From: an uncultured virus (IMG/VR IMGVR_UViG_3300035136_000035) | Taxonomy: Duplodnaviria; Heunggongvirae; Uroviricota; Caudoviricetes | DNA length: 20,000 bases | Virus record (IMG/VR): IMGVR_UViG_3300035136_000035 | Direction: 5' to 3' (one strand) | Shown here: positions 1 to 20,000 of the stretch, piece by piece | Numbering within the stretch: the first letter of the stretch is position 1 | Layout of the letters: each line of letters opens with the position of its first letter | The notes under the pieces: generated by a model | Databases searched by the model: none | Told to the model about the DNA's origin: nothing | The model's input: only the letters and a program-made list of their open reading frames with translations | Program-made: the position numbers and the translations under genes

Positions 1-1
1 T

Positions 2-274
2 GTTTTAACTGCAAAAGAAGATGACAACAAAGTATCCTGGACAGAAGGTGCTTCTTTAGCACTTAAGTATGGTGGAGATGCTTTTAATTTTTTTAAATCT
101 CTCCCGGAAGTAGGAAATGAAATTGCTGATATTGATTCAGCAGAAGGAGAAGAAGTAGCAACTGCTATTGAAGGATTTTTCCCGAATAATCCAAAAGCCA
201 AAGAAGGTGCAAAGAAATGTATTCAAGCTGCTATTTTGATGAAAGAAGGTTTGACTGAATTGGTTGGAAAGTAA
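2..274 (+). CDS. Partial hypothetical protein (5' end outside window), ...VLTAKEDDNKVSWTEG...GLTELVGK
   Basis: Hand-translated open frame from base 2 to TAA at 272-274, followed by a terminator hairpin. Confidence 0.75.
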   Translation, partial: VLTAKEDDNKVSWTEGASLALKYGGDAFNFFKSLPEVGNEIADIDSAEGEEVATAIEGFFPNNPKAKEGAKKCIQAAILMKEGLTELVGK

Positions 275-291
275 AATTCATTCATTTTATT

Positions 292-319
292 AATCCCATC
301 TTTTACGATGGGATTTTTT
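292..319 (+). terminator. Rho-independent terminator
   Basis: 9-bp stem AATCCCATC (292-300) / GATGGGATT (307-315), 6-nt loop, T run after it, just downstream of a stop codon. Confidence 0.75.
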
Positions 320-342
320 ATATCATAATTTAAATTATAATC

Positions 343-1020
343 ATGAAATTATCTATATCAAAAAATAAAATTATAGTTGGTATTATTTTATTATTATTAA
401 TAAGTAATGGCTTATTTTTTAAAATGTACAGAAAACAAGTAAAGACTAAAAATTCTATTAGAAATAATTATATAGCAATTACAGACAGTCTAAAAATATA
501 TAAATCTAAATCTGGTAATTATTATGTCCAGGCTAAAGAATTAACATTTCGTGTTCGGGAATTAAAGGAAACTGTTAATAGTAAAGATTCATTATTATCA
601 TCAATTCATTTTTCAATAAAAGACAAGGATAAACAAATCAGGACATTGAAAGATTTATTATACGTATATATAGAAAATGAAGGAAAAGGAGAAGGAAAAC
701 TAGAAGAAGTTAAACAAGGCATAGGTACTGATTATGGGTTTGAAATATCAGAAGAAAAATGCAAAGAATTAATCATTGATGATGGATATTTAAATTTACA
801 GGCATTAATTTGTATTGACCAAGAAAATTCTCCTTATTCATATACCGATAATATATATGTAGAAGTAATAACAGATGTATATAGAAAGCCAAATAAAAAT
901 GGCAAACAAGTAATTATTCCTTTCAGGTGGTTCAGGAAATGGATTGGCCGTACTACTGTATCTTCACAAAATCCTAATTCACAAGTAAAATCAGCTACTA
1001 AAGTAAATATTATAAAATAA
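343..1020 (+). CDS. Membrane-anchored coiled-coil protein, possibly a lysis accessory (Rz/spanin-like)
   Basis: N-terminal hydrophobic helix IIVGIILLLLISNGLFF followed by a coiled-coil-like segment. Function is inferred from architecture only. Confidence 0.45.
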   Translation: MKLSISKNKIIVGIILLLLISNGLFFKMYRKQVKTKNSIRNNYIAITDSLKIYKSKSGNYYVQAKELTFRVRELKETVNSKDSLLSSIHFSIKDKDKQIRTLKDLLYVYIENEGKGEGKLEEVKQGIGTDYGFEISEEKCKELIIDDGYLNLQALICIDQENSPYSYTDNIYVEVITDVYRKPNKNGKQVIIPFRWFRKWIGRTTVSSQNPNSQVKSATKVNIIK

Positions 1021-1031
1021 TTATAAACTTT

Positions 1032-1075
1032 TTATACAAATTTGTATAATTGAATTAATATTTTACTTATCTTTG
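1032..1075 (+). promoter_or_regulatory. Bacteroidetes-type promoter with overlapping 18-bp palindrome (candidate operator)
   Basis: TAnnTTTG -7 element TATCTTTG at 1068-1075. TTTG at 1041-1044 (23-nt spacer, longer than typical). Perfect palindrome TTATACAAATTTGTATAA at 1032-1049. Confidence 0.55.
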
Positions 1076-1110
1076 TATATAGTTTTTTCATAGGGTTATT
1101 TGATTTAGTT

Positions 1111-1281
1111 AGTTCTTTGACAATCTGTATGAAAAGATGCATATCATCAGTAGATACAAACGAATAGCTTGAGCGATTGAGATAAGCCCCTCACAATATT
1201 TGTAATGGAGTGAGCATCGTAAATAAAAAATAGGCAAATCAAGACAAACGTCCCTGTACAAATTCTACCATATAGATTGTC
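1111..1281 (+). ncRNA. Candidate structured 5' leader or ncRNA preceded by a boxA-like motif
   Basis: AGTTCTTTGA at 1111-1120. GACAATCTGTATG (1119-1131) pairs with CATATAGATTGTC (1269-1281), 13 bp including one G:U. Short internal stems are also possible. Confidence 0.4.
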
Positions 1282-1296
1282 TTTTAAATTAAAATT

Positions 1297-1524
1297 ATGG
1301 ATAATAAAGAATGGGAAAAAATAAAAAAAGAAAGAGAACAGAAAATTAATAAATTTGCAAAAGAATTAAAAAAATTAATGAATAAACATAAAATTACTTT
1401 TGCAGAAAATGAGCAGTATGATGGACATGAAAATTATTGTGGTAGTGATTTATATTTCGCGGTAGACGGAGAGATATATTGGAGTAAAATGGTTGCAGAA
1501 ATATTAAATGAATTATATGAATGA
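1297..1524 (+). CDS. Hypothetical protein
   Basis: ORF track; aaaattATG start; first gene of the rightward operon. Confidence 0.7.
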   Translation: MDNKEWEKIKKEREQKINKFAKELKKLMNKHKITFAENEQYDGHENYCGSDLYFAVDGEIYWSKMVAEILNELYE

Positions 1525-1855
1525 TTTTTTAATTCAACCTCATAAAATAGATGAAGATTTTTTATTAGAAATTAGTAATAAAACAGGAGTTTATTTAGAC
1601 CAAGTAAAATATATATTTAGGCATAATGTTATGTCAATAGACCAGATGGCTTTTTTACTTCGTAGAAGTAGGATGGTAATAAATTATGCTTTACAAAGTA
1701 AGATTGATTCAAAAACAAAAGAAGAAATTGAACCTTCATTAACATCAATTAATCCATTTCAAACTGCAATTAATCCAGGACAAACATTAATTGTTATTGA
1801 TGATAAATGTATTGAATTTATTAAGCATAAATTAAGAATGGTAAAATTTTATTAA
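1508..1855 (+). CDS. Hypothetical protein, possible HTH DNA-binding regulator
   Basis: Segment MSIDQMAFLLRRSRMVINYAL resembles a helix-turn-helix; weak support. Confidence 0.4.
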   Translation: MNYMNDFLIQPHKIDEDFLLEISNKTGVYLDQVKYIFRHNVMSIDQMAFLLRRSRMVINYALQSKIDSKTKEEIEPSLTSINPFQTAINPGQTLIVIDDKCIEFIKHKLRMVKFY

Positions 1856-1856
1856 C

Positions 1857-2201
1857 ATGAAAGAATTAATATTAGGGAATTACAAAATAGAAAGTGATAA
1901 ATTTGGATTTATTATTTCAGAAAAGAAAATAAATAAAGGTCAATCTAAAAACAAAAAAAGTAATCCTGATAATATTGGTAAGGAATATTTTACTTATCAT
2001 ACTTATCATTCAAATATTGAAAGTGTAGTAACTAATCTATTAGAAAGAGGGGCAAGAGAATATATAGACGATTTAAAAAAAATGTTTTCTTTTTATGTGA
2101 AGATTAAAAATTCATTTCATAATTTTTTGGAATTAGAATTACAACGAAACATAACGTCAAAAGATAAAGCAAGTGTTTATAAAAGCACTAAAGTAACATA
2201 G
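1857..2201 (+). CDS. Phage hypothetical protein; C-terminus runs into the first attC-like site
   Basis: ORF track; the last ~16 codons lie within the element at 2149-2227. Confidence 0.7.
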   Translation: MKELILGNYKIESDKFGFIISEKKINKGQSKNKKSNPDNIGKEYFTYHTYHSNIESVVTNLLERGAREYIDDLKKMFSFYVKIKNSFHNFLELELQRNITSKDKASVYKSTKVT

Positions 2202-2227
2202 CGCATTAATTTTATACATTGTTATAC
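2149..2227 (-). repeat. attC-like site C1 (arms poorly matched, probably chimeric)
   Basis: ATAAC (2151-2155)...GTTAT (2221-2225). Right arm AATTTTATACATTGTTA (2208-2224) is identical to 2771-2787 in C3. Confidence 0.6.
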
Positions 2228-2239
2228 GCTTTTAATTAG

Positions 2240-2476
2240 GTGATTATGAATTTATTTAAGCAAAGAAAAACAACCCTATATAATGGGCAAAAAGTAAAAG
2301 AAGGCGATAAAGTATACTTCATAAATTCAGACGGTGTTAAATGTGAAGGATTAATTGAAAGAAGGCTTTTTGATTGCGTTCATTCAGATACAAATGAGAG
2401 GTTGAAAAAAGGCACATTATTCTTTTGGAACAACTCATTTAAGCCTTCTGATTATAGAAGTTTGGTTGTGTCTTAA
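2240..2476 (+). CDS. Cassette-borne hypothetical protein (ATG at 2246 is a likely start)
   Basis: ORF sits between C1 and C2. Confidence 0.7.
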   Translation: MIMNLFKQRKTTLYNGQKVKEGDKVYFINSDGVKCEGLIERRLFDCVHSDTNERLKKGTLFFWNNSFKPSDYRSLVVS

Positions 2477-2480
2477 TTGC

Positions 2481-2572
2481 ACACAAAGGACAGCGGTAAG
2501 AGTAGGCCGCTTTGTAGACTGCTCAAATTTAGTAATAGCTTTCATGCGGCTTACTTTTACCGCATGTTATAA
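2481..2572 (-). repeat. attC-like site C2 (core AAC changed to AAA)
   Basis: ACACAAA-GGACA-GCGGTAAGAGTAGGCCGC (2493-2510) ... GCGGCTTACTTTTACCGC (2546-2563)-AT-GTTA. 18-bp stem with 2 G:T positions. Confidence 0.75.
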
Positions 2573-2584
2573 ATTGTAAAAATT

Positions 2585-2740
2585 ATGGACGAATTTGAAG
2601 TACAATGTAATGAGTGCGATTGGCAAGGTTATGCACTTGATTTAGTAAGCAAAACAGCAGATTTAGACGACAAAGATTTTAAATACTGTCCTAATTGCGG
2701 GTCGGACGATATAGATGATATTGATTATGAAGATTATTAA
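2585..2740 (+). CDS. Cassette-borne 51-aa acidic zinc-ribbon protein MDEFEVQCNECDWQG...YCPNCGSDDIDDIDYEDY
   Basis: Hand-translated, absent from the ORF track. Two CxxC pairs; fills the interval between C2 and C3. Confidence 0.75.
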   Translation: MDEFEVQCNECDWQGYALDLVSKTADLDDKDFKYCPNCGSDDIDDIDYEDY

Positions 2741-2790
2741 TAACGTTGAGTATAAAATTTCGTTTTAATGAATTTTATACATTGTTACCG
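2738..2790 (-). repeat. attC-like site C3 (minimal)
   Basis: TAAC (2741-2744)-GTTGA-GTATAAAATT ... AATTTTATAC-ATT-GTTA (2784-2787); perfect 10-bp stem. Confidence 0.75.
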
Positions 2791-2832
2791 TGTCGTTTTG
2801 TGCGGTGGTAGTGTATAGCAAAATAAATAAAT

Positions 2833-3036
2833 ATGATTATAGATAATAGTAGATATTACGACACAGATGTACATTGTAGTACATGTGGAAAGGTTTACAG
2901 ACCTTCTAAAGATGCAGATATTAAAGAAAAGCTTAATGTACCTCCATTAGTTGCAAATATTTTTTGCAGCAGAGAGTGTAAAGAGAAGTACGATGAATTT
3001 TTAGAACAAAACCGAGCGGTGGCAAATGCACGGTAA
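2833..3036 (+). CDS. Cassette-borne small zinc-finger protein (CxxC...FCSxxC)
   Basis: CSTCGK and FCSREC motifs. The stop codon TAA is part of the TAAC core of C4. Confidence 0.7.
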   Translation: MIIDNSRYYDTDVHCSTCGKVYRPSKDADIKEKLNVPPLVANIFCSRECKEKYDEFLEQNRAVANAR

Positions 3037-3260
3037 CGGACAGGTATATGAGCCGTGCGGATTAACCCACGGACAATCGAACGAGGTACATAGTAATAAT
3101 TTTAAAATATTTTTTAGGGATGGAAAAATCTACAGAAACATTAGTAAAAATGATTGAATTAAATAATTCAATTAATCAGGTTAATAAAGAAAATGAAATG
3201 ACAAAAAATAACGAAACTCCAGCAACCGACAAGGCTATGCAATATGAGTCTGTGTTAGCA
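3031..3260 (-). repeat. attC-like site C4 (long loop carrying the start of the next gene; arms degenerate)
   Basis: TAAC at 3034-3037 and GTTA at 3254-3257. Each core matches its cassette partner end (9/9 and 13/14). Inner arms are only partly complementary (AGCCGTGCGG vs CCGACAAGGCT). Confidence 0.6.
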
Positions 3261-3401
3261 AACGTTTTATCAAATACAGACCATTGGTTTGACTGCAATT
3301 TGAGAGCTTTGCTTGGCGCAGAAATAGCCCTTATTAAAAAGGGGAAAAAGAAACAGATTGACAGAAAAATGTTAGCAGACTGGATTACTAACCACCTTTA
3401 A
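3120..3401 (+). CDS. Cassette-borne hypothetical protein starting inside C4 (alternative start 3198)
   Basis: Frame reads through the C4 arm as ...TPATDKAMQYESVLANV... Confidence 0.6.
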   Translation: MEKSTETLVKMIELNNSINQVNKENEMTKNNETPATDKAMQYESVLANVLSNTDHWFDCNLRALLGAEIALIKKGKKKQIDRKMLADWITNHL

Positions 3402-3409
3402 ATGTTTGC

Positions 3410-3455
3410 TAACTTGTTTATATAAACAATGAAAAATATTTCACTAATGGAAAAC
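3410..3455 (-). repeat. attI-like site of the left array
   Basis: 45/46 identical to the reverse complement of 18607-18652. Identity ends at the GTTA core. Contains the perfect palindrome TTGTTTATATAAACAA (3414-3429). The repeat is certain; the attI role is inferred. Confidence 0.6.
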
Positions 3456-3504
3456 TCTGAACAGGTAAGGAATAGAATAGTTGAACTCGTAAAAATTTAA
3501 AATT

Positions 3505-3735
3505 ATGACAGATTTAAAAAACGATATTATATTATTTAATAAGTGGTTATTCGATAATAATTTTATTCCTAATAATTCTTTTTTATGGTTTGATCACACA
3601 AAAAGTATAGATGAAATATTATTTTTTGAATTAGAAGAATTATTTGATGCATTTAACAATGGATTAACTATTGAAGAATTAATACAAAAAAAGAATAATG
3701 ATATAAAAATTTTTTTTAATAAATATTGTTTATGA
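3505..3735 (+). CDS. Hypothetical protein
   Basis: ORF track; aaaattATG start. Confidence 0.65.
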   Translation: MTDLKNDIILFNKWLFDNNFIPNNSFLWFDHTKSIDEILFFELEELFDAFNNGLTIEELIQKKNNDIKIFFNKYCL

Positions 3736-4394
3736 ATATGATAGAAAATAATTATTTAACAAATATTCCAAAAGATGTTTCAAATTATGGATTATGCAAA
3801 GTATTTGCTGTAAGGAGAGAAATAATACATATAAAACATATTTTAACTGAAATATTCGTTAGAAGAACTATTGATATTGAATATTATTTAATACAATTAG
3901 ATATGTCATTATTTAGTTATATTGAATATATTACAAATAGAATTAGGAAAATACATCATTTTACAAGAAAATACTTTAATGATATTGATAAAATTATAAA
4001 GGATGATAGAGATAAATTTTTCCCTACATTGAATTTATATAAAGGATTAAATAATTGTATTGTTTTAGATTTTGATGATGTTATAACTAAAAATAATTTT
4101 AATGAACTTTATGAACTATGTTGTATAAGATCAATAGTTCATGTATGTTCAGCGAATCCTACTATTGATATTAGCTTTTTTAATAAAAGAGGATTAAGTA
4201 TTCCATATCAAATTCATTCTATGAAAGGTAAAATAAAAAAGATAAAAAGATTATTAGAGATACAAAAAAAATATGATTATGTTTTTTATGTAGATAATGA
4301 GATTGAATATTTAAAATTTGCATGGATATTTGGGATTCAAACATATCATTGGAATAACAAAGAAATAAAATATTTTTCTCTTAAAAGTAGATAA
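3726..4394 (+). CDS. HAD-superfamily-like protein (C-terminal phosphatase-like domain)
   Basis: IVLDFDDVIT (motif I DxD), VCSAN (motif II), VFYVDNEIEYLKFAWIFGIQTYHW (motif IV-like). Confidence 0.55.
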   Translation: MFMNMIENNYLTNIPKDVSNYGLCKVFAVRREIIHIKHILTEIFVRRTIDIEYYLIQLDMSLFSYIEYITNRIRKIHHFTRKYFNDIDKIIKDDRDKFFPTLNLYKGLNNCIVLDFDDVITKNNFNELYELCCIRSIVHVCSANPTIDISFFNKRGLSIPYQIHSMKGKIKKIKRLLEIQKKYDYVFYVDNEIEYLKFAWIFGIQTYHWNNKEIKYFSLKSR

Positions 4395-6857
4395 ATGAAA
4401 CCTATTTTACAAAATATTGATTTTGGTAAATTACCACCTTCTGCAATTGATATAGAATGTGCTATTTTAGGGGCTGTTTTAAATTATCCAGAATCATTAA
4501 ATGAAATAACAGATATATTAATTCCAGAATCATTTTATAAGGATGAACATCAGAAGATATATTCAGCCATATTAGAACTTGATAGGAACGATAATAAGAT
4601 TGATATATTGACAGTTCAAGAAGAATTAAGAAAAAAAAATGAACTTGAAGATATAGGCGGTCCTGTATATATAACAGGATTGATTTCAAAAGTAATATCT
4701 TCTTCTCATATATTAGAACATGCACGTATAATAAAGGAAAAATATTTAGCTAGGGAATTAATTATGATATCTTCTGAAATTAATACTATGGCATTTGATG
4801 ATTCAGTAGACATATCTGATCGTATAGATAGAGCTAATCAATTATTTGATGACTTTAATGAGTTAGCAGCCGGCAAGTCATATTTTAAACATTTAAATGG
4901 AGTCCTTAATAAAGTTATGGAAATATTTGTAAAGAGAGAGGCATTGGCAAAAGAAGGTAAATTGGTAGGATTAAGAACTCCTTTAAAGGAACTTAATAAG
5001 TTAACTGGCGGATGGAGAAGTGAGTTGATTATTATTGCTGCTCGCCCTGGGGCGGGAAAATGTCTTGGAAGAGGGACAAAGATATTAATGTATGATGGAA
5101 GTTATAAATGTGTTGAAAATATTAATAAGAATGATTTGCTAATGGGAATTGATTCAAAACCACGAAAAGTATTACAAACTTGTATTGGAATTGATCAAAT
5201 GTATCTTATTAAACAAAAAAATGGATATAATTATAGATGTAATGGAAATCATATATTATCATTAAAAGTTAGTGGAAAAGATTTTCAAAAAACGTATGGT
5301 AAATTATATAATATATCTGTTAAAGATTATTTTAATTTACCAAATAGATTACAAGATAAATTAAAAGGGTATAAAATTGGGATTGAATTTGAAGAAAATA
5401 ATGATTTATTAATACCACCTTATTTATTAGGAGTATGGTTAGCTGATGGATCATCATCAAAATCAGTAATACATAATCCAGATATAGAAATTGAAGAATA
5501 TATAAAACAATATTGTTATGAGAACAATTTTAAGTATTCAAAAAAAATATATGATTTAAAAAACTGTCCAGAACATCGGATAACTGGAGAGTATTATAGA
5601 AATTTTTTACAATTACTTAGAAAATTAAATATATTAAATAATAAACATATTCCGAAAGAATATCTTATTAATTCAAGAAAAAACAGATTAGAATTATTGG
5701 CAGGTTTATTAGATGGAGATGGTTATAGATATGGTTTTTCTTATGAAATATCTCAAAAAAGAGAAATATTAGCACAGCAAATATTATATCTGTCAAATAC
5801 ATTGGGATTTGGAACATCTATATCGCATGAAAAGAAAAGAATAAAATCGATAGACTTTGAAGGATATTATTACAGATTACATATTAGTGGAGAAATAAAA
5901 GATATTCCTTGTAGAATTAATAGAAAAAAAGCACCTAATAGAAAAAAGTTAGCTAATTATTCAACAACTTATGGTGTTGAAATAATAAAAGATAAAATAG
6001 ATTTTTATTATGGGTTTGAATTAGACGGAGATGGATTATTTTTATTAGAAGATAATACAGTAACACATAATTCTGCAATAGCATTAGCTATATCAAAAAC
6101 ATTAGCATTTGAAAATATTCCAGTCTGTATATATAGTCTTGAAATGTCTGATTATTCGTTAGGAGAAAGGCTTGTATATGCAGAAGCAGACATGGATGAT
6201 GGAGATATATATAAGGCTAATCATGGGTACATGAATGATACTTTATGGGTGAAGATTAAAAGGTCTAAAGCAAGACTCGAAAAACTTCCTATATATATTG
6301 ATGATAATTCTTGTGTAGATGTTAATTATATAAAATCTCATTCAAGGATAATGAAGAAAAAGAATCTATGTGGTATTATTATAATAGATTATCTTCAATT
6401 AGCCTCTGGTAAAAGAGAAAGAGGCAAGAGTAAGGCTGAAATGATAAGCGATATTTGCAGGGAATTAAGAACACTAAGGAAGAATTTAGACATTCCAATT
6501 ATAGTTTTAAGCCAGTTAAATAGGGAGGTAGAAAAAAGAGGAGGAGATAAAAGACCTCAATTATCAGATATAAAAGAAAGTGGAGGTGTGGAAGAAAGTG
6601 CAGATATGATTATGTTTATTCATCGTCCAGCATATTACAATGTTCCTATTGATGAAAAAGGCAATTCGACCGAAAGAATGGGAGAACTAATAATTTCCAA
6701 GAATAAGAACGGTCCTATAGATACAATAAAATTCAGTCATAATAAAAGTCTTACTAAAATAACTGATTATTTACCAATTAAAGAAGAAAAAGAACCTGAA
6801 AAGATAAAAACACAACCGGATTTATTTAAAAATAGTTTAGATGATGTACCATTTTAA
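4395..6857 (+). CDS. dnaB: Replicative DNA helicase DnaB, intein-containing
   Basis: LPPSAIDIECAILGA N-terminus, AARPGAGK|S Walker A, SLEMS, IIIDYLQL, LSQLNREVE, RPQLSDIKESGGVEESAD, ELIISKNKNG. Confidence 0.97.
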   Translation: MKPILQNIDFGKLPPSAIDIECAILGAVLNYPESLNEITDILIPESFYKDEHQKIYSAILELDRNDNKIDILTVQEELRKKNELEDIGGPVYITGLISKVISSSHILEHARIIKEKYLARELIMISSEINTMAFDDSVDISDRIDRANQLFDDFNELAAGKSYFKHLNGVLNKVMEIFVKREALAKEGKLVGLRTPLKELNKLTGGWRSELIIIAARPGAGKCLGRGTKILMYDGSYKCVENINKNDLLMGIDSKPRKVLQTCIGIDQMYLIKQKNGYNYRCNGNHILSLKVSGKDFQKTYGKLYNISVKDYFNLPNRLQDKLKGYKIGIEFEENNDLLIPPYLLGVWLADGSSSKSVIHNPDIEIEEYIKQYCYENNFKYSKKIYDLKNCPEHRITGEYYRNFLQLLRKLNILNNKHIPKEYLINSRKNRLELLAGLLDGDGYRYGFSYEISQKREILAQQILYLSNTLGFGTSISHEKKRIKSIDFEGYYYRLHISGEIKDIPCRINRKKAPNRKKLANYSTTYGVEIIKDKIDFYYGFELDGDGLFLLEDNTVTHNSAIALAISKTLAFENIPVCIYSLEMSDYSLGERLVYAEADMDDGDIYKANHGYMNDTLWVKIKRSKARLEKLPIYIDDNSCVDVNYIKSHSRIMKKKNLCGIIIIDYLQLASGKRERGKSKAEMISDICRELRTLRKNLDIPIIVLSQLNREVEKRGGDKRPQLSDIKESGGVEESADMIMFIHRPAYYNVPIDEKGNSTERMGELIISKNKNGPIDTIKFSHNKSLTKITDYLPIKEEKEPEKIKTQPDLFKNSLDDVPF
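5061..6071 (+). mobile_element. Intein (337 aa) with LAGLIDADG homing endonuclease, inserted in the DnaB P-loop
   Basis: Starts CLGRGTKILMYDG after GK and ends VTHN followed by Ser. Block B CNGNHIL; endonuclease motifs LLGVWLADG and LLAGLLDGDG. Confidence 0.93.
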
Positions 6858-6867
6858 ATTATAAATT

Positions 6868-7221
6868 ATGAAAAACAAATTTCCAAGAGTTAAAATACCT
6901 CAATTAACATGTTTTTACAGGATGGAAATAAGACAAATATATTCTGATTATATTTTATTGCCATTTTGGAAAAGATGGATAGTATCATTATTAAATCAAA
7001 AAGAAAAATATTTATCATACCGTATTGATTTGATATGTCCTAATTTTCAGAATAAATTTAAAAAGAATGATTATTTTATGATGGGCAGGCATCAATTCAA
7101 AACGATAAGTATTGAAGAAAAATTAATCCATATAAGTACTATTGTTAAGGATTTAAGTATTTTTATACTCGATATAACACATATTCATTATTCTCACAGT
7201 TTAAATATATACAAGAAATGA
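6868..7221 (+). CDS. Hypothetical protein
   Basis: ORF track; ATGA overlap with the next gene. Confidence 0.65.
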   Translation: MKNKFPRVKIPQLTCFYRMEIRQIYSDYILLPFWKRWIVSLLNQKEKYLSYRIDLICPNFQNKFKKNDYFMMGRHQFKTISIEEKLIHISTIVKDLSIFILDITHIHYSHSLNIYKK

Positions 7222-7610
7222 GTAAACTAGACATTGAAAATATTGATCCAATTGTAAAAAAAGCATGGGAATTATTAGATGAATTTAATGAAAAGACATT
7301 AATTCCTATGAAAAACAATTTAGAAATTCAATGGAATGAATTACAAAATGGTATGAAAATTGAGAATTATGATATTTCAAAAGCTAGGTATGAAAAGTTT
7401 TATAATATATATCTTAGTTGTAAAGAAGCGTTGGATGATTATATTTCTTTATTAGTATCATTTTATAATATAAAGATTCAAATAGAAAAGAGTAAAATTA
7501 AAGAAAGTGTAGAAAAAGGAAGATTATTACCAAGCCAGATTACAGTTACAAAGTCTATAATAAATCTCATGTATGAATTATTTGATTATTATGAAAGGAA
7601 AAATAAATGA
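7218..7610 (+). CDS. Hypothetical helical protein
   Basis: ORF track; ATGA overlaps on both sides. Confidence 0.7.
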   Translation: MSKLDIENIDPIVKKAWELLDEFNEKTLIPMKNNLEIQWNELQNGMKIENYDISKARYEKFYNIYLSCKEALDDYISLLVSFYNIKIQIEKSKIKESVEKGRLLPSQITVTKSIINLMYELFDYYERKNK

Positions 7611-8791
7611 AAACAGATAATTTAACATTTTATAGGATACCATTACATACTGATGCATGGTATAGATTCAGGACAACAGGCTTAACAAAAGAAGATGCGA
7701 AACAATATAATTGTCCTGTTTTTACAGGAGGTGTCGGATCTTCTGAAATAGCTACAATATTAAGGCATCCACCATCTGAAAAAGCAAGGCCAATTATTCA
7801 AGATTATTATCATTGGAAATTAGGGACTATTATACCAGATAATGAAACAACTGAATTAATGATAGGAGGATTGGAAGATGAAGAAAGGATTAAAAATAGG
7901 TGGAGATGTTATGCTGGCGAAAATGATTTTATTGATAGATATTGGAATTGGTATAATGCACCTCCAAATGAAAAAAGTAAATATATTATCAGGAATGCTA
8001 AACGTATTAATGCTTATATAGTAAATAAAAAATATCCCTGGTTATTTAGTTCATTTGATTTTTGGGCTGAAAAAAATTCTCATTCATTTGACGGAATAAT
8101 TAAACTGGAAGGTTTTCCACTTGAAACAAAAAGTACTTCTTATTTTTATATTAGAAATTTTGAAGATCAATTTCCTGATTCGTTTAACATACAAGTACAT
8201 CAAGAGATGATTATATCTGAATCTGATTATGCAGAAGTAGGATTATTAGTTGATAGGAGGTTCAGGTGTATACCAGTCGAACGAAATGAAAAGCTTTGTA
8301 ATTGGATTCTTGAAAAATCGTATGAATTTTGGCAAACAGTTCTTAAAGGCAGGGAATATCTTGTTGAAAGAAATAAAGCCTTAGAAAAAAATAACATCGA
8401 AGAATTTAATAAATTTCAGGCTTATATAGACAGTTTAGAACCATTACCGGACGACAATCCTGCTTATGAAGATTTGATCAAAGAGAGACACGTTCAAGAT
8501 ATCGAGATGGTAAAAGGAAGTATAGAAGATTACAAGAATGCTAAATTATATGATTCTATTCTTGAATATGAAAAATTACTTGGTTCTAAAAAACAATTTG
8601 CTAAAAATTTATTATTAAAAAAATTAGATGATAATAATGCAGGTCAAATTGATTTTGATAAACTAGGAAAAGTAACACATATAATAGAGGGTAAAAAAAC
8701 AAATCCTACTTTTAGAGTAAGTTTAAAAGAATCAGTAAATAAGAAATCAATAAAAGAAGAATTTGATAAAATTAATTTTAATAAATTATGA
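7607..8791 (+). CDS. YqaJ-like / lambda-exonuclease-family recombination exonuclease
   Basis: TDAWYRFR...GVGSSEIATIL, GLEDE, YPWLFSSFDF, LETKS, IQVHQEM match the PD-(D/E)xK YqaJ pattern. Confidence 0.85.
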   Translation: MKTDNLTFYRIPLHTDAWYRFRTTGLTKEDAKQYNCPVFTGGVGSSEIATILRHPPSEKARPIIQDYYHWKLGTIIPDNETTELMIGGLEDEERIKNRWRCYAGENDFIDRYWNWYNAPPNEKSKYIIRNAKRINAYIVNKKYPWLFSSFDFWAEKNSHSFDGIIKLEGFPLETKSTSYFYIRNFEDQFPDSFNIQVHQEMIISESDYAEVGLLVDRRFRCIPVERNEKLCNWILEKSYEFWQTVLKGREYLVERNKALEKNNIEEFNKFQAYIDSLEPLPDDNPAYEDLIKERHVQDIEMVKGSIEDYKNAKLYDSILEYEKLLGSKKQFAKNLLLKKLDDNNAGQIDFDKLGKVTHIIEGKKTNPTFRVSLKESVNKKSIKEEFDKINFNKL

Positions 8792-9180
8792 AAACAACAT
8801 TAACACAACAAGAATTAAGTAATATAATAAGATTTTTTAGTATGTTTTATGTTACAAATCCAATATTAATTAATGAAAATATTAATATTGATGGATTAGA
8901 AACAAATGGATTTAAATTTATAAAAAATAAACAAATTAAAGGAATTGTTGCTTTTAGTAAAGAATATATTTTAAATGGTTTAGATATATTAATAAAAGAT
9001 TATTTTGAAATAATAGATAAATATTTTGAATTAAACAAATATATCAAATCAAAAAATCAACAAACATTATTTGATGTAACGGATTCTTTTGAAAAAATAA
9101 ATAATATTAAATATTATTCAATTGAAAATAATAATGAAGATATATCATTTGATAATATTATAACAATTGAAATTAAATGA
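8788..9180 (+). CDS. Hypothetical protein
   Basis: ORF track; ATGA overlaps. Confidence 0.65.
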   Translation: MKTTLTQQELSNIIRFFSMFYVTNPILINENINIDGLETNGFKFIKNKQIKGIVAFSKEYILNGLDILIKDYFEIIDKYFELNKYIKSKNQQTLFDVTDSFEKINNIKYYSIENNNEDISFDNIITIEIK

Positions 9181-9425
9181 AAACAAAAGAATTTAAAAAA
9201 TATGAAATAATAGAAGAAATAATATATAATGATGAATATAATGAAAAAGATATAACTATAAAAGTAGAAAAAGGTGAATATCGTCTATTTGATTTTATAG
9301 TATTAAATAATGGACTTTCTACTGCTATTAAATCTATAAATTATAATAAAGAATATAATGATGTTACAATTTATAATCCATTTTGTTGCAATTTTATAAA
9401 TTTTAGTTGTTTTATTGTAATGTAA
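9177..9425 (+). CDS. Hypothetical protein
   Basis: ORF track; ATGA overlap. Confidence 0.6.
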   Translation: MKTKEFKKYEIIEEIIYNDEYNEKDITIKVEKGEYRLFDFIVLNNGLSTAIKSINYNKEYNDVTIYNPFCCNFINFSCFIVM

Positions 9426-9440
9426 TTTTTTTTATAAAAT

Positions 9441-9677
9441 ATGAAAAAAAGAGAAGTTAAATATAGATCAATGAATAATCCTGATATTGAAAAAGAAGGA
9501 TATTTTGAATATTGGGGGCAACAGGACCAGGTTTTATTAAACGAAAAAAGAGAACCATTTGGGATACAAAGAAATTTAGTAGGAGTAGTAATAGATAAAG
9601 AAACTGGAGAATCTATAATTACTTTAGTTCAAAATATAAAATTTATTGATTATGCTAAGAAAAGAACTCATAGATGA
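9441..9677 (+). CDS. Hypothetical protein
   Basis: ORF track; co-oriented within the operon. Confidence 0.65.
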   Translation: MKKREVKYRSMNNPDIEKEGYFEYWGQQDQVLLNEKREPFGIQRNLVGVVIDKETGESIITLVQNIKFIDYAKKRTHR

Positions 9678-9939
9678 ATACAGGAAAGAAAATGGGTTTG
9701 AAATATTAAGAGAATCTGATTATCCTTCATATATTAAATATGGAAAAGAAACAAAGATGTTTCGATATTTAATAGTCATTTGGTTATATAACGAGATGAT
9801 TCTAGTGAGTTGTACTTCTAAGATTAAAATAAAAGATAATGAATTTGTGAATACAAAAGCTATAAAGAAAAAACCTTCATATGAAGAAATAGAATTATGT
9901 TTTACATTTCCATTTAAAGCAAAATCATTTTTAATATAA
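9646..9939 (+). CDS. Hypothetical protein
   Basis: ORF track; co-oriented within the operon. Confidence 0.6.
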   Translation: MIMLRKELIDEYRKENGFEILRESDYPSYIKYGKETKMFRYLIVIWLYNEMILVSCTSKIKIKDNEFVNTKAIKKKPSYEEIELCFTFPFKAKSFLI

Positions 9940-9943
9940 AATT

Positions 9944-10105
9944 ATGGATGAAAAATTAAATGAAATATTAGATATTCTTCATGGATATCCTAAAGAAGAA
10001 GCAATTGATATATTAAAAAAAGCTATAAAATATGTTAATGAATATCATTATAGTGCTTTTTTAGTAGAAAATGGAGAAACAAAACCAATATTTAATATTA
10101 AATAA
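9944..10105 (+). CDS. Small hypothetical protein (53 aa, MDEKLNEILDILHGYP...)
   Basis: Hand-translated; fills the gap between neighbouring ORFs; aaaattATG start. Confidence 0.65.
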   Translation: MDEKLNEILDILHGYPKEEAIDILKKAIKYVNEYHYSAFLVENGETKPIFNIK

Positions 10106-10118
10106 ATTTTAAAAAGTT

Positions 10119-10568
10119 ATGTATAAAGAAAAAATAATCTTAACAATTTTAGGAGACCCAAAAGCACAAAAAAGACATCGACATTTTTCTAAAAAATTTA
10201 ATAATGGAAAAGAATTTTCTGGTACTTATGATCCAAGTGCTAAAGAAAAAAAAGATTTTTTATTAACTGTTTTAAATAACAAACCGGAAAAACCATTTGA
10301 ATGTCCTATTTGTATAAAATTTTATTTTCATTTTTCCAGACCAAAAAATCATTATGGAACAGGAAAAAATTCTAATAAATTAAAATCAAATGCACCTTCT
10401 CTTTGTTCAAAAAAACCAGATTATGATAATTTATTAAAATTCGTAACAGATGCTTTAAATAAAATATATTTTAAAGATGATGCACAAGTATGTACTGGTA
10501 GTTTTTATAAATATTATAGTGAGAATCCAAGAACTGAAATAATAATAATTCCTTTATATGAAAGATAA
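10119..10568 (+). CDS. rusA: RusA-family Holliday junction resolvase
   Basis: GDPKAQKRHR N-terminus and KKPDYDNLLKFVTDALNKIYFKDDAQV catalytic motif. Confidence 0.92.
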   Translation: MYKEKIILTILGDPKAQKRHRHFSKKFNNGKEFSGTYDPSAKEKKDFLLTVLNNKPEKPFECPICIKFYFHFSRPKNHYGTGKNSNKLKSNAPSLCSKKPDYDNLLKFVTDALNKIYFKDDAQVCTGSFYKYYSENPRTEIIIIPLYER

Positions 10569-10848
10569 ACATGAATTAAATGAAGAAACTGCTTTATGGA
10601 ATGCATTTCGAGAAGAAGGAAGAAAAAGAACTATAAAAAAACAAAATGATGCTAAAGAATTATGTGAGTTATTATGTGGAGATTTAGGGATAGATTTTAA
10701 ATTAATACATCTTTGGCATTTCAGATTATCTCAAAATGGATTTCAGATTGATATATTTCCAACCAGACAACGGTATCATATAATTAACTCAAATCAAAGA
10801 GGAAGATATAAAGATTTACAAGGATTTATTTACTCTAAATTTAAATAG
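10558..10848 (+). CDS. Hypothetical protein
   Basis: ORF track; overlaps the rusA stop. Confidence 0.7.
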   Translation: MKDKHELNEETALWNAFREEGRKRTIKKQNDAKELCELLCGDLGIDFKLIHLWHFRLSQNGFQIDIFPTRQRYHIINSNQRGRYKDLQGFIYSKFK

Positions 10849-10849
10849 G

Positions 10850-11173
10850 ATGAAAAAAACAATTTTATTATCAGTATTACTTTTTACAAGTATTTTTATT
10901 TATGCTCAATATCCTGTAATACATATAGGAATAGTTGATAGCATTCGTCAAGTAAAACTTGACAGTATATGTCAAATAAGGGGACATGTAATAACTAGTT
11001 ATTGTACAAGTATGGAAGCAAATTGTCCTCCATATTATTTAGATTATCCAGACAGTACGGTAATGGTAATTCCTAATTGTAACAAGACAGAATGTATATG
11101 TCAGAGATGCGGGAGAAGTATATTACTACCTGCTAAAGAAAAACGATATACTATTTGGAGAAAAGAAGAATAA
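10850..11173 (+). CDS. Putative exported cysteine-rich protein
   Basis: MKKTILLSVLLFTSIFIYAQ looks like a Bacteroidetes signal peptide ending A|Q; 7 Cys including CICQRCG. Confidence 0.6.
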   Translation: MKKTILLSVLLFTSIFIYAQYPVIHIGIVDSIRQVKLDSICQIRGHVITSYCTSMEANCPPYYLDYPDSTVMVIPNCNKTECICQRCGRSILLPAKEKRYTIWRKEE

Positions 11174-11191
11174 TTTAATTTTAAAAAAATC

Positions 11192-11365
11192 ATGGAAATT
11201 ATACTATGGATTTTATTTGGATATTTAGTACAAGCTGTTATTTGTGCTATAATTAATATTTTAGTAGCTACAAGAATACCTAGAAGTGGTATTGATTTTT
11301 TAAGGTTAACATTTTTGCCTTGGTTATTATTGCACTTAGATGAAGTTAAACTAAAAAAATTATAA
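11192..11365 (+). CDS. Small membrane protein (57 aa, MEIILWILFGYLVQAVICAIINILVA...)
   Basis: Hand-translated; fills the gap; hydrophobic. Confidence 0.6.
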   Translation: MEIILWILFGYLVQAVICAIINILVATRIPRSGIDFLRLTFLPWLLLHLDEVKLKKL

Positions 11366-11366
11366 T

Positions 11367-11672
11367 ATGAACAAAGAAACTAAAAAATTAGAACAAGAAC
11401 CTGCATTTCCTTGTTTAGAATATAATGAACCTGGATATGGTGATGCTATAATTATTACTATAAATGGTGAAAAAAATATAATTCCATTTAAAGAAGGAAT
11501 GTCAAAAAGATTTTATGCAGCTTGTAAGGCTATGCAAGGAATATTATCAAATTCTGAAGCGTATAAAGTTATAACAGAAGATGCTGATAATCAAAATAAA
11601 TGTTGGGGCGAAATGATAATAAAACAATCGTATCAATTTGCAGATGAACTTTTAAAACAGGAAAACGAATAA
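11367..11672 (+). CDS. Conserved phage hypothetical protein
   Basis: PAFP...GMSKRFYAACKAMQGIL...SYQFADELL matches a widespread phage motif (PAFP..GMxLRDYFAAKAMQG..AYxxADAML). Confidence 0.75.
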   Translation: MNKETKKLEQEPAFPCLEYNEPGYGDAIIITINGEKNIIPFKEGMSKRFYAACKAMQGILSNSEAYKVITEDADNQNKCWGEMIIKQSYQFADELLKQENE

Positions 11673-11674
11673 TA

Positions 11675-11875
11675 ATGGAAAAGATATCTAAAAATTTATA
11701 TAAAGGAGAACTTATAACAAATCCAATGGATATTAAAAGACTTGTAGAAGAAAAACGAAGCGTATACATTGAACCTCATTTAGGAGTATGTCCTGCTGCT
11801 GTAATATTACATTGGCAGTTTGCTATAATTTATAGAATGATTTTAAATAATCAATTATATTATACTTATAAATGA
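11675..11875 (+). CDS. Hypothetical protein
   Basis: ORF track; ATGA overlap with the next gene. Confidence 0.65.
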   Translation: MEKISKNLYKGELITNPMDIKRLVEEKRSVYIEPHLGVCPAAVILHWQFAIIYRMILNNQLYYTYK

Positions 11876-12174
11876 ATGATATTAAAGAAATAATATATCA
11901 TCAAACGCCTAAATTATATGAGCGATATAAAAGACGAATTGTATTTGTATATAACAATATGGATTTATTATTAAAATTAGATAAACTTAGAAAAGAAAAA
12001 AAATGGGCGGCTTTTACTTTAAAAAATCCTTTAATAAAAAAAATCGCAAATAAAGCTAGACAATATATTGGTTATTCAAATAAAACATATGATGCTGATA
12101 TATGTTGGACATTATATATGATGGCTTTAGATTTACATAGAGAAAATATTAAATATCAACTTATAAACAATTAA
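11872..12174 (+). CDS. Hypothetical protein
   Basis: ORF track. Confidence 0.65.
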   Translation: MNDIKEIIYHQTPKLYERYKRRIVFVYNNMDLLLKLDKLRKEKKWAAFTLKNPLIKKIANKARQYIGYSNKTYDADICWTLYMMALDLHRENIKYQLINN

Positions 12175-12178
12175 AACA

Positions 12179-12529
12179 ATGGAAATAAAAACAGAATATT
12201 TTTCTTTAAATAAATTTGATATAATAACTATACCAAAATCTTCTGTTTTTATAGTAATTAAAAAATCAGATGAATTTAATCTTACAATAATTCCTTATAA
12301 AAATTTTAGATTTAAATGGATGTATTATATATATTGGTTTTTTATAAATATAAAAGAAATAATCAATAATTATATTACATGTATTAAATGTATTTTCAAT
12401 GATATTAGATATAAATTATTCAGAAAAAAAATTCAGAATAAGTTTAAATCTATACTAATAGATATTGAAAAATCATTTAAACAATATATTTTAAACGAAG
12501 TATTTAAAAATAATAACAAATTAAATTAA
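12179..12529 (+). CDS. Hypothetical protein
   Basis: ORF track. Confidence 0.6.
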   Translation: MEIKTEYFSLNKFDIITIPKSSVFIVIKKSDEFNLTIIPYKNFRFKWMYYIYWFFINIKEIINNYITCIKCIFNDIRYKLFRKKIQNKFKSILIDIEKSFKQYILNEVFKNNNKLN

Positions 12530-12535
12530 TAAATT

Positions 12536-13789
12536 ATGGAAAATACAACATCATTAGTAAAAAAAACAAGTAATGCACCTGCATTTTTAGAAGATTCATT
12601 TCAAACACTTGAAAAAGCATTAAATTATGCTAATTTATTATTAGAAAGTAAACTTGTTCCTGATCATTTTTATGAAAAAGGAAATGATAATAAACCTGAT
12701 TATACAAAAGGAAAACCAGGTGCATTATTAATGGTAATGCAACATGGTATGGAATTAGGATTTACTCCAACACAATCATTACAACAAGTAGTTCCTATAA
12801 ACGGATTATTAACAGTAAAAGGAGATGGATGTAAAAGTAAAATACTTCATTCTGGATTTTGCGAATTATGGAAAGAAGAAGAAACAGGTTCTATTGAAAA
12901 AGAAGATTATTCTATAAAAATAACTTCAAAAAGAAAAGATACAGGAGAACAAATAAGCCGTATATTTAGTGTTGATTTGGCTAAAAGGGCTGGATTATGG
13001 ATAACTAAAGAAAGATTATCAGGGCAAAATGGTTATAAATGGAAATTAAGTGCATGGTATAAATTTCCTGATCGTATGATTAGATATCGGGCATTAGGAT
13101 TTATAGCTAGAGATTTATATCCAGATGTATTACAAGGATCCTATATGTTTGAAGAAGTAAGAGATAATCCTGATGAAATGTCAACTACTATAACCACTTC
13201 TGATGGAAATATAATTCAATTACCTGAATCTAAAACAGAACATTTAAAACAAATATCAGATAATAAAAGTTCTTCAATTGTAGAAGATTTGGAAAAGAAA
13301 GATGAATTAATAAATTCTCAAAAAGAAAATCAGAATAAAAAAGAAATCAAAGAAGATAAACCTAAAAGAAGGGGAAGGCCAAAAAAAGACGAATCAATAG
13401 AAAATAAAGCCGTAGACGAAAAAAAACAAGAAGTGGATACAATTACTAATGAAGAAAAAAAAGATGAACCAGTGCAGTCTGAATTATCCACAGACAATAA
13501 ATTATTAGGTAAATATGGTAATCAAGGGGAAGTCTTTGTTAAAAATCGTATAGAAGTTATTAAAGAAAAATTAGCAAACATATTACCTTTACAGGAAAAT
13601 GGAGAAAGGGGATTTAGTGAAGTAAATGATTTATATTTTACCTTAACAGAAGATTTAGGAATTTCAGAAGAAAAATTTTCAAATATAAAAGTTGAGGTTC
13701 TTGAATTTGATCAATTCACTACATTAGAAGATATATGTTTTAAAGGAACAGAAGAACAGATATTGAAATTAATTGAAAAAGCTAAATAA
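12536..13789 (+). CDS. RecT-like single-strand annealing protein with a long charged C-terminal extension
   Basis: GMELGFTPTQSLQQVVPING, FSVDLAKRAGLW, AWYKFPDRMIRYRALGFIARDLYPDVLQG..EE; same operon as the YqaJ exonuclease. Confidence 0.8.
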   Translation: MENTTSLVKKTSNAPAFLEDSFQTLEKALNYANLLLESKLVPDHFYEKGNDNKPDYTKGKPGALLMVMQHGMELGFTPTQSLQQVVPINGLLTVKGDGCKSKILHSGFCELWKEEETGSIEKEDYSIKITSKRKDTGEQISRIFSVDLAKRAGLWITKERLSGQNGYKWKLSAWYKFPDRMIRYRALGFIARDLYPDVLQGSYMFEEVRDNPDEMSTTITTSDGNIIQLPESKTEHLKQISDNKSSSIVEDLEKKDELINSQKENQNKKEIKEDKPKRRGRPKKDESIENKAVDEKKQEVDTITNEEKKDEPVQSELSTDNKLLGKYGNQGEVFVKNRIEVIKEKLANILPLQENGERGFSEVNDLYFTLTEDLGISEEKFSNIKVEVLEFDQFTTLEDICFKGTEEQILKLIEKAK

Positions 13790-13947
13790 TGATATTCAGT
13801 AAAAGACTTAAATTAGAAAAAGAATATTTTGAATGGATAAAAGGAACGCAAATAAAAGATTGTCCATTTAATGTAATATCATTTTTAGATATAAAAGGAT
13901 ATTTAATAAATAAACCAAAACATGAAAACGATATTCATACATGGTAA
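13789..13947 (+). CDS. Small hypothetical protein (52 aa, MIFSKRLKLEKEYFEW...)
   Basis: Hand-translated; TAATG overlap with the RecT-like stop. Confidence 0.55.
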   Translation: MIFSKRLKLEKEYFEWIKGTQIKDCPFNVISFLDIKGYLINKPKHENDIHTW

Positions 13948-14197
13948 AACAAAATCAGGGCGCCGGTTTACAATAGCCGGTGTTCCTGATAAAGATAAAT
14001 TAAAGATAGGATTAGCAATATGCAATCCAAAAGACCAGTTTTGTAAAAAGATAGGAAGAAGTATTTCAGAAGGAAGGGCTAAAAATAAAACTTATTATTT
14101 TGAACTTTCTAATGATTTTAAAGAAAATATTCAAATAGTTAGATATTTTTCAGAAGTAATAATAAGAGAATGGAATTATCCATATAAAAAACGATAA
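13922..14197 (+). CDS. Conserved phage hypothetical protein
   Basis: GLAICNPKDQFCKKIGRSISEGRA matches a common phage GxAxCxPxDxFxKxxGRxIA motif. Confidence 0.7.
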   Translation: MKTIFIHGKTKSGRRFTIAGVPDKDKLKIGLAICNPKDQFCKKIGRSISEGRAKNKTYYFELSNDFKENIQIVRYFSEVIIREWNYPYKKR

Positions 14198-14198
14198 T

Positions 14199-14393
14199 AT
14201 GAAAAAAGTAATGCAAATAATGAAAACGGAAGCGCACGGGTACAACAAATATTTAACAGACAAATATTTGAATAATCTTACTATTGAAGAATTAAGATGT
14301 TTCGTACATCCACTTTCAAAGGAATACTACGACAAGATAATCAAAGAAATTGAACGACAAAAATCTAAACAAAATGAAACCAAGAAAATTTAA
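14199..14393 (+). CDS. Hypothetical protein
   Basis: ORF track. Confidence 0.6.
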   Translation: MKKVMQIMKTEAHGYNKYLTDKYLNNLTIEELRCFVHPLSKEYYDKIIKEIERQKSKQNETKKI

Positions 14394-14862
14394 ACTTATT
14401 AAAAAGTATCCGAAAGCAATTGAATTAAATATTGATCTTATTGTTGAATGGGATGAAAAAAAACTTTTTTATATTGCATTAATAAATAATAGTATTTGTT
14501 TTTTCCCTAAAGAAGAAATAGAAAACTATCATGGATTTTGGCAGGAAATAAAAGAAGAACCTGTTTTAATTACGGAAGATGGGGAAAAATTGTTTGAAGG
14601 TGATGAATATTGGTTTATAGATGAAGAATTTATAGCTTATCCAAATATAGTAGAAGATGGATGCGGAAAACGAAAAGATTACAAATATTTTTCAACCAAA
14701 GAATCAGCCAAAAAGTGGATAGAAGAAAACAAGCCTAAATGGAGTGATAAGGATATGATTGAATTTGCCGAAAAATGGGAATATGATAAACATCTATTAT
14801 GTTATGATATTAAAAAAGCATTAAAAACAAAAGAATATGCTAAAAAAGAAAAAACAGATTAA
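14374..14862 (+). CDS. Phage hypothetical protein (ATG 14374 preferred over TTG 14350)
   Basis: ORF track; MKPRKFKLIKKYP...LITEDGEKLFEGD. Confidence 0.65.
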   Translation: MKPRKFKLIKKYPKAIELNIDLIVEWDEKKLFYIALINNSICFFPKEEIENYHGFWQEIKEEPVLITEDGEKLFEGDEYWFIDEEFIAYPNIVEDGCGKRKDYKYFSTKESAKKWIEENKPKWSDKDMIEFAEKWEYDKHLLCYDIKKALKTKEYAKKEKTD

Positions 14863-15217
14863 ACAAGACGGTAAAGTATTATCTCAAAAAAAAGCGTTTT
14901 ATGAAGCATTTATATATTGGAAAGGAAACAATTTTCTTACTGGTAAAAAAACATTATTAGAATATTTAACTAATTCTAATTTTGCTCATGTTTTACCCAA
15001 AGGACAATTCAGATATTTTAAATATTACCCTAAAAATATAGTAATATTAACATTAGATCAACATACTTTATTTGATAATTTTACAGGTGAAAAATTTAAA
15101 ATCAGAGAAAAAGAACATCCAGAAGAAAATTGGGATAAATTATTTAACTTAGTAATTGAATTACAACAAGAATATGCTGTTTGGATTAAAGAAAATTCTC
15201 ATACCTATAAATTATAA
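14837..15217 (+). CDS. HNH-like nuclease-fold protein
   Basis: FAHVLPKG...KNIVILTLDQHTLFD gives H-N-H spacing; the zinc-binding cysteines are absent. Confidence 0.5.
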   Translation: MLKKKKQIKQDGKVLSQKKAFYEAFIYWKGNNFLTGKKTLLEYLTNSNFAHVLPKGQFRYFKYYPKNIVILTLDQHTLFDNFTGEKFKIREKEHPEENWDKLFNLVIELQQEYAVWIKENSHTYKL

Positions 15218-15391
15218 ATGGAAAGATTATTTCAAATAAATATAGGATATGCTTGTTTTGGTATAATAAGCGAAAATGATAAAATAATTCAAACAGCCCC
15301 AATAGGAAGATGGATGATAGGAAAAAGTCTTCAAGAAATAAAGCCTTATCTCAAAAGCAAAAAAGCTAAAGTAATTGAAATAAAAAGATGA
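15218..15391 (+). CDS. Small hypothetical protein (57 aa, MERLFQINIGYACFGII...APIGRWMIGK...)
   Basis: Hand-translated; abuts the upstream stop and has an ATGA overlap downstream. Confidence 0.7.
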   Translation: MERLFQINIGYACFGIISENDKIIQTAPIGRWMIGKSLQEIKPYLKSKKAKVIEIKR

Positions 15392-15813
15392 CATTAAATT
15401 TTACAACAAAAGATAAATTATTACAACGAGCTAATTCTTTGGAATTTTTTAAAAAAGATTTAACCCAATTATATACTCCAGAAGAATATTCAGAAATAAA
15501 AGGAGGAGGTTTAGTTAATTGGATAAATGCAAATGAAAAATATTATTTAGAAAAAGCTATTATAGATAAAATAAAAATAATACACGAAGTAATAAATAAA
15601 CATGGAAATGATTCAATAAATAAATATAAAGAAATTACTGAATATCCAGATAAAAGTCATCCTGCATATTATGCATTTCAAATATTAAAAAATTTTGGAA
15701 TAGATTGGGTAGATGAATTGTTTATTCCAATGTCAAAAAAAGAATTTAATATTTATCTTGAAATATATAATGAAGTTTTTTCAAAGTATTTAAATAAAAA
15801 AGCCCGGCATTAA
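15388..15813 (+). CDS. Hypothetical protein
   Basis: ORF track; last gene of the rightward operon. Confidence 0.7.
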   Translation: MTLNFTTKDKLLQRANSLEFFKKDLTQLYTPEEYSEIKGGGLVNWINANEKYYLEKAIIDKIKIIHEVINKHGNDSINKYKEITEYPDKSHPAYYAFQILKNFGIDWVDELFIPMSKKEFNIYLEIYNEVFSKYLNKKARH

Positions 15814-15828
15814 CCGGGCTTAATTTTT
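15796..15828. terminator. Bidirectional rho-independent terminator
   Basis: Stem AAGCCCGG (15800-15807) / CCGGGCTT (15814-15821) with an A run on the left and a T-rich run on the right, between convergent stop codons. Confidence 0.85.
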
Positions 15829-16273
15829 AACTAAATTCTAATCCAACTTTATTTTTAATAGCTTCTGTTGCTCCTTCTATAAATTGTTTTGTTTTTTTAT
15901 AAAATTCAGTTTCTTTTTCATCTTCATTTAACAGTTTTTTAAGTTCAGGAACAATTTTTTTAATATTCATTAAACTTAAATTTCCATCACAATCTGAATG
16001 ATTTAGTAATTTATGTAAAGGATTAGGTTTAAATGATCTCCATTTTAATGGTAGTATTTTTTGAAATTCTCTAATAAGAATCATTTCAACCTCATCTCCT
16101 TTTGGATATAAACTATTAAGTAAAGAGAACATATTATGTGTTTCATTAGAATAAAAACCTTCCATTAAATCTAATGGTATTCCTATTCTTTTTGCCAATT
16201 CTTTTCTATATCTATGAAATGATGAATAAGCTCCTTCAAAAGCATCATAACTAATATATAATCCCATAATCAA
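15827..16273 (-). CDS. Hypothetical protein
   Basis: ORF track; contains LLNHSDCDG; ends at the terminator. Confidence 0.75.
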   Translation of the reverse strand: MIMGLYISYDAFEGAYSSFHRYRKELAKRIGIPLDLMEGFYSNETHNMFSLLNSLYPKGDEVEMILIREFQKILPLKWRSFKPNPLHKLLNHSDCDGNLSLMNIKKIVPELKKLLNEDEKETEFYKKTKQFIEGATEAIKNKVGLEFS

Positions 16274-16551
16274 AATATTTTACGAATATTCTTGGAAAAT
16301 TTAAATACTAATTCACGATGTTCAGGAATAGTTACATTTTGCCTGGTAGAAATATTCCTGGCAAGTTTTTCTTTCCTTACAACAACTGTGAATTTACCAA
16401 AATTCCTGATTTCAATACTTCTGCCTTCTTTTAATATTTTAGGCACAATAGTAAAAAATCTTTCTAATACTTTTTGTGTTTCTTCTTTTTTTACACCAGT
16501 AATGTTACTGATGACGTCTGTTAATTCTTGTTTTGTTACGTTTTTTTTCAT
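16270..16551 (-). CDS. HU/IHF-family histone-like DNA-binding protein
   Basis: TKQELTDVIS...GRSIEIRNFGKF...RKEKLARNIST...IPEHRELVFKFS. Confidence 0.92.
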   Translation of the reverse strand: MKKNVTKQELTDVISNITGVKKEETQKVLERFFTIVPKILKEGRSIEIRNFGKFTVVVRKEKLARNISTRQNVTIPEHRELVFKFSKNIRKIF

Positions 16552-16571
16552 TGGTTAAATGGTTTAAAAAT

Positions 16572-16874
16572 TTAATCTACAACATTTCTAATTACATCTT
16601 CAAAAGGATCGTATTCTATTTGTTGGATTACTTCATAAGTTTCTCCTTTCTTCAATTCAATATCTGCATGCTCTTTTGTCCATCGCTCTATCCCTTCTTC
16701 TATAAAAGGCTTTTCAAGTAAATGCTTAATAGCGCAATTCTCTCCTGCTTTAATTATTACTTTTTCTTCTTCACGGATGATTTCACATTCTCCTGTTATG
16801 ATGTGTGAATGTCCGCTGACTTCACCACGTGCAATTACACGATTTCCTCTGTTTTGTTTTGTTTCTTTTTTCAT
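16572..16874 (-). CDS. Small His-motif partner protein of the DUF6745-like gene
   Basis: ARGEVSGHSHII...IKH...EHADIEL..GETYEVIQQIEYDP...VVD is the pattern I recall next to DUF6745 genes. Confidence 0.65.
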   Translation of the reverse strand: MKKETKQNRGNRVIARGEVSGHSHIITGECEIIREEEKVIIKAGENCAIKHLLEKPFIEEGIERWTKEHADIELKKGETYEVIQQIEYDPFEDVIRNVVD

Positions 16875-16887
16875 TTTAATTTAATTT

Positions 16888-18105
16888 TTATGTTTCACAA
16901 ATTGGTTGATTGAATTCTTGTTTTAAATTTAAAAGGCCAATATCTCCATGTCTTAATTGTATTTTTTTATTCTCAAACCCCCATGCCTTAGCTTCCCATA
17001 CATTTTTACATTCTGGTACTCCAAGAAAATATTGCCGTTCGGTTGAAGGACAAATAACATCCAAAAAATAGTAATTTTTTCCTGTTAATTCATCTTTTTC
17101 TTTTGATTTCCATAATTTAATAGAATAACCATATTGATCTTTATCTTCATCTATTATTTCAATACCTAATAATTCAGCATATTTTTTAACTCCAAGTATT
17201 TCTTTTAAACACCTTCTTTTTTCTGCATTTTTTTCATTTATAATAGTCTGTTTTGTTATTTTATTTTTATGAAATATCCAGTCTTTGTCAATTATTAATC
17301 CTTTCCAAGCACATACTGAATATCCATCTTCAAATTCAACAGCATAATTATTTTCACAATGTAATTGTTTTGATTCATTTATATTCACTTTAGTTGGCAT
17401 TTGAATTACAATACATAATCCATCCATTTGAATCATATCATATATATTAGAATTAATTAATTTTTTCCATTCAGTCCATAATTCTAAATTATAAGAAGGT
17501 ATTAATTCATTATTTATAAAATCATAAAAACAAGTCCATCCATAATCCCATATATTACCATAATAAGAAAATTTCTCCAGTTCAAATTTCCCCAGATTAT
17601 CCCTCATATTATCCCTCAGATTATTCCCCAGATTATCCTCAAGATTATTCCCCAGATTATTCCACAGATTATTCCCCAGATTATCCCTCAGATTAACCCC
17701 CAGATTATCCACCAGATTATCCACCAGATTATCCCTCATATTATCCCTCAGATTATTCCCCAGATTATTCCACAGATTATTCCCCAGATTATTCCACAGA
17801 TTATTCCCCAGATTATTCCACAGATTATTCCCCAGATTATTCCACAGATTATTCCCCAGATTATTCCACAGATTATTCCCCAGATTAGAAATATTTTTTA
17901 ATATATTTATAATAAGTTGAGACTGAAAAGGACTTTGGCAATACCAGATAAAAGGCTCTTTATATCCGCTGTTTTTATAAATATATTTAATGCTTGATTC
18001 TGCTGTTTTTTTATTTATTTTATAACCTTTGTAAACTTTATCATAATACTTTTTTAAGTATACAGGAATAAGTTTTTCTTGTTGTGGTGTTAATTTATCA
18101 ATCAT
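16888..18105 (-). CDS. DUF6745-like protein with an internal tetrapeptide repeat
   Basis: MIDKLTPQQ N-terminus; LHCENNYAVEFEDGY..AWKG, EKNAEKRR, VICPSTERQYFLGVP, EAKAWGF...P..ET C-terminal domain. Confidence 0.75.
   Translation of the reverse strand: MIDKLTPQQEKLIPVYLKKYYDKVYKGYKINKKTAESSIKYIYKNSGYKEPFIWYCQSPFQSQLIINILKNISNLGNNLWNNLGNNLWNNLGNNLWNNLGNNLWNNLGNNLWNNLGNNLRDNMRDNLVDNLVDNLGVNLRDNLGNNLWNNLGNNLEDNLGNNLRDNMRDNLGKFELEKFSYYGNIWDYGWTCFYDFINNELIPSYNLELWTEWKKLINSNIYDMIQMDGLCIVIQMPTKVNINESKQLHCENNYAVEFEDGYSVCAWKGLIIDKDWIFHKNKITKQTIINEKNAEKRRCLKEILGVKKYAELLGIEIIDEDKDQYGYSIKLWKSKEKDELTGKNYYFLDVICPSTERQYFLGVPECKNVWEAKAWGFENKKIQLRHGDIGLLNLKQEFNQPICET
17588..17887 (-). repeat. Coding tandem repeat, ~25 x 12 bp (NLGN/NLWN/NLRD/NLVD)
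   Basis: Units such as AATCTGGGGAAT and AATCTGTGGAAT on the minus strand, including about five consecutive perfect 24-bp dimers. Confidence 0.95.
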
Positions 18106-18109
18106 AGTT

Positions 18110-18394
18110 TTATTTAAATTTTAAGTTTTGTAACTTTTTTACTTTTCTAAGTAATTTATTTATTTCTTGTATTCTCATTTGTTCAGCTTTTTCTGTTGCT
18201 TCTTTTTTAGTTAAATGCCAATCTGTTTTTTTAAAGTATAATACAGGTATCCAAGAAAAATTTCCATCAGAAAATGGATTTTTTTTCATTATACATAAGC
18301 TATTAGGTTTATTTATTTCAAATGAAAAATTATTATCTTCGTTATATTCTATTATTCCTTTGCTTAAAGCATGTTTTGTTATGTACACTTTCAT
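18110..18394 (-). CDS. Phage hypothetical protein
   Basis: ORF track; MKVYITKHALSKGI...WHLTKKEATEKAEQMR. Confidence 0.75.
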   Translation of the reverse strand: MKVYITKHALSKGIIEYNEDNNFSFEINKPNSLCIMKKNPFSDGNFSWIPVLYFKKTDWHLTKKEATEKAEQMRIQEINKLLRKVKKLQNLKFK

Positions 18395-18397
18395 GAT

Positions 18398-18514
18398 TTA
18401 GCGTTTTATTTCATCACAAATAATGTCTTTTCTTGCTTTCTTTGAAATAAGCAAATACATACAGAATAAAATACCTAGTATTATTATCCATAGAGATTTT
18501 AATAGTTTTTTCAT
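18398..18514 (-). CDS. Small membrane peptide (38 aa, MKKLLKSLWIIILGILFCMYLLISKK...)
   Basis: Hand-translated; fills the gap; one hydrophobic helix. Confidence 0.5.
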   Translation of the reverse strand: MKKLLKSLWIIILGILFCMYLLISKKARKDIICDEIKR

Positions 18515-18516
18515 AT

Positions 18517-18633
18517 TTAAAAGTTTAAAGTTTTAATTATTAATATTCCTATAATTACTAATATAAGAAGTAGTGTTACAATTACTACATTTCTGCATCC
18601 TTCATTGTTTTCCATTAGTGAAAAATTTTTCAT
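18517..18633 (-). CDS. Small membrane peptide (38 aa, MKNFSLMENNEGCRNVVIVTLLLILVIIGILIIKTLNF) starting within the attI-like repeat
   Basis: Hand-translated; stop lies 2 nt before the next ATG. Confidence 0.45.
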   Translation of the reverse strand: MKNFSLMENNEGCRNVVIVTLLLILVIIGILIIKTLNF

Positions 18634-18652
18634 TGTTTATATAAACAAGTTA
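18607..18652 (+). repeat. attI-like site of the right array
   Basis: GTTTTCCATTAGTGAAAAATTTTTCATTGTTTATATAAACAAGTTA; inverted copy of 3410-3455 (45/46). Confidence 0.6.
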
Positions 18653-19012
18653 ACTGCAATTGGGTTTCAACCACATTTGTACAGGATGTCCATCCGGTCT
18701 AATTATCCAATGTTTGTTATCAAATAGCGTTTCACCTTCTATACCGTGACTGTCAATTGTAATATAAATACCATCTTCTGTTGGGCGTTCATCATTCGAA
18801 ACAACCCAACAGCCGTTAACATCACGTATAGGTAATGCCGCTGTTTCTTCGTTCGAACGTTCTGCCCGTTCACTTGCTCTTAACAAACTATTTCTTATCT
18901 CATTCAATTCCTTTAAATCTTGGCTTATAAATGGTTGTTCCCCGGGGTTTATTGCCATTACTCCGTTCATTATTCTTTCTAAAAAGTCTAGTGTTTTAAT
19001 AAAAAAATCCAT
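18650..19012 (-). CDS. Cassette-borne protein; N-terminal half encoded in the C5 loop, C-terminal half DUF551-like
   Basis: Reads through the C5 arm as TAALPIRDVNGC, then WVVSNDERPTEDGIY...HW...VQMW. The stop TAA is the core of the attI-like site. Confidence 0.65.
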   Translation of the reverse strand: MDFFIKTLDFLERIMNGVMAINPGEQPFISQDLKELNEIRNSLLRASERAERSNEETAALPIRDVNGCWVVSNDERPTEDGIYITIDSHGIEGETLFDNKHWIIRPDGHPVQMWLKPNCS

Positions 19013-19097
19013 CGCTCGTATTATTTAGTTTTATAACTCGTATTTAACTGTGTGCCAAATTGGATGGCGGCACGTACCCATACGTACACCGTTAGCA
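18814..19097 (+). repeat. attC-like site C5 (long, ~230-nt loop)
   Basis: TAAC-ATC-ACGTATAGGTAATGCCG (18817-18840) ... CGGCACGTACCCATACGT-ACACC-GTTA (19068-19094); complementary arms with a bulge. Confidence 0.75.
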
Positions 19098-19108
19098 ACA
19101 AGGCTACA

Positions 19109-19360
19109 TTACCGTTCTTTAAAACTACTTGCTATAAAAGTTGATTTTTCATCTTTGTAAACAAAAGATTGTTCAGACAATACTTTCATTACGTACCCGC
19201 TTGTATATTCTAATACGGTGTCTGTTTCAGAATCATAGTCTGCAACAATCTTATCACTCCATTCAAAAATTACTTTTACAGGTAAGTTTACAATTCTTAA
19301 ATCACCATCACCTACTGGAGTTTCTTTTATTTCAGGCATTTCCCATTTAAATTCTTCCAT
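19109..19360 (-). CDS. Cassette-borne acidic hypothetical protein
   Basis: Lies between GTTAGCAAC (19091-19099) and GTTGCTAAC (19386-19394). Confidence 0.7.
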   Translation of the reverse strand: MEEFKWEMPEIKETPVGDGDLRIVNLPVKVIFEWSDKIVADYDSETDTVLEYTSGYVMKVLSEQSFVYKDEKSTFIASSFKER

Positions 19361-19387
19361 TTTATTTCTCGTTTAAAACCGCCCAGT

Positions 19388-19478
19388 TGCTAACATAGTG
19401 TAGCCACAATAGGCGGAAAGTTATTACTAAATTTGAGCAGTCTACAAAGCGGCCTACTCTTACCGCTGTCCGTTAGCA
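19388..19478 (+). repeat. attC-like site C6 (chimeric)
   Basis: TGCTAAC (19388-19394)...GTTAGCA (19472-19478). 19422-19471 is an exact 50-bp inverted copy of 2488-2537; the other arm (ATAGTGTAGCCACAATAGGCGG) is different. Confidence 0.75.
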
Positions 19479-19484
19479 ATAATA

Positions 19485-19811
19485 CTACATCCGTTCTTCT
19501 TTAATGTTTGGAATAGGTATATTATCGCTAATTAATTCAAATAATTTTAAAAGCATTTTCCTTCTTGCTGCTAATATTTGTGATTTTACATCTTCCAATG
19601 TTCTACTGTCAGTAATTATAGACTCGCTCTCCTTGTAAACAATTCCATTATATATTATTAGCATATAGTAACGACACTTTGAGTAACCATGAGAGTTTGT
19701 TCTCCAATCAATCCATTGTTCAAATCTATCAAAACTTACCGTACTGTTGCTAACACACGGTAAAACTCCATTGCCTTCTTGTTTTTCGATATTTTGTTCT
19801 TCGTTTTTCAT
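19485..19811 (-). CDS. Cassette-borne hypothetical protein starting inside C7
   Basis: ATG at 19811 is in the C7 loop; reads through the arm as EGNGVLPCVSNS. Confidence 0.7.
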   Translation of the reverse strand: MKNEEQNIEKQEGNGVLPCVSNSTVSFDRFEQWIDWRTNSHGYSKCRYYMLIIYNGIVYKESESIITDSRTLEDVKSQILAARRKMLLKLFELISDNIPIPNIKEERM

Positions 19812-19881
19812 TTTATTATATTTTGATAATTTACCTCTCGTATTTATTACGGCAACGAGAGTTTACCGTCAAACGTTATTC
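19748..19881 (+). repeat. attC-like site C7
   Basis: TAAC-AC-ACGGTAAAACTCCATTGCC (19751-19775) ... GGCAACGAGAGTTTACCGT-CAAAC-GTTA (19851-19878). Confidence 0.8.
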
Positions 19882-19998
19882 ATCACCCCCTAAACTTTCG
19901 TTAAGTGAATCAAATTTATATGCAAATGTTAAGGAATCCAATTTCATTTGTCGAATTTCGAGTAATACATGAAACGAATCAAATTGAAATTTGGATTG
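19876..19998 (-). CDS. Partial cassette-borne ORF (...QSKFQFDSFHVLLEIRQMKLDSLTFAYKFDSLNESLGGDE)
   Basis: Hand-translated open frame from the window edge; its stop TAA is part of the C7 core. Confidence 0.55.
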   Translation of the reverse strand, partial: QSKFQFDSFHVLLEIRQMKLDSLTFAYKFDSLNESLGGDE

Positions 19999-20000
19999 TT

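Follow-up and report, generated by a model that had tools for sequence, protein, structure and literature searches.

The DNA between positions 2194 and 3461 probably represents a row of mobile gene cassettes, in part decayed, belonging to an integron-like, site-specific system of uncultured phages whose likely hosts are Bacteroidota. The system found in the window, i.e. the whole 20 000 nt stretch that was analysed, is integron-like, yet it is no canonical integron. Small ORFs alternate with TAAC/GTTA-bounded elements in two arrays, the hairpins being bounded by AAC...GTT and the genes by GTT...AAC, and inverse cores bracket every module. Eleven further records, of which ten are viral contigs and one is a contig of a MAG, have the same architecture. 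Site-specific acquisition of cassettes, as put forward in the original prediction, is supported by the variable cassette content of a strain in one sequencing run (X3) and by limits of similarity that coincide with the AAC/GTT cores.

Layout of the two arrays

The window phage is uncultured and AT-rich, with array 1 on the plus strand and a second array (array 2) on the minus strand, from 18601 to beyond 20000. The G+C content of array 1 is 25–47 % (inside 2250–3450) versus 14–25 % in the flanks. Four small ORFs (2240–2476, 2585–2740, 2833–3036 and 3120–3401) do alternate with four elements in array 1, as had been predicted, but two of the four elements are decayed. Only two hairpins, 2484–2569 and 2741–2787, are intact. 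Counted by structure, array 1 has two intact and two to three decayed sites, and array 2 has three sites (Table 1).

The element ahead of the second ORF had been read as a complete TAAC...GTTA unit; alignment reveals that its TAAC, the 3′ core of gene module 1, has been lost and reads CAAA at 2484–2487, where relatives have TAAC. Likewise, the span from the TAAC at 3034 to the GTTA at 3254 had been taken for a single element. It is composed of a truncated hairpin (3034 to about 3090), 120 nt of 18 % G+C and a non-folding piece, and the GTTA at 3254 falls within ORF 3120–3401, which begins in the G+C-poor stretch and continues into module 4. The stretch itself (3091–3208) is probably phage backbone.

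In both arrays the final TAAC runs straight into a shared junction, and no hairpin follows the last gene. The junction comprises TAAC, the 16 bp palindrome TTGTTTATATAAACAA and the first part of a small ORF. A third example occurs in sequencing runs X1/X2, and a search of viral contigs for the junction sequence TTGTTTATATAAACAATGAAAAA returned no matches. The junction, repeated at 3410–3461 and 18601–18652, is a candidate landing (attI-like) site.

Table 1. Features of arrays 1 and 2, in window positions
Feature	Position	Strand	Remarks
E1, degenerate hairpin module TAAC...GTTA, 31 nt	2194–2224	+	Does not fold; retains just its 3′ half, AATTTTATACATTGTTA, in common with E3
Gene module 1, ORF 2240–2476 (78 aa, no family)	2221–2489	+	
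E2, attC-like hairpin, intact, of a widespread 86–88 nt family	2484–2569	+	Folding, copies elsewhere; 18 bp stem including two G·T pairs; GTTA at 2566–2569
Gene module 2, ends GTTATAAA (2566–2573) and TTAATAAC (2737–2744), 7/8	2566–2744	+	ORF 2585–2740, 51 aa; zinc-ribbon match below threshold (21.5 bits, cut-off 27)
E3, minimal hairpin module, 47 nt	2741–2787	+	Folding, family covariation; layout read as TAAC, 5 nt, 10 bp stem, loop TCGTTTTAATG, stem, 3 nt, GTTA
Gene module 3, ends GTTACCGTG (2784–2792) and CACGGTAAC (3029–3037), 9/9	2784–3037	+	ORF 2833–3036, 67 aa; TAA of the core serves as stop codon
E4, truncated hairpin, 5′ half only	3034–3090	+	z −0.29; type TAACGG..GCGGATTAA, whole form present in L020 and L065
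Stretch of 18 % G+C	3091–3208	+	Holds start of ORF 3120–3401
Gene module 4, ends GTTAGCAAACGTTT (3254–3267) and AAATGTTTGCTAAC (3400–3413), 13/14	3254–3413	+	Ends also present without intervening gene in L062 and L075
Array-end junction	3410–3461	+	94 % inverted copy at 18601–18652
Hairpin A, 128 nt	19751–19878	−	87 % identical to L013 7303–7429; includes ATG at 19811 and a 20 aa leader
Gene module, ORF 19485–19811 (108 aa)	19472–19754	−	Missing, together with hairpin A, from the X3 contig
Hairpin B, E2-family copy, TAAC intact	19391–19475	−	z −1.63, 10/200 shuffles; 97 % copy of a 59 nt E2 piece at 19416–19474
Gene module, ends GTTAGCAAC and GTTGCTAAC, 9/9; ORF 19109–19360 (83 aa)	19091–19394	−	
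Hairpin C, 50 nt	19045–19094	−	z −0.86; lowest energy per base among 36 TAAC..GTTA candidates in the window
Last gene module, ORF 18650–19012 (120 aa)	18649–19048	−	Complementarity of ends stops at GTTAA/TTAAC
Array 2 end junction	18601–18652	−	Copy of 3410–3461

Searches of Pfam and PHROGs with the seven cassette ORFs gave one match, the sub-threshold zinc ribbon of ORF 2585–2740. The last ORF of array 2 (18650–19012) has 12 homologues, all unnamed, one of them in an Aureibaculum MAG. When the cassette proteins were compared with 140 loci by tblastn, the hairpin-encoded leader was the only match. Scanning the window for Rfam families and tRNAs gave nothing relevant to the arrays; one weak Rfam match to a lncRNA family (32–230) is far below cut-off and lies outside them.

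Module ends, hairpin folding and strand

The complementary ends previously reported for gene modules 2, 3 and 4 were read directly in the sequence and found again by script (Table 1). The single mismatch in module 4 is a G versus an A, i.e. a T·G wobble on the plus strand. A GTTA site was considered to have a cognate partner when at least 5 extra bases after it were complementary to those before a downstream TAAC. Such partners are present for 28 of 47 distinct GTTA sites across the family versus 70 of 2140 (3.3 %) in a non-cognate control with flanks drawn from other sites; in the window, 4 of 7 sites have one and 3 do not. Chance complementarity in AT-rich DNA would fit the small excess over the whole window, where 5 GTTA/TAAC pairs with at least 5 extra bases compare with 2.2 in shuffles (weak alone, with 4 of the 5 sitting within the two arrays). 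However, the cognate-end test and the relatives refute this explanation, which is scarcely credible.

One cassette has its fourth core base altered jointly at both ends (GTTG...CAAC), and the R box reaches about 14 bp in a conserved–variable–conserved pattern with a fixed T·G pair. Both ends of a gene module may derive from one palindromic site, and the private flanks of each module would be complementary because of that common origin. Inverted ends flanking each gene, together with the occurrence of ‘empty’ forms GTTA-n5-TCGTTTTAATG-n5-TAAC, could alternatively suggest that the gene modules are small transposons bounded by inverted terminal repeats of the form GTTAnnnn...nnnnTAAC, for which the hairpins serve as targets. 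This is very unlikely: the inner repeat bases vary by module, which a transposase would not tolerate, no target-site duplications are apparent by eye in the inspected module flanks, and Pfam found no transposase family among the 14 + 23 window ORFs scanned.

DNA folding was scored against 200 shuffles per element. Within the window only E2 (2480–2575) is clearly better than its shuffles (z −3.84, 0/200 as good). E3 (2735–2793) has a z of −1.67 with 13/200 shuffles as good, and E4 (3028–3095; Table 1), E1 (2188–2230; z +0.69) and the piece at 3204–3263 (z +1.23) do not stand out. Compensatory change is evident in the E3 family (5 members), in which 8 of 12 stem pairs have been altered on both sides, a score matched by 0/500 shuffles. 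The family hairpins, of 47–128 nt, have one common, attC-like layout of base-paired R box, unpaired spacer, long stem and variable loop, with AAC/GTT cores at the base of the imperfect hairpin; in array 1 these are intact in E2 and E3 only.

Of 41 distinct hairpins, 35 fold better as the gene-sense strand and 6 fold worse, and G·T pairs across the 41 number 98 on the sense versus 41 on the antisense strand. A G directly follows the AAC in 33 of the 41, as is likewise the case on the recombined attC strand in the available part of Bouvier et al. 2009 (PMC2727003). Where the spacer of the sense strand is left unpaired, it measures 4–5 nt on the 5′ side versus 2 nt on the 3′ side, and no single-base bulges comparable to extrahelical bases are present in the predicted stem folds of the 41 hairpins. 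In classical attC, according to the same portion of Bouvier et al. 2009, extrahelical bases on the R′′–L′′ arm select the bottom strand; by that rule, the sense strand, with its extra unpaired bases on the 5′ arm, would be the strand that is not recombined. The placement of unpaired bases thus conflicts with the other strand evidence. The two-arm layout (R box, spacer of ~6 nt, stem) is visible only in the folded strand, and inspection by eye of related-array sequences found no double-stranded two-arm Xer site.

The excess of G·T pairs on the transcribed strand is also compatible with regulatory or RNA hairpins that stabilise mRNA, mark processing sites or signal translation, and whose conservation would let them double as short homologies for phage RecT-type recombination, in the manner of the promoter stem-loop cassettes of T4-type phages. 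Loops that hold start codons and a shared leader peptide, the restriction of inter-phage similarity to hairpins, and the RusA gene and sub-threshold RecT match (21.0 bits, cut-off 24) carried by the window are in keeping with such a role. However, homologous exchange at linkers yields no private complementary ends (28/47 versus 3.3 %) and does not produce the coordinated GTTG...CAAC changes, nor would it be expected to give an indel with both ends at cores of otherwise unlike hairpins, as described below. Promoter stem-loop cassettes of T4-type phages join an early promoter to an intergenic stem-loop; here, by contrast, promoter-like sites between 1800 and 3600 number 7 versus 10.9 in shuffles, none of them within hairpins on the plus strand, and no plus-strand terminator was found. 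The regulatory or RNA reading is considered quite improbable.

Relatives, natural variants and recombinases

An 18-mer of E2 is located in six IMG/VR contigs (36–38 % G+C) and in one MAG contig (31 % G+C), and every array copy of it sits among small ORFs parted by TAAC...GTTA elements. Of its seven matches in genome contigs, five are chance matches in high-GC genes, and hairpin E2 has no match among GenBank phages. The pattern GCTAACGNNNGGCGGTA gave 114 loci, mostly chance matches in coding DNA; a fold filter kept 22, and by eye only 4 new contigs look like true arrays. Similarity between phages begins after TAAC and stops at GTTA, both in alignment and in all-against-all blastn. The same hairpin is found before unrelated genes, and one gene body is common to arrays with differing hairpins on either side. 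With breakpoints at both cores, one fixed crossover point cannot explain everything.

The last cassette of one related array (L012) ends on ...GCATAA followed by T instead of C, which places the crossover between A and C. The 12 letters that end this array, GCATAATGTATA, may resemble the point in bacterial dif sites where arm and central region meet. Upstream of its integrase, Polaribacter phage Freya_10 carries a single hairpin and a single ATTGTTGCTAAC box, with no clear array. A Marinilabiliaceae MAG contains a CRISPR spacer against the hairpin and a 47 %-identical recombinase; no array lies beside the recombinase on its 11.5 kb contig.

Backbone proteins 3726–4394 and 1508–1855 have no confirmed relative among viral contigs, nor does the former have one among metagenome contigs, and blastn of positions 1–8000 against GenBank phages gave only three short matches, inside the DnaB intein region. 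Because backbone relatives were not found, evidence of presence and absence was taken from sequencing runs of wetland samples (X1–X4) in the form of assembled contigs, which cannot show circles or rare forms; parts of the window poorly covered in X1, X2 or X4 were left out. The X3 strain is 98–99 % identical to the window, yet its sequence differs between 1861 and 3447, with zero cover over 2669–3335; a TAAC at 1853–1856 is situated 5 nt from the left-hand break. One of the X3 contigs, 1951 nt in length, departs from the window by a single letter over 18354–19473, then joins 19473 to 19876, skipping 402 nt (19474–19875), and continues for 125 nt past the joint. The TAAC cores at this indel are 19878–19875 and 19475–19472. 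The gap spans one hairpin-plus-gene unit of array 2 between these successive cores, with the joint out of phase by one base (402, not 403).

One hairpin-plus-gene unit has been gained or lost in nature at the cores, content is not fixed among relatives, and the samples hold coexisting forms with and without the cassette. The AA|C breakpoints that the original prediction expected in relatives are borne out by this gap; the G|TT crossover of circles, which it took from integrons, is not, as what was lost is the hairpin upstream together with the gene, the cuts lying at AA|C in the gene-sense strand, and not a gene with its downstream attC. One contig each in X1 and X2 joins 19470 to 19874, skipping 403 nt (in phase) with 5 shared letters; the sides of this joint are 25 letters ending in a repeat and could therefore belong to another locus. 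Further joints, from 2569 to 3411 in X1/X2 and from 2487 to 18661 in X3, are unplaced.

Pfam scans of 37 window ORFs (14 in one scan and 23 larger ones in another) found no tyrosine recombinase or integron integrase, and the phage would thus have to rely on its host or on a gene lying beyond the 20 kb. Two of the 11 array-bearing records carry a 270 aa tyrosine recombinase immediately beyond the downstream end of the array and in its orientation, a third has a decayed recombinase C-terminus at the equivalent relative place, and the other eight have neither gene nor remnant. Among records rated at least 90 % complete, 4 of 5 are without a recombinase (G001, G003, G007 and G008). The linked recombinases are Xer-like and without the IntI-specific insertion: alignment with the solved IntI4 chain 2a3v is in two pieces, with 37 residues against 85 in IntI, and they are colinear with the solved XerC-like chain 4a8e. 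Their TIGR02249 scores are 162 and 152 bits (cut-off 265), and they fall under the curated cut-offs for IntI, XerA, XerC and XerD.

These observations raise the possibility, rated somewhat short of even, of a distinct phage-borne sister of integrons in which a short Xer-type recombinase that lacks the IntI insertion, or else the Xer of the host, acts on sense-strand hairpins; such a system would be a living intermediate between Xer/dif and integrons. A tyrosine recombinase of the Xer/IntI lineage may bind the hairpin that the gene-sense strand forms when single, whereupon one strand would be exchanged at AA|C and the product resolved by replication. The same scheme is known for integron attC sites and for Xer-mediated integration of CTX-phage. 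In such a sister system the hairpin would travel ahead of the gene, to which it could lend a start codon and a leader. Either kind of module, hairpin or gene, would be open to exchange at the AAC/GTT cores, and Bacteroidota phages may trade accessory genes by this route.

An ordinary CALIN, in which classical attC sites are served by a host IntI, gene plus downstream attC is cut at G|TT and the phage is a mere carrier, would account for the AAC/GTT cores, the hairpin layout and the complementary cassette ends, as well as for the lack of an own recombinase in most array-bearing records. The extra unpaired bases on the sense-strand 5′ arm also resemble the classical top strand in the part of Bouvier et al. 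2009 (PMC2727003) at hand, and IntI1 recombines attCs of virulent phages, including a phage of Polaribacter, in the available text of Qi et al. 2023 (PMC9892861). It is nonetheless unlikely. The X3-lost unit and the unit common to G003 and G005 are each upstream hairpin plus gene, TAAC to TAAC; ORF starts fall inside the upstream hairpin in varying reading frames, and the window arrays close on TAAC with no hairpin beyond. In addition, the sense strand is the better fold, the predicted stems are without bulges resembling extrahelical bases, and the sole linked recombinases are without the IntI insertion.

Comparison with known systems

Integron and CALIN systems, for which Cury et al. 2016 (PMC4889954) is reportedly a further source, resemble the phage arrays in several respects: AAC/GTT cores; imperfect hairpins of 47–128 nt with R box, unpaired spacer, long stem and variable loop; hybrid sites, hence complementary ends per cassette; one site family on unrelated genes, with small co-oriented ORFs in arrays; and a recombinase gene, if any, at one array end. 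By structure alone the window fits the definition of a CALIN, having at least 2 attC-like sites and no recombinase in 20 kb. It is not a complete integron, as an IntI with its specific insertion is absent from the window and the linked enzymes are without that insertion. Integrase-less attC clusters (CALINs) in phages have already been published, as far as the accessible part of Qi et al. 2023 (PMC9892861) goes. In contrast to the integron cassette of gene plus downstream attC recombining at G|TT, the unit seen gained or lost here is a hairpin with the gene downstream of it. It is the gene-sense strand that has the better fold, a hairpin loop can contain start codon and leader for the gene that follows, the predicted folds show no bulged extrahelical bases and the R box is extended to ~14 bp.

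In the Xer/dif modules of Acinetobacter plasmids, inversely oriented recombinase sites bracket alternating module types, much as inverse cores do here, the enzyme is of Xer type, and the available portion of Lin et al. 2020 (PMC7399989) proposes that a hairpin across inverted sites makes the site, with one-strand exchange resolved by replication. Unlike those modules, no 11-6-11 double-stranded site was seen by eye here, the complete site appearing only after folding; moreover, the phage hairpins are long, structured modules in their own right, and are carried by phages rather than plasmids. CTX-phage integrates via host XerCD on a folded single strand, in the part available of PMC3442271; there, a whole filamentous phage enters chromosomal dif, whereas here small cassettes would move within double-stranded DNA phages.

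A system of this kind would explain accessory-gene sharing among uncultured phages of 20 % versus 36 % G+C. Two defined hairpins, a repeated candidate landing junction and two intact recombinase genes in related contigs provide testable material. Integrons are the textbook gene-capture device, and their descent from Xer recombinases and the origin of their cassettes are still debated. The phage system would combine integron site logic with an Xer-like enzyme, opposite gene polarity and start codons within the sites, and as such offers a testable intermediate.

Make-up of the window and condition of array 1

The window is AT-rich (G+C ~20 %) and looks like a phage region devoted to replication and recombination, with two operons. 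The RecT match of one plus-strand ORF is sub-threshold, at 21.0 bits against a cut-off of 24. ORF 1857–2201 matches a replication-initiation PHROG. The 405 aa product of ORF 16888–18105 has a DUF6745 domain and NNLGNNLW repeats encoded by ~390 nt of 12-nt tandem units, at which the contigs of the metagenome runs end.

Coordinates of features in the window
Feature	Coordinates	Strand	Content
Operon	343 to 15813	+	DnaB helicase with intein, RusA gene, RecT-like ORF
DnaB helicase	4395–6857		Split by intein; Hint and LAGLIDADG (endonuclease) domains
Array 1	2194–3461	+	
Array 1 small ORFs (n=4)	2240–2476, 2585–2740, 2833–3036, 3120–3401	+	
Hairpin E2	2484–2569		
Hairpin E3	2741–2787		
Operon	15827 to window end	−	Includes HU protein
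ORF 16888–18105	16888–18105	−	
12-nt tandem units	17542–17935		Within ORF 16888–18105
Array 2	18601–20000	−	
Hairpin B	19391–19475	−	Array 2; E2-family copy
Hairpin A	19751–19878	−	Array 2
X3 differences outside arrays	9946–10557, 13504–13581, 18229–18354		X3 vs window

G+C is 25–47 % in 2250–3450 versus 14–25 % on both sides. The four small ORFs here were assigned to no family, save for a sub-threshold zinc-ribbon match of ORF 2585–2740. The original prediction of an integron-like cassette array at 2149–3455 is supported, and the observation behind it is real; the complementary end strings it quoted are all in place, with correct counts of 9/9, 13/14 and 7/8. Of the four elements it listed, TAAC/GTTA-type elements are present, but E2 has lost its 5′ TAAC and the ‘fourth element’ is not one element, consisting of a truncated hairpin (3034–~3090), 18 %-GC sequence and a non-folding piece. 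E2 is the sole clearly stable hairpin among the array 1 elements (z −3.84; 0/200 shuffles), E3 is marginal by energy (z −1.67; 13/200) and the others fold no better than shuffles. Array 1 is a worn example, with two intact hairpins, one mutated core and one truncated hairpin.

Because the GTTA at 3254 falls within ORF 3120–3401, this ORF is a composite in which reading continues from AT-rich sequence into a GC-richer module. The first ~30 codons are backbone of 18 % G+C, and the remainder is a module of 38 % G+C entered at this GTTA. An internal ATG at 3239 would yield a 54-aa product.

Array 2, related phages and modular structure

A repeat search of the window revealed two long inverted repeats, 2485–2543 with 19416–19474 (97 %) and 3410–3461 with 18601–18652 (94 %). 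Array 2 occupies the minus strand between 20000 and 18601 and contains three hairpins, three genes and an end junction as in array 1. An 18-mer from E2 is present in six IMG/VR contigs (G+C 36–38 %) and in one phage-like MAG contig, and a looser motif found four further array-bearing contigs. All array-bearing relatives have small co-oriented ORFs with TAAC...GTTA elements between them; similarity between contigs is limited to these elements, starting and stopping at the cores. In a MAG labelled Gammaproteobacteria, contig 36 (L020/L140; 10.8 kb, 31 % G+C) has a C5 methyltransferase and a decayed recombinase besides its cassette array, and seems to be phage DNA that was binned with the MAG. 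L002, L005 and L007 likewise have methyltransferases in or next to their arrays.

Hairpins bounded by AAC...GTT alternate with gene modules bounded by GTT...AAC. Constrained DNA folding gave the hairpins a common layout of 47–127 nt: TAAC:GTTA pairing, often a spacer left unpaired over 4–5 nt of the 5′ arm and 2 nt of the 3′ arm, a stem of 10–23 bp and a variable loop. Within the minimal E3 family, five hairpins have the loop TCGTTTTAATG in common but differ in their stems; both sides have changed in 8 of 12 stem pairs, a level of covariation reached by 0/500 shuffles. The loop (T)CGTTTTAATG caps minimal hairpin modules and also 29-nt ‘empty gene modules’ of the form GTTA-n5-loop-n5-TAAC (window 2741–2787; L020, L103, L092, L086; L062, L075, L099). 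Window module 4 (3254–3413) bears the same ends as one of these empty modules, separated by 132 nt.

The ends of gene modules are frequently complementary. At 28 of 47 distinct GTTA sites the next five or more bases are complementary at the best downstream TAAC, while flanks taken from other sites and set in the same places succeeded in 70/2140 trials; within the window, 4/7 GTTA sites have such a flank. Complementarity reaches ~14 bp (roughly GTTA-nnnn-CAGTAC against GTATTG-nnnn-TAAC), with a T.G pair, read on the sense strand, as the recurring mismatch. In one case the cassette ends are GTTG...CAAC, the fourth base being altered at both ends together; the fixed core is AAC/GTT only.

Natural populations and the proposed mobile unit

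Four wetland metagenome runs (X1–X4) contain the region, compared here on assembled contigs only; this DNA may itself derive from two of these runs. The X3 strain has 30 other letters over 1–1861 and a single one over 18354–19473. In a 1951-nt X3 contig, 19473 is followed directly by 19876 and 125 nt extend past the joint; the 402 nt skipped hold hairpin A and a 108-aa gene, running from the TAAC of hairpin A (19878–19875) to that of hairpin B (19475–19472). The in-phase 403-nt form occurs in one contig each in X1 and X2, with just 25 letters on the side ending in the repeated hairpin; X4 holds an in-place form that differs at 40 letters. Presence or absence with breakpoints at the cores, the comparison put forward with the original prediction, was thus found for one unit only, in array 2 rather than array 1. 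Array 1 is wholly different in X3: contigs agree with the window as far as 1861 and again from 3447, are unlike it between, and give no cover over 2669–3335. The TAAC at 1853–1856, the stop codon of ORF 1508–1855, lies 5 nt before this break, which suggests from sequence that the variable block may begin one gene earlier than the array finding does, with ORF 1857–2201. Outside the arrays, X3 also has a 463-letter replacement and deletions of 76 and 124 nt.

Several observations favour a mobile unit in which a hairpin leads and its gene follows, with the cut at AA|C of the gene-sense strand. Apart from the X3 indel, G003 and G005 have in common a 407-nt stretch (95 %) running from TAAC to TAAC; in both window arrays the final TAAC abuts the shared junction and the last gene has no hairpin behind it; the final L012 cassette ends in TAA followed by T, not C; and ORFs start within the upstream hairpin, in differing frames. 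In the hairpin at 19751–19878 and in L013 (7303–7429), a start codon and a common 20-aa leader (MKNE..GNGVLPCV) are present, and the proteins sharing it part exactly at the GTT core. As for the strand, a G after AAC and the G.T bias both point to the sense strand. Among 41 distinct hairpins, a set including a few probably false sites, the gene-sense strand gives the better fold in 35 and the poorer one in 6, with 98 G.T pairs versus 41 on the other strand. Against this unit, however, the surplus unpaired bases are found on the 5′ arm, as on a classical top strand, unrelated genes follow the same hairpin and diverge exactly at GTT, and one gene body occurs with different hairpins on either side. 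We conclude that both cores are crossover points over evolutionary time; the single population-level event observed is AAC to AAC.

Recombinase, hosts and relation to known systems

No tyrosine recombinase was found among the 37 ORFs scanned in the window. A 270-aa recombinase is encoded directly downstream of the array, and on its strand, in two of the 11 related records with arrays; a third has a decayed recombinase C-terminus in the same relative place. Gene or remnant is absent from eight of the 11, and from four of the five rated at least 90 % complete. The 270-aa recombinase aligns end to end with the solved XerC-like chain 4a8e, but its alignment to the solved IntI4 (chain 2a3v) is split in two, with 37 residues where IntI has 85; it scores under every curated NCBIfam cut-off. 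The enzyme is therefore Xer/IntI-like and, judged by alignment, lacks the IntI insertion. That insertion is described as essential for integron function (Smyshlyaev et al. 2021, PMC8138268).

Hosts of the window phage are likely Bacteroidota. A 36-nt CRISPR spacer in a Marinilabiliaceae MAG contig (L023, locus ~4000) lies between repeats ATTTCAATTCCAGTATGGTTCGATTGAGAG and corresponds to the 5′ portion of the E2-family hairpin, the CRISPR array being confirmed with Tandem Repeats Finder. Besides being a host clue, the spacer shows the conserved hairpin to be itself the target of a host. One cassette-protein homologue is from an Aureibaculum MAG, and the closest recombinases among isolated phages (34–37 % identity) are from Polaribacter and Cellulophaga phages. 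These recombinases are GenBank ‘integrases’ of isolated flavobacterial phages, namely Polaribacter phages Freya and Leef and Cellulophaga phage Ingeline (L145). The region before the integrase varies in length among Freya records: the gene starts at position 50 for Freya_1 but at 4147 for Freya_10.

A literature search found no paper on a phage cassette family with an Xer-like enzyme and hairpin-first polarity; such a paper may still exist beyond what the search covered. Phages, virulent ones included, have been described as carrying integrons and 17 integrase-less attC clusters, and of six phage attCs assayed with IntI1, five were recombined (Qi et al. 2023, PMC9892861). A hairpin-plus-replication route has been proposed for Xer modules (Lin et al. 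2020, PMC7399989). The phage cassette system described here differs from canonical integrons in its enzyme, strand and unit.

What the first reader, a model, noticed from the sequence alone, without database searches (positions are those of the whole stretch)
3410..3455. Shared 46-bp terminus of both arrays behaves like an attI site
Seen: 3410-3455 and the reverse complement of 18607-18652 are 45/46 identical. Read toward the array: GTTTTCCATTAGTGAAAWATTTTTCATTGTTTATATAAACAAG|TTA, then cassette-specific sequence (GCAAAC vs ACTGC). It has a 16-bp perfect palindrome next to the core and no nearby partner arm. Established: attI is conserved up to G|TT, and attI1 ends TAAAACAAAG|TT, similar to TATAAACAAG|TT here. 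Inference: this is the insertion site, with no adjacent intI, so new cassettes land between the array and the core operon. The recombinase would act in trans, from elsewhere in the phage or from the host.
Basis: partly seen in the sequence, partly recalled or inferred. Interest (0 to 1): 0.88.

Follow-up and report, generated by a model that had tools for sequence, protein, structure and literature searches.

The report
Orphan cassette docking site in phage
The two copies of this short sequence most likely mark where swappable gene cassettes enter a phage genome, as an integron's attI site does, but in a poorly described phage system that uses a small Xer-type enzyme whose gene is not in this window.

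Summary
3410-3455 and the reverse complement of 18607-18652 are 45/46 identical (52 nt at 94%). Each copy starts at a TAAC that ends the last small gene of a GC-richer cassette array and faces a low-GC replication/recombination operon.

The arrays are real. The box TTGCTAAC occurs 6 times against 0.49 expected. Cassettes have covarying complementary ends. One linker hairpin belongs to a family seen in 56 of 81 matches on viral contigs.

In relatives, a compact Xer-type tyrosine recombinase gene (265-271 aa, not a classical IntI) sits 40-56 nt downstream of a TAAC|TA..TATAT site at the same end of the arrays (15 of 15 loci). In three pairs with the same site and enzyme, the neighbouring cassette differs exactly at TAAC.

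A weight matrix built from those sites ranks the two window copies first and second among all window positions.

I therefore read the 46-mer as an orphan docking site, equivalent to attI (confidence 0.65). No recombinase gene or remnant is in the window.

Caveats: only the first ~20 nt fit the docking pattern, one related strain lacks the first 37 nt of the left copy, and activity is untested.

Earlier notes of this scan describe the same system on other DNA. My literature searches found only attC clusters in phages (Qi 2023).

The parts
3410..3461 (+). The first 20 nt, TAACTTGTTTATATAAACAA, fit the recombinase-proximal docking pattern.
   Evidence: repeat; matrix score 16.6 bits, joint top of the window; alignment with docking sites.
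18601..18652 (-).
3410..3413 (+). TAAC core (G|TTA on the other strand), the inferred crossover point. It is the last 4 nt of the box TTTGCTAAC (3405-3413), which is 9/9 complementary to GTTAGCAAA at 3254-3262.
18649..18652 (-). TAAC core of the right copy. Its TAA is the stop codon of ORF 19012-18650. The extended box reads ATTGCAGTTAAC.
3414..3429 (.). 16-bp perfect palindrome TTGTTTATATAAACAA. The second copy is at 18633-18648. A second, near-palindrome TGAAAAAT(A/T)TTTCA follows it.
   Evidence: (two mini-hairpins only).
3429..3500 (+). Small frame that opens inside the repeat (MKNISLMENSE.., 23 aa). Its right-hand counterpart is 18633-18517 (MKNFSLMENNE.., 38 aa, hydrophobic). Whether either is real is unknown.
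   Evidence: Read; no similarity to recombinase N-termini.
2198..3413 (+). Left cassette array (GC 0.30-0.34 against 0.16-0.18 just after it). Units end at TAAC 2741-2744, 3034-3037 and 3410-3413. The array starts after TAAC 2194-2197 at the end of ORF 1857-2201. ORFs: 2240-2476, 2585-2740, 2833-3036, 3120-3401.
   Evidence: The hairpin at 2745-2783 has the TCGTTTTAATG loop of the viral family.
18649..20000 (-). Right cassette array, which runs off the window. Units end at TAAC 19875-19878, 19472-19475, 19091-19094 and 18649-18652. ORFs: 19811-19485, 19360-19109, 19012-18650.
   Evidence: 5 paired-end units against 0.47 in shuffles, 0 of 200 reaching 5; the related strain X3 stops matching at 19473, inside a TAAC box.
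2485..2543 (+). Second shared linker element (the other copy is 19416-19474 on the minus strand). It matches a 76-kb IMG/VR phage contig at 100% over 48-53 nt, where it is flanked by ACCTAAC...GTTAGGC.
3505..15813 (+). Low-GC core operon headed by the left copy: intein-bearing DnaB helicase 4395-6857, RecE-like 7607-8791, RusA 10119-10568, RecT-like 12536-13789.
15827..18394 (-). Convergent core operon headed by the right copy (HU-like 16270-16551, DUF6745 protein 16888-18105). The two operons meet at the bidirectional terminator 15800-15821.

Best explanation
The 46-mer is an orphan docking site, the functional equivalent of an integron attI, in a phage-borne cassette system. In this system one-gene cassettes (hairpin linker, then gene, then TAA|C) are exchanged by a compact Xer-type tyrosine recombinase at a G|TTA / TAA|C core. 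The 46-mer is the fixed side of the first crossover. Each copy sits between a variable cassette array and a core operon, so new cassettes would enter next to it and be transcribed in the same direction as the core genes. No recombinase gene lies in the window, so the enzyme would have to come from elsewhere in this phage, a co-infecting phage or the host. Shown: the repeat, the TAAC junction, the cassette anatomy, the position of recombinase genes in relatives, and the sequence fit of the first 20 nt. Inferred: that recombination happens here, which strand is cut, and where the enzyme comes from.
For: (1) The two copies are 45/46 identical, and different cassettes abut them exactly at TAAC. 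(2) The arrays are cassette arrays. TTGCTAAC occurs 6 times against 0.49 expected, with 0 of 200 shuffles reaching 6, and all six lie in the GC-richer flanks. Units have 8-9/9 complementary ends GTTAnnnnn...nnnnnTAAC: right array 5 against 0.47 (0 of 200 shuffles), left array 3 against 0.88 (16 of 200). Contig G001 has 8 units with eight different box sequences against 2.5 expected (2 of 200). (3) The linker at 2745-2783 belongs to a hairpin family with an invariant TCGTTTTAATG loop and covarying stems. The family also occurs in Polaribacter phage P12002L (its published attC1), in G001, and in 56 of 81 pattern matches on 80 fetched IMG/VR loci. (4) Natural variation supports a TAAC crossover. 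P12002L and P12002S (about 99% identical core) differ by whole units whose junctions lie at ..AAC| with only 4-6 shared bases, and the order of their cassettes differs. The conserved block ends exactly where P12002L's own array-terminal element begins. In the window's own lineage, contig X3 matches 18354-19473 with 1 difference and stops inside the TAAC box at 19472-19475. (5) Six of 55 hairpin-bearing viral loci carry a tyrosine recombinase (Phage_int_SAM_4 + Phage_integrase; intact ones 265-271 aa). In 6 of 6 it is on the hairpin's strand and downstream of it. (6) In 15 of 15 loci found with that recombinase, the gene is preceded by TAAC|TA(T/G)..TATAT 40-56 nt upstream. Three pairs (L136/L137, L138/L139, L146/L147) share the site and enzyme but have different cassettes upstream, with the junction at TAAC. 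(7) A 20-nt weight matrix from 12 unique docking sites gives its two best scores in the window (about 40,000 positions, both strands) to the two 46-mer copies: 16.6 bits against 11.8 for the next. The copies are 17/20 identical to the L141 site. (8) G001 (3 copies) and P12002L (2 copies) also carry lineage-specific conserved elements that start at the last TAAC of each array. Counting the 2 window copies, 7 of 7 such elements lie at array ends.
Against: No tyrosine recombinase was found among 38 window ORFs, and tblastn with 5 recombinases finds no remnant (best E 0.7). G001 (78 ORFs; PF00589 search) and P12002L also have none, so nothing shows that an enzyme is available. The matrix score is not decisive alone: the best score in 30 shuffled windows averaged 12.6 and reached 19.4. 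Only the first ~20 nt fit. Over the full 46 nt, gapless identity to docking sites is 21-30 of 46, and the second palindrome and the ATG are unexplained. In related strain X3 the match to the core begins at 3447, so the first 37 nt of the left copy are not conserved there. P12002L's positional analogue is the published attC2. It was predicted as an attC and recombined by IntI1 as a folded single strand, and it is the strand opposite to the genes that is active. It and G001's element do not score with the docking matrix. Two of 2 recombinase-bearing contigs tested hold only one copy of their docking sequence. P12002S array A has no terminal element in the region examined.
Confidence: 0.65

Rival explanations
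1. It is a regulatory element (promoter, operator or leader) shared by the two convergent core operons. The two adjacent palindromes would bind a dimeric regulator, and the ATG would open a short leader frame. Arrays merely sit upstream of it because insertions are tolerated there.
For: Both copies point with transcription at the head of the two operons, which meet at a terminator. The element holds two palindromes and an ATG conserved through 11 codons. In recombinase-bearing relatives the equivalent ~55 nt must also carry the recombinase gene's expression signals. This reading is not exclusive of the docking-site reading.
Against: No Bacteroidota-type (TTTG..TAnnTTTG) motif matches in the element, and it is not among the listed sigma-70-like sites (95 weaker sites were not shown). 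The shared motif AAAAAT..CAsTAA occurs nowhere else in the window or in G001. This reading does not explain why identity starts exactly at TAAC or why the first 20 nt match recombinase-proximal sites. P12002L's terminal element at 29172-29240 has no downstream gene.
Confidence: 0.15
2. It is the first part of an ordinary folded attC-type site belonging to the last cassette of each array, like P12002L_attC2.
For: The positional analogue in P12002L was predicted by HattCI plus Infernal as an attC and was recombined with attI1 by IntI1. Another linker element in this window (2485-2543 / 19416-19474) is likewise conserved only in its first arm in the right array.
Against: There is no second arm and no GTT within the conserved 52 nt apart from the palindrome. 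Folds are no better than shuffles. Three different genes (Mom-like gp53 and methyltransferase gp35 in P12002L, gp51 in P12002S) precede the same terminal element in P12002L/S (100% over 68-69 nt), with boxes matched to each cassette. That fits a fixed site, not a cassette-borne attC. All 7 terminal-element copies lie at array ends and none is internal.
Confidence: 0.1
3. It is a short homology 'linker' for general recombination, like the PeSL regulatory cassettes of T4-type phages. The phage's own RecE/RecT/RusA would swap modules between co-infecting phages, with no site-specific enzyme.
For: The phage encodes RecE-like, RecT-like and RusA proteins. X3's left breakpoints (1861 and 3447) are not at TAAC boxes. 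One linker is a chimera broken in its loop. PeSL biology is from Arbiol 2010, PMC2839356 (abstract only).
Against: Junctions between P12002L and P12002S, and between docking sites and cassettes, share only 4-6 bases, too few for homologous exchange. The covarying 9-nt cassette ends and the associated tyrosine recombinase are not explained. Only 2 copies exist in 20 kb.
Confidence: 0.06
4. The two inverted copies are the ends of an invertible 15-kb segment (a DNA invertase or Xer-type switch), or simply a relic of an inverted duplication.
For: The element is an inverted pair 15,139 nt apart that flanks the whole core.
Against: No invertase or resolvase domain was found in 38 ORFs. Each copy is co-oriented with its own operon, so inversion would change little. 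The flanks share nothing else except one linker. No strand-changing joint appears among the 15 joints listed of 40 (25 were not shown).
Confidence: 0.04

Closest known systems
attI of classical integrons (for example attI1 beside intI1)
   Same: It is a fixed sequence ending at a G|TT core, directly followed by the first of a row of cassettes. Cassette ends are complementary to their own far box. Read on the strand opposite to the cassette genes, the relatives' recombinase gene diverges from the array as intI does.
   Different: There is no adjacent recombinase here. The relatives' enzyme is a 265-271 aa Xer-type protein that scores below the integron-integrase cut-off and matches it in two stretches (149.6-159.2 bits against 265). 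Cassette genes point toward the site, so the hairpin travels upstream of its gene. There are two inverted copies in one genome.
CALINs (attC clusters without integrase) in virulent phages, especially Polaribacter phage P12002L (Qi et al. 2023, PMC9892861; abstract, section 3.4, passages and the supplementary file's first part (which holds Table S3) read)
   Same: It is the same cassette family. P12002L_attC1 has the window's hairpin design and the identical loop. P12002L_attC2 is P12002L's own array-terminal element, the positional analogue of the 46-mer, and IntI1 recombines it.
   Different: The paper predicts only two attC sites, 'in divergent directions'. In the parts I read, it does not describe the long arrays, the duplicated terminal element, the TAA|C junctions against P12002S or a Xer-type recombinase. 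The window's 46-mer has no attC-like fold.
attG secondary genomic sites for integron cassettes (Loot et al., bioRxiv 10.1101/2022.09.11.507474; abstract and section 33 read)
   Same: Both are double-stranded sites outside a classical integron where cassettes can land. attG has a short functional core of about 18 nt around G|WT and no adjacent integrase.
   Different: attG sites are dispersed and unrelated to one another. Here the site is duplicated, conserved and matches the site beside a dedicated recombinase in relatives.
PeSL regulatory cassettes of T4-type phages (Arbiol et al. 2010, PMC2839356, abstract only; Comeau et al. 2014, PMC4122927, search listing only)
   Same: Both are conserved intergenic elements that bound hypervariable small genes between core genes of virulent phages.
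   Different: PeSLs are many-copy promoter-terminator units exchanged by homologous recombination. Here junctions share 4-6 bases, ends covary and a tyrosine recombinase is associated.
Xer/dif-type sites (XerC/D, archaeal XerA)
   Same: The relatives' enzyme scores best against the XerA-type model (172-194 bits, below the 220 cut-off). The site holds a short AT-rich palindrome next to the crossover.
   Different: There is no 11-6-11 dif architecture. The enzyme is linked to gene cassettes, not to chromosome dimer resolution. This comparison rests on family scores only.

Membership tests
Classical integron attI | Adjacent integron integrase gene (IntI with its extra domain) | tested here: not met
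   No tyrosine recombinase domain in 38 window ORFs and no remnant by tblastn. The relatives' enzymes score 149.6-159.2 bits on TIGR02249 against a cut-off of 265, in two stretches.
Classical integron attI | G|TT(RRRY) crossover core at the junction with the first cassette | tested here: met
   Read toward the arrays, the junctions are ..AAACAAG|TTAGCAA and ..AAACAAG|TTAACTG. GTT is present, and the RRRY part fits only partly.
Classical integron attI | Cassette genes read away from attI, with the attC downstream of each gene | tested here: not met
   All array ORFs read toward the 46-mer. P12002L/S junctions show that the hairpin linker travels with the gene downstream of it.
Classical integron attI | Integrase binding and attI x attC recombination | not testable with these tools
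   This needs a recombination assay.
   Both window copies do so, as do 15 of 15 recombinase-proximal sites.
   The matrix from 12 unique sites gives the two copies the window's two top scores (16.6 bits, next 11.8). They are 17/20 identical to L141. The best score in 30 shuffles averaged 12.6 and reached 19.4.
   Searches find none, hence 'orphan'. The rest of the genome is not held.
   The two copies have unrelated neighbours. Caveat: strain X3 does not keep the first 37 nt of the left copy.
Integron attC site | Imperfect hairpin with R''/L''...L'/R' boxes | tested here: not met
   There is no second arm. Folds on both strands are no better than shuffles. My strict scanner found no such site at either copy.
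Integron attC site | Detection by the IntegronFinder/HattCI models | not testable with these tools
   These models are not available here. Rfam gave no relevant hit.
PeSL (T4-type promoter-early stem-loop) | Strong sigma-70-like promoter plus terminator stem-loop, in many copies | tested here: inconclusive
   No terminator-like site lies at either copy, and no listed promoter-like site does (95 weaker sites not shown). Only 2 copies exist.

The most novel reading that the evidence does not exclude
Virulent Bacteroidota-type phages run their own integron analogue. Compact Xer-type recombinases insert one-gene cassettes at TAA|C docking sites, with the cassette genes in the reverse polarity to bacterial integrons, so that they are read through into core operons. 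This phage keeps two orphan docking sites that flank its replication module. It can therefore still gain and lose counter-defence or takeover genes using an enzyme supplied in trans by a co-infecting phage, the host or a distant gene of its own.
Probability: 0.45. Interest if true: 0.85.

Novelty: new variant of a known kind. Interest (0 to 1): 0.72.

Why it matters
Integrons are regarded as bacterial devices defined by IntI. Phages were only recently shown to carry stray attC clusters. If this reading holds, the 46-mer gives a concrete, testable landing site for a phage-borne cassette-capture system with a different, smaller enzyme and reversed cassette polarity. It would explain how the hypervariable small-gene regions next to core operons in these phages are built. 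It would also show that a phage lacking the enzyme can keep functional landing sites, which points to gene exchange during co-infection. The site plus a relative's recombinase would be a ready pair for a recombination assay.

Tried and rejected
- Whole genome: none is held for this window.
- Close relatives: megablast and blastn of the window or array against the phage collection found nothing. tblastn of DnaB found only relatives at 41% identity or less, and their loci L001/L002 show no comparable repeats.
- Exact 23-mer of the element: 0 hits in IMG/VR. The 4 metagenome loci are one unrelated AT-rich sequence sharing only 24 nt. The 1 hit in genome contigs lies inside a Tamlana coding region. 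I treat all of these as chance.
- Sequencing runs: no RNA holder is listed. Only contigs were laid, and most joints and loose ends were not shown, so the X3 sequence left of 3447 could not be read.
- RNA genes: Rfam gave one hit, far below threshold and unrelated to the element (E 0.65), and the tRNA scan gave nothing.
- Promoter motifs: the Bacteroidota promoter pattern gave 2 matches against 2.17 expected, neither in the element.
- attC scanner: my strict R/L-box scanner was not enriched (window 6 against 2.8), so it neither supports nor rejects attC status of the linkers.
- G001's terminal element was found only in G001 itself.
- Integron integrase TIGR02249: 0 of 301 sampled Flavobacteriaceae genomes. 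No control genome rang, so this is weak.
- The shared motif AAAAAT..CAsTAA occurs only in the terminal elements themselves.
- Extra copies of docking sequences: none in 2 of 2 recombinase-bearing contigs tested (36% and 50% complete).
- Cellulophaga phage phi12:1 has no annotated integrase near its shared methyltransferase.
- Remnant-recombinase idea for the small frames: no similarity found.
- Literature searches (passage check) found no description of a Xer-type, phage-borne cassette system. bioRxiv supplements are closed, and figures (for example Fig. 4 of Qi 2023, with the attC2 junction) are not held.

Full report
**What is there.** The window is a phage replication/recombination region. 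A plus-strand operon (3505-15813) encodes an intein-bearing DnaB helicase, a RecE-like exonuclease, RusA and a RecT-like protein. A minus-strand operon (18394-15827) converges on it at a bidirectional terminator at 15800-15821. Outside both operons lie GC-richer stretches (0.30-0.37 against 0.14-0.3 in the core) of small co-oriented ORFs. The reported element sits exactly at both transitions. 3410-3455 and the reverse complement of 18607-18652 are 45/46 identical. The pair extends to 52 nt at 94%. The two flanks share only this element and one 59-nt linker, in the same order. Each copy starts at a TAAC. On the right, its TAA is the stop codon of the last array gene. On the left, the TAAC ends the box TTTGCTAAC.

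**The flanks are cassette arrays.**
- TTGCTAAC occurs 6 times against 0.49 expected (0 of 200 shuffles reach 6), only in the flanks.
- Segments are bounded by complementary 9-mers GTTAnnnnn...nnnnnTAAC. The left array has 3 such units (8-9 of 9 matched; 0.88 expected, 16 of 200 shuffles reach 3). The right array has 5 (0.47 expected, 0 of 200).
- The 59-nt linker led to a 76-kb IMG/VR phage contig, G001 (terminal repeat, 92% complete by CheckV). There the linker is flanked by ACCTAAC...GTTAGGC.
- A 3.4-kb row of small genes plus a DNA methyltransferase is wedged between G001's SbcD-like and SbcC-like genes. It shows eight units with eight different, self-complementary box sequences (2.5 expected, 2 of 200 shuffles).
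- G001 has its own conserved element, in 3 copies, which starts at the last TAAC of each row.

**Link to print.** Qi et al. 2023 (PMC9892861) reported attC clusters without integrase in virulent phages, including Polaribacter phage P12002L.
- P12002L has the same linker design: TAAC, 5-6 nt, stem, loop TCGTTTTAATG, stem, 3 nt, GTTA. The loop is identical to that of the window's 2745-2783 hairpin, and the stems covary.
- P12002L also has a 69-nt element, 100% identical at two loci, that begins at the last TAAC of each of its two arrays.
- Their supplementary Table S3 shows that 'P12002L_attC1' is an internal linker (it gave no recombinants). 'P12002L_attC2' is this terminal element. IntI1 recombined it with attI1, and no recombinants were obtained for its top strand. 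I take that strand to be the gene-sense strand, from the primer design of their aadA7 control and my recollection of the class 1 3'-conserved segment.
- So the nearest characterised analogue of the 46-mer was classified as an attC.

**Where the crossover lies.** The sister phage P12002S is about 99% identical in the core but differs by whole units.
- The 5-kb shared block ends exactly where the terminal element begins (..gtgggTAAC|aacgg.. against ..catagAAC|aacgg..). A Mom-like gene sits upstream in one phage and an unrelated gene in the other.
- A methyltransferase unit begins right after TAAC in both phages behind different neighbours and ends at ..AAC.
- The order of the units differs between the two phages.
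- Only 4-6 bases are shared at these junctions, too few for homologous recombination.
- The mobile unit is therefore linker plus the gene downstream of it plus ..TAA|C. The terminal element is on the fixed side of the first crossover.
- In the window's own lineage, a contig of run X3 matches 18354-19473 with one difference and stops inside a TAAC box. On the left, however, X3 resumes only at 3447, so it lacks the first 37 nt of the left copy.

**The enzyme.** After I had reached the point above, earlier notes of this scan pointed to a small Xer-type recombinase in such systems. I tested that lead myself.
- A degenerate pattern for the hairpin found 105 IMG/VR stretches. 80 were fetched, and 56 of their 81 matches show the full hairpin plus GTT.
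- Six of the 55 loci with the full hairpin hold a Phage_int_SAM_4 + Phage_integrase protein. Intact ones are 265-271 aa. All six are on the hairpin's strand and downstream of it.
- They score best on the XerA-type model (172-194 bits, cut-off 220). On the integron-integrase model they score 149.6-159.2 bits (cut-off 265), in two stretches.
- Searching with one of them gave 17 loci. In 15 of the 15 loci that keep the gene's start region, the gene is preceded at 40-56 nt by TAAC|TA(T/G)..TATAT.
- Three pairs with the same site and enzyme carry different cassettes upstream, with the junction at TAAC.
- Read on the strand opposite to the cassette genes, this is the classical integron layout (recombinase, site, G|TT, cassettes), except that the cassette genes are inverted.

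**Does the 46-mer belong to that site class?**
- A 20-nt weight matrix from 12 unique recombinase-proximal sites gives its two highest scores in the window to the two copies (16.6 bits, next 11.8). They are 17/20 identical to the L141 site.
- The best score in 30 shuffles averaged 12.6 and reached 19.4, so the match is supportive rather than conclusive.
- Beyond 20 nt the similarity is weak, at 21-30 of 46.
- G001's and P12002L's terminal elements do not score with the matrix. P12002L's element shares a 13-nt run with one docking region.
- The window holds no recombinase gene or remnant, and neither do G001 or P12002L.
- Two recombinase-bearing contigs hold only one docking copy each.

**Verdict.** It is not a classical attI. 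The associated enzyme family is Xer-like, the cassette polarity is reversed, and function is inferred from anatomy and comparison. A regulatory role for the remaining ~26 nt (second palindrome, ATG) is open and not exclusive. My searches found no description in print of this phage system beyond the attC clusters of Qi et al.. Earlier notes of this scan describe it on other DNA.

Noticed in passing
window 4395-6857 (+): The DnaB-type helicase carries an intein (Hint plus LAGLIDADG domains at about residues 223-500). Contigs of runs X4 and X6 skip 5061-6084 with 11 other letters between, so these relatives have alleles without most of the intein.
   Followed up: partly
window 17542-17935 (-), inside ORF 16888-18105: There are about 22 tandem copies of a 12-nt unit inside the DUF6745 protein gene, giving a 4-residue peptide repeat.
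   Followed up: no
window 1041-1290 (+): A Bacteroidota-type promoter match (TTTG-N23-TAtcTTTG, 1041-1075) precedes a GC-richer 200-nt non-coding stretch upstream of ORF 1297. It may be a leader or small RNA. There is no Rfam hit.
   Followed up: no
window 2485-2543 and 19416-19474; L014 5047-5099 (G001 25047-25099): A 59-nt linker element is shared by both arrays. It matches an otherwise unrelated 76-kb phage contig at 100% over 48-53 nt. In the left array it forms a long hairpin with 2545-2565 (z -4.6). In the right array its second arm is replaced. It contains TTTG-N21-TA..TTTC, a near-match to a Bacteroidota promoter.
   Followed up: partly
window 2194-2197 and 3410-3413: The left array starts after a TAAC at the end of core-like ORF 1857-2201. 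Without the array, that ORF would run into the 46-mer and stop at its TGA. This may be the ancestral empty site. Strain X3 differs over 1862-3446, more than the array alone.
   Followed up: no
L020 (P12002L) 29172-29240 and 37198-37266; L021 (P12002S): The published attC2 of P12002L is a 69-nt element duplicated at the ends of two arrays. At one locus the following ATG is ATT and no gene follows. P12002L and P12002S carry related methyltransferase units in a different order.
   Followed up: yes
L139 about 290-355: Next to one docking site lies a gene-less unit (GTTA..TCGTTTTAATG..TAAC), a bare hairpin cassette.
   Followed up: no
G001 (L014/L015) 40065-43440: A cassette row with a DNA methyltransferase splits the SbcD-like/SbcC-like gene pair of a crAss-like-looking phage. 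Two convergent gene blocks meet at a strong terminator at 32920-32969, the same overall layout as the window.
   Followed up: partly
G001 27236 and 27781 (L014 7236, 7781): The palindrome ATGTTATATAACAT occurs twice in a 1.5-kb non-coding region. It has GTTA/TAAC halves like the cassette boxes and may be an operator or origin element.
   Followed up: no

Follow-up and report, generated by a model that had tools for sequence, protein, structure and literature searches.

In a classical integron the attI site lies between the integrase gene and the first cassette, and crossover takes place between the G and the TT of the GTT triplet (between AA and C on the other strand). The cassette ORFs are co-oriented with the attC top strand and are driven by Pc at the attI end. 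The IntI-specific domain, which reads extrahelical bases of the folded attC site, is thought to be necessary in integrons. Xer enzymes act on the double-stranded 28 nt dif site. A group of at least two neighbouring attC sites with no integron integrase close by is reportedly termed a CALIN.

Clusters of attC-like sites without IntI were described in virulent and temperate phages, with DNA methyltransferases as cargo, and were seen as integron components usable by bacterial IntI1; two of the sites are in P12002L (Qi et al., 2023; PMC9892861). The main text of that paper, in which the term 'Xer' occurs 0 times, mentions no linked Xer-like recombinase. The Bacteroidales arrays named rAID-1 are described as small low-GC genes with intergenic repeats 'reminiscent of integrons', and are recognized by a XerD-like recombinase at the 5′ end, sharing more than 44% identity with that of B. 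fragilis, plus at least two co-directional low-GC genes (Ross et al., 2019; 10.1101/471110). Phage CALINs and rAID-1 are already published; a recombinase-linked phage version was not found in the literature, a search for a paper on such a phage cassette system being negative.

The DNA analysed here, a stretch of 20 000 nt referred to as the window, carries at its right end a region that is likely to be the inner end of a mobile gene-cassette array belonging to a phage-borne, integron-like system.

Units of the right-hand array and its mirror image

The window holds a phage replication and recombination module with a GC content of 26%, and RecE-like, RecT and RusA proteins are encoded by the phage. 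The GC content is 32–36% in the arrays and roughly 16–33% (mostly 22–30%) in 500 nt windows of the backbone between them. The sole protein-level relative found for the backbone was locus L010 (39% to the DUF6745 protein), which has neither sites nor recombinase, and blastn of 18395–20000 against cultured phages gave no match. A tRNA search of the window found none and Rfam gave no meaningful match. Terminator-like sites number 0 on the sense strand, four promoter-like sites were found (8.4 expected), and a terminator or promoter reading of the sites was set aside on these counts.

Sites in the window were called with our own covariance model, R1, rather than with IntegronFinder. The minus strand of 18601–20000 holds three full gene cassettes plus the 3′ end of one more, so that the 'at least four units' of the preliminary description holds only if the cut unit is counted. 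Read on the ORF-sense strand, a unit consists of a hairpin site, one small ORF and a 9 nt box ending in TAAC. The hairpin site is laid out as G, a spacer of 4–5 nt, a stem arm (11–21 bp), a loop, the other arm, 1–2 nt and a 9 nt GTTA box; the window sites fit the family geometry on this strand (TAAC-G, 4–5 nt, stem, loop, stem, 1–2 nt, T-GTTA). One attC-like hairpin site bounds each cassette (138, 95 and 288 nt), and in long sites the ORF start falls within the hairpin loop. The features of the array are as follows.

19876–20000, minus strand: unit 0, 3′ end of an ORF whose start lies beyond the window; the TAA within TAAC box 19883–19875 serves as stop codon
19746–19883, minus strand: site a, attC-like hairpin of 138 nt with an imperfect 19 bp stem and a 75 nt loop
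19485–19811, minus strand: cassette ORF M1, 108 aa, starting in the loop of site a
19386–19480, minus strand: site b, 'I1' family, 95 nt; R1 score 31 bits, E = 5.6e-5, outside the training set
19109–19360, minus strand: cassette ORF M2, 83 aa, no family match
18812–19099, minus strand: site c, 288 nt, 12 bp stem; R1 score 31.5 bits, E about 4e-5, outside the training set
18650–19012, minus strand: cassette ORF M3, 120 aa; stop codon provided by the TAA within TAAC box 18657–18649
18601–18652, minus strand: inner boundary repeat I2 of this array, made up of TAAC, the 16 nt perfect palindrome TTGTTTATATAAACAA and the first part of a mini-ORF

As had been proposed, this array stands at the head of the leftward gene string and opposes a second array, its mirror image, at about 2200–3461 on the plus strand.

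2240–2476, plus strand: cassette ORF P1, 78 aa
2477–2574, plus strand: site A1, I1 family; 18 bp stem with two G·T pairs, degenerate TAAC box, fold z-score −3.47
2585–2740, plus strand: cassette ORF P2, 51 aa, with a weak zinc-ribbon match below the Pfam cut-off
2736–2792, plus strand: site A2, 57 nt; 10 bp perfect stem and 11 nt loop TCGTTTTAATG
2833–3036, plus strand: cassette ORF P3, 67 aa; boxes GTTACCGTG (2784–2792) and CACGGTAAC (3029–3037) match 9/9
3120–3401, plus strand: ORF P4, 93 aa; boxes GTTAGCAAA (3254–3262) and TTTGCTAAC (3405–3413) match 9/9
3410–3461, plus strand: inner boundary repeat I2 of the mirror array, 52 nt, 94% identical to 18601–18652, inverted

Across each cassette ORF the 9 nt GTTA box on the 5′ side and the TAAC box on the 3′ side are reverse complements. 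The pairs given in the preliminary description were recovered: GTTAACGGC (18820–18812) and GCAGTTAAC (18657–18649) agree at 8/9, GTTAGCAAC (19394–19386) and GTTGCTAAC (19099–19091) at 9/9, and GTTAGCAAC (19754–19746) and ATTGCTAAC (19480–19472) at 8/9 as 9-mers (12/14 in the longer form originally written). The two stop codons said to be the TAA of a TAAC box lie at 18652–18650 and 19878–19876. A cassette array with the integron end rule, as first suggested, is supported. Measured against chance within the window, the complementarity held for exact pairs but not for looser ones. Exact 9/9 pairs of the form GTTAnnnnn/nnnnnTAAC at a distance of 120–700 nt occur four times, all within 2784–3413 or 19091–19754, with a simulated expectation of ∼0.75; this count was reached in three of 300 simulations. 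Pairs at 8/9 or better show no excess (20 observed, 17.9 expected, double-counted over strands), so the 8/9 pair taken alone is not above chance; it is backed by structure, since a full covariance-model site with a 12 bp stem and the family geometry occupies 18812–19099 (minus strand). GTTAAC is itself a palindrome. The wider family bears the rule out overwhelmingly: all five variable positions agree in 77 of 139 consecutive site pairs compared with 56 of 5000 random pairs, and within a single site the boxes match 5/5 in just one of 158. G follows AAC, and T precedes GTT, in 144 of the 158 sites each.

Site a begins with its TAAC box and a 5 nt spacer, contains the ATG of the next ORF in its loop and has a 2 nt spacer before the GTTA box. 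It belongs to the training set of R1, so that its R1 score is by construction, and its fold z-score is weak (−0.83). The 5′ arm and loop of site b are 97% identical to 2485–2543, inverted, giving a 59 nt core common to both arrays; the site is a chimera joined inside the loop, and its stem is degenerate (stem score 3) because the 3′ arm has been replaced. The 240 nt loop of site c codes for residues 1 to ∼63 of M3, and its GTTA box forms codons 65–67. A shorter site c of 55–70 nt ending in GTTAAAT or GTTATAA was set aside on the R1 match and stem analysis. The next unrelated R1 match in the window scores only 16 bits. Fold z-scores other than that of A1 (−3.47) are weak (−0.8 to −1.6) and unconvincing on their own, and the fold energy of the window sites differs between strands by only 0.2–2.1 kcal mol−1. 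ORFs M1, M2 and M3 fall into no family in Pfam or PHROG, and tblastn of the window cassette proteins against the compared phage loci gave no match. M3 is a mosaic: some homologues resemble it in the N-terminal part encoded by the loop, others in the C-terminal part.

The inward ends of both arrays are formed by the same 52 nt repeat, I2. The suggestion that two mirror-image platforms are a built-in feature of this genome and not a single capture event would fit I2 and the site family being common to both arrays. I2 scores a modest 7.5 bits against an attI-like consensus; it ranks first of 158 TAAC-preceded positions, while other AT-rich places in the window score higher, the weight matrix having poor specificity in such DNA. 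A pattern search for I2 gave no match in IMG/VR and four in metagenomes, on unrelated AT-rich contigs with only the 24-mer in common, and no recombinase remnant was found in the sequence beside I2. Stems are retained in sites a, c, A1 and A2. The 3′ arm of site b, the TAAC box of A1 and site A3 (between P3 and P4, stem absent) are eroded; three of the seven window sites are damaged.

Sites, recombinase and variants in other phages

Arrays of the site family were found in at least 30 IMG/VR contigs and in cultured Polaribacter phages. The I1 site is 85–100% identical in three IMG/VR contigs and one MAG contig, the flanks being unrelated, and the loop TCGTTTTAATG of site A2 recurs in P12002L_attC1 of Qi et al. 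In the relatives the arrays sit directly upstream of the gene for a Xer-like recombinase of 265–270 aa. With this recombinase as query, 47 IMG/VR loci were collected, in which our own scanner located 138 sites on the recombinase strand and two on the other upstream of the gene, and seven and 0, respectively, downstream. R1 (E ≤ 0.001; 43 loci, none in training) gave 120 matches, all 120 on the recombinase strand and 117 of them upstream; with default filters it gave none in L027, L054 and L066, where the scanner saw six, three and two upstream sites, and none in the Freya and Leef loci. In 17 of 23 loci a conserved TA-rich stretch follows the last TAAC box, 37–103 nt ahead of the recombinase match; there, the last TAAC box agrees with its own GTTA box at 9/9 in 16 and at 8/9 in L045.

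The linked enzyme lacks the IntI-specific insertion: it aligns to IntI4 in two stretches, with ∼48 IntI4 residues left unmatched, and scores 152–162 bits against TIGR02249, below the cut-off of 265. Among solved structures the best match is P. abyssi XerA (4a8e, E = 1.7e-37), and among NCBIfam models it is XerA, with a score below the cut-off of that model. The tyrosine recombinase with the IntI-specific insertion that the preliminary description had proposed to look for was found neither in the form of this short enzyme nor in the window, which encodes no tyrosine recombinase (no Pfam match; tblastn with seven family members gave only E > 0.8) and has none directly downstream of the last cassette. 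Two phages bear sites with no such recombinase gene on record (G002, 92% complete) or apparently with none among the matches listed (P12002L). No integron integrase IntI was found in the window, the loci or the phages examined.

Variation among relatives, which the preliminary description had proposed to look for, is present: in public runs, contigs skip unit −1, with the joints at its box junctions. In X1, X2 and X3, which represent the lineage of the window itself, contigs join 19470/19473 to 19874/19876, a deletion that comprises precisely hairpin a and ORF M1 with its TAAC box. The joint lies at the junction between TAAC and G, outside any long repeat, with an ambiguity of 5 nt (X1 and X2) or 1 nt (X3). 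The Logan contigs used give presence only and no frequencies; parts of the window without contig cover in X1–X4 (for example 1–2000 in X1 and X2, and 2669–3335 in X3) were counted only if bridged, and low-depth joints (for example 332 to 18597) were left out. Among cultured Freya phages, cassette blocks distinguish the isolates at junctions of this kind. Freya_1, Freya_5 and Freya_10 are 99.9–100% identical apart from these blocks, which open with a hairpin body, close with an AAC box and adjoin one and the same sequence immediately upstream of the integrase gene. The deletion in Freya_8 lies within a 69 nt repeat and could be homologous. Whole units distinguish the natural variants, and the cut lies at the AAC within the TAAC box.

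Each hairpin goes together with the ORF downstream of it. Among 68 site pairs with bodies at least 80% identical, the GTTA box was identical in 17 and the TAAC box in 0; in informative pairs of similar sites the downstream flank was homologous in four and the upstream flank in 0. One duplicate has a 100% identical body and 200/200 identical downstream positions, with the upstream sequence unrelated. Polarity is thus opposite to that of a classical integron, the hairpin being part of the same unit as the ORF that follows it. The cassette ORFs read towards the recombinase-side junction, 27 of 110 start within the upstream site, and the hairpin loops bear start codons and a common A/T-rich motif. 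In the family sites, 319 G·T pairs stand on the ORF-sense strand compared with 33 A·C pairs, and the G·T pairs are one-sided (G on the 5′ arm in 284, on the other in 35). This bias indicates that the ORF-sense strand is the folding strand, and crossover probably takes place at the TAAC box. An independent indication of the orientation comes from P12002L_attC1, a site of this family: its bottom strand as given by Qi et al. is the sense strand of the flanking methyltransferase genes. The mosaic of the M3 family lies at or near the GTTA box and is not predicted by a single-crossover model; it implies exchange at the other site end also, by homologous recombination or by use of the other strand.

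Proposed mechanism and alternative explanations

In the proposed mechanism the linked Xer-like recombinase would catalyse cassette exchange, acting on the folded ORF-sense single strand as the counterpart of the integron 'bottom strand' and probably cutting in or right after AAC. I2, with its TAAC and palindrome, is a candidate attI-like entry site for both window arrays, and the enzyme serving this phage may be coded outside the window or supplied in trans. The cargo would serve early accessory or counter-defence functions. Several observations weigh against a mobile, integron-like array: the window is without a recombinase, as are the record of the site-bearing phage G002 and, apparently, P12002L; physical linkage is no proof of catalysis, and the enzyme could be an ordinary phage integrase; the window arrays are eroded, single-site folds are weak and the GTTA box is kept in only 17 of the 68 similar bodies.

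A bolder version, put forward tentatively, is that these phages possess an integron analogue of their own, operated by a minimal Xer-type enzyme that does without the IntI-specific domain, the sites of which double as coding modules so that protein domains are shuffled as well as genes, mainly for counter-defence; the two arrays of the window could then exchange cassettes or invert the replication module. In this version, long loops carry start codons and N-terminal parts (up to ∼63 aa), which recombination would fuse in frame to varied C-terminal parts. The candidate entry sites of the window arrays are inverted and flank the replication module.

The rival that survives best, although we consider it unlikely, is that the array was built by this system and is now inactive in this phage, its enzyme lacking and its sites decaying, with reshuffling only by homologous recombination of the RecE/RecT type. 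The 20 kb without a recombinase and the three damaged sites would fit such a fossil, as would the chimeric site b joined within its loop, the RecE-like, RecT and RusA genes and the possibly homologous deletion in Freya_8. However, the X1–X3 variants are joined between TAAC and G with an ambiguity of only 1–5 nt, the stems of sites a, c, A1 and A2 are intact and the larger share of the genome lies outside the window.

Less probable still is an ordinary CALIN, that is, a piece of a bacterial integron captured by a phage as a substrate of the host IntI, the Xer-like gene of the relatives being a lysogeny integrase only. Such clusters are already published for 17 phages including a Polaribacter phage (PMC9892861), the site lengths of 57–138 nt and the AAC/GTT boxes suit attC, and the missing recombinase in the window and in some site-bearing phages is as expected. 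The directional tie of the sites to the phage recombinase (138 compared with 9 by the scanner, and every R1 match on its strand) speaks against it, as do the Freya blocks gained or lost exactly at the junction beside the recombinase gene, the ORFs lying uniformly antisense to the attC orientation and the lack of IntI in all of the material examined; P12002L_attC1, the one member of this site family that Qi et al. tested, was moreover the single site among their six that gave no verified IntI1 junction (PMC9892861, section 3.4 and Table S3).

That the hairpins are RNA or regulatory elements between small genes (terminators, mRNA stabilizers or translation signals), their end complementarity being incidental, can hardly be right: sense-strand G·T pairs would be tolerated in RNA and the loops carry start codons and the common A/T-rich motif, but the boxes pair across the ORF and not within the hairpin (77/139 compared with 1/158), isolates differ by entire units at boxes, the G·T pairs are strongly one-sided (284 compared with 35) and terminator-like sites are absent and promoter-like sites below chance. 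The hairpins may have a second role in expression.

Cargo and comparison with known systems

The annotated cargo of the relatives includes three DNA methyltransferases, a Thoeris inhibitor (Tad6) and ADP-ribosyltransferase-like proteins, which suggests that these arrays parallel, on the phage side, the role of bacterial integrons as reservoirs of anti-phage defence; 96 of 108 cassettes in the relatives are without annotation. If the mobile-array reading is true, these 96 would be a source of new counter-defence genes and phages would own a rapid gene-swapping platform. A widespread phage system that did the work of an integron using a plain Xer-like enzyme, its genes lying on the folding strand, would alter the picture of the IntI domain and bear on the origin of integrons from Xer recombinases. 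The cultured Polaribacter phages Freya and Leef make the idea directly testable.

The linked recombinase resembles Xer/dif and archaeal XerA systems in that its nearest structure and NCBIfam model are XerA; unlike dif, the phage sites are long hairpins in arrays with cassette-specific boxes. Likenesses to rAID-1, as far as described by Ross et al., are a Bacteroidota lineage, a XerD-family recombinase, arrays of small genes and defence-related cargo. rAID-1 is chromosomal, with the recombinase 5′ of co-directional genes and T6SS immunity cargo, whereas the phage system has its recombinase 3′ of the genes, a phage as carrier and methyltransferases and a Thoeris inhibitor as cargo.

The right-hand array has the makeup of a CALIN, with three sites (called by our own model) in 18812–19883 and without a recombinase anywhere in the 20 kb. 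The site P12002L_attC1 (Qi et al.) matches site A2 in the 11 nt loop and in geometry; unlike those CALINs, the present sites form long arrays tied to a phage enzyme.

Of the hallmarks of an integron, attC-type sites with box complementarity were found, and an IntI-type integrase and top-strand ORF orientation were not. The enzyme of the relatives (265–270 aa) is without the ∼48 residues where IntI4 has an extra segment. In the phage arrays the folding ('bottom') strand carries the ORFs, which are read in the direction of the recombinase and therefore cannot be driven by a Pc at attI. The phage sites are without bulged bases and have an asymmetric spacer (4–5 and 1–2 nt) and fixed G·T positions instead, a quarter of the ORFs start inside the upstream site and the carrier is a phage. 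Common to the phage system and integrons, especially sedentary chromosomal ones, are arrays of mostly single-gene, promoter-poor cassettes; hairpin sites of 57–138 nt with AAC and GTT boxes; boxes that are complementary across each ORF in a cassette-specific way; a single AAC as the crossover point, which for the phage sites is suggested by sequence comparison; one strand that is the better folder; a recombinase gene that diverges from the site orientation with a conserved junction beside it; and site families that are homogeneous within a lineage.

Layout of the array and its mirror

The minus-strand array consists of three complete cassette ORFs (M1–M3), in which a 9-nt GTTA box before the ORF is the reverse complement of a 9-nt TAAC box after it, together with three sites (a–c). 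In minus-strand order the features are as follows.

19876–20000, minus strand: 3' end of an ORF truncated by the window border
19883–19746, minus strand: site a, imperfect 19-bp stem
19811–19485, minus strand: ORF M1, start inside the site a loop
19480–19386, minus strand: site b, 3' arm lost
19360–19109, minus strand: ORF M2, between sites b and c
19099–18812, minus strand: site c, 12-bp stem
19012–18650, minus strand: ORF M3, start inside the site c loop
18652–18601, minus strand: 52-nt repeat I2

The three box pairs quoted in the preliminary description were located at the positions it gave, and two stop codons are, as it noted, the TAA of a TAAC box. Two long inverted repeats connect this array with 2200–3461: a 59-nt site core (2485–2543 versus 19416–19474, 97%) and I2 (3410–3461 versus 18601–18652, 94%). 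The plus-strand array located there contains ORFs P1–P4, sites A1 and A2 and a broken site A3, which confirmed the proposed pair of oppositely oriented arrays; both are read inward and end on I2. I2 contains the beginning of a mini-ORF as well as TAAC and, behind it, the perfect palindrome TTGTTTATATAAACAA, and may play the role of an attI site. Two 38-aa mini-ORFs, both with a hydrophobic core, lie directly 3' of I2 (18395–18600, minus strand), and the first of them starts within the repeat; the counterpart after the other I2 copy, read by eye, is a 23-aa ORF.

The GC content is 32–36% in both arrays and lower in most of the backbone; the 20 kb as a whole have ∼26%, with 16–36% across 500-nt windows. 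Judged by its predicted genes, the window is a phage replication and recombination module. The plus strand carries genes for an intein-bearing DnaB helicase, a RecE-like exonuclease, RusA and RecT, the minus strand (15827–19811) carries those for an HU-like protein and a DUF6745 protein as well as small ORFs, and no recombinase gene was found within the 20 kb. In the DnaB-like helicase (820 aa, 4395–6857, plus strand) the intein, with Hint and LAGLIDADG homing-endonuclease domains, lies between the N- and C-terminal helicase domains. The DUF6745 gene (16888–18105, minus strand) contains a 12-nt unit repeated 22 times in tandem (17542–17935) and encoding an NLGNNLWN-type peptide repeat.

A covariance model trained on 23 sites, of which the window supplied three, detected sites c and b, both outside the training set, with E values of 4.4e-5 and 5.6e-5, respectively; the best unrelated match in the window scored 16 bits. 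The end complementarity on which the preliminary description relied was upheld in part when the window alone was compared with chance: four exact 9/9 pairs were found, all within the two arrays, a number equalled in 3 of 300 simulations and therefore only moderately significant, and the 8/9 pairs were not in excess over simulation. Several of the window sites are eroded, and single-site folding statistics were weak.

Site family, polarity and folding strand

Copies of the 59-nt core, 85–100% identical and set in unrelated flanks, were found in one MAG contig and three IMG/VR contigs, and in two of these contigs they form tandem arrays. In two of the three viral contigs a gene for a 270-aa tyrosine recombinase lies downstream of the array and shares its strand; with this recombinase as the query, 47 IMG/VR loci were fetched. 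On the recombinase strand of these loci a scanner located 138 sites upstream and seven downstream, compared with two and none on the opposite strand. The covariance model, the training of which excluded all recombinase-query loci, gave 120 matches in 43 loci (E ≤ 0.001), all on the recombinase strand and 117 of them upstream; using default filters it gave none in the low-GC loci L027, L054 and L066, where the scanner had found upstream sites. The lengths of the 158 distinct sites peak at 95–100 and 130–135 nt, G directly follows AAC in 144 and T directly precedes GTT in 144. All five variable positions of the GTTA box were equal to those of the next site's TAAC box in 77 of 139 consecutive pairs, against 56 of 5000 random pairs and one of 158 comparisons within a site; this match between consecutive sites is the signature of integron cassettes.

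Near position 4290 on the minus strand of one relative (L001), a GTTAGCAAA box is succeeded by the 11-nt loop TCGTTTTAATG and then by a TTTGCTAAC box, with no intervening ORF, in what looks like an 'empty' unit; the same two boxes bracket 3254–3413 of the window. The variable loops of attC sites are not expected to be conserved. In the site alignment, the loops of otherwise different sites have an A/T-rich motif of the type ACTTTCAAATTA in common, which may serve as context for translation starts or be bound by an architectural protein, the phage's HU for example. A 10.8 kb MAG contig labelled Gammaproteobacteria contains at least ten sites of the phage family in the stretch examined (31% GC) and is probably a misbinned phage contig; the two Xer-like genes of this MAG are located elsewhere.

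In a classical integron cassette attC follows its ORF, whereas in the phage family the hairpin is linked to the ORF downstream. Of 68 site pairs with bodies at least 80% identical, 17 also have identical GTTA boxes and none has identical TAAC boxes. Flanks were compared for 57 pairs with bodies at least 85% identical and sufficient flanking sequence (three self-overlaps were dropped) and were homologous downstream in four and upstream in none; one in-array duplicate has an identical body, 200/200 identity downstream and unrelated sequence upstream. The cassette ORFs (n = 110) start inside the upstream site in 27 cases and stop at the TAA of the TAAC box in 17. With symmetric scoring the stems contain 319 G·T pairs on the ORF-sense strand versus 33 A·C pairs, with G on the 5' arm in 284 of the 319. 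By these counts the ORF-sense strand, which would fold as a single strand in vivo, folds better, and crossover is at its 5' AAC. The geometry is that of the integron 'bottom strand', but here the folding strand is the coding strand. An independent check on orientation comes from P12002L_attC1: the strand given as bottom by Qi et al. (2023; PMC9892861), the 11-nt loop of which is that of window site A2, is the one in sense orientation for the adjoining methyltransferase genes.

Exchange junctions and the mosaic protein M3

Variation among relatives, on which the cassette reading had been made to depend, was present: Freya phages and contigs from public runs differ at box junctions. Cultured Polaribacter phages encode a 35%-identical integrase with small genes upstream, and in Leef_1 three sites chain at 9/9 positions. 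Freya_1 and Freya_10 differ by a 4.9-kb block of 12 small genes; the sequence on one side of it is identical in both phages for 7179 nt, and that on the other side is 99.9% identical for 2921 nt. The first element of the block, immediately behind an AAC box, is a hairpin body, and its last is an AAC box that abuts the sequence preceding the integrase gene. Freya_5 contains a third junction of this kind, and the deletion in Freya_8 lies inside a 69-nt repeated site. A term search of the paper on these phages (PMC8776804) returned no mention of integrons.

Four wetland-metagenome runs contain the window region as contigs, which were read within window coordinates and give presence, not frequencies. 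Contigs of X1 and X2 (depth 16–19) and of X3, a strain with many differences, connect 19470/19473 to 19874/19876, a joint which omits hairpin a, ORF M1 and its TAAC box with an ambiguity of 1–5 letters. At other joints further copies of the 59-nt-core site adjoin I2 (2569 to 3411), and in X3 a different end precedes I2. X1 and X2 cover 2491–20000 at 17–21x and almost nothing of 1–2000, which X3 contains; from contig cover alone, with no bridging contig, strains seem to differ in what precedes site A1, breaking at the start of the hairpin body.

M1, M2 and M3 had no family match. Pfam matches were obtained for 12 of 108 cassette ORFs of relatives and included three DNA methyltransferases (MT-A70, D12 and N6_N4), the Thoeris inhibitor Tad6, two ADP-ribosyltransferase-like proteins, a phosphatase, a radical SAM protein, ExoX-like_C and two DUFs. 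The alignment of M3 with its 12 public homologues is a mosaic: one is full length, four have only residues 1 to ∼63 in common, followed by four different C-termini, and seven have only the C-terminal part in common, preceded by seven different N-termini. Residues 1 to ∼63 are encoded in the site c loop, the GTTA box of site c forms codons 65–67, and M3 consists of two independently distributed modules meeting at this box. The homologues show that the read-through ORF is real and conserved and that exchange has occurred at or near the GTTA box. Such exchange is not predicted by the single-crossover model; repeated stems may have undergone homologous recombination, or the opposite strand may occasionally be used. 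One homologue, from an Aureibaculum (Flavobacteriaceae) MAG, is the only hint of a host.

The linked recombinase and published systems

The preliminary description had proposed looking for a tyrosine recombinase with the IntI-specific insertion; none is present in the window, and the enzyme of the relatives has no such insertion. Its closest match is archaeal XerA (4a8e, E = 1.7e-37), followed by IntI4 (2a3v) with two matched stretches that leave ∼48 IntI4 residues unmatched, and it fell under the cut-off of every NCBIfam model, that for integron integrases included. Judged by the defining insertion, the predicted protein is not an IntI; this Xer-like enzyme would catalyse cassette exchange. 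Of 8000 candidates scored, 7544 reach E ≤ 1e-30, which makes this a large family; lengths among the matches listed are mostly 263–270 aa. A conserved TA-rich stretch follows the last TAAC box, 37–103 nt before the recombinase match, in 17 of 23 loci; in these loci that box pairs with its GTTA box at 9/9 positions in 16 cases and at 8/9 in one (L045). The likeness of I2 to this stretch is modest. In another locus (L017; otherwise 35% GC) the recombinase gene is separated from the last array-side gene by a short GC-rich stretch (1019–1260) that contains an unusual 64-aa ORF.

A literature search, with most subscription journals outside its reach, found no recombinase-linked phage cassette arrays of this polarity. 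Phage CALINs (clusters of attC sites without an integron integrase) have already been published, including, in the available text of Qi et al. (2023), two sites in Polaribacter phage P12002L; the one belonging to the present family is the only one of six sites for which no IntI1 junction was verified. Integron-like arrays with a XerD-family recombinase have been described from Bacteroidales chromosomes as rAID-1 (Ross et al., 2019; 10.1101/471110) and, as far as the accessible part of that report describes them, differ in layout and cargo from the phage arrays.

Follow-up and report, generated by a model that had tools for sequence, protein, structure and literature searches.

The question raised by this locus is which gene a recombination site belongs to when sites and small genes alternate along an array. 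In integrons, the textbook case of site-specific gene capture, a promoterless gene is followed by its attC site and is read outward from attI. For the DNA analysed here, the initial annotation had proposed instead that the sites run antiparallel to the genes, that crossover takes place at the 3' end of a gene, where the AAC box lies, and that a cassette consists of a gene together with its upstream site. This core proposal has held in several independent tests.

Arrays and sites in the window

The core of the window (the whole stretch of viral DNA analysed, 20,000 nucleotides) is an AT-rich phage replication module, flanked by two inverted and GC-richer arrays of small ORFs at about 2190-3455 (plus strand) and 18605-20000 (minus strand). 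Between the ORFs of the arrays stand hairpin sites with the pattern RYYYAAC-N5-stem-loop-stem-N2-GTTRRRY. A Pfam scan of the 44 ORFs of the 20-kb window gave no recombinase, and Rfam at gathering thresholds gave no match in the window. An exact 37-mer had no match in viral or metagenome contigs, and a megablast of the complete window against phage records likewise gave none. Given that there is no recombinase within 20 kb, and that several of the sites are degenerate, the arrays may depend on a recombinase encoded elsewhere, or may be decaying.

The plus array opens with a degenerate first site, C1 (2194-2224, 31 nt from TAAC to GTTA, fold z-score +0.82), which comes after a phage core gene with a PHROG match (phrog_154). 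It is followed by C2 (2477-2569), a site of the short class that has CACAAA as its AAC-side box and an 18-bp stem with G:T pairs; with a fold of -18.4 kcal/mol (z-score -3.73) it is the only site of the window that clearly beats shuffled sequences, none of 200 being as stable. C3 (2741-2787) belongs to the mini class (47 nt, score 20, spacers of 5 and 3 nt), and its loop TCGTTTTAATG recurs in other mini sites (L023, L016). For a fourth site, C4 (3034-3257, 224 nt from TAAC-GGACA to GTGTTAGCAAAC), an ORF starting in the loop had been described. The pairing arms are absent (stem score 11), but the ORF at 3120-3401 does start between the two boxes. The other cassette ORFs listed on this strand are at 2240-2476, 2585-2740 and 2833-3036, making four in all, and the only family hints in the plus array are weak zinc-ribbon matches of ORF 2585-2740, which are below the curated cut-offs. 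The array ends with a terminal box TTGCTAAC (3406-3413) and an attI-like sequence (3414-3455), together the plus-strand copy of a junction repeat (3406-3455). In metagenome contigs the repeated junction piece starts at 3411, with AAC, and has a word depth of 103-142 against about 20 around it (runs X1 and X2); the junction repeat has no exact-word match in viral contigs.

In the minus array, read in the direction of its genes, C7 (19751-19878) is a 128-nt site of the long class. Here the earlier description was borne out: TAAC is followed by a 5-nt spacer, the 5' arm, a loop with an ATG at 19811, the 3' arm, a 2-nt spacer and GTTA. The scanner gives it a stem score of 23, and the gene-sense strand folds with -11.3 kcal/mol compared to -9.0 for the antisense strand. 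The listed ORF of 108 aa (19485-19811) begins in this loop, as had been stated, and its frame runs on through the 3' arm and GTTAGC, which together with the loop supply the codons for residues 1-21. It has no match in Pfam or PHROG. The next site, C6 (19387-19479), is poorly paired (stem score 11, fold z-score -1.46). In order, it has TTGCTAAC, GGACA, a 5' arm and loop that are also present in C2, a 3' arm that mismatches the 5' arm, and GTTAGCAA; a 30-nt stretch of the 5' arm is found as an exact match in three IMG/VR contigs. After a cassette ORF of 83 aa (19109-19360) comes site B (19037-19098), extending from TTGCTAAC to GTTAA with an atypical geometry (stem score 10, fold z-score -0.97) and an extra local hairpin in its 5' arm, and then a cassette ORF of 120 aa (18650-19012). 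Neither of these ORFs has a Pfam or PHROG family. The stop codon TAA of the 120-aa ORF sits within the terminal GTTAAC box, and the AAC of this box (18651-18649) with the attI-like sequence after it forms the minus-strand copy of the junction repeat (18605-18651). This copy fits the motif found before the recombinase gene in relatives, namely AAC and then a T-A/T-rich ATATAAA. Both junction repeats of the window match the conserved pre-recombinase sequence of the relatives, and the attI-like repeat is at the correct end, as originally claimed.

One further site is not convincing. For C5 (18649-18820, minus strand), the start of an ORF in the loop had been proposed. The site is an 18-nt inverted repeat with 83% complementarity, which lies wholly inside ORF 18650-19012 and scores 14, below the scanner's stem-score threshold of 20. 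The ATG of that ORF (19012) is downstream of the GTTA of the previous site, and the ORF therefore has no start in a loop. C5 is probably a chance repeat or a relic, and no working site. The peptide motifs reported across the GTTA cores are all at the positions claimed, these being ESVLANV at 3246-3266 (plus strand) and IRDVNGC at 18809-18829 and LPCVSNS at 19743-19763 (both minus strand). The spacers of 5 nt after TAAC and 2-3 nt before GTTA apply to C3 (5 and 3) and C7 (5 and 2); C2 has the spacers, but with CACAAA in place of TAAC.

Within the window alone the site signal is barely above chance, with six scanner hits compared to three in a shuffle, and the fold z-scores of C7, C3, C6 and site B are between -1.0 and -1.7. 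Since only C2 beats the shuffles, and C7, C3, C6, site B and C1 do not, the folding energy of a single site cannot carry the claim, and the significance of the sites comes from the family and not from the window alone.

The site family and the recombinase of relatives

Over the family (49 sequences), the scanner gave 287 hits, against 35 in shuffled sequences. The boxes of 140 family sites have the composition (A/C)TAAC and GTTA(G/T), and 92 of them have a first spacer of 5 nt, 82 a second spacer of 2 nt. There are three surplus unpaired bases on the AAC arm of the gene-sense strand, and bulged bases number 39 on this arm compared to 15 on the opposite one. In 130 of the 140 sites the gene-sense strand folds more stably, with a mean gain of 2.72 kcal/mol, and it has 2.69 G:T pairs per site compared to 0.80 for the antisense strand.

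For classical attC, Nivina et al. (2016; PMC5027507) describe the recombined bottom strand as more stable and richer in G:T pairs, and the gene-sense strand of the phage sites fits this signature on both counts. In the same paper, the extrahelical bases belong to the arm that faces the AAC of the recombined strand, and the unpaired central spacer is given as 5-6 nt on each arm. The extrahelical-base rule, which has the best experimental support for strand choice in classical attC, points against the gene-sense strand here. The initial annotation had argued for its polarity from the rule that the spacer before GTT is equal or longer; this is a weak basis, since the better-tested rule points the other way. 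The geometry of the phage sites is mirrored, and not merely flipped.

The family is repetitive. The same 5' arm and loop occur with different 3' arms in C2 and C6, and also in L002, and a shared 47-nt piece of the sites has a word depth of about 160-178, against about 20 (runs X1 and X2). Promoters in the loops were considered on the strength of one good match to TTTG-N-TAnnTTTG in L009, and this idea was dropped: the Bacteroidetes -7 promoter consensus TAnnTTTG, as used for the loops, is not enriched over the 140 sites (22 sense, 32 antisense, 13 shuffled).

A recombinase is present in related viral loci, 47 of which encode a Xer-like enzyme of 270 aa that lacks the IntI insertion. Its best matches are NF040815 (XerA_Arch, 187 bits, cut-off 220) and PDB 4A8E (E-value 1.7e-37, aligned end to end). 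The integron integrase model TIGR02249 matches in two stretches with 152-162 bits (cut-off 265), and in the alignment with 2A3V, IntI residues 175-259 are faced by residues 176-212 of the recombinase. From the IntI-specific part, VchIntIA 175-259, about 48 residues are missing, and the additional domain typical of IntI is absent from the relatives' recombinase. The enzyme is no integron integrase, and hence "attC" and "attI" are used here as terms by analogy.

Within 6 kb upstream of the recombinase, 116 sites are co-oriented with it, 4 opposite and 8 symmetric, while the downstream sites are 6 co-oriented, 6 opposite and 1 symmetric; among the 34 loci with 3 kb or more of DNA upstream, 21 contain at least two co-oriented sites. 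In 30 of 43 loci the arrays end, in gene orientation, with a lone RYYYAAC and a conserved AT-rich sequence that precedes the recombinase match by 10-110 nt (a count made by regular expression, with a few doubtful by eye). An attI-like site is thus found beside the recombinase at the array end in the relatives, and the window has two copies of it without the recombinase gene.

Position of the crossover and start codons in the loops

Evidence on the crossover comes from Freya_1 to Freya_10, cultured Polaribacter phages that are 98.4-100% identical in their aligned pieces and differ by cassette blocks. In Freya_1, 2, 5, 8, 9 and 10 the differing blocks begin and end at AAC. Freya_1 has TTTACAAC followed directly by the attI sequence; Freya_2, 5, 9 and 10 have progressively longer arrays, each joined to attI after AAC (at 0, 902, 3793 and 4097 in Freya_10 coordinates), and Freya_8 lacks positions 1-902 of Freya_10, from AAC to AAC. 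These arrays meet attI at the 3-nt box AAC, and the attI there has no hairpin or further homology. The phage Danklef has a block of 1169 nt in common with Freya (99.6% identity), which runs from AAC to the next AAC plus 2 nt. The nested arrays in otherwise near-identical isolates suggest that the system is working now in cultured and harmless marine phages.

A comparable event is seen for the window itself. A variant of its minus array in metagenome run X3 lacks exactly C7 and the 108-aa ORF, with AAC on both sides of the gap. The contig has GATGAATAAAC followed by the 5' arm of C6, which implies that the missing stretch extends from just after the AAC of C7 to the AAC of C6. A second X3 contig joins 2487 to 3410.

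The boundaries of sequence homology were also counted. No HSP spans AAC by at least 25 nt on each side, whereas 35 span GTT in the same manner; eight HSPs coming from the upstream gene end at AAC (within 6 nt), 83 run from AAC into the site, and none runs from GTT downstream. A more sensitive blastn gave one pair (L026 and L029) whose similarity, with 70% identity, covers about 60 nt of the upstream gene and runs on into the site, and some gene bodies that stand behind different sites. It had been proposed that a gene should stay linked to its upstream site, and in the two pairs of full-length homologues it does: the upstream sites have identities of 0.65 and 0.73, and the downstream sites 0.47 and 0.41, against a background with a mean of 0.44 and a 95th percentile of 0.70, although the five pairs obtained in all are too few to stand alone. 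Taken together, the Freya blocks, the X3 variant, the HSP boundaries and the folding bias of the gene-sense strand place the crossover within the AAC box or immediately behind it. In gene orientation this box is the 5' end of the site, and each site therefore travels with its downstream gene.

It is worth adding that the leader of the 108-aa ORF has a boundary of its own. The identical 21-aa leader is common to seven unrelated proteins, which diverge directly after GTTAGC, and P0002, the one close homologue of the 108-aa body (80%), begins with a short N-terminus of another sequence. It follows that sites and gene bodies are not fixed pairs, and that GTT is also a sequence boundary. This boundary would fit a homogenisation of the sites within a lineage, and exchange at GTT would fit it as well. 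The leader DNA has no exact-word match in viral contigs, and the P0002 locus was not found in viral or metagenome contigs.

Start codons inside the sites had been presented as a general property of these cassettes; they are a feature of the long site class only (118-134 nt). An ORF of at least 40 aa that starts in the site and reads through GTT is present in 33 of 58 long sites, compared to 6 of 58 in the antisense control, leaving 25 of the 58 with no such ORF. Among the short sites only 6 of 47 have a start inside, and the C5 example was wrong. The GenBank CDS calls of Freya10_10 and Freya10_77 start inside sites, and in three ORFs the loop and 3' arm encode what appears by eye to be a lipoprotein-like N-terminus. 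In L026, by contrast, the leader ORF stops ahead of the real gene. The leaders are alike since the arm and the GTTAGY box are alike, GTT AGY being read as Val-Ser.

These observations have to be weighed against other explanations. The site might follow its gene as in classical integrons, with crossover at G|TT, where the site has its 3' end, and with loop starts that are miscalled or chance fusions. On the gene-sense strand the surplus of unpaired bases is on the AAC arm, which is also the case for the classical top strand and would fit this, as would the identical leader joined to eight different bodies with the break right after GTTAGC, and the same body with another N-terminus in P0002. However, the arrays end at attI in a lone AAC box in place of a full site, AAC is found at both ends of all the indels of Freya and Danklef and of the X3 variant, no HSP spans AAC or starts at GTT, and the stability bias in 130 of 140 sites is towards the gene-sense strand, making classical polarity the least probable reading. 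Scarcely more credible is the proposal that the hairpins are terminators or regulatory stem-loops, and that the genes are shuffled by homologous recombination between the repeated hairpins. There is a precedent in the promoter-stem-loop cassettes of T4-type phages, where a promoter is joined to each stem-loop and exchange by homology has been proposed, and the great depth of the 47-nt piece, the reuse of one 5' arm and loop with different 3' arms (C2, C6, L002) and the lack of a recombinase in the window are all in keeping with it. Against this, the attI junctions share just the 3-nt AAC box with a sequence that lacks a hairpin or more homology, the sites cluster on one side of the recombinase in one orientation (116 to 4), the fixed 5/2 geometry and the G:T bias suggest that a protein reads a folded single strand, and the Bacteroidetes -7 motif is not enriched.

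A third explanation accepts the reversed polarity and concerns translation only: the loop ATGs would be unused, the real starts would lie downstream of GTTA, and the leaders would be by-products of the site sequence. We consider this possible, though on balance doubtful. P0002 has no leader, the leader ORF of L026 ends before its gene, 25 of the 58 long sites have no ORF of this kind, and the leaders are similar simply as the arms and GTTAGY boxes are similar. What speaks for use of the loop ATGs is the excess over the antisense control, the lipoprotein-like N-regions that sit in loops, the independent GenBank gene calls that use these codons, and the 108-aa ORF, in which the next in-frame ATG (read by eye from the sequence) is at about codon 49.

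The proposed system and known systems

We regard it as very probable that the arrays belong to an integron-like cassette system of phages with Flavobacteriia-type hosts, in which the site stands before the gene, crossover is at AAC and the recombinase is Xer-like. In the mechanism that we propose, a small Xer-like tyrosine recombinase without the IntI insertion would exchange DNA between the hairpin sites and an attI-like site placed just upstream of its own gene. With the crossover at AAC, a cassette consists of the spacer, 5' arm, loop, 3' arm and GTTRRRY of the site, then the gene, and finally RYYYAA. Each site is thus part of the same cassette as the gene behind it, and the genes face attI and the recombinase, a mirror image of the classical integron. 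Folding and recombination would involve the gene-sense strand. As site and gene make up one unit, a long site can carry the start codon and a leader of about 15-25 codons, signal-peptide N-regions among them, unbroken by cassette movement. Recombination itself, the use of one strand and translation from the loop ATG are what we infer from the sequences. The wider reading seems to us fairly likely: flavobacterial phages would own a gene-capture system that is active today in cultured Polaribacter phages, of Xer type and without the IntI domain, acting on a folded gene-sense strand with a mirrored site before the gene, where the hairpin, given that it precedes its gene, doubles as a 5' expression module supplying the start and a leader or signal-peptide N-region.

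In the main texts of the literature covered, no paper was found on a Xer-type phage analogue of integrons or on reversed cassette polarity. The similarities to classical integrons (class 1, Vibrio superintegron) are nevertheless extensive. Both have a tyrosine recombinase gene beside an attI-like site, arrays of cassettes that mostly hold a single gene and have imperfect hairpins with RYYYAAC and GTTRRRY boxes at their borders, crossover at the AAC/GTT triplet, one strand that folds better and has more G:T pairs (here the gene-sense strand), and indels of whole cassettes between near-identical genomes. The differences are equally clear. The phage recombinase lacks the IntI-specific part and has XerA as its best match; in classical integrons it is this domain that holds the extrahelical bases through which the strand is chosen. 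The phage genes point towards attI and the recombinase, the latter being downstream on the same strand, rather than away from attI with attC after the gene; the phage site is upstream of its gene, and the long sites hold start codons. Lastly, the internal loop of the phage sites measures 5 x 2 nt, the AAC arm having the surplus, while classical sites have 5-6 nt per arm and extrahelical bases on the opposite arm. The resemblance to the promoter-stem-loop cassettes of T4-type phages is less close, in that the promoter motif is not enriched and the attI junctions share only AAC.

Two other comparisons concern the enzyme and its orientation. Xer recombinases (XerA, XerC/D), which act at dif, provide the best sequence matches, that to 4A8E being end to end, but the scores are under the curated cut-offs (187 compared to 220), and the enzyme is phage-borne and beside hairpin arrays instead of at a chromosomal dif. 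Reverse integrons, known from Treponema and oral metagenomes, have integrase and cassette genes in one direction, with intI upstream of the array and attC after the gene. The phage system shares with these the common direction of transcription of recombinase and cassette genes, and differs in having the recombinase downstream and the site before the gene.

Clusters of two or more attC sites without an integrase nearby (CALINs) have been found in phage genomes (Qi et al., 2023; PMC9892861). That paper reports attC-like sites between small ORFs, including those of a Polaribacter phage, and DNA methylase cassettes, and the L001 and Danklef arrays also carry methylase genes. The sites were read there as classical attC and tested with IntI1; its main text uses neither "Xer" nor "upstream", and section 3.4 has no phage recombinase, phage attI or reversed polarity. 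Likewise, the available text of Bartlau et al. (2021; PMC8776804) does not contain the words "integron" and "cassette". If our reading is true, surveys with attC models would misorient such cassettes and pair each site with the wrong neighbouring gene. The apparent activity in cultured phages makes three matters open to direct test, namely the choice of a folded strand without the IntI domain, a recombination site as a coding leader, and the small accessory genes that phages trade. Compared with the classical integron, the phage arrays would represent the same kind of machine with its rules changed: another branch of tyrosine recombinase, the site before the gene, genes directed towards attI, and a mirrored asymmetry.

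Two facing arrays of small genes

The window encodes a phage replication and recombination module, with a DnaB helicase (4395-6857, plus strand) whose gene contains an intein bearing Hint and LAGLIDADG homing-endonuclease domains, a RecE-like exonuclease (7607-8791), RusA (10119-10568), a RecT-like protein (12536-13789) and an HU protein (16270-16551, minus strand). The window is AT-rich, with a GC content of 21-29% over 14000-16800. A Pfam scan found no tyrosine recombinase among the 44 window ORFs it covered. Two GC-richer arrays, holding only small ORFs of no known families, point at each other: a plus-strand array at about 2190-3455 and a minus-strand array at 18605-20000 (GC 32-37% over 18600-20000). 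In gene orientation, both are closed by a 46-nt repeat starting directly after TAAC (3411-3455 and 18651-18605), and they have in common a piece of about 55 nt, comprising the 5' arm and loop of one site (2489-2545, plus; 19470-19415, minus).

The attI-like copies within these repeats (3414-3455, plus; 18648-18605, minus) are inverted and bracket the entire 15-kb replication module; a matching recombinase, if it acted on them, could invert this module. After each copy comes a short ORF beginning MKN(I/F)SLMEN, perhaps a remnant, and in metagenome contigs the repeat has a word depth 5-7 times that of its surroundings. The ORF at 16888-18105 (minus) encodes a 405-aa DUF6745 protein, and a 12-nt tandem repeat within it (22 registers, 17542-17935, minus) encodes a run of NLGNNLWN-like units.

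The arrays hold hairpin sites (C1-C4 plus, C5-C7 and site B minus). The initial annotation had proposed that such sites run antiparallel to the genes, each cassette carrying its site upstream. The three peptide motifs it read through the sites were found at the positions claimed. C7 (19751-19878, 128 nt) pairs well and has spacers of 5 and 2 nt; its loop carries the ATG of a 108-aa ORF, the frame continuing through the 3' arm and GTTAGC. C3 (2741-2787) and C2 (2477-2569) have the same type of geometry, as had been stated, although C2 lacks the TAAC. C5, described as start-bearing, proved to be an inverted repeat within a 120-aa ORF that starts downstream of the preceding site, and C4 has two boxes and no arms. 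Pairing is weak in C6, site B and C1. Judged individually, only C2 folds better than shuffles. Overall, the observation is partly confirmed, and its weight is carried by relatives. The name attI-like repeat is apt, as both junction repeats fit the motif that precedes the recombinase gene in these relatives.

Relatives and their recombinase

A 30-mer from the C2/C6 arm matches three IMG/VR contigs exactly. In these, sites with the boxes GCCTAAC and GTTAGGC separate small ORFs, and in two of the three a gene for a 270-aa tyrosine recombinase follows the sites on the same strand at a distance of about 2 kb. Its best family match is archaeal-type XerA (187 bits, cut-off 220); the integron integrase model gives 162 bits (cut-off 265), split into two stretches. 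Of the solved structures it matches, XerA (4A8E) ranks first, with an end-to-end alignment, and VchIntIA (2A3V) second; the VchIntIA alignment falls into two pieces and sets 37 query residues against 85 of IntI, indicating that the IntI-specific part is absent.

A search with the two recombinases as queries gave 47 viral loci. A site scanner (AAC to GTT 40-230 nt, arm score at least 20, spacers at most 8 nt) returned 287 matches over 49 sequences; mononucleotide shuffles gave 35. In a set of 140 sites (score at least 22, overlaps and near-identical loci taken out), 92 have a first spacer of 5 nt and 82 a second spacer of 2 nt, and there are two main length classes, of 80-99 nt (n=47) and 118-134 nt (n=58). 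Of the sites lying up to 6 kb upstream of the recombinase, 116 share its orientation, 4 have the opposite one and 8 are symmetric.

Mini sites of 43-47 nt have a common loop, TCGTTTTAATG, in the window (2741-2787) and in three related loci (L023 9532-9577, L016 7927-7973 and L001 at about 3700-3730). This loop also lies between GTTAGCAAA and TTTGCTAAC boxes in near-empty units, where adjoining boxes make their own small hairpin. The array region of L001 contains an N6/N4 DNA methylase gene (3785-4528, minus), reminiscent of the methylase cassettes described in phage CALINs (Qi et al., 2023, PMC9892861). In L013 (5260-5480), L016 (3150-3420) and L026 (5693-8010) conservation extends, behind some sites, beyond GTTA (GTTATACACAGTACGG...) as a common untranslated leader of about 120 nt, followed by a small gene family (MSKEIREMI...) with several copies in a single array behind different site classes.

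The exchanged unit

Arrays beside the recombinase gene terminate in a single RYYYAAC box without partner, after which come a conserved AT-rich sequence and, 10-110 nt further on, the recombinase match; a regular expression found this arrangement in 30 of 43 loci, a few of them doubtful by eye. Homology also breaks at AAC. In an all-versus-all blastn of the loci, excluding near-identical pairs, no HSP crossed AAC with 25 nt or more to each side and 35 crossed GTT to this extent; 8 HSPs from the upstream gene ended at AAC (+/-6), 83 began at AAC and ran into the site, 46 ended at GTT and none began there. Homologous ORFs in L016 and L031 are 96.7% identical over their final 60 nt as far as ...CTAAC, and diverge instantly beyond it, where the two sites, 47 and 88 nt long, are unrelated. 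Just two homologue pairs were full length, and both keep the upstream site and neither the downstream one.

The same boundaries are seen in close variants. The window locus is present in four wetland metagenome runs, two of which may be its source; assembled contigs (not reads) of these runs were compared with window 1500-4200. In a contig of one run, X3, the gene that precedes C7 ends in ...GATGAATAAAC and directly abuts the C6 spacer and arm; about 763 nt follow before the attI-like repeat. The missing unit is thus exactly C7 and its 108-aa ORF, from just after the AAC of C7 to the AAC of C6. A second X3 contig joins 2487 to 3410, skipping the C2 spacer through the last plus-array gene; its left junction lacks the expected TAAC.

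Homologues of the recombinase (34-37%), annotated 'integrase', occur in the cultured Polaribacter phages Freya and Leef and Cellulophaga phage Ingeline. The genomes of Freya_1 to Freya_10 span 43,978 to 48,920 bp. In Freya_1, ...TTTACAAC abuts the attI sequence and then the integrase gene; in Freya_10 the same sequence leads into a 5-nt spacer, a hairpin carrying ATG in its loop, GTTAGCA, an ORF, CTGCTAAC and further units, the last of which abuts attI with TTGCTAAC. The arrays of Freya_2, 5 and 9 end at Freya_10 coordinates 0, 902 and 3793, each directly after AAC and joined to attI (the Freya_2 junction being read in part from the end of the record). Freya_8 lacks Freya_10 1-902, the gap running from AAC to AAC, and Freya_6 diverges at 914, at most 12 nt past the AAC at 900-902, and has about 440 nt absent from the Freya_10 stretch compared. 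The aligned Freya pieces are 98.4-100% identical. Danklef, a different species, has in common with Freya_10 a two-gene block of 1169 nt (99.6% identity) that begins at AAC and stops 2 nt past the following AAC. The Freya and Danklef junctions share AAC alone; the exchange is therefore site-specific and falls in or right after AAC.

The 'integrase' annotated in Danklef_1 (5849-5980) is just 132 nt, and of the Freya integrase gene only the 3' portion (Freya_10 4497 onward) aligns to Danklef. Danklef thus seems to have a truncated recombinase gene, beside an array with an adenine methylase among its genes.

Some observations complicate the reversed-polarity reading, or count against it. A more sensitive comparison found one pair in which about 60 nt of the upstream gene is continuous into the site at 70% identity, and one gene family behind sites of different classes. 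In addition, seven unrelated small proteins from other assemblies (P0003-P0009) have their first 21 residues identical to those of the 108-aa ORF of C7 and diverge after Val-Ser (GTTAGC), and the one 80% homologue of the body of that ORF (P0002) has a different N-terminus. A C7-type site thus precedes many different genes in this phage population, and we read the shared leader, by analogy with sedentary integrons, as a sign of homogeneous sites within a lineage; its break right after GTTAGC on unrelated bodies may alternatively reflect exchange at the GTT end. With these caveats, the feature is real and the reversed-polarity interpretation is supported.

Site structure, translation starts and comparison with integrons

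In classical attC the spacer before GTT is equal or longer, as known from one site, and the initial annotation had used this rule to assign polarity. The gene-sense strand is more stable than the antisense in 130 of the 140 sites (mean difference 2.72 kcal/mol, Wilcoxon p ~2e-22) and has more G:T pairs (2.69 vs 0.80); all five window sites folded both ways have the same strand advantage. Greater stability and more G:T pairs are also found in the recombined bottom strand of attC, for which spacers are given simply as 'five to six bases on each arm' (Nivina et al., 2016, PMC5027507). There, the extrahelical bases are opposite the AAC arm (Nivina et al., 2016), whereas the phage sites have their surplus bases on the AAC arm, which counts against or complicates the reversed-polarity reading. 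The phage site is therefore a mirror form rather than a flipped classical attC, and the spacer rule is unsafe as a basis for polarity.

Among the 58 sites of the long class, 33 carry the first ATG of an ORF (40 aa or longer) that reads through GTT, against 6 of 58 in the antisense control; in the short class the counts are 6/47 (sense) and 10/47 (antisense). The in-site ATG is mostly 50-63 nt before GTT, and GTT itself forms a codon in 30 of 50. The leaders end similarly (…L-N-I-x-x-V-S…) because arm and box are similar. In three ORFs, judged by eye, the loop encodes a charged N-region and the arm a hydrophobic stretch, and a Cys follows GTT; by the lipobox pattern, these N-termini look like a lipoprotein signal. 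GenBank places the CDS starts of Freya10_10 and Freya10_77 inside sites. In L026 one leader ORF terminates ahead of the real gene. The proposal that start and N-terminus are encoded within the site, translation itself being inferred, is therefore valid for one class of cassettes, including C7, and not for every cassette.

Clusters of attC in phages, including one Polaribacter phage, have been reported and handled as classical attC (Qi et al., 2023). The examined text of that paper describes no phage recombinase, attI or reversed polarity, and the words integron and cassette are absent from the consulted text of Bartlau et al. (2021, PMC8776804), the source of the Freya isolates. Literature searches gave nothing closer than Qi et al. 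The phage system works like an integron, but differs in three defining features: its recombinase lacks the IntI domain, its sites do not have the classical layout of spacers and extrahelical bases, and its cassette is not a gene followed by its attC. Read on the opposite strand, the array end of the relatives has the classical order of integrase, attI, G|TT and cassettes.
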